NCBI GenBank assembly: GCA_016699265.1
Contig: CP064967.1
Location: 750,001 to 782,000 of the forward strand
From: Candidatus Saccharimonadota bacterium
GTDB taxonomy: Bacteria; Patescibacteriota; Microgenomatia; UBA1406; GWC2-37-13
Direction: 5' to 3'
DNA length: 32,000 bases
The notes below the pieces were generated by a model. That model ran no database searches and was not told where the DNA came from. It saw nothing but the letters and a program-made list of their open reading frames with translations. The first letter of the stretch is position 1, and each line of letters starts with the position of its first letter. Position numbers and translations under genes: made by a program. Shown piece after piece: positions 1 through 32,000 of the stretch.

Positions 1-1545
1 TTTGCTTAGATTTACCGTATCGGAAGTGATGTAAAATTGCTCTTCATCGTCTGCTTGGAAGTACTCTAAGGCATCGGTGACCTTTGCCATAATCTTACTT
101 CCAACCTTAATCTTTTCGACTTTTTTGTATGGAGTCTCTAAAAAGTTGTATTTGTTTACACGACTGTATAAAGCCATATAGGTGACCACTCCGATGTTTG
201 GACCTTCAGGAGATCTAATTGGACAGATGCGTCCATACTGTGAGGCCGAAATATCTCGAATTGAGAATGAAGCACGTTCCTTCTCAATTCCACCTGGTCC
301 TCCTACTGTAATTCTTCGCAAGTTATCTAGCTCTGATAATGGATTTGTTTGATCTACGATTGTCGAAAGCTGACTTGTTCTGAAGAAGGAGTTTAAGGCT
401 ACAGTCAAAGGTTTTGAGTTAACTACCTGTGAAGGAATTACATTAACCTCTCCTGCAACTAAGCTCATTCTTTCTTTTATCTCGCGCTCGGCACGCACCA
501 TTCCTACTCGAATACCATACATTCCTACCAACTCTCCAACTGTGCGAAGTCTTCGATTTCCTAGGTGATCAATATCATCAAATGACTTCTCTCCATTTGT
601 CATAGAGACAAGATATTTAATGGTCTCGATCACGTCCTGCTTAGTGAGGAGGTAGTTTTCTCGGGTAATTTCTAGGTCTACTCCTAATTTCTTGTTAACT
701 TTATATCGTCCAACGTCAGACAATGAGTATCGTCTATGGTTGAAGAAAAGATTGTTAATGGTCTCAACTGCGTTATCAAGAATGAGAGGCTCTCCGGGCT
801 TAACTTTACGATAAATCTCAAGAATTGCTTCATTTCTATTCTGAGTTGCGTCCTTTTTAATTGTTGGGAGAATGTATTTATCAACGAGTGATTGATCAAG
901 ATCCTTAAAGGACTGAAGAATTTGTGCGGTTGAGTCCCCTTCAAAGATACGAACTAGCGCAGATCCTAAGAACTTTCTCTTTTTGTTTACCTTGACCTCG
1001 ATTAAGTTATTTTTATTGATAGTGATATCTAGCCATGCACCAATGTATGGTCGGATCTCAGCGTTGTATAGGGTTAATCCCGTTGTTTTGTCAATCTCTG
1101 CGGTGAAATATACTCCCGGCGCTCTTACTAACTGGTTTATCACAACGCGCTCGATACCATTGATAATAAAGGTGCCTCGATCTGTCATTTTTGGAAGATT
1201 GAAAAAGTACACATCCTGCTTTTTCTCTTGATTCATCTTTTTATTGATGAGTTTAAGCTTTAGATAAACGGGAGTATCGTAAGTGAGTTTTTTTGCTTTA
1301 CAAAGTGCTAGAGGATATCTTGGCTCTCCAAAATAAAAATCTTCAAACTCTAATGTAAACTTTTTCCCTGTGTAATCTTCCACAGGGAAAAATTCTTGAA
1401 GTATTTCACGAAGATTTTTTGTAAGAAATTGGTTCCAAGAATTCTTTTGAATTTCGATCAAATCTAATTTCTCTAGATTTGGTTCAGATTTTCCTATGAG
1501 GAGCTCTTTTCTTGGTTGATCGTTTGTATTAGTCAGTTTAGGCAT
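1..1545 (-). CDS. rpoB: DNA-directed RNA polymerase beta subunit, N-terminal 515 codons (rest of gene lies beyond the left window edge)
   Basis: My own minus-strand translation from ATG 1545-1543 is stop-free to position 1. It reads MPKLTNTNDQPRKELLIGK...GTFIINGIERVVINQLVRAPGVYF...DDIDHLGNRRLRTVGEL...NPLSELDNLRRITVGGPGG...SQYGRICPIRSPEGPNIG, which are conserved RpoB blocks. It is absent from the ORF track because it is open at the window edge. Confidence 0.95.
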   Translation of the reverse strand, partial: MPKLTNTNDQPRKELLIGKSEPNLEKLDLIEIQKNSWNQFLTKNLREILQEFFPVEDYTGKKFTLEFEDFYFGEPRYPLALCKAKKLTYDTPVYLKLKLINKKMNQEKKQDVYFFNLPKMTDRGTFIINGIERVVINQLVRAPGVYFTAEIDKTTGLTLYNAEIRPYIGAWLDITINKNNLIEVKVNKKRKFLGSALVRIFEGDSTAQILQSFKDLDQSLVDKYILPTIKKDATQNRNEAILEIYRKVKPGEPLILDNAVETINNLFFNHRRYSLSDVGRYKVNKKLGVDLEITRENYLLTKQDVIETIKYLVSMTNGEKSFDDIDHLGNRRLRTVGELVGMYGIRVGMVRAEREIKERMSLVAGEVNVIPSQVVNSKPLTVALNSFFRTSQLSTIVDQTNPLSELDNLRRITVGGPGGIEKERASFSIRDISASQYGRICPIRSPEGPNIGVVTYMALYSRVNKYNFLETPYKKVEKIKVGSKIMAKVTDALEYFQADDEEQFYITSDTVNLSK

Positions 1546-1585
1546 CTCGTATTGTGGCGCGAACAACTATTGAGGGATCGTTTCT

Positions 1586-1622
1586 ATAAACAAAACGCCC
1601 CGCCCATGCGGGGTTTGTTATT
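1586..1622 (-). terminator. Intrinsic terminator-like hairpin between the YtxH-like gene and rpoB
   Basis: CCCCGC (1598-1603) / GCGGGG (1608-1613) stem with a 4-nt loop. T-rich tracts follow it on both strands (minus: CGTTTTGTTTAT; plus: TTTGTTATT). Confidence 0.7.
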
Positions 1623-1673
1623 AAAACTCCTATACTATACAGCAAGTATTTTTATTTTGCAAGTGCAATTGAA

Positions 1674-2042
1674 CTAGTGTACTACCTTGCCGTTTCTTAC
1701 CTCAAAGTTGTGCGTTTTGGTCTGAGATCGCGCTGCAAAGTCTATAACTGTTTTAAGAAGAGTTTGAAGCAAAGATTCTTTTTCCTCTACGACTGAACCT
1801 GCCTCGGCACCTTTATCCCTGCCAACTGTCTCTGAACCTGCGAGTCCATCAATATACTCTTCTCCAACGCCTCCCATCGCCTTCTCAACGGTCTCCTCCA
1901 AATTCTCGGTAAGTTCCAGCGCCTTATGAAGATTCTTCCGGCCTTGTTCGGTACCAAATAGATACACGCCAGCAACTCCCATGATAGTACCAAGTGAGAA
2001 ACCAAACCAAAAATTAGAAGGATTATGGTGTTGTTGACTCAT
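1674..2042 (-). CDS. YtxH-like small membrane-anchored protein
   Basis: 122-aa ORF. The N-terminal FWFGFSLGTIMGVAGVYLFGTEQGRKNL resembles the YtxH motif and is followed by an acidic helical tail. Confidence 0.55.
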   Translation of the reverse strand: MSQQHHNPSNFWFGFSLGTIMGVAGVYLFGTEQGRKNLHKALELTENLEETVEKAMGGVGEEYIDGLAGSETVGRDKGAEAGSVVEEKESLLQTLLKTVIDFAARSQTKTHNFEVRNGKVVH

Positions 2043-2310
2043 TTTGATCGTCTGATCGAGAACCCTGTCTCTGTCTGAAAATTTCTAAGATCTTAAAGAC
2101 GCTTTTTAGTCCACCAACAAAACCCATCATGTCATTAAAGCCGTTTTCGACTCCCGAACCTACTCGCTCAAAGCTCTCTACTATAGTCTCCGCCTTCTTC
2201 AACATCACCCTAATCTCCTGCAAAATCTTAATAACCTGATATCCGATCAGGATCATAAAGAGAGATGTGACAGAAAGAGTAACCGCAACAAGAATTTGTG
2301 TTAGATCCAT
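2023..2310 (-). CDS. DUF948-like small membrane-anchored protein
   Basis: 95-aa ORF with one N-terminal TM helix and a helical tail. It overlaps the downstream YtxH-like gene by 20 nt; a DUF948 plus YtxH pairing is common. Confidence 0.45.
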   Translation of the reverse strand: MDLTQILVAVTLSVTSLFMILIGYQVIKILQEIRVMLKKAETIVESFERVGSGVENGFNDMMGFVGGLKSVFKILEIFRQRQGSRSDDQNESTTP

Positions 2311-2367
2311 ACAATTAGAATACAGAAATTAGCAGGAAGTATCAAGGAGCATAACGTAACTTAAATA

Positions 2368-3096
2368 CTAGCCACCAGCTTCTAGCTTTTTGGCTTTCTC
2401 TGCCCAGTAGTTGTTTATACGAAGTAAACTATCAAAGGTTCCTGCATCCTCCCAAATTCCTTCTATGATATCCACCTGTAGCTCTCCTTTTTGAAGATAT
2501 GCATTGTTCACATCCGTGATCTCGACCTCTCCCCGCTCCGATGGTTTCAAAGACTTTGCAATTTCGATTACCTTATTATCATATATATACATACCTACTA
2601 CCGCATACTTACTTTTGGGGTTTTGTGGTTTCTCCTCGATAGAAAGCGCCTTATGGTTAGTGTCAAACTCAACCACTCCAAATCGTTCAGGATCTTCAAC
2701 TTCCTTTGCAAAGACCTTTGCTCCTGTTGAAAAGTTCTTTATACTCTCAGAGAAGTCGAAATCGAAGATGTTATCTCCAAGAATCATGGTAACTGGTCCC
2801 TTTCCGATGAACTGTTCTCCAACTATAAATGCGTCTGCAAGACCACGTGGCTCTTCCTGAATTTCATAGGTAAAACGTACTCCCATTTCCTTCCCCGATC
2901 CTAGCAGATGGAGAAAATGACCAGCATATTCGGGGGCGACTATTATTAAGATGTCCTTTATTCCTCCTCTGATGAGGGTCTCTATCGGATAGTAGATCAT
3001 CGGTTTGTTATAAACCGGAAGAAGTTGTTTCGAAGTGATTTTTGTCAGCGGTCGGAGGCGAGTCGCTCTACCACCAGCAAGTACTATTCCTTTCAT
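2368..3096 (-). CDS. Sugar-1-phosphate nucleotidyltransferase (glucose-1-phosphate thymidylyltransferase-like, short form)
   Basis: MKGIVLAGGRATRLRPLT...LLPVYNKPMIYYPIETL...EPRGLADAF...ILGDNIF, typical of the NTP-transferase / RmlA family. Confidence 0.85.
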   Translation of the reverse strand: MKGIVLAGGRATRLRPLTKITSKQLLPVYNKPMIYYPIETLIRGGIKDILIIVAPEYAGHFLHLLGSGKEMGVRFTYEIQEEPRGLADAFIVGEQFIGKGPVTMILGDNIFDFDFSESIKNFSTGAKVFAKEVEDPERFGVVEFDTNHKALSIEEKPQNPKSKYAVVGMYIYDNKVIEIAKSLKPSERGEVEITDVNNAYLQKGELQVDIIEGIWEDAGTFDSLLRINNYWAEKAKKLEAGG

Positions 3097-3101
3097 AGTT
3101 A

Positions 3102-3374
3102 TTAGCGAAAAAATAGGACGCTTAATAAAAGCAGGACGCCCAAACTAATCAAGATGTATTCTAGCACATTCTTTAGATTGACAGAGTCGTCTCTCATGTG
3201 ATGACCGATACCCCAGACTACATAGAAAGAACTGAAGGTAAGCACTGTCATGTAACTTGCAAATTTATCTCCTTGGAAAAATCTGAGAAACATCAAAAAA
3301 AATACTGTCCCAGTCGCTAAAACAAGGTAATCAACATAGTGCTCTCCTAACTCCACCTGCAGTGCTTTTTTCAT
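3102..3374 (-). CDS. Small integral membrane protein, unknown function
   Basis: 90-aa ORF with about three hydrophobic helices, tightly packed in the minus-strand operon. Confidence 0.45.
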   Translation of the reverse strand: MKKALQVELGEHYVDYLVLATGTVFFLMFLRFFQGDKFASYMTVLTFSSFYVVWGIGHHMRDDSVNLKNVLEYILISLGVLLLLSVLFFR

Positions 3375-3389
3375 TTTATTTATACCGAA

Positions 3390-4268
3390 CTATAAAATAG
3401 TTCCGTTAACTAACAACATTATAGTAGCAATAGCAATAGCAAATAGGAAGATGAAGTGAGCAAGACTTTTACCATGCATTCTAACTAGCTTAAGTTTTGA
3501 TGCCATATAAAAATCCAGGGCAAATATGCCTAGTAAAAATATGAGAAACCCTGAAGCTAGTTGGGTAGAGGTGAATGGTAGTTGAATCATGGGCTTTGGA
3601 GCGGACGCCATCTGAGCTGTTGTGAACTCTGAGAGAACCGAGTTCTTAGTAGTAATTTTTTTAGTAGTCGTAGTTTTATTCTGCACCTGAATTGCCTCAG
3701 ATGGCCTACCAAACATCTGTACAACGAGAGTTGTCTGCTCACCAACTAAGCCTCCGTCGACTACCGCAAATCCCACCTCAGTGAAATCTTTACGCAGCAT
3801 ATTCTCACGATGAGTCGGAGAGTTCATCCATGCACTTACCACGTTTTTTGAGTACAAGAAGTTTTTTGCAAGGTTCTCACCTGCAGATTCGTATCTATAT
3901 CCAGAAGCGGTTATAAACTGCCATGGGGTCTCACCATTTGGCCCAAAGTGTGCCCAGTAGTTGTTGGCAAACATGTTCTGTGCCTTATTTGCTGCTGCAG
4001 TTGCAAGTTTCTGATTGTAGATAAGGGGTTTTAATCCATTATTCACCCTCTGCTCATTTGTATATTCCACCAATTTTGTGACAGTGATGTCTTTTGCCAG
4101 TCCGAGAACATTATCAAAAGGTAGAACTACAAACTTGTTAAGACTCACTAACAAAAATCCGACAACTAAATATGCTGTTAATACATCGTGATGAATTACC
4201 TTTGCTCGATAGTTGTTGTGCTGAGCGGGTAGAAAAAGGTAAGAAAAGAATTTTTTTATTGCGTTCAT
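3390..4268 (-). CDS. CAP/SCP (YkwD-like) domain protein with N- and C-terminal membrane segments
   Basis: NGLKPLIYNQKLATAAANKAQNM...YWAHFGPNGE...ESAGENLAKNF...VVSAWMNSPTHRENML...EVGFAV matches the CAP domain pattern. Hydrophobic helices sit at both ends. Confidence 0.8.
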   Translation of the reverse strand: MNAIKKFFSYLFLPAQHNNYRAKVIHHDVLTAYLVVGFLLVSLNKFVVLPFDNVLGLAKDITVTKLVEYTNEQRVNNGLKPLIYNQKLATAAANKAQNMFANNYWAHFGPNGETPWQFITASGYRYESAGENLAKNFLYSKNVVSAWMNSPTHRENMLRKDFTEVGFAVVDGGLVGEQTTLVVQMFGRPSEAIQVQNKTTTTKKITTKNSVLSEFTTAQMASAPKPMIQLPFTSTQLASGFLIFLLGIFALDFYMASKLKLVRMHGKSLAHFIFLFAIAIATIMLLVNGTIL

Positions 4269-4657
4269 TTCAGGAATCGTTTTACAAATGTATATTTATA
4301 TTTACTATAAGAATACATCAAAAACATACCGATAGTATCAATTGCGATATCGCGAGGTTTTCCCTCTCTTGTTGGAACGAAAGTCTGGTGAAGTTCGTCA
4401 CTCGCTGCATATAGAAATGCAACAATAAAAGCCTTAGCCCAAGCGCTTTTCCGCATCGATACATTCGAATTATTTTTTAGGAAGGCGCGGAATAAGAGAA
4501 AATAAAGAGCCGCATATTCAATAACATGAAGCGTTTTGAAGAACACAAAATTCCATTCGTACACCTCAGAAACTTGGGTTCTTTCTCGGGCAGAAAGTAG
4601 GAAGATAGTGATCATCCACAGAACTGGAGGACCCCAATACCACAACCATTTCTTCAT
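4265..4657 (-). CDS. VanZ-like membrane protein
   Basis: Four hydrophobic segments and the VanZ signature SDELHQTFVPTREGKPRDIAIDTIG. It has 4-nt ATGA-type overlaps with both neighbours. Confidence 0.7.
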   Translation of the reverse strand: MKKWLWYWGPPVLWMITIFLLSARERTQVSEVYEWNFVFFKTLHVIEYAALYFLLFRAFLKNNSNVSMRKSAWAKAFIVAFLYAASDELHQTFVPTREGKPRDIAIDTIGMFLMYSYSKYKYTFVKRFLK

Positions 4658-6576
4658 AGAATGATTCTAATGAAGAGAAACCCCGCTGTCAAAAAAGAGA
4701 TGATAGAAGAAATTATCGTTGCGGTCTTTACCGTCCTGATCCTTGGATCTGTCCTCACCTTTTCCTTTTGAGTATCCTTATGGCCTTCAATCGATCGCGA
4801 ATGACTCAATGTTGGTCTTGTATAGTATCGGGAGGGCCTAACTAAATCATCGTTGTTTTCATAACTCGCGATTTCTTCACCAAGAATTGCGCTTTTAGTT
4901 CTCGTCGGACCAACGGTTATTCTCGGAGTCGAAGTTGTACTTGGAGTTGGCGATGGGGTTATCGAAGACTCGATTAAACAGGAGTTATTGAAATACTCTT
5001 TAGAAGGATTTTGAATACAGTAATTTGAGGAATCGAACGATGTGCGCCCTGCGCTTTTTCCCTTTTCCGATGAGTCATATGCAAATGTGTCTATGAGCGA
5101 ATCATCTGAGTTAAGAAGACGTACAGTGTCGCCTTCGTTGTTAAACATTGATATCGAAAGATCTATCGCTTTAAAAGAATATCCCGGAATAGTGAGGTTG
5201 ATTTTTTTTGGAGAAGATCCTCCATCTGCTACGTCGTCTATTTTCCAGTTTTGTAACTGCACTGAAAAAGAATTATCGTTATAGAGTTCTAACCACTCTT
5301 GTTCATTTTCATTTGGATATGCATACACCTCAGATAGATATACATACCTTATCTCTGGAATACCGGTCGGGCTTGGGAGAGGTGTTGGCGTTTGTAGTGG
5401 AGTAGTGGTTGGCGTAGGGGTTACGGTAGGTGTCGGACTTTCAATCACCATACATTCATTATTGCTGATATTTTTCGATGCAATCTGTAAACAGTAACCG
5501 GAGGATAGAAAAGAAATCCTACCAATACTCAATCCCTTCTGTGAGCTGGTATATGTAAATGAGTCAACTAATAGATCTCGGTTGTTTATCAGACGCACTT
5601 CATCACCGTCGTTATTGAAAACTGAACTTGTAAAATCAACAACCTGAAATGAATAGGCCGGAATGGTAACGGAGAATGACTTAGGGTTTGCCCCTGTATT
5701 TTCCACATCGTCAATGCTCCAGTTAGATAGGGTGACTGGAAAACTGTTGTCGTTATATATCTCGCCCCATTCATTCTCTCCATCGTTTGGGTTAGGATAA
5801 ACCTCAGATAAATAAACATTGTTTATTACGATCTCCGGTATAGAAGTTGGAATTGTTGTAGCCGTAGGGACAGGTGTGTTTGTAGGTACTATGGTTACGG
5901 TGGGTATCTGCGTGGGTGTTGAACTAGGAGCGTGAGTTGATGTTGGGATTTGAGTTGGTGTGGGAATTGAGGTACTCGTTGGCGACGTTGCATTGGTAGG
6001 GATTAATGTTGGAATCAGAGTAGGTAAAGGCGTACTTGTGGGGGTTGGTGTTTCGGTGGGAGTTGGAGACGAAGTCGAGGTTGGTGTTGGAGAAGGTATG
6101 TATGCACACGATAATCCAGTTAAGTTATATTTATCAAAATTTGCAGCACCTGTAGCCCATACCAACTGCCCATCTGGTATTCGCTGAAAAGTAACTCCTG
6201 ATCCGGAACTCGCTTTATAGTCGAAAGCATCTATGAGATGGGCCGATAGTGAGGTTGGAGGAGCTGATGAGTCAAACAACCTGACGGTATCGGAAGTAGT
6301 TCTATTGAAATTATAATTACCAGAAAAACTTACACAAGCATTTGGGTATAACTGAGTTCCAGATGGAATCGTAAAATAGGTTGTTCCCCCATTATCATCA
6401 ATATGCCAATTGGAAAGATCGACAATCTCGGTACCGGTATTTATCAGTTCTACGATTTGGGGAGATGGATCAATAAGAAACTCGTTTATCTTTATTGTTG
6501 AAGCCTGTCCAAAAACCAATGGAGCAAAAAGAATATAAATAAAACACAGTAGCAAGTATCGTAATTTCACAGTCAA
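4654..6576 (-). CDS. Secreted, C-terminally anchored protein with three lamin-tail-domain (LTD) modules and Pro/Thr-rich linkers
   Basis: TTG start, signal peptide (LLLCFIYILFAPLVFGQA), and LTD-like blocks: INEFLIDPSP...VELINTGTEIVDLSNWHIDD, then two duplicated modules VYLSEVY.NPN...W.E.YNDNSF.V.L.NW.IDD. The P/T linker is about 5839-6096. A C-terminal TM helix follows. Confidence 0.85.
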   Translation of the reverse strand: MTVKLRYLLLCFIYILFAPLVFGQASTIKINEFLIDPSPQIVELINTGTEIVDLSNWHIDDNGGTTYFTIPSGTQLYPNACVSFSGNYNFNRTTSDTVRLFDSSAPPTSLSAHLIDAFDYKASSGSGVTFQRIPDGQLVWATGAANFDKYNLTGLSCAYIPSPTPTSTSSPTPTETPTPTSTPLPTLIPTLIPTNATSPTSTSIPTPTQIPTSTHAPSSTPTQIPTVTIVPTNTPVPTATTIPTSIPEIVINNVYLSEVYPNPNDGENEWGEIYNDNSFPVTLSNWSIDDVENTGANPKSFSVTIPAYSFQVVDFTSSVFNNDGDEVRLINNRDLLVDSFTYTSSQKGLSIGRISFLSSGYCLQIASKNISNNECMVIESPTPTVTPTPTTTPLQTPTPLPSPTGIPEIRYVYLSEVYAYPNENEQEWLELYNDNSFSVQLQNWKIDDVADGGSSPKKINLTIPGYSFKAIDLSISMFNNEGDTVRLLNSDDSLIDTFAYDSSEKGKSAGRTSFDSSNYCIQNPSKEYFNNSCLIESSITPSPTPSTTSTPRITVGPTRTKSAILGEEIASYENNDDLVRPSRYYTRPTLSHSRSIEGHKDTQKEKVRTDPRIRTVKTATIISSIISFLTAGFLFIRIIL

Positions 6577-6582
6577 TTTATC

Positions 6583-6612
6583 ATTAACGAATTAACGTAT
6601 TAACGCATTAAT
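6583..6612. repeat. Tandem 8-nt word ATTAACGN x3.5 at the 3' flank of four-helix-bundle gene 1
   Basis: attaacga attaacgt attaacgc attaat, read directly. It overlaps the stop codon of the 6608-7000 gene. Confidence 0.9.
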
Positions 6613-7000
6613 TTTTAGTTATAAATTCTTTATTAATACGCTTATTTGTTAAATAATTGATAAAGCCACCAATTTGTCTAGACAAATTGTCAAGTAGATT
6701 GGATATTTTTACGAACTCTTCTTCAGTTACATAATCTATTTCTCTCGAAATATACATTTGACTACGTACTTCTCCAGAAGAGCCCTTTGCTATTTTTAAA
6801 TACCTAATGAATTCGTTGTTATTATTTTTTTCAAATCCTTCTACAATATTTGAGTTTATAGAAACAGATGCTCTTCTCAATTGATCCCTTAAGCCAAAAT
6901 CTTTACTAAAGTATTTATTGGAAGTAAGCTTATAAACTTCCTTAACCACCTTAATAGACTCTTTCCAAATGGGGAAATCTTCAAATCTAGTAATTTTCAT
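6608..7000 (-). CDS. Four-helix-bundle protein (23S rRNA intervening-sequence protein / Avd-like family)
   Basis: FEDFPIWKESIKVVKEVYKLT...FGLRDQLRRASVSINSNIVEGFEK...EFIRYLKIAKGSSGEVRSQMYI matches the family pattern. Confidence 0.85.
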   Translation of the reverse strand: MKITRFEDFPIWKESIKVVKEVYKLTSNKYFSKDFGLRDQLRRASVSINSNIVEGFEKNNNNEFIRYLKIAKGSSGEVRSQMYISREIDYVTEEEFVKISNLLDNLSRQIGGFINYLTNKRINKEFITKN

Positions 7001-7012
7001 CTGAATTGGATT

Positions 7013-7036
7013 CGTTAATTCTTTAATCCGTTAATA
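7013..7036. repeat. Inverted copies (CGTTAATN, 8-nt period x3) of the ATTAACG word at the 5' flank of four-helix-bundle gene 1
   Basis: cgttaatt ctttaatc cgttaata is the reverse complement of the word array at 6583-6612. Confidence 0.85.
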
Positions 7037-7074
7037 GAGTAATAATGTAGATTTGAGTTGTCAGTCGCATATAT

Positions 7075-7144
7075 GCTACAAAATAAGGAGTCTAGATCGA
7101 TGGAGAGGGATATTTTTAATGAAGTACAAGCCCTCCTTCTAGAC
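7075..7144 (-). terminator. Long two-part hairpin followed by a T-tract (minus strand), downstream of tRNA-Ser
   Basis: GTCTAGA (7090-7096) pairs with TCTAGAC (7138-7144). The inner GGAGAGGG (7102-7109) pairs with CCCTCC (7131-7136). The loop is AT-rich. The minus strand continues TCCTTATTTTGT. Confidence 0.55.
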
Positions 7145-7167
7145 TTACTTGCATGGTGTATCTAAAG

Positions 7168-7227
7168 GCGGACTTCGTCCGCTGAAACCCGAGCGAAGCC
7201 CTCCTCCGCCCTTTGGGCTTCGGCGGG
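7168..7227 (-). other. Two GC-rich hairpins immediately 3' of tRNA-Ser (structured trailer or terminator-like)
   Basis: 7188-7201 pairs with 7215-7227 (8 + 4 bp, 13-nt loop). GCGGAC ttc GTCCGC lies at 7168-7182. This stretch is visibly more GC-rich than its surroundings. Confidence 0.45.
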
Positions 7228-7233
7228 TGAAAG

Positions 7234-7317
7234 CGGAAGGTACAGGATTCGAACCTGTGAGGGATTGCTCCCACTAGTTTTCGAAACTAGCGCCTTTAGC
7301 CACTCAGCCAACCTTCC
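7234..7317 (-). tRNA. tRNA-Ser (anticodon CGA), long variable arm, no encoded CCA
   Basis: Minus strand GGAAGGT TG GCTGAGTGGCTAAAGGC G CTAGT TTCGAAA ACTAG TGGGAGCAATCCCTCAC AGG TTCGAAT CCTGT ACCTTCC G. It has the acceptor, anticodon and T stems and a GGTTCGAATCC T-loop. Confidence 0.9.
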
Positions 7318-7323
7318 ACACCT

Positions 7324-7329
7324 ATTATA
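7324..7329 (-). promoter_or_regulatory. -10 box (TATAAT) 6 nt upstream of the mature 5' end of tRNA-Ser
   Basis: Minus strand reads ...gatgaTATAATaggtgtGGAAGG... Confidence 0.5.
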
Positions 7330-7383
7330 TCATCTAAGCTCAGGCTCAAAATATGCGGAGGAATTTTATGGTAAAATTAGACC

Positions 7384-8841
7384 TTGGAAACGATCGTACG
7401 GTTCTCGCAAGTCTCCTTTGACTTTGGGCACAACAAGACCATCATAGACGAAGTGAGTTTTTCTGTCCGTAAAGGGATGAAGGTTGCTTTAATGGGTCAG
7501 AACGGTGCCGGTAAAAGTACTTTATTCAAACTGATCACAAGAAAACTTAATCCGACATCTGGTTCAATTAATGTCGATAAACGTATTATCATTGCAACCG
7601 CGCTTCAGGTCATTCCACCTGAGGAGATGGGCCTTACTGTAGAACAGTACTTCCAGAAGCATCTTGGCGAGGTACTCCCCCATGAGTTAAAAAAGAAACT
7701 AAGCGCGGTACTAGACGTTGTTAACTTGAAGGCACCGTTGGACAAAATAATTAAGTCGTTCTCTGGTGGACAACAAGCCAGACTTCTTCTTGCATCTGCA
7801 CTGATCCAGGAGCCAGATCTACTTCTTCTTGATGAGCCTACCAACAATCTAGACTACACTGGTATCGCACACCTTACAGACTTTCTCATTAACTACACCA
7901 AAAGCGTCATCGTAATCTCCCATGATGCGGAGTTTTTGAATGCCTTCACCGAAGGCGTCCTCTATCTCGATAGTCACACGAAAAAAATTGAGCAGTATGC
8001 CGGTAACTACAATGATGTGCTCGAGCAGATTGAGCTAAGAATTGAGCGGGAGAGAAGACAGAATGCGCAGATGGAACGAGGTATCCAGGAAAACAAAGAT
8101 AAGTCTAATTTTTTTGCCCACAAGGGAGGACGTATGCGATTGGTTGCAAAGAAAATGCGTGAAAAAGCTGATGAAATGGAAAGCTCTAAGGTTGCGGTAC
8201 GACGAGAGGACAAGACCATACGTCAATTTACCATTCCGGCTCAAGAAGATCTGGTAAATGAGTTTCTCAAAATTACATCGGTTACGGTCATGCAGGATCA
8301 TAAAGAAGTCACAAAAGATATTCGCGTCTTTATCGAAAAAAACAAACATCTGCTCATCGTCGGACCAAATGGGATTGGTAAAAGCACATTCATCGAGTCG
8401 CTAATAAACGGTACGGCCAAAGGTGTAACGATGTCCCCGGGAATTCGGGTAGGTACTTATCGACAGGATTTCTCGTCTTTGAATCCGGACGAAACAGTCT
8501 ACGAGTCTCTTTCACGAACTATGAAAGAAGCAACGGGCAAAATCTACGAACAGGAAATTCGAATCGTTGCCTCAGGGTTTCTCATAACAAATGAATATAT
8601 CTACTCGAAAATTGGTACGCTTTCAGAAGGTCAAAAAGGACTCGTAGCATTTGCACAGCTTGTGTTACAAAAACCCGGACTTCTTATACTTGATGAGCCA
8701 ACCAATCACATCAACTTCCGACATCTTCCAAGAATTGCACAGGCGCTTGATGAGTATAAAGGGATGATGATCTTTGTTTCGCACGTTCCTGAGTTTGTTG
8801 CTCAGATCAGAATCGATGAGGTATTGGACTTGGAGGAGTAA
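7384..8841 (+). CDS. ABC-F family ATPase (two ABC domains, no TM domain)
   Basis: Walker A GQNGAGKST and GPNGIGKST. Signatures FSGGQQARL and LSEGQKGLV. Walker B LLLLDEPTN and LLILDEPTN. Charged inter-domain linker. TTG start with no SD (see the uORF finding). Confidence 0.9.
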   Translation: METIVRFSQVSFDFGHNKTIIDEVSFSVRKGMKVALMGQNGAGKSTLFKLITRKLNPTSGSINVDKRIIIATALQVIPPEEMGLTVEQYFQKHLGEVLPHELKKKLSAVLDVVNLKAPLDKIIKSFSGGQQARLLLASALIQEPDLLLLDEPTNNLDYTGIAHLTDFLINYTKSVIVISHDAEFLNAFTEGVLYLDSHTKKIEQYAGNYNDVLEQIELRIERERRQNAQMERGIQENKDKSNFFAHKGGRMRLVAKKMREKADEMESSKVAVRREDKTIRQFTIPAQEDLVNEFLKITSVTVMQDHKEVTKDIRVFIEKNKHLLIVGPNGIGKSTFIESLINGTAKGVTMSPGIRVGTYRQDFSSLNPDETVYESLSRTMKEATGKIYEQEIRIVASGFLITNEYIYSKIGTLSEGQKGLVAFAQLVLQKPGLLILDEPTNHINFRHLPRIAQALDEYKGMMIFVSHVPEFVAQIRIDEVLDLEE

Positions 8842-8863
8842 AGACGATAGAATATATATCAAT

Positions 8864-9262
8864 ATGTTTATAAAAATGTATCTGGTAACGCTGTTTGTTT
8901 TTTTTGCGATCGATATGGTTTGGTTAGGTTTAATTGCAAAATCTTTTTATCAATCACAAATAGGATACTTGATGAAAGCAACTCCTAACTGGACTGCGGC
9001 AATAATTTTTTATCTACTTTTTATCGTGGGCTTAGTGGTTTTTGTTGTTGCTCCATCTCTCGCGAAACAATCATGGTCTCAAGCGCTATTATTAGGGGCG
9101 TTGTTTGGGCTAATTTGCTATGCAACCTACGACCTTACCAATCTAGCTACTATTAAGAACTGGCCTATCCTTGTAACCGTAGTTGATCTTATCTGGGGTA
9201 CGGTACTCTCTGCATCCGTGTCGTACATAAGCTATAACGTAATAAGATTCCTCAAGATATGA
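8864..9262 (+). CDS. DUF2177-like integral membrane protein
   Basis: I prefer ATG 8864 (MFIKMYLVTLFVFFAIDMVWLGL...) to the track start at 8774, which overlaps the ABC-F gene. It has four hydrophobic helices, and a TAGAAT box sits at 8848-8853. Confidence 0.6.
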   Translation: MFIKMYLVTLFVFFAIDMVWLGLIAKSFYQSQIGYLMKATPNWTAAIIFYLLFIVGLVVFVVAPSLAKQSWSQALLLGALFGLICYATYDLTNLATIKNWPILVTVVDLIWGTVLSASVSYISYNVIRFLKI

Positions 9263-10026
9263 GCCCGTATTTCACACTCGTAGCACTGCTTTTCATCTAC
9301 ATGAGTTTTTGGTTCATATTTTCTGTAATCAAGAAAAGAAATGATGTTGCGGATGTTGCTTGGGGACTCGGTTTTGTATTCCTCGCTTGGTCATCATTCT
9401 TCATTCATCAGAGTTATGAAATTAAACCGTTCCTTGTAAATATGCTCGTTAGCATATGGGGGATTCGACTTGCCTGGCATATTCACGCAAGAAATAAAAA
9501 TAAAGCGGAGGACTATCGCTATCTTGAATGGCGCAAACAGTGGGGATCGTTATTTTATATAAGGTCTTTTTTACAGGTTTACATGCTACAAGGATTATTT
9601 CTTTTTCTTATAGTCTCTCCGGTGTTATTTGTGAACATCGAAAGTCCCTCTATTTTAAATATTTTCGATTATATTGGTGTAATTATTTGGATATTAGGAT
9701 TTATCTTTGAATCTGTAGGAGACAAACAACTAGCTGTCTTTTTAAATCAAAGAACCGATAAGGCTCAGGTCTTACAAACTGGCTTGTGGAAATATTCACG
9801 TCATCCTAATTATTTCGGTGAGGTGACTCAATGGTGGGGATTGTTCATACTCGCTCTATCCTCTGGAGGAATGTTGACAATAATTAGTCCTTTAACAATA
9901 ACGACACTTATTCTTTTTGTTTCGGGTATCCCACTTCTTGAGAAGAAACAGAACCAAAATCCTCTCTATCGAGAATATGCGAAACGAACAAGTAAGTTCG
10001 TTCCTCTGCCCCCTAGACTCATATGA
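9259..10026 (+). CDS. DUF1295 / steroid 5-alpha-reductase-like membrane protein
   Basis: Multi-TM protein with WKYSRHPNYFGEVTQWWGLF, the family signature. ATGA overlap with the upstream gene. Confidence 0.8.
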   Translation: MSPYFTLVALLFIYMSFWFIFSVIKKRNDVADVAWGLGFVFLAWSSFFIHQSYEIKPFLVNMLVSIWGIRLAWHIHARNKNKAEDYRYLEWRKQWGSLFYIRSFLQVYMLQGLFLFLIVSPVLFVNIESPSILNIFDYIGVIIWILGFIFESVGDKQLAVFLNQRTDKAQVLQTGLWKYSRHPNYFGEVTQWWGLFILALSSGGMLTIISPLTITTLILFVSGIPLLEKKQNQNPLYREYAKRTSKFVPLPPRLI

Positions 10027-10529
10027 AAGAGGTTGTGATAACCGTGCTTGATAAAATGCAGAGCAACTATCGATATATCTTATCTGAACCAATAGGTAAA
10101 AACTTTGACCCTAACTTTAAACCAGATCTCACACCAAAACAAATGCTCGAACTCGGTGTATTCGGTGGTAAGTATATGACCGACTGTGGAAAAGAATTTC
10201 CGAAGGATTGGTTTAAAAATGCAAAGCTATGTGCAGAAAAACATAATGCAACACTCAACTTTTTTAAGGTCAATGCGAGCCAACCTCTTCAGGTATGGCG
10301 GAAAAAGGGTTGGATATATCATGAAGATCCACGGGGGTGGTTCCAGTGGTACTGTCGCTATTACATGGGACGCCGCTGCGCAGATGATGAACGACAGATT
10401 AAGCGGTGGAAAGCTATTCGGCGTCACATTTCTCAACTTACTAAAAACTGTAGACGAGGGGATTTTGGTTGTCGCCCAAGACAACGCCAAGCTATATTAC
10501 ACTGGGCATACGATAGTAGAAAATATTAA
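10023..10529 (+). CDS. Conserved hypothetical soluble protein (motif DPRGWFQWYCRYYMGRR)
   Basis: 168-aa ORF, translationally coupled to the upstream gene. I recognise the motif as recurring in uncharacterised proteins but cannot name the family with certainty. Confidence 0.55.
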   Translation: MKEVVITVLDKMQSNYRYILSEPIGKNFDPNFKPDLTPKQMLELGVFGGKYMTDCGKEFPKDWFKNAKLCAEKHNATLNFFKVNASQPLQVWRKKGWIYHEDPRGWFQWYCRYYMGRRCADDERQIKRWKAIRRHISQLTKNCRRGDFGCRPRQRQAILHWAYDSRKY

Positions 10530-11590
10530 AGCTTGATAACCTCAGATGGAATCTTGTGTTTTTTGGCAAGCTGTACAATCTCCAAGTCAGTTGTAGAGGC
10601 AATCGTCTGATATTGCTTTACTAAGTCAAGAATCATTTCCTTGTTCGTACTATCAAACTCAGAGAACACGTCGTCGAGTAATAGAATAGGATCAAACTTA
10701 GAATCCTCCTGATAGTATCGTATTTCTGCAATTTTAAGCCACATCAATGCCAGTCGCTGCTCACTTCTTGAACCAAACTTTTGAATGTTTTTGTCCGTGG
10801 TATCTTTTTTTTGTGAGAGAAAAATCTGAAAATCATCTTTCTGTGGTCCACACATCGTTCTCCTTGTCTTCAACTCAAGCTCTTCATACCTATCAAGCTG
10901 AGATTGATTAAATTCGTTTTTAAGATACTCTATACAAAACTTTTTACTTTCTATTAGTGGATGGCTGTTAAGGAAGTCGCAGTACTTTTGCCTGACACTT
11001 GTCACATACTTTGCATTTTGAATGCATAGTTCATTCCAAAAAGTAAGCTCGGCTCGAAGTTTAATGACATCTTCAAAATTCTCAAGAATTTTATTTCTTC
11101 TTCGTACTGCTCGCTCATAGGCATCGAGACTTTTTTTATACTGATAGTCGAACTGTGAAATTAATTTATTAAAGTAAGATCTTCTCTTATCTGGAGATCC
11201 TGTTAGCATTTCGATGTGCTCTGGTGCAAACAACACTACCCCACGAGGCTCTTGCTTGTATTGCCTAAGTTGCTTCTTGGTTTTATTGATAAAAAAAGAT
11301 TTTGCATAACCTGTCTCTGATCTGACCAGTCCTACCTTGCACGATATCTTTCCGGACTCGTCGGTAAAAACTCCTTCCACGTATGTACTTGGTTTATCAC
11401 CAAAAAAAACGAGCTCCTCCTCTTTCGCTTCGCGAAATCCGGTCCCATGAACTAAAAAATACACCGCCTCAAGACAGTTTGTCTTCCCTTTAGCATTATC
11501 TCCGATAAAAACGGTGAGTCTTTCACCAATGGTAAATGATGCATCTTTGATATTGCGAAAGTTATGAAGCCCTAAGGATACTAAACGCAT
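10526..11590 (-). CDS. recF: DNA replication and repair protein RecF
   Basis: MRLVSLGLHNFRNI...FIGDNAKGKTNCLEAVYFL (Walker A), SMC-like body, LLLDDVFSEFD (Walker B). Confidence 0.9.
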   Translation of the reverse strand: MRLVSLGLHNFRNIKDASFTIGERLTVFIGDNAKGKTNCLEAVYFLVHGTGFREAKEEELVFFGDKPSTYVEGVFTDESGKISCKVGLVRSETGYAKSFFINKTKKQLRQYKQEPRGVVLFAPEHIEMLTGSPDKRRSYFNKLISQFDYQYKKSLDAYERAVRRRNKILENFEDVIKLRAELTFWNELCIQNAKYVTSVRQKYCDFLNSHPLIESKKFCIEYLKNEFNQSQLDRYEELELKTRRTMCGPQKDDFQIFLSQKKDTTDKNIQKFGSRSEQRLALMWLKIAEIRYYQEDSKFDPILLLDDVFSEFDSTNKEMILDLVKQYQTIASTTDLEIVQLAKKHKIPSEVIKL

Positions 11591-11599
11591 AGAACCAGA

Positions 11600-12310
11600 T
11601 TATACTGAGGGAGTGATGGTTGTACCAGTGAATGAGCTATCGCCTTCTATGATCTTGTTTAGATTGTCAAACTTTTCTCCATTTGCTATCACAACGGTGA
11701 TTTCATGTTTTTTAGCAAGACGAGCAGCAACTGGATCAAAAGGCACATTGATTCCTGGTGACCATTCTGTAGGTACTAATTTTTCAAAATCAGTCCAGGT
11801 AATGTTCTTTATTGGTTTTGCATCGACGTTGATGTTCGGATCTCCATCATATACATAATCAACATTGGACATATTGATAATAAGGTTGGCTCCGTAATCT
11901 CTTGCAAGAACAACGGCGTCGTAGTCAGTTGACCAACCCGGTTTCCAACCAGCGCCAATTACCACCGACTCGTGCCAGTCCACCAACTTACGTTCGTAGT
12001 CGTCTATGATTCTCGGGTGAGCGATGTCCTGAAAAATCGTTCTTAGAAGATGAGCATTAAGTCTCGTTGCATGTATACCAAGCCAGTCAAGATCCTCATG
12101 AGTCAAGGATCCTATTACCATCTTCCCTGCATCGCGATAGGTTCTTGCAAGTCTTCCACCACCAGATACGAGAAAAAAACGTCGCCCTTTTTTTACATGC
12201 TCACGAATGCAGTGATTAAGATTCTGAAGAAATGGAATATTTATGCCTCCGTTTGGAACGATTAGACTACCGCCGACGGAAAGCACTATTAACTTATTGT
12301 CCTCAGCCAT
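11600..12310 (-). CDS. pyrH: UMP kinase, archaeal-type (amino-acid kinase fold)
   Basis: LIVLSVGGSLIVP...FFLVSGGGRLARTYRDA...DWLGIHATRLNAHLL...VVIGAGWKPGWSTD matches the archaeal PyrH pattern. Confidence 0.8.
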   Translation of the reverse strand: MAEDNKLIVLSVGGSLIVPNGGINIPFLQNLNHCIREHVKKGRRFFLVSGGGRLARTYRDAGKMVIGSLTHEDLDWLGIHATRLNAHLLRTIFQDIAHPRIIDDYERKLVDWHESVVIGAGWKPGWSTDYDAVVLARDYGANLIINMSNVDYVYDGDPNINVDAKPIKNITWTDFEKLVPTEWSPGINVPFDPVAARLAKKHEITVVIANGEKFDNLNKIIEGDSSFTGTTITPSV

Positions 12311-12347
12311 GATGATGTATTGTACGAAATTACCGATTATTTAACAA

Positions 12348-12686
12348 TTAAAAGATCTCTGTTCCAAGGCCGAAAATTCGAGAAGCTACCTGAACGATCA
12401 AGTACGCCACTGCAAGAAGAATGACTCCAATGATACCGGATGTTATTTTTGCCTTAGCTGTTTTGATCTTCTCCGGAGCGCCTCTTGAAAGGATTAGATC
12501 AAATCCACCCCAGATAAAAACAAATAGAAGAATTACCAAAGAAAGACCGTATGCGAACGGCATAACCTGATTAACTACATCGGCAGGTGTTTGGATCGCG
12601 GTGCCATTAAACTGTTTGGCTGGTCCACAAATTTGCGGACCGTTCTCCCCTATAGTTACACACTGAGCAAGTAAAACTCCAATCAT
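12348..12686 (-). CDS. Small TrbC/VirB2-like 'type IV secretion system pilin' family protein
   Basis: 112 aa. A Cys pair sits in the N-terminal part, followed by two hydrophobic helices joined by RGAPEKIKTAKAKI, the signature loop of the CPR pilin family. ATGA overlap with the upstream gene. Confidence 0.6.
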   Translation of the reverse strand: MIGVLLAQCVTIGENGPQICGPAKQFNGTAIQTPADVVNQVMPFAYGLSLVILLFVFIWGGFDLILSRGAPEKIKTAKAKITSGIIGVILLAVAYLIVQVASRIFGLGTEIF

Positions 12687-13342
12687 CGTTGTATTCTCAA
12701 AATTAATTTCAACACTACAATCATACCACCATTTAGTAGGAGCGAGAAGATGAGAAAGGAATTAACGACAGAAAAAAACTGGGACATCAAGTTCACATCA
12801 AAAATGACAAGAAAAGATTTAACATCAATCTTTAACACGAAGAGCACTACGCCGATGACAACTATTATTGGTATTACATATACGAGATCGATGAGATCCT
12901 GTTTAGAAGAAAACATAGTAGATGAGATAGTAAAAACAATGTAGGAAAAAAGTGCTCCACTCCAGTAGTTTATATAGAGAAGTTTGAACGCATCGATAAG
13001 CCAAAACGCAAAAAGAGCGGCAAAAAAAGGTGCAATACCAACCATCAATCCTCTTACGACGTCTCTCTTTTCGTACGTGACCGTTCCCAGTTTAAGAGTA
13101 TTGCCTCTGACTTTTGGAATGAGAGTTATATCTCTTACCTTTAAATTCAAAATCATCGCCATCACCAGATGAGACATCTCGTGTATCGCGGTTCCTGGGA
13201 AATATAAAAGCGCAATCATTCTGTACGCCGCCTGTGGATGCTTGAGAAATCGCGAAAAAAAATAAAAGCAGGTATGAATCGTTTTGCGAGATAAAAAGAA
13301 AAGCGCCACACAAAGAATTAGAAATAATAGTACCTGGGTCAT
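12683..13342 (-). CDS. Polytopic membrane protein with HExxH zincin motif (putative membrane metalloprotease)
   Basis: FPGTAIHEMSHLVMA lies next to TM helices, and the rest is hydrophobic. This resembles M50B/DUF3267-type proteins. Confidence 0.55.
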   Translation of the reverse strand: MTQVLLFLILCVALFFLSRKTIHTCFYFFSRFLKHPQAAYRMIALLYFPGTAIHEMSHLVMAMILNLKVRDITLIPKVRGNTLKLGTVTYEKRDVVRGLMVGIAPFFAALFAFWLIDAFKLLYINYWSGALFSYIVFTISSTMFSSKQDLIDLVYVIPIIVVIGVVLFVLKIDVKSFLVIFDVNLMSQFFSVVNSFLIFSLLLNGGMIVVLKLILRIQR

Positions 13343-13710
13343 TGAGTAATGATAGCACTTGGAGAGGCTAGTGGAGTTAGCGTTGCTGACGGAGTTGAGG
13401 TTGGACTAATCATGGCGGGTGGGGTCGCAACCGTTGATGGTTGTTCGTTGTCCCCTGGCACTACATCTCTTATTACCTGCGTTTGAGAATTAGTAAGTGA
13501 ATCTGCTTTGCTTTCCTCGAGTTGTTTTTGATAAATTAGAAACCACATCAGTCCAGCTAGTATAAGCGTGATTAGAATCGCTACAATTATAAGAACTGCA
13601 TTTACATCGACGGCACCTTTTCCGCCCCGAAGGGGGCCCGTTGGGCTGAGCGAACTGGGTAACGGAGTGAAATTATCGGGCATTTCATCATTGTGACTAA
13701 TCTTTGCCAA
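13339..13710 (-). CDS. Single-pass membrane protein with Pro/Thr/Ser-rich extracytoplasmic tail
   Basis: 123-aa ORF with TM helix AVLIIVAILITLILAGLMWFLI. 4-nt overlap with the downstream gene. Confidence 0.5.
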   Translation of the reverse strand: MAKISHNDEMPDNFTPLPSSLSPTGPLRGGKGAVDVNAVLIIVAILITLILAGLMWFLIYQKQLEESKADSLTNSQTQVIRDVVPGDNEQPSTVATPPAMISPTSTPSATLTPLASPSAIITQ

Positions 13711-13774
13711 TTTGTCAAAACGAGATAATCATATCGCATACCTGATGAATAAACGGTAGAATGAATATGATCAT

Positions 13775-15073
13775 ATGGATAGAAAATTTGGCCTTATTCT
13801 GGGGGTATGTGTTGTTGGATTGTTTGCACTAATTGTTGCACTTAATTTTTTTACGGCCCCTCGGCCTAAAGATGAAAGCTCCTCATCACCTATTCCTACT
13901 AGAGCGTCAATAACTCGAACTGGTAATAACTTCGCCCAACCTAGAATGAGCGAATCCATGCGGAAAACCTTACAGCAAGAACAAACTAAGCTCCAACAAT
14001 CGACCCCCCTAACGAAGGAGCAGGTTGAGTCCCTACAAAAATTAAAGAGCACGCTTCGAACAAAACCTGAGGATAACGACGACTTTGCAATCTCATACTC
14101 TGAAGATCTTGATCAGTTCTTCGTCCAGCTAAAGTCCTCCGAGGCAACTCAGAAGTTTGAAGAATTCTTAGTTAAAGATCCAGAACTAATAAAGATTTAT
14201 GAAAGTGACAACTATGATTATTTTAAGACCGGCACTATTTCACCACAAACATTAATTACACAGGCGCAACGAGTGCTTGACGATTATCGAGAGAGAGAAG
14301 ATGAATCTCAGAAGGCTGACTCGGACTTAACAATAGTTGATTCTCCTCCTCCACAATCACTGTCCCCGACACTGCCTATAAATACAAACGACCCCTCGAG
14401 TCAGATAAAGCCGGTATTTAATATTTTTAAGACACTTGTAGGTCTTAATTCTATACCTCTGCCAACATCCACTCCAACCCCTGGTAAGATCTTAGTAGGC
14501 AACCCCACCTCACCGGTTCAGTCTACTCCTAGTAACCTCGATTCTCTTTTTGCCGAAGCTGGCCAACGGGTAGGAACTCCTCCTCCTCTCATTAAAGCGG
14601 TTATGGCCCACGAATGCGGAGTTCTCCTGTCCGAAACTTCTGCAAACATTCTGGCTTGGTCTCAGGCAGGAGCCGGACTCCCAATCACGCATAAATGCTT
14701 TGACGGAGGGGTTGCAAAAGGAGACGGACTCGATCTTGGTCCGATGCAGTTTTATATTCCTCGATATTTTGAGGTTTATAGTCAGTCGGTAAACCAATTT
14801 GGGAACTACAATAGGCCGAAACCGTATGTTGAGAACATCATAGACAGTGTCTACGCCTCAGCTTACAAGTTAAAGCTCGATAGTAAGTCGTCTGATTCAA
14901 ATTTTTCCTGTCTGGAGGTGAAGCGAGCTTCGTGGTGCTACGCCTGTGGTTGCAGTCGTTATGATAATGGCAATCTTGGAGCCTATGGCTGCCGCTTTGC
15001 ACCCGGACTTTTTCAATATCTATGGGGTTACTACACCATAGGAAGACCAGTGACCAACAATCCTCCTTGTTAA
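13775..15073 (+). CDS. Membrane-anchored lytic-transglycosylase-like (SLT/VirB1-like) cell-wall hydrolase
   Basis: N-terminal TM helix. The C-terminal part carries LIKAVMAHECG (a catalytic-Glu-like context), GPMQF (compare GLMQ) and SVYASAYKL. Confidence 0.65.
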   Translation: MDRKFGLILGVCVVGLFALIVALNFFTAPRPKDESSSSPIPTRASITRTGNNFAQPRMSESMRKTLQQEQTKLQQSTPLTKEQVESLQKLKSTLRTKPEDNDDFAISYSEDLDQFFVQLKSSEATQKFEEFLVKDPELIKIYESDNYDYFKTGTISPQTLITQAQRVLDDYREREDESQKADSDLTIVDSPPPQSLSPTLPINTNDPSSQIKPVFNIFKTLVGLNSIPLPTSTPTPGKILVGNPTSPVQSTPSNLDSLFAEAGQRVGTPPPLIKAVMAHECGVLLSETSANILAWSQAGAGLPITHKCFDGGVAKGDGLDLGPMQFYIPRYFEVYSQSVNQFGNYNRPKPYVENIIDSVYASAYKLKLDSKSSDSNFSCLEVKRASWCYACGCSRYDNGNLGAYGCRFAPGLFQYLWGYYTIGRPVTNNPPC

Positions 15074-15087
15074 GGCGCTCTGAATAT

Positions 15088-15117
15088 TTGACAAGTTAAG
15101 GCCGATTCCAATAGAAT
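15088..15117 (+). promoter_or_regulatory. Sigma70-like promoter TTGACA-N18-TAGAAT
   Basis: TTGACA 15088-15093 and TAGAAT 15112-15117, 20 nt upstream of ATG 15138. Confidence 0.5.
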
Positions 15118-15137
15118 GAGTTGATATTTACACATAG

Positions 15138-16442
15138 ATGAATAAAAAATTCACGATCATAATTGTAGTAACAACTGTATTGCTTGTGGCACTTCTTATT
15201 GTGTTAGGAATTCTTCGCTCCAAACCACAGACGGATAGTACGAGCGATCAGTTTGCCTCACCAACCAACATCCCAAATAACCAAAGAGGTGGCGGTAGCA
15301 GCAGGAGCAGCAGCAGCGGCAGCGGCAGCGGCAATAATAATAGTATTAGTGGTAATGGCACAGCTGGTAATAGTGGCAGAGGTAATGGTATCTCAGCGAC
15401 CCCTAGGCAAGTTGCTACCCCAACTCCTCTACCCAAAGTAAAGTTAGATGCTTTATCTACTATCCAGAGATTCCTACCATATAATTCCGACGCACTTGCG
15501 GTTGATTACTCAGCGATTACTAATAAAATCTATGTGCAGAAAAAGGGTGAAAAAGCAGATGAGGAATTTCAACAGTTTTTGACACAAAATAATCTTGTTG
15601 ACATCTATAATAAAAGTCCAGAATTATTTCTCACATCGCAGTCTATTCTTGCACCTATAATTACGAATGAAGAGCAAAAAATAGAGTTCTCACCAGAAGA
15701 AGTGAAAGAGGCTGTTCTAGAACCTCTGACATCTCCAACGTCAATACCTAATCCAAACGATCCTTCAAAACAAATGCTACCAATGGTGAATGTCTTCAAA
15801 ACATTGATGGGATTAAATACGATACTACTCCCCCCATCCGAAATCATTCAGTCACCATCTACGCAGTCAACGACTTCTCCTGTTGTACCTGTTAATATAA
15901 ACTACGGAAAAGACACTACGAACATACCTTGCGCCGCAGGAACCGACTACGGACCTGCAGATGGGTATACGAATGGAGTTCTTACACGAATACGCACATG
16001 TAGAGTTGCGGGCATGGTAGTTAATTCTCAGGTTTCGAAACAAGTAAGCGACATGCACGCTGCATGGACAGCAGCTGGTATTCCATTAAGTGGTGGGAGC
16101 TTTAGAACGATGGCCGGACAAATTAGTATTTATCAAAATTGGTGCAAAATTGATGGAATAGTGGGAAGTCCACCCCCATACCCAAAGCCTCCCGGTCAAA
16201 CAATTCGCTGTCCAGGTGGCGGAGCGCCGGGATATTCAAATCATCAAATGGGTATGGCTATCGACTTTAACTGTGCGGGGACGCTCATTCCTCGAAAATA
16301 CGCAGCAGCTTCTCAGAATAGATGCTTTCAGTGGCTTTCGACAAACGCGGGTAAATACGGCTTCTTTGAGTACGGTTATGGAAAAACAAGAGATGGGAGC
16401 TCTGGCTATGAAGGTTGGCATTGGTCGGTTAACGGGAATTAG
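15138..16442 (+). CDS. Membrane-anchored peptidase M15 (VanY / D-Ala-D-Ala carboxypeptidase-like) cell-wall hydrolase
   Basis: N-terminal TM helix, Ser/Gly/Asn low-complexity stretch, and a C-terminal GYSNHQMGMAIDF (SxHxxGxAxD) plus YEGWHWS (ExWH) zinc-peptidase signature. Confidence 0.75.
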   Translation: MNKKFTIIIVVTTVLLVALLIVLGILRSKPQTDSTSDQFASPTNIPNNQRGGGSSRSSSSGSGSGNNNSISGNGTAGNSGRGNGISATPRQVATPTPLPKVKLDALSTIQRFLPYNSDALAVDYSAITNKIYVQKKGEKADEEFQQFLTQNNLVDIYNKSPELFLTSQSILAPIITNEEQKIEFSPEEVKEAVLEPLTSPTSIPNPNDPSKQMLPMVNVFKTLMGLNTILLPPSEIIQSPSTQSTTSPVVPVNINYGKDTTNIPCAAGTDYGPADGYTNGVLTRIRTCRVAGMVVNSQVSKQVSDMHAAWTAAGIPLSGGSFRTMAGQISIYQNWCKIDGIVGSPPPYPKPPGQTIRCPGGGAPGYSNHQMGMAIDFNCAGTLIPRKYAAASQNRCFQWLSTNAGKYGFFEYGYGKTRDGSSGYEGWHWSVNGN

Positions 16443-16455
16443 CCATGAGCCTTCG

Positions 16456-16484
16456 TTGACTTTATACGTACAAATCCATAGAAT
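16456..16484 (+). promoter_or_regulatory. Sigma70-like promoter TTGACT-N17-TAGAAT, 6 nt from the start codon
   Basis: TTGACT 16456-16461, TAGAAT 16479-16484, ATG 16491. Confidence 0.55.
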
Positions 16485-16490
16485 AAAATC

Positions 16491-18131
16491 ATGCTTAAAT
16501 CTTTGCGAAGTTTCTCTCGACTCTTCTCTCAAATCTTCATTATGGTCGCTGTCTGTGTGGTGATCATAAATATATCGCTTGGAATGATGTTTAAAAACAA
16601 TACCCAAAAAGGTCCACGGGTTGATTTGGTAGCCGAAAATAGAAAACAAATATATAAAGAGATCAATAATCCAGAGTATCAAAAAACGAAGAATGGAAAA
16701 ATAATGGTGGCGATTTATCGTATGGGAATGTGCGGCATTCTTGGTGAAGCATGTACTAACAACCCGGCGGATGGCGAAAAGAACTTTAACCACAGTTTTT
16801 TTGGAGCTATTGCCTCGAGCATGACCTTCCCTTATGCAAATCCTCCGGCATCCGGTGTTGAGTGGGTGCGCTCCGGGCTACAAAATGCTGGCTTTATCCC
16901 AAATTCGTATGCTACAGATGGGATCGGTTTCTCTGCCATCAGACCATTGGCTTCCATTTGGACGATGTTTCGTAACATTGCCTTTACCCTCATTGTTCTC
17001 TTTATCGTAATTGTTGGATTCATGATCATGTTTCGGTTTAAGATCAATCCTCAGACTGTCGTGACACTATCAAATGCTTTGCCACGACTCGTAATTACCC
17101 TCATACTCATTTCCTTCTCATTTGCCATCGGCGGATTCCTCATTGATCTTATGTATATCGTGACCATCATTGGTGTTAAGGTTGTGGGGACGACTCTGCT
17201 CCCAATAGAAACTCAAAAAATGTTTATTGACAGCGTTACTACCGGAGGTACTGGAAGACTCTTCGATCTTGTGTTTTGGAACGGAGACACGTTTCAGTTA
17301 GGTCCTGCTCTCATGTCTATGTTACCGCCCGTAATAAATGCCACGGTTAGACTGATTGCAACTGCGGTTTCCATGTGGTTACTTACTAAATTTCCACCAA
17401 TTGGTAAGTACCTAATTGAAGGTCAGGCTGGATATATTGGGACTGCCGATGGTCTTGCTGGACCGATAATTTCTATCGCATCAGTGTTCATGATTGGAGG
17501 ATTGGCATTTTTATTTGTACCGCTCTTATTGTCCTTATTGATTTTATTATTAACCGGTCTTCTTGTTTTTTTCCGTATCTTATTCATGCTTTTTGCTGCC
17601 TATTTACGTATCGTAATATCGATAATGTTTGCTCCATTAATATTGCTTACAGGAGTTCTCCCCGGAAGAAACGCCTTTTCGAAATGGTTTAAATCTCTCG
17701 TTGCCGACCTCGCGCTCTTTCCGATCACGCTCATAATCATAACCCTATCCTCTGCTATACTCGCTATGAATAATAATTTCCAAAATATCTGGCAACCACC
17801 ATTCCTATACACTGGAGTGAATCAAAACGCCTTTAATGTACTCGTGGCGATCGGCTTGATGTACATGATTCCAGATATAGGGAAACTCATTCGTGAGTTC
17901 TTCGGTATTAAAGGATCTCCTCTTAAGTTCGGCTTTGGTACCTTCTTGATGGGTGGAACCGTTTTGAGTGGTGGCGCTATGGGAGGTCTTGGTAAGTACT
18001 CACAGATTAAGTACACCATGGGTCCACTTCTTGGGAAGATGGATCGGAAGGGACCGTTAGGCTGGATTCCTAAGATGTTCAGCGATGGAGGTGGAAGTGG
18101 TGGCGGACACGTTGCTAACGAACCAGAATAA
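16491..18131 (+). CDS. Large polytopic membrane protein, VirB6/TrbL-like by position and architecture
   Basis: 546 aa. An extracytoplasmic N-domain of about 150 aa is followed by many hydrophobic helices and a Gly-rich C-terminal tail (GGGSGGGH). The assignment is architectural only. Confidence 0.6.
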   Translation: MLKSLRSFSRLFSQIFIMVAVCVVIINISLGMMFKNNTQKGPRVDLVAENRKQIYKEINNPEYQKTKNGKIMVAIYRMGMCGILGEACTNNPADGEKNFNHSFFGAIASSMTFPYANPPASGVEWVRSGLQNAGFIPNSYATDGIGFSAIRPLASIWTMFRNIAFTLIVLFIVIVGFMIMFRFKINPQTVVTLSNALPRLVITLILISFSFAIGGFLIDLMYIVTIIGVKVVGTTLLPIETQKMFIDSVTTGGTGRLFDLVFWNGDTFQLGPALMSMLPPVINATVRLIATAVSMWLLTKFPPIGKYLIEGQAGYIGTADGLAGPIISIASVFMIGGLAFLFVPLLLSLLILLLTGLLVFFRILFMLFAAYLRIVISIMFAPLILLTGVLPGRNAFSKWFKSLVADLALFPITLIIITLSSAILAMNNNFQNIWQPPFLYTGVNQNAFNVLVAIGLMYMIPDIGKLIREFFGIKGSPLKFGFGTFLMGGTVLSGGAMGGLGKYSQIKYTMGPLLGKMDRKGPLGWIPKMFSDGGGSGGGHVANEPE

Positions 18132-18221
18132 AGTCGTTCTTATTCCCATCTTCTTTGTCTTATTGAGTAATCAGATCTCAAGGATAACGCGTTCGTTTGG
18201 ACGGTCTTTGGAATAGATCAG

Positions 18222-19175
18222 TTAGCTTAACCCAGGTATCTGAAGTATTGATACCCCAATCAAGCGTAATATAAATATCGAGAATATAATGAGTAGCAGT
18301 CCCGTAATGCAGGCTCTCAGATTTTCCTGAGCCTTCTTAATTTTCTCAGGATTGCCTTTAGATGTCTGGAGAATAAAGGCGGCATAGATGATACAAAGGA
18401 AGGTTGCTGCTCCTCCCACTCCCATTCCGATTCCGACTATAGATCCCGTAAATCCTGCCACATCAGTCTTGATGCAACCAATGCCCGTCCAGTACCCACC
18501 TCCAGAAGCACAGCTCTTACAGATTTGCATATCCCGTGATCCGGTCATATAGAGGGAACATAGTCTTTTCACACCATTTGCGTCCTCTTTTGCCGGTACA
18601 CACTTGCAGCTTGCGCTTGCGTAATCGGTCGTGGTTGGTTCTCCACCCTCTATACATGGCTGTGGAACTGCGACTGGCCCCATAGATTCAAGCGCCACGA
18701 GCGGACTTCGCTCAAAGGTTTTATCAAGCAGCAACTTGACCCCATCACTCAAACAGATATCAACGCTAGATGAAGGTCCACTCGAATCGCAGAATGGGTC
18801 AAGCGAGCATCCAACATCAATGATTCCGCCTATAGCATCTGTGACAGTACCAAGGCCAGGGAGATCGCTCACGCAAAAAAATTTATCGACCTGGCTAGAG
18901 GGCTTCTTGAGCATCTCGCCAGTACTGATATTTGTATTGCAGCATCTCGTTCCACTCGATCTATTGAGACCTTCGGGAAGTCCACAGGTAATCCCAATGG
19001 CATTACCGTCAAACTGTGCACTGAGACTGCTTACGGTATCTGTTGGAAACTGGGGTAGGGATGGGACAGGAGCTGTTGTTTGAGCAAAACTAAATCCCGC
19101 AGTAAATGAAAGACAAATAAAGAACAAAATCATTAAAAAGAGGCTTCTGAGTTTTATTCGTGACATCGTATTCAT
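18222..19175 (-). CDS. Secreted Cys-rich protein with C-terminal TrbC/VirB2-like T4SS-pilin domain
   Basis: Signal peptide, about 200 aa with more than a dozen Cys, then two helices joined by SKGNPEKIKKAQENL, the same loop signature as the 12348-12686 product. Confidence 0.65.
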   Translation of the reverse strand: MNTMSRIKLRSLFLMILFFICLSFTAGFSFAQTTAPVPSLPQFPTDTVSSLSAQFDGNAIGITCGLPEGLNRSSGTRCCNTNISTGEMLKKPSSQVDKFFCVSDLPGLGTVTDAIGGIIDVGCSLDPFCDSSGPSSSVDICLSDGVKLLLDKTFERSPLVALESMGPVAVPQPCIEGGEPTTTDYASASCKCVPAKEDANGVKRLCSLYMTGSRDMQICKSCASGGGYWTGIGCIKTDVAGFTGSIVGIGMGVGGAATFLCIIYAAFILQTSKGNPEKIKKAQENLRACITGLLLIIFSIFILRLIGVSILQIPGLS

Positions 19176-19192
19176 TATATAGGTATCTTTGA

Positions 19193-19807
19193 TTATTTTT
19201 TATCGGATTGCTCCTTTAATGCCGCTTTCATGAGGGTATATATCATTGCTATCAACATGAGAGGAGCGTATTTGGAAAGGAGCTCCTTCGAAATGTCCAT
19301 CTTCGTTGCTCCCAGTTTTTGACGCAGCGACTTACCACTCTCAAATTCTTCTTCATGGTGTTTAATTTTATGCCATTTCACACCCAGGAATTTTTTCTCC
19401 TCGATGTCCGGCACGGTAGATCCTTGATATGATAAATCATAGGCGCCCATCTTTGCAACGATTCGTTCTCGCTCTAAAACAGTGACGAAGTTGGCAACAT
19501 CTGCAACCTCCCATTCCCAAACTCCTAAATGGGTTCCAGCAAACTCAGCTGCAAGTGAGTTTGCGCGATCAATCGTCCCCAATTTTGTTCTCCAGTTTCT
19601 CGCCACATCATCTTTTTTAAAGTAGGCGACCGTTAGGGTCGACATATACTGAGCAATGCGTCCTGCCAACTCGTGACCATGTACCGACTCGATGGTATCT
19701 TTCATCTCTTTAATATGCTTGACTAACGGACTGAAGTCGTGATTTGGATCGATAGACACATGGTGTAGCGATCCCATAAATGCCTTCAGATTATGCGTCA
19801 CCTTCAT
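19193..19807 (-). CDS. Hypothetical tail-anchored protein
   Basis: 204-aa ORF with one C-terminal hydrophobic helix (YAPLMLIAMIYTLMKAAL). 52 further stop-free codons lie upstream (19808-19963) without any ATG/GTG/TTG. Confidence 0.5.
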   Translation of the reverse strand: MKVTHNLKAFMGSLHHVSIDPNHDFSPLVKHIKEMKDTIESVHGHELAGRIAQYMSTLTVAYFKKDDVARNWRTKLGTIDRANSLAAEFAGTHLGVWEWEVADVANFVTVLERERIVAKMGAYDLSYQGSTVPDIEEKKFLGVKWHKIKHHEEEFESGKSLRQKLGATKMDISKELLSKYAPLMLIAMIYTLMKAALKEQSDKK

Positions 19808-19979
19808 CTCGATCTGAGTTGTGTCGCTGAGTGCGCGCGCATGTACGCGTGAACCTGCATTTCTTAGCGCAATAAATGACGTATCTAACTCTTCGGCACC
19901 TAATGCAAATGGATACCCTTTGGGGCTAGTTAAGGTCGCAGCTACTATGTCAAGGTATTTCTCCTAGCCATAACGGAGT

Positions 19980-20177
19980 TTATCGATCTGAGAAGTGAAA
20001 CGGCCTCTCTTGTTGTTGTGTATCCGCTATGTGTCTGCGAATGGATTCCTCGGTGACCACATATGGTTTCGAAGGAGCAAAGCTGCTTAGATCTTTATCC
20101 TCATCTTTCTGTGAAGCTAAATGCTCCCTCATCTCTTTACTAATATCGTTTCTAACCGCAAACCTCAACATAGGCAA
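19980..20177 (-). CDS. Small acidic hypothetical protein (possibly a gene fragment)
   Basis: 65-codon ORF (TTG 20177, internal ATG 20171) wedged between the 801-aa gene and the 204-aa gene. Confidence 0.3.
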   Translation of the reverse strand: MPMLRFAVRNDISKEMREHLASQKDEDKDLSSFAPSKPYVVTEESIRRHIADTQQQERPFHFSDR

Positions 20178-20194
20178 GATCCTTCATCGCCTCA

Positions 20195-22600
20195 TCAAAT
20201 TTGATGGCGGAAATATCTCCCCATCTCCTCTCGAACAATCTTCCAAAGACTCTTACCGTTTTTCGATACTCGATCACGTTCAAGTCTGACAAACTTTGTT
20301 GGCATTCTTTGAAAAAGCATCCTCGAGTACACACGGTTCATAAACAACTTCTCCTGATCCTTTTCAGGAAGGTCTTTTATATAGTCCCATACGCTACCAT
20401 GAACTTCTCCAGATAAATATTTGTTGGCAAGATAGGTAAATATCTGCTCTTTTGTCTCTCTTGGAATGCCTTTGTCCGCTGGATTAATTGTTTTAACTGC
20501 CTCATACCCTATATTCTCGAGAGCCTTAAACTTATCAAATATTCCCAGTTCATGACCTTGGGCATCATAAAGCCATCCTTCCGTGGCATTGGTCATGCGC
20601 CAACCACCTCGTGTGATAAACGAACCTCCTTTTGCGTAGTTGGGAAGAATGTCTACAAAGAGCTGACCAAGCGTTTTATCCTTCGGATCGCTACCAAAAA
20701 CAACTTTGCCATTCTGAAACGAGTCTCGATACTGCGTCATCTTTTTCCATAGCTCAGTATGATCCCACTTACGTAGAAGCTTTTTATTTACTGCGTCGAT
20801 TGGCATATAGATAAGTGGCCCCATCGTAAGGCTCTCTGCCTGCCATCTCAAAAAGAAATGAAGAGGATTGAGTGTCTCCGTTGCTGCGTTATCATTTGTG
20901 AAGTAACTTGTGAATTTAGGAGCTCCATTTTCGACATTGATATGAGGATCGGCAAATGCAGCTATCTCTGCCTCCGATAAGAAGATGCCTCGTGCAAGGC
21001 CTACTCCCATTGCTAAAGCCCTCTGGAGTCTCCAATTATCGGACTCCGAACTCAGCTCTGGATACATCCTTTTAAGATCCTCAAATACTCGCTGCTGAAG
21101 CTTCGACTTATTCTCAAAAAGATCACTACTAAACATATTGGGCTGATGAATCCAATCAACCTTTGCAAACTCCTCTTCAAGATACTTTACATACATTCTA
21201 TAGGCGCTGATCGACTTTTCACTATCTGGTAGCAACATCATCGCATCAATATCTTCCGATTTAATACTCTCGGAATACCCAGCAACCTGGCTCCAGAATC
21301 CATCTTTACCAGCGGGTCGCAAGAAAAGGGACTGAACGTTATGAAGATATCTTCGGATACTGTTTTCATGGACTATCTCAGATGCTATTCCGGTTAAGAA
21401 ATCTGCAAGCGAAACCGACTCCACGCCTGCAACTGGCGTAATCTTATACTGAAGTTGTAACTTTGTTTCGTTTGATGATGGATCTCCAATCGGCAGTTCT
21501 TTCTCTCGAAGACTTTCGATGGAATAACGCTTATAAAGCTGCAGGCCTTGAAGACTTTCGGGAAGTTCGGTCGCCTGTTTCACGTTTTTTGACATAAGCT
21601 CAAGCGCGCCCTTAAACTGAGCCTCAACGGCACGAATGGAACTATATAAACTTCCTTCCTGCTCAATTTCTTCAAATGTTTTGTCCGGTCTTTGTTGATC
21701 GACACGTGAGAACATCTTGCCATAGGTGAGAACTATTTTTTCCTCAAACTCGGTGGAAACCAATTTGTCGAAATCAACCTGAGCAAGTCCACGATTCGCC
21801 GGTCTACTAGCTACATCGCTACGAATATTCTCAACCAATTTCCCAAGTCTTTCTATTGAGTACAGTGACTCCAAAACGGGTCTGTCTTCGAGTGTAAAAA
21901 AATTACTATAGTAAAGATCCCACTCGTTATCGAATCTGTTAAGCTCCGCGCTTCGCTCACCCCCATGTTGATCCTGAGGAACCATTGATGCTGAACCGAA
22001 CATTTCTCTGGCTTGATCGCCGCTCACCGCAAGCTTACCTTCATCTGCAGCCTTCACTATCGCATCCGACACATCTTTGACGATCTCCTCGCCAAACATA
22101 CCCCACTCTTGCCTCAAAGTCTCGTACTGTGACTGAAGATCATCAATCGACTGAGCTCCTTCAAGGAGACCCGAAACGATAGGCTGTAAAAAGGCCGCAT
22201 TCGTACCATTGAGCTGGGTACCAACCTTATGATACAGACTCAAAAGAACAGCCTTATTCGCCTCTGAAGGAACTTCAACGATGCCCATCTCCACGCCTTT
22301 TAACGCTCGAACTAGGTCTTTCTTTAGCTGTTCACGATCAGTAGGGCTCGCATCCGGTCCTCCGCGACTTTTATAAAGAGTTGCTTTTCTTTGTTCCTCA
22401 GCACTTGCCTTTTTATCTTTAACTGAATCCTTGATGCTTGCCGCTATGCGTCTCGTTTCCAAAGCATTATCGGCGACAGCGCGTACTTCCTGCTCCAACT
22501 GCTCCTGAATCTGTCTTGCAGACTCCTGTTGGTTCGCCTGATTGGTCGACTGACCTGGTTGTCGAACCTCTGGTTGTTGTACCTCGCGATTGTCTGGCAT
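20195..22600 (-). CDS. Large soluble orphan protein (801 aa), no recognisable domain
   Basis: Long uninterrupted ORF with a Gln/Glu-rich, disordered-looking N-terminus. It has no TM helix, no Walker A and no HExxH or HUH motif. Confidence 0.75.
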   Translation of the reverse strand: MPDNREVQQPEVRQPGQSTNQANQQESARQIQEQLEQEVRAVADNALETRRIAASIKDSVKDKKASAEEQRKATLYKSRGGPDASPTDREQLKKDLVRALKGVEMGIVEVPSEANKAVLLSLYHKVGTQLNGTNAAFLQPIVSGLLEGAQSIDDLQSQYETLRQEWGMFGEEIVKDVSDAIVKAADEGKLAVSGDQAREMFGSASMVPQDQHGGERSAELNRFDNEWDLYYSNFFTLEDRPVLESLYSIERLGKLVENIRSDVASRPANRGLAQVDFDKLVSTEFEEKIVLTYGKMFSRVDQQRPDKTFEEIEQEGSLYSSIRAVEAQFKGALELMSKNVKQATELPESLQGLQLYKRYSIESLREKELPIGDPSSNETKLQLQYKITPVAGVESVSLADFLTGIASEIVHENSIRRYLHNVQSLFLRPAGKDGFWSQVAGYSESIKSEDIDAMMLLPDSEKSISAYRMYVKYLEEEFAKVDWIHQPNMFSSDLFENKSKLQQRVFEDLKRMYPELSSESDNWRLQRALAMGVGLARGIFLSEAEIAAFADPHINVENGAPKFTSYFTNDNAATETLNPLHFFLRWQAESLTMGPLIYMPIDAVNKKLLRKWDHTELWKKMTQYRDSFQNGKVVFGSDPKDKTLGQLFVDILPNYAKGGSFITRGGWRMTNATEGWLYDAQGHELGIFDKFKALENIGYEAVKTINPADKGIPRETKEQIFTYLANKYLSGEVHGSVWDYIKDLPEKDQEKLFMNRVYSRMLFQRMPTKFVRLERDRVSKNGKSLWKIVREEMGRYFRHQI

Positions 22601-22811
22601 ATTTTGATTATAACAGCTATGAAAAATGGAATTTTTCGAAAGACGAAAGTGGCGTTTGAAGGCTCAAAATCTATGCTATACTATTAGCTTGGTGGCAATA
22701 ACTCACTTTAGCACCTCCCCGCAATCTAAACTCCACAGTTTGTAGCATATAATCCATTGACAACCTTTTTGAAGCTTGTAGCATAGAGCGTAGAGCTTAA
22801 AACTCATAACA

Positions 22812-23165
22812 ATGCTTAGCCAGACATCTTTCCATAGCGATCTAAAGGAATACATGGACAAATTCATCCATTCCATTTATGACCGCACGGCAACGTTTCC
22901 AAAAGAAGAGCAGTTTGGCGCTACTTCACAACTTAGAAGGGCCGCTCTTTCGGTTGTACTTAATTATATCGAGGGATATGCGAGGCAACGTAAAGCTGTT
23001 TTTAAAAACTTTATAGAGATATCCTATGGATCTCTGAAAGAAACAAAGTATCTACTTTACTTTTCTTTCAAGAGGGGCTGGATAAAAGAAAAACAGTGGA
23101 TGGAGTTAAATCAATCTGCTGAGACTATTGGGAAGATGCTATGGGGAATTCTTAGAAAGCTCTAA
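22812..23165 (+). CDS. Four-helix-bundle protein (23S rRNA intervening-sequence protein / Avd-like family)
   Basis: FPKEEQFGATSQLRRAALSVVLNYIEGYARQ...ISYGSLKETKYLLYFS matches the family pattern. Confidence 0.85.
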   Translation: MLSQTSFHSDLKEYMDKFIHSIYDRTATFPKEEQFGATSQLRRAALSVVLNYIEGYARQRKAVFKNFIEISYGSLKETKYLLYFSFKRGWIKEKQWMELNQSAETIGKMLWGILRKL

Positions 23166-23189
23166 GTTCTACGTTTCAAGTTCTAAAGA

Positions 23190-23672
23190 TTAGCTCTTAG
23201 ATTCTTCAGCAGGGACGTTTTCTTTCATATCAACGACAAGTCGTCGATCTCTACCTTCACCTGTTGAGTATGAAGCAAGTTCTGGATATTTATTAGTTAT
23301 ATATTCATGAATAACTTTTCTTTCATATGCTGAGAGTCCTCGAATATAAGATGCGGCTTTAAATTCAAGAGCTTTTTGAGCCGATCTATCTGCGATCTCT
23401 GCGAGACGCTCGGTCTGCTTCTCACGATAGTCATTTACATTGACCAATAACTCTACTGACTCGCCAACCTTTTTATACATCACGACCTCAAGAATTTTTT
23501 GAATCGCTTTGATCGTCTCTCCGTGTCGACCAATAACAACGGGTGCTTCGGTCTCAGTTTTTATCAGGATATGAAATAGTCCATGATCTTCGGTTACCTC
23601 GATATCAACATTATCAAGAATTTTTGAAAGGAGATCTTTAGCTTCTGTTTCGACGATCTGTAGTTTGTCCAT
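23190..23672 (-). CDS. jag: Jag/KhpB-type RNA-binding protein (KH + R3H domains)
   Basis: VIGRHGETIKAIQ (KH GxxG loop) and LSAYERKVIHEYI (R3H). It lies immediately downstream of yidC, as in most bacteria. Confidence 0.85.
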   Translation of the reverse strand: MDKLQIVETEAKDLLSKILDNVDIEVTEDHGLFHILIKTETEAPVVIGRHGETIKAIQKILEVVMYKKVGESVELLVNVNDYREKQTERLAEIADRSAQKALEFKAASYIRGLSAYERKVIHEYITNKYPELASYSTGEGRDRRLVVDMKENVPAEESKS

Positions 23673-23692
23673 ATATTTAATTTGAATTTTGT

Positions 23693-23747
23693 AATTTGAA
23701 ATTTGAATTCAATTTGAAATGTTTAAATATTGACTAAAAATTAAAAA
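23693..23747. repeat. Left arm of the inverted repeat bracketing yidC
   Basis: AATTTGAAATTTGAATT (23693-23709) and ACTAAAAATTAAAAA (23733-23747). Their reverse complements occur at 24606-24625 and 24584-24598. Confidence 0.85.
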
Positions 23748-23761
23748 TTTCAAACTAAAAA

Positions 23762-24568
23762 TTATTTATTTACTCGTCGGTACTGCAGTATACTAAACAA
23801 CGAGAAAATATTCCAGTATAGAGAGAGACCAACTGGCAGGGTAAATGCAAAATATCCGATCATAAACGGAAATATATATTTCATCTGAGTATTCATTGCC
23901 TTCTGGAAATCTCCTTGAGTATCGGGTTTCTTATCCTTATCATCTTTCTTTGCTAAAGCTTTTTTATTCTCGACCTTCTGAGCGGGCTGTGCAGTTGTTG
24001 CTACAGCCTGGAAGTACTGGAGAACTCCCGTGAGAACGGGGATGAGGTAATAAAACCATATGCCAGCTTTCTGAGGAGAGAGTGCTAGATTAAATCCTAA
24101 AAATTGAGGATCGATCACCTGAGATATTGCAATTGCCTTCGTGTATAAAACGCCGTTAATTTGCGAAACCGTCTTAGCCCCCACACCATGCTGTAAAAAT
24201 ACATTTAGCGTGCTGTAAAGACCGATGAAGATCGGCATCTGAATAATGAGGAATAAACAACCCGATGCTGGATTGAGTCCATGCTCCTTGTACAGAAGTA
24301 GCTGTTCCTGTTGTAGTCTTTTTGGATCTTTCTTGTGCTGAGCCTGCAATCTATCAAGGTGAGGTTTAATTTCAGTCATCTTGCGAGCGGTATGAATCTG
24401 CTGTTTGAAAAAAGGATGGAGTAAGAATCTAATTCCGACAGTAAGAGCAACTATCGCAAGTCCAAACGCTCCTGGAAGTCCGAGAGCGTGTAGTCCGGCA
24501 TAAATAGCGACAAGAATATTGAGGATGGGAATTACGAAGATATCGTTAAAGAAGTTGTGGGTAATCAC
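23762..24568 (-). CDS. yidC: Membrane protein insertase YidC (short form)
   Basis: GTG start. ...QQEQLLLYKEHGLNPASGCLFLIIQMPIFIGLY...MKYIFPFMIGYFAFTLPVGLSLYWNIFSLFSILQ are typical YidC/Oxa1 blocks. Confidence 0.9.
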   Translation of the reverse strand: MITHNFFNDIFVIPILNILVAIYAGLHALGLPGAFGLAIVALTVGIRFLLHPFFKQQIHTARKMTEIKPHLDRLQAQHKKDPKRLQQEQLLLYKEHGLNPASGCLFLIIQMPIFIGLYSTLNVFLQHGVGAKTVSQINGVLYTKAIAISQVIDPQFLGFNLALSPQKAGIWFYYLIPVLTGVLQYFQAVATTAQPAQKVENKKALAKKDDKDKKPDTQGDFQKAMNTQMKYIFPFMIGYFAFTLPVGLSLYWNIFSLFSILQYRRVNK

Positions 24569-24583
24569 GTATTTATTTTTTAG

Positions 24584-24625
24584 TTTTTAATTTTTAGTTC
24601 TTATTAAATTCAAAATTTCAAATTT
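24584..24625. repeat. Right arm of the inverted repeat bracketing yidC
   Basis: TTTTTAATTTTTAGT (24584-24598) is the exact reverse complement of 23733-23747. AAATTCAAAATTTCAAATTT (24606-24625) matches the reverse complement of 23693-23709 with one extra T. Confidence 0.85.
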
Positions 24626-24659
24626 AATAAAAAATAAGACCTGCCTGCCGGCAGGCAGG
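24626..24659 (-). terminator. Intrinsic terminator downstream of rpmH
   Basis: Perfect 20-nt palindrome CCTGCCTGCCGGCAGGCAGG (24640-24659), followed on the minus strand by TCTTATTTTTTATTA. Confidence 0.85.
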
Positions 24660-24667
24660 AATAGAAA

Positions 24668-24805
24668 TTACACAGATAATTTCTTCCGTCCTCTTGTTCG
24701 TCGTCGTGCAAGAACTTTCTTACCGTTTGCAGAGCTCATTCGCTTCATGAAACCGTGTTTTCGCATTCTGCGTTTTTTCTTTGGTTGGCTTACTTGTTTT
24801 CCCAT
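24668..24805 (-). CDS. rpmH: 50S ribosomal protein L34
   Basis: My translation gives [45 protein letters not shown] (45 aa). It is too short for the ORF track. Confidence 0.9.
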
Positions 24806-24823
24806 AATTCATTGACTGTCAAA

Positions 24824-24891
24824 AGTCTATAATGTCCATAATGTCTGTAATGTCGTGACTTTATGGACCTTCGACTTTATAGACCTTAGAC
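24824..24891. repeat. Cluster of tandem words: 9-mers (AGTCTATAA TGTCCATAA TGTCTGTAA TGTCGTGAC) then a 16-mer x2 (TTTATGGACCTTCGAC TTTATAGACCTTAGAC)
   Basis: Read directly. The two groups are approximately reverse-complementary (GTCCATAA / TTATGGAC). The cluster lies between the valS stop and the rpmH start. Confidence 0.85.
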
Positions 24892-27109
24892 TTCTAATAT
24901 TAATTTGTTTGTAAATTGTTTGTAAACCGCATCAGTTATGAATGGAACAAATGGATGCAGCAACTTCAAGCTCTCTAAATATATCTTTGTGAGAGAATCC
25001 CGAACCTCTATATTATCATTTCGTAGCTCTTCTTTCAACTGCTCGATATAAAAATCGGCAAAACGGTGCCATATAAACTCGTACATGAGTCCAAAGGCGG
25101 CAGAAAATTTATAGTCCTTCATATTTTTATGGAACTCTTTTTCCATACTCTCAAATTCCTTCTCGAGCTCCTTAATTTTGTCATTCGTAGTATTTTTTTC
25201 GTCATCCTGACCGGTTATTTTGTCATCTCGAGCGCTAGCGAGAGATCCAGCGACCGAAGGGAGCGCCTCGCTAGATTCCTCCCCCGACATTTTGTCGGTA
25301 TCGGAATGCCCACTACCCTTATTCATCTCGAGAAATCGGCCAATATTCCAAACCTTGTTTGCAAAGTTTCTCATAGACCGAATCTTGTCATCCGAGATGC
25401 TCAGATCCGTCCCGTCTCCCACCTCAAAGATGAGTGCGGCACGTAATGCATCGGCTCCATACTTCTCAATCATAGCCAAGGGATTAATCACGTTCCCTTT
25501 TGATTTGCTCATCTTCTGTCCATTAACGCGTACCAGTCCGTGGAGATACACCGCCTTGAACGGAACCTTACCGGTTCTATATAGCCCAAACATAATCATT
25601 CTTGAAGACCCAACAAGGAAGAATGTCCGATACCCCGTCTCCATAACCGCAGTAGGATAGTAGTACTCGAAAATTCGTTTCCAATAGACTGTAATGTAGC
25701 GAACGGCCATTGTCCTGATGAAAACCACGTATCGAAGGTGTCGGTTTCCTGTTCAAAAACGCACTCACCACAGATCTGACACTTGTCTGGTTTGGACCAA
25801 CACTCACAAACCAGCGTTCAGTTTTCGGTTTTTGGTTGTCGGATTTCAGATTCTGATCACTGACATCTGATTTCTGACAGCTGTAAGCTGGTATGCGAAT
25901 TCCCCAGACATTCTGTCGAGAGATATTCCAGTCATGAAAGTTGGTCAACCACTGCACCGCAGATTTTTCAAATCTTTTGTTCGTAAACTTTACCTCGCCA
26001 TCTTCAACTGCCTTAATCGCTCGGTCTGCAAGCGGTCGCACCTTCACATACCACTGAGGCATAAGAATTGGCTCGAGCACTCGTCCGCATTTGTAGCAGT
26101 TGGCAACGGTGTGAACATAGTCCTCATCTACCTTTTCGAGCATTCCTTTATTCTTCATGTCCTCCGCAACCTGCTCTCTCGCCTTCTTGACCTTAAGTCC
26201 TTTGTAAGGACCCGCCAACTCAGTCATTCGACCAGTTTTATCAATGATAGTTTTAAACTCGAGATTGTGACGCTTCGCCATCTCAAAATCATTAAAGTCA
26301 TGTGCCGGAGTAACCTTAGCTACTCCCGTTCCAAACTCAGGATCTATCGCATCATCACCGATGACTCGTACCTTAAATAAACCGAGGAGACCCTCAACCT
26401 CGATCTCCTTTCCAATCCAGTCTTTGTAGCGCTTATCCTTTGGGTTCACCGCAACTGCCGTGTCACCAAACTTTGTTTCTGGTCGTACCGTGGCGAGAAT
26501 GAATGGACCGTACTTAAGATAGTAGAGAGGATCTTTTTGTTCGACATGCTTTACCTCAAGATCAGAGAAACTTGTCCCACAGTGAGTGCAGTAATTTACG
26601 AGACGATTATCTCTATAAACTAATTTATCATCAAATAGTTGTTTGAAGGTTTCCTTCACAATCTTCACCACATCCTCATCAAGCGTGAACTTTCTTTTCG
26701 ACCAATCGAGCGCATAGCCGAGTTTACGAAGTTGGTTTTCCATCTTTCCTCGGTTCTCGTGTACAAAGTCCCAGATCATTTTATACAGCGTCTCACGGTC
26801 GTAATCGAATCTGCTTTTGCCCTGCTTTGCAAGATGCTTTTCGAAAACAAACTGAGTCTCAATACCTGCATGATCTGCGCCCGGCAACCACAATACCTCA
26901 TCTCCATGCTGTTTTCGGTACCTGATCATAATGTCTTCGTATACATACATCGCATGCCCAAGATGAAGATCCGCATTTGCGTTAGGAGGAGGAAGGATAA
27001 TGGTAAACGGAGTTTTATCCTTGTTTGGTTGGGAGGTAAATATACCCTTCTCTTCCCACTGCTTATATAAAGATTCTTCTACCTCTGCTGGTTTGAATGT
27101 TTTATCCAT
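24886..27109 (-). pseudogene. valS: Valyl-tRNA synthetase, reading frame interrupted (as sequenced) near 25600-25820
   Basis: The N-terminal part (ATG 27109; PPPNANADLHLGHA, WLPGADHAGI, TPAHDFNDF, WNISRQ..WG.RIPAY) is in the 25577-27124 frame. DTFDTWFSSGQWPFATL appears only in a third frame. YYPT..METGY, KMSKSKGNV and the anticodon-binding part are in the 24886-25728 frame. Confidence 0.85.
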
Positions 27110-27246
27110 AAAATTAAAGCCCAAATATCAAAGCTCAAATGTCAAACAAAATCCAAAAAACAAAGTTTAAATATTTGAATTTAAGATTTTGAACTTTATT
27201 TGATTATTGGGATTTTGATATTCGAACTTCATTGTATTATACCAAG

Positions 27247-27252
27247 TATAAT
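27247..27252 (+). promoter_or_regulatory. -10 box TATAAT 8 nt upstream of ATG 27261
   Basis: accaagTATAATaattagctATG, with no Shine-Dalgarno. Confidence 0.5.
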
Positions 27253-27260
27253 AATTAGCT

Positions 27261-29375
27261 ATGAGCTGGCTCGTAAATTCTCTTCAATGGTACTTTGTAC
27301 TTTTCGCTGTCGGACTCATTTTCATTCCTTTCTCTCAAAAACTGTTCGGTTCATTCATTGATAAAGGCTACGCTTTTTCAAAGACAGTTGGAATTATTCT
27401 TATCACCTACTCAGTTTTCGTACTCGGAGTGACGAGGCTATTCCCGTATGGTTGGCTTGGAATCATGATCGTAACCACTGTTCTTGGCTACCTGAACTGG
27501 CGAGTACGAAAGAAGAATTATCGCATAACAAAAACTATTGTTATCGAGGAATTATTATTCTTGTGCTCATTTTTATTTCTCAGCTTCATTCGTAGCCAGG
27601 AACCTTCAATCCATGGACTAGAAAAGTTTATGGATTACGGATTCATGCAGTCGATTCTCAAATCCACATATTTCCCGCCGGCAGATATGTGGTACATACC
27701 CGAACCCATTAACTATTATTACTTTGGTCACCTTACCGGAGCCACATTGATCAAACTTACACAGATACCATCTTCCATTGGCTATAATCTCGTGCTTGCA
27801 ACCATACTCGGACTTGCAACGTCACAGACATTTTCCTTAGTCATAAATATCGTTAATCAAGCCTCAGTTGAGCTCAAAAAGACAATCTCCGAGACCAAAC
27901 AAATACTGTTTGGTCTCATCGGAACAGTTTTATTAAACTTCGCGGGAAATCTTCATACCATCTATCTTTTTACCAAGGGTTATCCTAACGAAAAACCGAT
28001 AGAGTTCTGGAAAATCTTTTCCGGTTTTAACCCAACAACCTATTGGTATCCGAATGCAACGCGGTTCATACCGTTCACCATTCACGAGTTCCCCTCCTAC
28101 TCGTATGTGGTTGCAGATCTGCACGGCCATGTATTCGATATTCCATTCGTGCTACTCACCATAGCCCTTTTATTTACGTTCTTTGTAATTACGAAAGTAT
28201 CAATCATCAAGTATCAAGCTTCAGGTTTTTCCCAAATACGAGATACCTTATACCGCATACGTTATACGGCATTATTCGGCTTTATGACCGCCATTCACTA
28301 CATGACCAACGCCTTCGATGGACCCATCTATTTACTTCTCGTATTTCTTGCTTCTTATTTCATATTTAGAAACCTAAAACAGGCAGGCATATTTTCCTTA
28401 CTAACCTCAGGCTTTTTCATACTGTTTTCCCTTCCATTCACCCTGTTTTTTAAGCCGTTTGCTACGGGAGTTGGCGTCAACTGCAGTCCTCAGTTCCTTG
28501 TTCAGCTTCAGAAAATAGGGCCATTTCTCTTTGAGAAAGGGAACTGTCAACCTTCTCCACTTTGGATGATGTTTTTGCTCTGGGGACAGTTCTGGATTAG
28601 CCTTGCGGTTCTTACATGGATTACAAGGCAAAAACGTAGCAGAACGGACCTGTTTATGATTCTGTCACTAGCCTTTAGTTTTGTTTTGGTCTGGATTCCA
28701 GAGTTTTTCTATGCTAAGGACATCTATCCTGCTCATTTCAGAGCAAATACAATGTTTAAGCTCGGCTATCAGGCCTTTATCCTTGGTTCTATCGGTATTT
28801 CCTATACGCTTTTTCGAGTTTCACATCTCAAATTCAACCTACAAAATACGGCTATTCGCGCACTTATGTGTGGATGTCTCTTTTTGGTGCTTTTGTACCC
28901 TCTATTCTCATTCCAATCCTTTTATGGTCAGATGAATAAGTCGCCGAATCTAGACGGTATTAAATGGCTCGAAAATAGTCATCCTGAGTCCGCTGAGATC
29001 GTTAGATATCTAAACTCCCACGTCTCTAAACAAGTCAATATTCTTGAAGCGCAGGGCGATTCTTACACTGATCTTAATGTGGTTTCGAGCTATACGGGTA
29101 ATCCTACAGTCGCAGGATGGTGGGTGCATGAATGGCTATGGAGAGGAAGTTCTCAGATTGTGCAGGACAGAGTTCCGGACATTATTACCCTCTACGAATC
29201 ACGCGATATTGAACTTACTAAGAGTCTACTAAGAAAGTATAAGATAGATTACATTGTTGTGACAACATTCGAACGTGAAAAATACCCAAATCTCTATGAG
29301 AAAAAGTTTGAACAGATAGGAAGAAAAATATTGAACACAAACGATGGGTTTGGGGCTTTGTATAGCTCTAAATAG
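27261..29375 (+). CDS. Large polytopic 'YYY-motif' membrane protein (DUF2298 / Chlor_Arch_YYY-like, putative glycosyltransferase-C fold)
   Basis: 704 aa with many TM helices, the hallmark INYYYFGHLTG motif, and a soluble C-terminal domain. Confidence 0.8.
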   Translation: MSWLVNSLQWYFVLFAVGLIFIPFSQKLFGSFIDKGYAFSKTVGIILITYSVFVLGVTRLFPYGWLGIMIVTTVLGYLNWRVRKKNYRITKTIVIEELLFLCSFLFLSFIRSQEPSIHGLEKFMDYGFMQSILKSTYFPPADMWYIPEPINYYYFGHLTGATLIKLTQIPSSIGYNLVLATILGLATSQTFSLVINIVNQASVELKKTISETKQILFGLIGTVLLNFAGNLHTIYLFTKGYPNEKPIEFWKIFSGFNPTTYWYPNATRFIPFTIHEFPSYSYVVADLHGHVFDIPFVLLTIALLFTFFVITKVSIIKYQASGFSQIRDTLYRIRYTALFGFMTAIHYMTNAFDGPIYLLLVFLASYFIFRNLKQAGIFSLLTSGFFILFSLPFTLFFKPFATGVGVNCSPQFLVQLQKIGPFLFEKGNCQPSPLWMMFLLWGQFWISLAVLTWITRQKRSRTDLFMILSLAFSFVLVWIPEFFYAKDIYPAHFRANTMFKLGYQAFILGSIGISYTLFRVSHLKFNLQNTAIRALMCGCLFLVLLYPLFSFQSFYGQMNKSPNLDGIKWLENSHPESAEIVRYLNSHVSKQVNILEAQGDSYTDLNVVSSYTGNPTVAGWWVHEWLWRGSSQIVQDRVPDIITLYESRDIELTKSLLRKYKIDYIVVTTFEREKYPNLYEKKFEQIGRKILNTNDGFGALYSSK

Positions 29376-29432
29376 TAAGGGTACTTGACAAGGGTAAATA
29401 GCTATGATATTGTGTTGGGTATTGAGGGAAAA

Positions 29433-29491
29433 AAGAGCATTACTACTCGTCGTCCCCTTACACGAGCGGTAGTGATGCTCTTCTTTTTTTT
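29433..29491 (+). terminator. Strong, bidirectional-looking intrinsic terminator
   Basis: AAGAGCATTACTAC (29433-29446) pairs with GTAGTGATGCTCTT (29469-29482; one G-U). There is an inner CTCGT/ACGAG stem. T8 lies at 29484-29491 and an A-run precedes the stem. Confidence 0.8.
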
Positions 29492-29498
29492 ACCCTGC

Positions 29499-29630
29499 TC
29501 ACATCTTAAAAAGCTTGACCGGAATACTAAGCTGTTTTCTTCTTAACTTCTTGAACTGGTCATCGCCAAAATATATCAATCGTTGCATCTTTAATTCCGG
29601 AGCAGTGAAGATCTGAATCTTTGGTCTCAT
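29499..29630 (-). CDS. Possible 43-aa small ORF (MRPKIQIFTAPELKMQRLIYFGDDQFKKLRRKQLSIPVKLFKM)
   Basis: ATG 29630-29628 preceded by AAGGAGT. It ends just before the bidirectional terminator. I see no homology, and the SD spacing is too short. Confidence 0.2.
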   Translation of the reverse strand: MRPKIQIFTAPELKMQRLIYFGDDQFKKLRRKQLSIPVKLFKM

Positions 29631-29795
29631 ACTCCTTTGAATATACCTAACACCAAAAACGTTGTCAAGCCTATAGGAATTTGTGGGTTAAAAATAGGTA
29701 GACTTATAGTATGGTTTCACAGTATTTAGACTGTCTACATGCGCTCTGAAATAGCTAATTGAATTTTGTGGACGGTTTGTGGACATCCTGCATGT

Positions 29796-29801
29796 TATAA
29801 T
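29796..29801 (+). promoter_or_regulatory. -10 box TATAAT 8 nt upstream of ATG 29810
   Basis: gcatgtTATAATttatttcaATG, with no Shine-Dalgarno. Confidence 0.5.
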
Positions 29802-29809
29802 TTATTTCA

Positions 29810-30529
29810 ATGAACTACACCACCCTCACCTACAACCTCCACTACAACAAAGCATCACAAGAACTACGCTCAGTTTTGAAGGACTGCGATCCTGACATAG
29901 TCTTTCTCCAAGAACTAACCACCGATGAGGAAAGCATGAAGACCATTATGGAGCTTGGTTACGAGCTGGCCGATTTCTCAAACAGCTTCGTAAAAGGCAA
30001 AAATATCTACGGCGTGGCCACATTCTATAGAGCATCACTATTCACACTTCAGAGAACAAAAAGCTTCAATCTACCAAGTAGCGTCATTCAGATGATAACG
30101 TTTTTACTGAAAAATAGAACCAATCCACGCACCGTTCTACGCACAGACTTCATAATTAAAAAAAATAGGATACCAGTTTGCACCTACAACATCCACTTCT
30201 CCCCCAACGCCACAAATTCGTTGCGAATCAAGCAGTTAAATAACACTCTCAGTGACCTTACAGTACCAAAGAAAAGCCCTTTAATTATTGCTGGAGACTT
30301 CAACTATCCCTACGGAAGACGAAAACTTGAAGATATTCTGAGCAAACACCATCTTCATGAAGCTACTAACAACATTTTTTATACATCGAGACAGACATTC
30401 TTTAAGAAATTTGCAATAAAACTTAAGCTAGACTACGTTTTCTATCGAAATCTGAAGCTAATTTCTAACAAAAGAGTGGAGGTCTTTCACTCGGATCACT
30501 TCCCAATCTTATCTAAGTTCGAAGTTTAG
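29810..30529 (+). CDS. Endonuclease/exonuclease/phosphatase (EEP) family protein
   Basis: LTYNLHY...DPDIVFLQEL...TYNIHFSP...LIIAGDFNYP...LDYVFY...SDHFPILSKFEV is the canonical EEP motif order. Confidence 0.8.
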   Translation: MNYTTLTYNLHYNKASQELRSVLKDCDPDIVFLQELTTDEESMKTIMELGYELADFSNSFVKGKNIYGVATFYRASLFTLQRTKSFNLPSSVIQMITFLLKNRTNPRTVLRTDFIIKKNRIPVCTYNIHFSPNATNSLRIKQLNNTLSDLTVPKKSPLIIAGDFNYPYGRRKLEDILSKHHLHEATNNIFYTSRQTFFKKFAIKLKLDYVFYRNLKLISNKRVEVFHSDHFPILSKFEV

Positions 30530-31281
30530 TGGCCTTTTTTGTGCGTTCCGAAGGTATAGTCATCGGCAGCTTTGTTCGTCCCGTCTGGCGAGAGTAAACT
30601 GTCAAAATAACCCTTGGCCCAGTAGTAAAGCATCTTAATTCTTCCAATCTCATGTAAGCGACGTGCTGACGCGTACACAAACGGTCTATATAAGAACTTG
30701 AACTTTGCTCCGGCCTTTAGAACTCGGTTACTCAGATCGATATCCTCAGCCATACGTAGTCCCTCCTTAAAACCATTTACCTTCTCAAACACATCCTTAC
30801 TCACGAAAAGAAAGGTTCCACTGCAAAATGGATTAAACAACATATATACCGAGTAGAAAGCAAATGTTGCAAAGGTCCAAAGGTAGTCTAGGACATTAAA
30901 TTTCGATGGAACATGAAGGACAAATGCTAACATCGACCTATCAGATGGAATTTTCTTCAAAAAATCGTTTAAGAAATGGGGTGGAAGATAAATGTCGCAG
31001 TCGATAAAGAGCATGTGATCGTACATCGCCTTTGTTGAGCCTTCATTTCTCGCTCCTCCGATCGTCCTGTCATGAGAGCTCACAATGGCAAAATCAGTGA
31101 ATTTGGAGCTATATGTCTTCGCTATCTTAACGGTATCATCCGTCGACTCCCCATCGGCCACAATTACCTGAAGCTTGCCGTCCCATTTTTGTGCAGCTAG
31201 ATGATCTAGTACCTTTGGGAGATAATGCTCTTCGTTTAAAGTTGGGATAATGATACTTAACTCTTTAATTAACTCTGACAT
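30526..31281 (-). CDS. Family 2 glycosyltransferase
   Basis: LSIIIPTLNEE...VIVADGESTDDT...MLFIDCDIY...AEDIDLS shows the GT-A/GT2 pattern. Its stop overlaps the stop of the convergent EEP gene (TTAG). Confidence 0.85.
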   Translation of the reverse strand: MSELIKELSIIIPTLNEEHYLPKVLDHLAAQKWDGKLQVIVADGESTDDTVKIAKTYSSKFTDFAIVSSHDRTIGGARNEGSTKAMYDHMLFIDCDIYLPPHFLNDFLKKIPSDRSMLAFVLHVPSKFNVLDYLWTFATFAFYSVYMLFNPFCSGTFLFVSKDVFEKVNGFKEGLRMAEDIDLSNRVLKAGAKFKFLYRPFVYASARRLHEIGRIKMLYYWAKGYFDSLLSPDGTNKAADDYTFGTHKKGH

Positions 31282-31337
31282 ATGTGTTGACTACAAAATC
31301 ATATTATAATCATATATCGATCTCGATACTAACAACA

Positions 31338-32000
31338 ATGAAATCAAAAATAATAAGCATACTCTTTACCATTGTTATACTAGATCTTCTCGGATTTGGG
31401 ATAATCATCCCCATTCTGCCCGTACTTTTCATAAAAACACAGTTTAATCTCGCGATTCTTCATCAGTTATTTCCGTTAGTTAAACAGGAGTATATACTTT
31501 ACGGACTCATTGTTGCCGCGTATCCCTTTGCTCAGTTTTTTTCTGCTCCGATATTAGGCCAGCTCTCAGATAAATATGGACGAAAACAGATACTTTTTTA
31601 CTGCCTTGCCGCAACCTCTCTATCCTATTTTTTGGCAGTTTTAGGAATTAGAATGACCAGCTTTCCGATACTTCTTTTATCACGGGTGCTTGGGGGAATT
31701 ATGGGAGGCAATATTGCGATTGCGCAGGCTGTTGCGGCGGATATCACCGAGGTTAAAGACAGAACAAGAGTCTACGGACTACTTGGGGCAGCTTTTGGAA
31801 TTGGCTTTATACTCGGACCGTACCTCGGTGGGAAGCTATCCGACTCAAATTTAGTTAGCTGGTTCCACCTCGATACTCCATTTCTGATGGCTGGACTACT
31901 CAGCTTTGTGAGCGTAGTTGTCACATGGCTTTTTTTACCAGAAACTCATCCTTATGAAAAAAGACAACTTAAACTTCGCTTCGGCCAGTCCATCTCTGAC
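31338..32000 (+). CDS. MFS transporter (drug/H+ antiporter-like), N-terminal 221 codons, runs off the right edge
   Basis: My translation from ATG 31338 gives MKSKIISILFTIVILDLLGFGIIIPILPVLF...GQLSDKYGRKQILF (MFS motif A)...LLGAAFGIGFILGP. Confidence 0.85.
   Translation, partial: MKSKIISILFTIVILDLLGFGIIIPILPVLFIKTQFNLAILHQLFPLVKQEYILYGLIVAAYPFAQFFSAPILGQLSDKYGRKQILFYCLAATSLSYFLAVLGIRMTSFPILLLSRVLGGIMGGNIAIAQAVAADITEVKDRTRVYGLLGAAFGIGFILGPYLGGKLSDSNLVSWFHLDTPFLMAGLLSFVSVVVTWLFLPETHPYEKRQLKLRFGQSISD

Follow-up and report, generated by a model that had tools for sequence, protein, structure and literature searches.

The PF18895 family serves in the literature as a VirB2 marker of the essential Patescibacterial type IV secretion system (T4SS), and VirB6 is reported to be scarce in Microgenomatia, 'suggesting extreme sequence divergence'. 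Published tables place VirB4 and TrsD elsewhere in most of the Roizmanbacteria genomes that bear the cluster described here; VirB4 was scored present in five of the seven cluster-bearing genomes checked, and two cluster-carrying draft genomes were scored VirB4-negative (Table S1 of PMC12102498).

Layout of the cluster

We analyzed a 32,000-nt stretch (the window) of a Roizmanbacteria/Woesebacteria-type chromosome from an ultra-small member of the Patescibacteria, in which a block of envelope genes lies between recF and rpmH-yidC-jag (Table 1). A first-pass annotation had described positions 12348-19175 as a compact cluster of eight adjacent genes encoding T4SS pilins, a VirB6-like protein and wall hydrolases, a reading that the present data partly support, the observation itself being partly confirmed. 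We counted seven genes in this interval, all recovered as ORFs at the positions in Table 1, and each of the seven products is polytopic or bears an N-terminal anchor or signal, as had been proposed. The compactness is in part a matter of local arrangement: most relatives have ClpB/ClpC between the pilin112 operon and the hydrolases, and the conserved core extends past 19175 to include a gene for a ~1,140-aa cytoplasmic protein. The block is best explained as three conserved units side by side, the pilin112 operon (unit A), the hydrolases (unit B) and a triad of poly546, Cys317 and the ~1,140-aa protein (unit C). Several genes had also been credited with their own promoters; two such sites do stand directly before start codons, but the total for the region (25 observed vs 22.8 ± 4.4 in shuffles) is not above chance.

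Table 1. Features of the cluster and their coordinates in the window
Feature	Coordinates	Strand	Evidence
pilin112, 112-aa VirB2-like pilin-module protein	12348..12686	-	PF18895 37.5 bits, cut-off 26.6
219-aa polytopic HExxH M50B-like metalloprotease	12683..13342	-	PF13398 28.2 bits, cut-off 26
123-aa single-pass protein, Pro/Thr/Ser-rich tail, first gene of pilin112 operon	13339..13710	-	hydrophobic segment 29-62
432-aa N-terminally anchored protein, weakly supported as GH23-like hydrolase	13775..15073	+	fold matches, E280 aligned to MltE
Strain-variable island	14100..22800		nucleotide identity vs near-clonal relatives; core ~16.0-22.5 kb
Promoter-like site TTGACA-18-TAGAAT	15088..15117	+	20 nt upstream of VanY gene; 11/12 matches
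434-aa N-terminally anchored VanY/M15 peptidase	15138..16442	+	PF02557 56.4 bits
Promoter-like site TTGACT-17-TAGAAT	16456..16484	+	6 nt upstream of poly546 start; 10/12 matches
poly546, 546-aa polytopic membrane protein, first triad member	16491..18131	+	present in 80/80 fetched loci; all-helical model
Cys317, 317-aa secreted Cys-rich protein, C-terminal VirB2-like two-helix module, second triad member	18222..19175	-	PF18895 25.1 bits, just below cut-off 26.6
~1,140-aa cytoplasmic protein, broken copy, third triad member	19193..22600	-	in-frame stops; tblastn to intact orthologs

Pilin-module proteins and anchored hydrolases

Unit A is a translationally coupled operon on the stable backbone, encoding the Pro/Thr-rich anchor protein, the M50B-like intramembrane protease and pilin112, with the stop of the protease gene overlapping the pilin112 start by 4 nt. 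Pilin112 consists of two hydrophobic helices joined by the basic loop GAPEKIKTA (within RGAPEKIKTAK, residues 69-77); it has no signal peptide, and alignment of the orthologs revealed a short conserved N-terminal 'LAQ' motif. The protein is single-copy, well conserved and 96 % identical in near-clonal strains. The pilin loop motif noted by the first-pass annotation is present here and again in Cys317 (KGNPEKIKKAQ, residues 274-282), and the pilin modules proposed for both proteins were upheld by PF18895, for Cys317 at a score just below the cut-off; 16 of 18 Cys317 orthologs match this family, and hhalign aligned the pilin112 and Cys317 families to each other with a probability of 98.8 % (E 1.4e-16). 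Pilin112 also weakly matches the NCBIfam Mbov_0395 pilin-like model of mycoplasma ICE conjugal proteins, at 28.3 bits, under the cut-off of 40. The HExxH membrane protein anticipated in the block is confirmed as Peptidase_M50B-like (H54-E55-x-x-H58) and carries the NCBI name 'M50 family metallopeptidase'; its gene adjoins pilin112 in 25 of the ~42 loci showing pilin112. The Pro/Thr-rich product is a single-pass protein, as expected, which matched no family in Pfam or NCBIfam and whose gene turned up in 11 of the 80 related loci.

Unit B comprises one or two wall hydrolases with a common N-terminal membrane-anchor module, transcribed towards unit C. The N-terminal regions of the 432-aa and 434-aa proteins are 34 % identical (E 5e-17), and the module spans ~68-135 (best stretch) in the former and, by the anchor-module HMM, ~102-158 in the latter. 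The claim of two hydrolases holds firmly for the VanY/M15 enzyme, whose metal motifs are SNHQMGMAID (367-376) and EGWHW (425-429). For the putative SLT-like partner, a variable linker leads to a Cys-rich C-terminal domain (255-432) with E280 in the motif MAHECG and a further motif, GPMQF. This protein matched nothing in Pfam, NCBIfam or PDB sequences, and its AF2 model is poor (pLDDT 53.6), but nearly all of the top ~30 Foldseek matches to that poor model are GH23 enzymes (best E 0.075, probability 0.92-0.95) and hhalign pairs E280 with the catalytic residue E64 of MltE, so that a GH23/lysozyme/SLT-like domain is weakly supported. In 51 of 72 loci, poly546 is preceded on its own strand by at least one anchor-module gene, with a catalytic domain that varies among VanY, C39-like, CHAP and SLT-like types. 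These domains on the same anchor module lend weak support to the VirB1-type role suggested earlier; the unit B enzymes could instead act as ordinary autolysins in growth or division.

The triad and its variation between strains

The invariant core of the cluster is the triad. The Patescibacterial family of poly546 lacks annotation and is very large, with 4,247 representative clusters at E<=1e-3; none of 446+ homologs carries a Pfam domain. Poly546 is polytopic, as described before, and its AF2 model has a pLDDT of 70.6, but membership in VirB6/TrbL failed every sequence and profile test: searches of Pfam, NCBIfam and PDB sequences gave no match, no family member touches PF04610 even at E<=10, the profile-profile alignment with VirB6 has a probability of 0.2 %, and sequence and profile comparisons with TrbL/VirB6, PrgH and Tn916 Orf15 revealed no similarity. 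The best PDB fold match is TrwI/VirB6, at non-significant values (E 0.18, TM 0.19/0.33).

Convergent with poly546 is the gene for Cys317, which has a signal peptide ending in FAQ and 17 cysteines in a conserved pattern. It forms an operon with the ~1,140-aa gene, which in the window is broken into two ORFs, 20195-22600 and 19193-19807, the middle part being frame-shifted around 19964-20221. Intact genes in L086, L090, L091 and L088 encode 1,134-1,163 aa, and a 1,136-aa member falls in the same 90 % cluster as the window's protein. The product is Cys-free, lacks a transmembrane segment, gave no match in Pfam, PDB or PADLOC and contains no recognizable domain, P-loop or NTPase motif. In L086 the ~1,140-aa gene is translationally coupled to the pilin-fusion gene, the two overlapping by 4 nt.

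Across relatives, the synteny expected for the block was found: Roizmanbacteria and Woesebacteria keep a strongly conserved gene order. The block does not form a single unit, however, as most of them have ClpC between the pilin112-M50B operon and the remainder. Cys317 lies next to poly546 in 71 of the 75 loci that could be evaluated, and the large gene follows them in at least 49 of 62 by HMM; of the other 13, at least seven hold a divergent large ORF in its place. The triad stays intact after inversion (L028, L033 and L038) and after a swap of upstream neighbours (L006 and L059), and at least 305 species genomes carry it at a fixed site beside housekeeping genes. Because RecF, YidC and LeuRS are as syntenic as the cluster, much of its synteny could reflect general lineage collinearity.

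In the three strains compared, backbone proteins are 98-100 % identical. The flanks of the strain-variable island share 99-100 % nucleotide identity, whereas inside it identity drops to 67-87 % (L090) or the sequences cannot be aligned (L086). The triad genes diverge together, the hydrolases less so; triad alleles are 76-84 % identical to those of the window in L090 and 38-48 % in L086, the latter being further from the window's alleles than those of other species. Such divergence despite near-identical flanks points to fast-evolving genes that are exchanged horizontally, the simplest explanation of the variation, and suggests a surface or host-contact device.

Possible functions of the cluster

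As the first-pass annotation had claimed, Walker A motifs in all six frames of the window are confined to ABC-F and RecF, and no motor is encoded nearby: we found no VirB4, VirD4, TrsD or VirB11 within ~52 kb in this strain and no secretion ATPase within ±10 kb of 80 related loci. One Roizmanbacteria genome encodes VirB4 and TrsD in isolation, with no VirB2, VirB3 or VirB6 beside them. A 'split T4SS' is a plausible but indirect reading, and any connection of the cluster with a type IV secretion motor is putative.

We tentatively favour a surface and wall-spanning module acting in concert with VirB4-TrsD encoded elsewhere. The data establish the domain identities, synteny, triad integrity, strain-level variability and lack of a nearby ATPase, the last of which speaks against this reading; the mechanism is a proposal. 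The pilin-module proteins would sit in the membrane with their two ends external and the basic loop on the inner side, poly546 would provide their membrane platform in a VirB6-like role without demonstrated homology, and the anchored hydrolases would open peptidoglycan locally, as VirB1/PrgK do. The disulfide-rich ectodomain may present an exposed surface for strain-specific contact, trimming of the 'LAQ' N-terminus of pilin112 may be the task of the M50B protease, and energy would come from the lineage's MPF-FATA-like VirB4-TrsD pair.

A serious rival, possible if rather doubtful, is an envelope module independent of any VirB4-type motor, in which two-helix PF18895-type subunits, a polytopic protein and hydrolases assemble or maintain a structure at the cell surface, or remodel the wall, and the ~1,140-aa partner could act as its own scaffold or energizer. 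The missing ATPases, the failure of poly546 in the VirB6 tests, the two VirB4-negative genomes, the fixed site of the triad as a core trait and the coupling of a conserved cytoplasmic partner to the pilin-fusion gene all fit this rival; against it, every annotated relative of the two-helix module is a T4SS or conjugation pilin, VirB4-TrsD is encoded by most genomes of the lineage, and the partner has no NTPase motif.

That unrelated autolysins, a protease and small membrane proteins merely share a frozen gene order is unlikely. RecF, AA-kinase, YidC, Jag, LeuRS and DUF2298 are as syntenic as the cluster, ClpC interrupts it in most relatives and many loci lack the M50B and Pro/Thr-rich genes, but the triad outlasts inversion and neighbour replacement and co-diverges where flanks are nearly identical, with the hydrolases following to a lesser extent. 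Moreover, interchangeable catalytic domains keep the same anchor and the same place upstream of poly546, and start/stop overlaps occur inside unit A and between the cytoplasmic and pilin-fusion genes. We consider it highly improbable that the block is a variable accessory island (anti-phage defence, a holin-plus-endolysin prophage lysis cassette or a mobile element remnant), even with its strong strain-level variability and sharp borders, a bAvd/IVP-like gene at the right border and small two-helix proteins beside wall hydrolases that recall a holin-endolysin pair. PADLOC gave no match, the sole PHROG match is a weak one of the VanY hydrolase to a tape-measure family (E 3.8e-4), and searches for an integrase, reverse transcriptase or template/variable-region repeats were negative. 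GC content is unremarkable (0.42-0.47 vs 0.35-0.45 elsewhere in the window), the triad is universally chromosomal, and virtually every related genome has the genes at the same site, a pattern unlike that of patchy defence islands.

Compared with known systems, the surface and wall-spanning module that we favour differs in its pilin: published VirB2 arrays average 25 % identity, against a mean column identity of 53 % for single-copy pilin112. Its swappable hydrolase domains resemble the mixed hydrolases of Gram-positive T4SSs, and their mix also resembles the arrangement in S. epibionticum, where peptidase and lysozyme genes adjoin virB4.

Chromosomal setting and gene content

The window comes from the chromosome of a Patescibacterium of Roizmanbacteria/Woesebacteria type. 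Its proteins exactly match those of locus tags IPH70_04445-04490 (QQR63722-QQR63731) on a 928,688-bp contig labelled Candidatus Roizmanbacteria, and those of a 34-kb MAG contig. To the left of the cluster lie rpoB, at the window's left edge, then the genes for an ABC-F protein, RecF and an amino-acid kinase; to the right lie jag, yidC, rpmH, leuS and the gene for a DUF2298 membrane protein. The 10 kb beyond the left end carry rpoB, rpoC, rpsL, rpsG and fusA, and the 10 kb beyond the right end carry genes for MFS, GT2, DNA ligase, Fic and UppS proteins and two tandem PF18895 pilin genes. These two genes (102 and 134 aa; 3524-4240 of the fetched flank L095, about 6-7 kb past the window's right end) adjoin genes for an isoprenoid-type AA-kinase, IspH and UppS. 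Together with the genes for the 112-aa pilin-module protein (pilin112) and the 317-aa secreted Cys-rich protein with a C-terminal pilin module (Cys317), they make four pilin-module genes in about 40 kb of chromosome. In a published survey, rpmH and rnpA are among the genes frequent near virB4 in Microgenomatia; no rnpA was seen beside rpmH in the window.

The first-pass annotation had described eight adjacent genes at 12348-19175, all encoding membrane or secreted products. The ORF count gives seven, and all seven products indeed have an N-terminal anchor or signal peptide or are polytopic. They comprise a Pro/Thr-rich (P/T) protein, an M50B-like protease and pilin112 (unit A), a 432-aa SLT-like and a 434-aa VanY/M15 hydrolase (unit B), and a 546-aa polytopic protein (poly546) with Cys317, which form a triad with the gene for a cytoplasmic protein of ~1,140 aa that follows. 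The view that several genes carry their own promoters held in part: two near-consensus promoter-like sites lie directly 5´ of the VanY and polytopic genes, but such sites are overall no more frequent than chance predicts.

Two genes to the right are interrupted. Near-identical strains have an intact large triad gene of 1,134-1,163 aa, and since a 1,136-aa version falls in the same 90 % protein cluster, the break in the window is probably an assembly indel error or a very recent lesion or pseudogene. The split of leuS, which is presumably essential, points to frameshift errors in the assembly. The stretch at 25.0-26.0 kb is only 94-95 % identical to the related locus L086, with surroundings at 100 %. 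In L006, L059 and L064, a surface-gene block like that at the left of the window, together with an NTP-transferase gene, lies directly upstream of poly546 and replaces the hydrolases.

Coordinates of features in the window
Feature	Position	Strand	Remark
Probable surface-gene block	3390-6576	-	CAP-domain protein, VanZ-like protein, 640-aa protein with three lamin-tail domains
'23S rRNA intervening sequence'/bAvd-like four-helix-bundle gene	6608-7000	-	
pilin112	12348-12686	-	112 aa
poly546	16491-18131	+	546 aa
Cys317	18222-19175	-	317 aa
Broken ~1,140-aa triad gene	19193-22600	-	801-aa and 204-aa ORFs with a frame-shifted 63-65-aa ORF between
'23S rRNA intervening sequence' (IVP)/bAvd-like four-helix-bundle gene	22812-23165	+	coincides with the variable island's right border; missing in L086
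rpmH	24668-24805	-	45 aa, between yidC and leuS
leuS, two overlapping ORFs	24886-25728 and 25577-27124	-	single gene of 731-743 aa in relatives

Protein families of the cluster

Both putative pilins belong to a recognized family. pilin112 scored 37.5 bits against PF18895 (T4SS_pilin), above the cut-off of 26.6, and Cys317 scored 25.1 bits, just under it. The latter score is rescued by an hhalign probability of 98.8 % between the pilin112 and Cys317 ortholog families and by PF18895 matches for 16 of 18 Cys317 orthologs (best E 3.5e-8). The two helices and short basic loop of PF18895 are found in pilin112 (hydrophobic segments 37-70 and 78-108, loop GAPEKIKTAK) as well as in Cys317 (244-271 and 284-317, loop GNPEKIKKAQ). 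For PF04956 (TrbC/VirB2), a Pfam search gave no match to either protein, and a single one of the 18 Cys317 orthologs reached the model (E 0.0084); the pilin112 family aligned to R388 TrwL with an hhalign probability of 0.6 %. The 'T4SS pilin' modules noted earlier are therefore real as PF18895 members in both proteins, but the canonical TrbC/VirB2 part of that label (PF04956, TrwL) was unmatched. Both proteins also matched the Mbov_0395 model (NCBIfam NF045849) over nearly its whole length with E 1e-6, at a score of 28 bits that is under the curated cut-off of 40.

The HExxH membrane protein and P/T-rich single-pass protein of unit A were correctly recognized; the former is a predicted polytopic protease of M50B type (PF13398, 28.2 bits against a cut-off of 26, a small margin) with HEMSH at residues 54-58. 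It is speculation that the conserved LAQ N-terminus of pilin112 may be a processing site for this adjoining protease. Orthologs of pilin112 are without a signal peptide and conserve a short N-terminal motif, M-x(3-5)-L-A-Q (alignment A5), and the signal peptides of the Cys317 family mostly finish in a similar A-Q.

Of the two N-terminally anchored hydrolases proposed at first, the VanY/M15 enzyme is well defined, with 56.4 bits against PF02557 (cut-off 25), the zinc motifs (H-x6-D ... H) SNHQMGMAID (367-376) and EGWHW (425-429), and the NCBI label 'M15 family metallopeptidase'. The SLT-like 432-aa protein, by comparison, matched no Pfam (including PF01464), NCBIfam or PDB-sequence entry, alone or as a profile. 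Its hhalign comparisons with Slt70 and R388 TrwN were also negative, and we rejected a sequence-level SLT assignment. Its C-terminal domain has an invariant signature, MAHECG...GDGxDLGPMQF, and residues 258-283 align to residues 42-67 of E. coli MltE (hhalign E 0.0021, probability 13 %), so that the invariant E280 pairs with MltE's catalytic E64. The AF2 model is poor (pLDDT 53.6 overall, about 30-70 in the C-terminal domain), and nearly all of the top ~30 Foldseek matches for that poor model are GH23 enzymes, including a Ralstonia GH23 chitinase, MltF, MltE, Slt and g-type lysozyme (best E 0.075). The 432-aa hydrolase is probably GH23-like. Both hydrolases have a common N-terminal anchor module (E 5e-17), and at least one anchor-module gene lies upstream of poly546 on the same strand in 51 of 72 loci, with a catalytic domain that differs among loci (VanY, Peptidase_C39-like, CHAP or SLT-like). 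Immediately 5´ of poly546 in 44 loci (e.g. L052 9501-9929, L047 9449-9883), there is a stand-alone protein of ~145 aa that is not found in the window; it consists of a membrane anchor, a P/T linker and the hydrolase anchor module and has no Pfam match.

poly546, which had been suggested to sit in the place of VirB6/TrbL, is polytopic and all-helical in its AF2 model (pLDDT 70.6), but VirB6/TrbL membership failed every sequence-based test. Its family is very large and unannotated, with at least 446 word-indexed homologs, 4,247 representative clusters and at least 305 species genomes; a genome scan with the single protein as query returned nothing, while an alignment-based scan succeeded. None of 32 family members matched PF04610 (TrbL/VirB6) even at E ≤ 10, in the same kind of Pfam test in which control proteins do match. 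Searches of PDB with the sequence and with the profile gave no VirB6 match, and hhalign probabilities were 0.2 % for TrwI, 1.2 % for PrgH, 3.1 % for Orf15 and 0.2 % for a 22-sequence VirB6 profile. On these sequence grounds, we rejected VirB6 homology. The one positive sign was the best Foldseek PDB match, TrwI/VirB6, followed by DotA, with non-significant scores (E 0.18, TM 0.19/0.33). hhalign paired P-x8-PG-x3-F-x2-W of poly546 with the VirB6 region GP..F...RFF..W of TrwI, and the Orf15 alignment spans the same stretch of poly546; we discounted both pairings as evidence because all scores are at chance level. A VirB6 label for poly546 describes role and position, not membership.

A conserved triad that differs between near-clonal strains

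Among the 80 related loci of the main comparison set, the usual order is recF, AA-kinase, pilin112, (M50B, P/T protein), ClpB/ClpC, hydrolase(s), (the 145-aa anchor-module protein), poly546, the convergent pilin-fusion gene, the gene for a ~1,200-aa protein, jag, yidC, leuS and DUF2298. Block-wide synteny was only partly borne out; gene order is recurrent and the triad invariant, but in most Roizmanbacteria ClpB/ClpC divides the block between the pilin112 operon and the hydrolases (L054 3151-6096, L052 5183-7924, L014 6132-9890 and 41 other loci). ClpC is not at that position in the window, L086, L090, L091, L092 and L093, and the compact block is a trait of this sub-lineage. The truly invariant unit of the locus is the triad. 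Its polytopic and pilin-fusion genes adjoin each other in 71 of 75 evaluable loci. An HMM finds a large Cys-free, TM-free gene next after the pilin fusion in at least 49 of 62 loci, and at least seven of the remaining 13 have a divergent large ORF at this position. The triad is intact after inversion (L028, L033, L038) and after replacement of its upstream neighbours (L006, L059); in L086 its large gene and pilin-fusion gene share a 4-nt overlap. The ~1,140-aa family gave no match in Pfam, PDB, PADLOC or PHROGs.

We compared the window with its near-clonal relatives L090 and L091 (JGI metagenome, Logan assembly) and L086 (GCA_017991865.1). The backbone proteins (LTD, ABC-F, DUF2177, DUF1295, RecF, AA-kinase, M50B, P/T protein, Jag, YidC and DUF2298) are 98-100 % identical. 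Nucleotide identity is 99-100 % at 4-14 kb and 23-28.5 kb, with intermediate values at 14-16 kb. Across 16.0-22.5 kb the window is 67-87 % identical to L090 and unalignable to L086. The divergence tapers into the flanking hydrolases, where the linker is variable and the catalytic domains are 90-100 % identical. The pilin112 operon sits in the stable backbone. Residues 11-20 are the sole variable patch in pilin112 among the near-clonal strains.

Amino-acid identity of variable window proteins to two near-clonal relatives
Protein	L090	L086
SLT-like hydrolase	95 %	77 %
VanY hydrolase	94 %	70 %
poly546	77 %	48 %
Cys317 pilin fusion	76 %	38 %
Large protein (two fragments)	81-84 %	47-48 %

In the other species L088, L092 and L093, with backbones at 76-92 %, the triad alleles are 55-73 % identical to those of the window, which are thus nearer to these alleles than to those of the near-clonal L086. 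The L086 alleles are as distant as those of L094, whose YidC is only 61 % identical. The simplest explanation for this pattern of sequence identities would be that alleles at this fixed site have been replaced horizontally again and again, or that allelic classes have long been maintained there. A phage, defence or diversity-generating retroelement (DGR) origin of the island was considered and essentially found no match: PADLOC returned nothing, PHROGs gave one weak match only (the VanY hydrolase to a tape-measure protein family), and there was neither a reverse transcriptase in the window nor a long imperfect direct repeat (TR/VR) at 12-24 kb. Since reverse transcriptase and template/variable repeat were not found, the bAvd-like genes are no evidence for a DGR.

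Secretion motor, interpretation and known systems

Walker A motifs in the window are limited to ABC-F and RecF, as first reported, and the claim that no VirB4/VirD4-like motor is nearby was borne out; no VirB4-like ORF occurs in the window, its ±10 kb flanks or the 80 related loci. phmmer searches with R388 VirB2, B3, B4, B5, B6, B8, B11 and D4 against all ORFs of the 80 loci gave nothing at E ≤ 10, and the remaining ORFs with a Walker A motif in these loci comprise ClpC, RecF, translation-GTPase-type P-loop ORFs and assorted single ORFs without consistent position. A virB4 concealed in the variable gap of the relatives was rejected, as the Walker-A gene of 900-1,300 aa in that gap proved to be ClpB/ClpC. 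The ~1,140-aa protein was ruled out as a degenerate ATPase by the absence of a conserved P-loop and of Pfam and PDB matches. Most Roizmanbacteria genomes encode VirB4, which was scored as present in five of seven genomes matched to cluster-bearing loci, both negatives being drafts, and one genome has VirB4 and TrsD alone, with VirB2, VirB3 and VirB6 neighbours absent (PMC12102498). In Microgenomatia, where the published inventory holds little besides VirB4, TrsD and pilin arrays, VirB6 is called 'scarce', 'suggesting extreme sequence divergence' (PMC12102498). PF18895 genes lie near virB4 in 1,135 of 1,948 assemblies, and this proximity is not strictly defining. The published occurrence of VirB4/TrsD, the stand-alone placement and the scarcity of VirB6 make a split system plausible, on circumstantial grounds.

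Collectively, the locus has two homologous VirB2-like modules, one on a predicted exposed disulfide-rich domain; a conserved, fast-evolving triad that differs sharply between near-clonal strains, most simply via horizontal exchange; and dedicated anchored hydrolases with swappable catalytic domains, transcribed in the same direction as the polytopic gene, with no local motor. We tentatively read it, with somewhat less than even confidence, as a surface module that spans the wall, is under diversifying selection in its exposed part and would most likely cooperate with the VirB4-TrsD pair encoded elsewhere. A surface or wall module independent of any T4SS is nearly as likely and must be seen as a serious possibility. 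An accidental neighbourhood would account for unit A lying beside the remaining units but leaves the triad and its co-variation unexplained, and we judge it distinctly improbable.

A further reading, rather unlikely as a whole, is that the triad represents an undescribed, fast-evolving host-contact apparatus of Microgenomatia with horizontally exchanged alleles. poly546 would then represent, in extremely diverged form, the 'missing' VirB6 of the Microgenomatia T4SS, the pilin fusion would be a strain- or host-specific adhesin within a pilus-like structure, and the large protein, which has a basic C-terminal tail and no signal peptide, might either be translocated as a substrate or act as a cytoplasmic partner of a new kind. 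Both PF18895 pilins and the T4SS of Patescibacteria are already known; a limited literature search found no description of the triad, the pilin-fusion architecture, the common hydrolase anchor module or the strain-level allelic replacement. The locus supplies candidates for missing Microgenomatia envelope parts, namely the poly546 family, the Cys-rich pilin fusion and the dedicated hydrolases. Sharp near-clonal variation is the pattern expected of a part touching hosts or phages, and offers a ready means of matching alleles with hosts in metagenomic data. Should the T4SS link prove wrong, a major uncultured lineage would still have here a conserved surface module that awaits explanation.

Strain-variable surface loci at fixed chromosomal sites include capsule/O-antigen clusters and pilin and adhesin loci. 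The island shares with all of these its nearly identical flanks, a multigene cassette with deeply divergent alleles and a divergence that decays away from the core, although its gene content is unrelated to theirs. Like VirB1-type and Gram-positive T4SS hydrolases (PrgK, TcpG, Tn916 Orf14), those of the window are membrane-anchored and encoded beside a polytopic component. PrgK, TcpG and Orf14 combine SLT/lysozyme with CHAP/NlpC-P60 domains, and the predicted domains across relatives of the window give the same mix of glycosidase and peptidase/amidase. Here, however, the activities are on separate proteins with a common lineage-specific anchor module, a VanY/M15 carboxypeptidase is unusual as a T4SS hydrolase, and the GH23 side of the likeness is a weakly supported assignment. 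poly546 resembles VirB6/TrbL proteins (TrwI, PrgH, the Tn916 Orf15 'extended VirB6') in being polytopic, with at least five hydrophobic helices and long helices, and in the adjacency of its gene to pilin-type genes and to a wall hydrolase gene, as Orf15 adjoins Orf14. Unlike them, it has no VirB3 or VirB4 neighbour, its neighbours being hydrolases, the pilin-fusion gene and housekeeping genes, and it has an extra N-terminal extracytoplasmic domain with a conserved PYANPPASG motif and a Cys pair. With the mycoplasma ICE Mbov_0395 pilin-like conjugal transfer protein, pilin112 and Cys317 have the two-helix module in common but not the ICE context.

Another close comparator is the Patescibacterial MPF-FATA-like T4SS with VirB2-like pilin arrays, as in S. 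epibionticum SEML1_0006-0019 (Wang et al., 2023, PMC10633639; Quinonero-Coronel et al., 2025, PMC12102498). That system is essential for epibiotic growth in the sole species tested, and its function was described as completely unknown. Unlike it, the window neighbourhood has no VirB4, TrsD, PrgI/VirB3 or recognisable VirB6, and its pilins are single genes rather than tandem arrays; peculiar to the window are the large Cys-rich ectodomain to which one pilin module is fused, and an M50B protease and ~1,140-aa cytoplasmic protein as partners. Common to both are PF18895 pilin-module proteins in a monoderm envelope, associated wall hydrolases (peptidase plus lysozyme-like), sequence-variable pilin-type components and a chromosomal site among usually origin-proximal genes.
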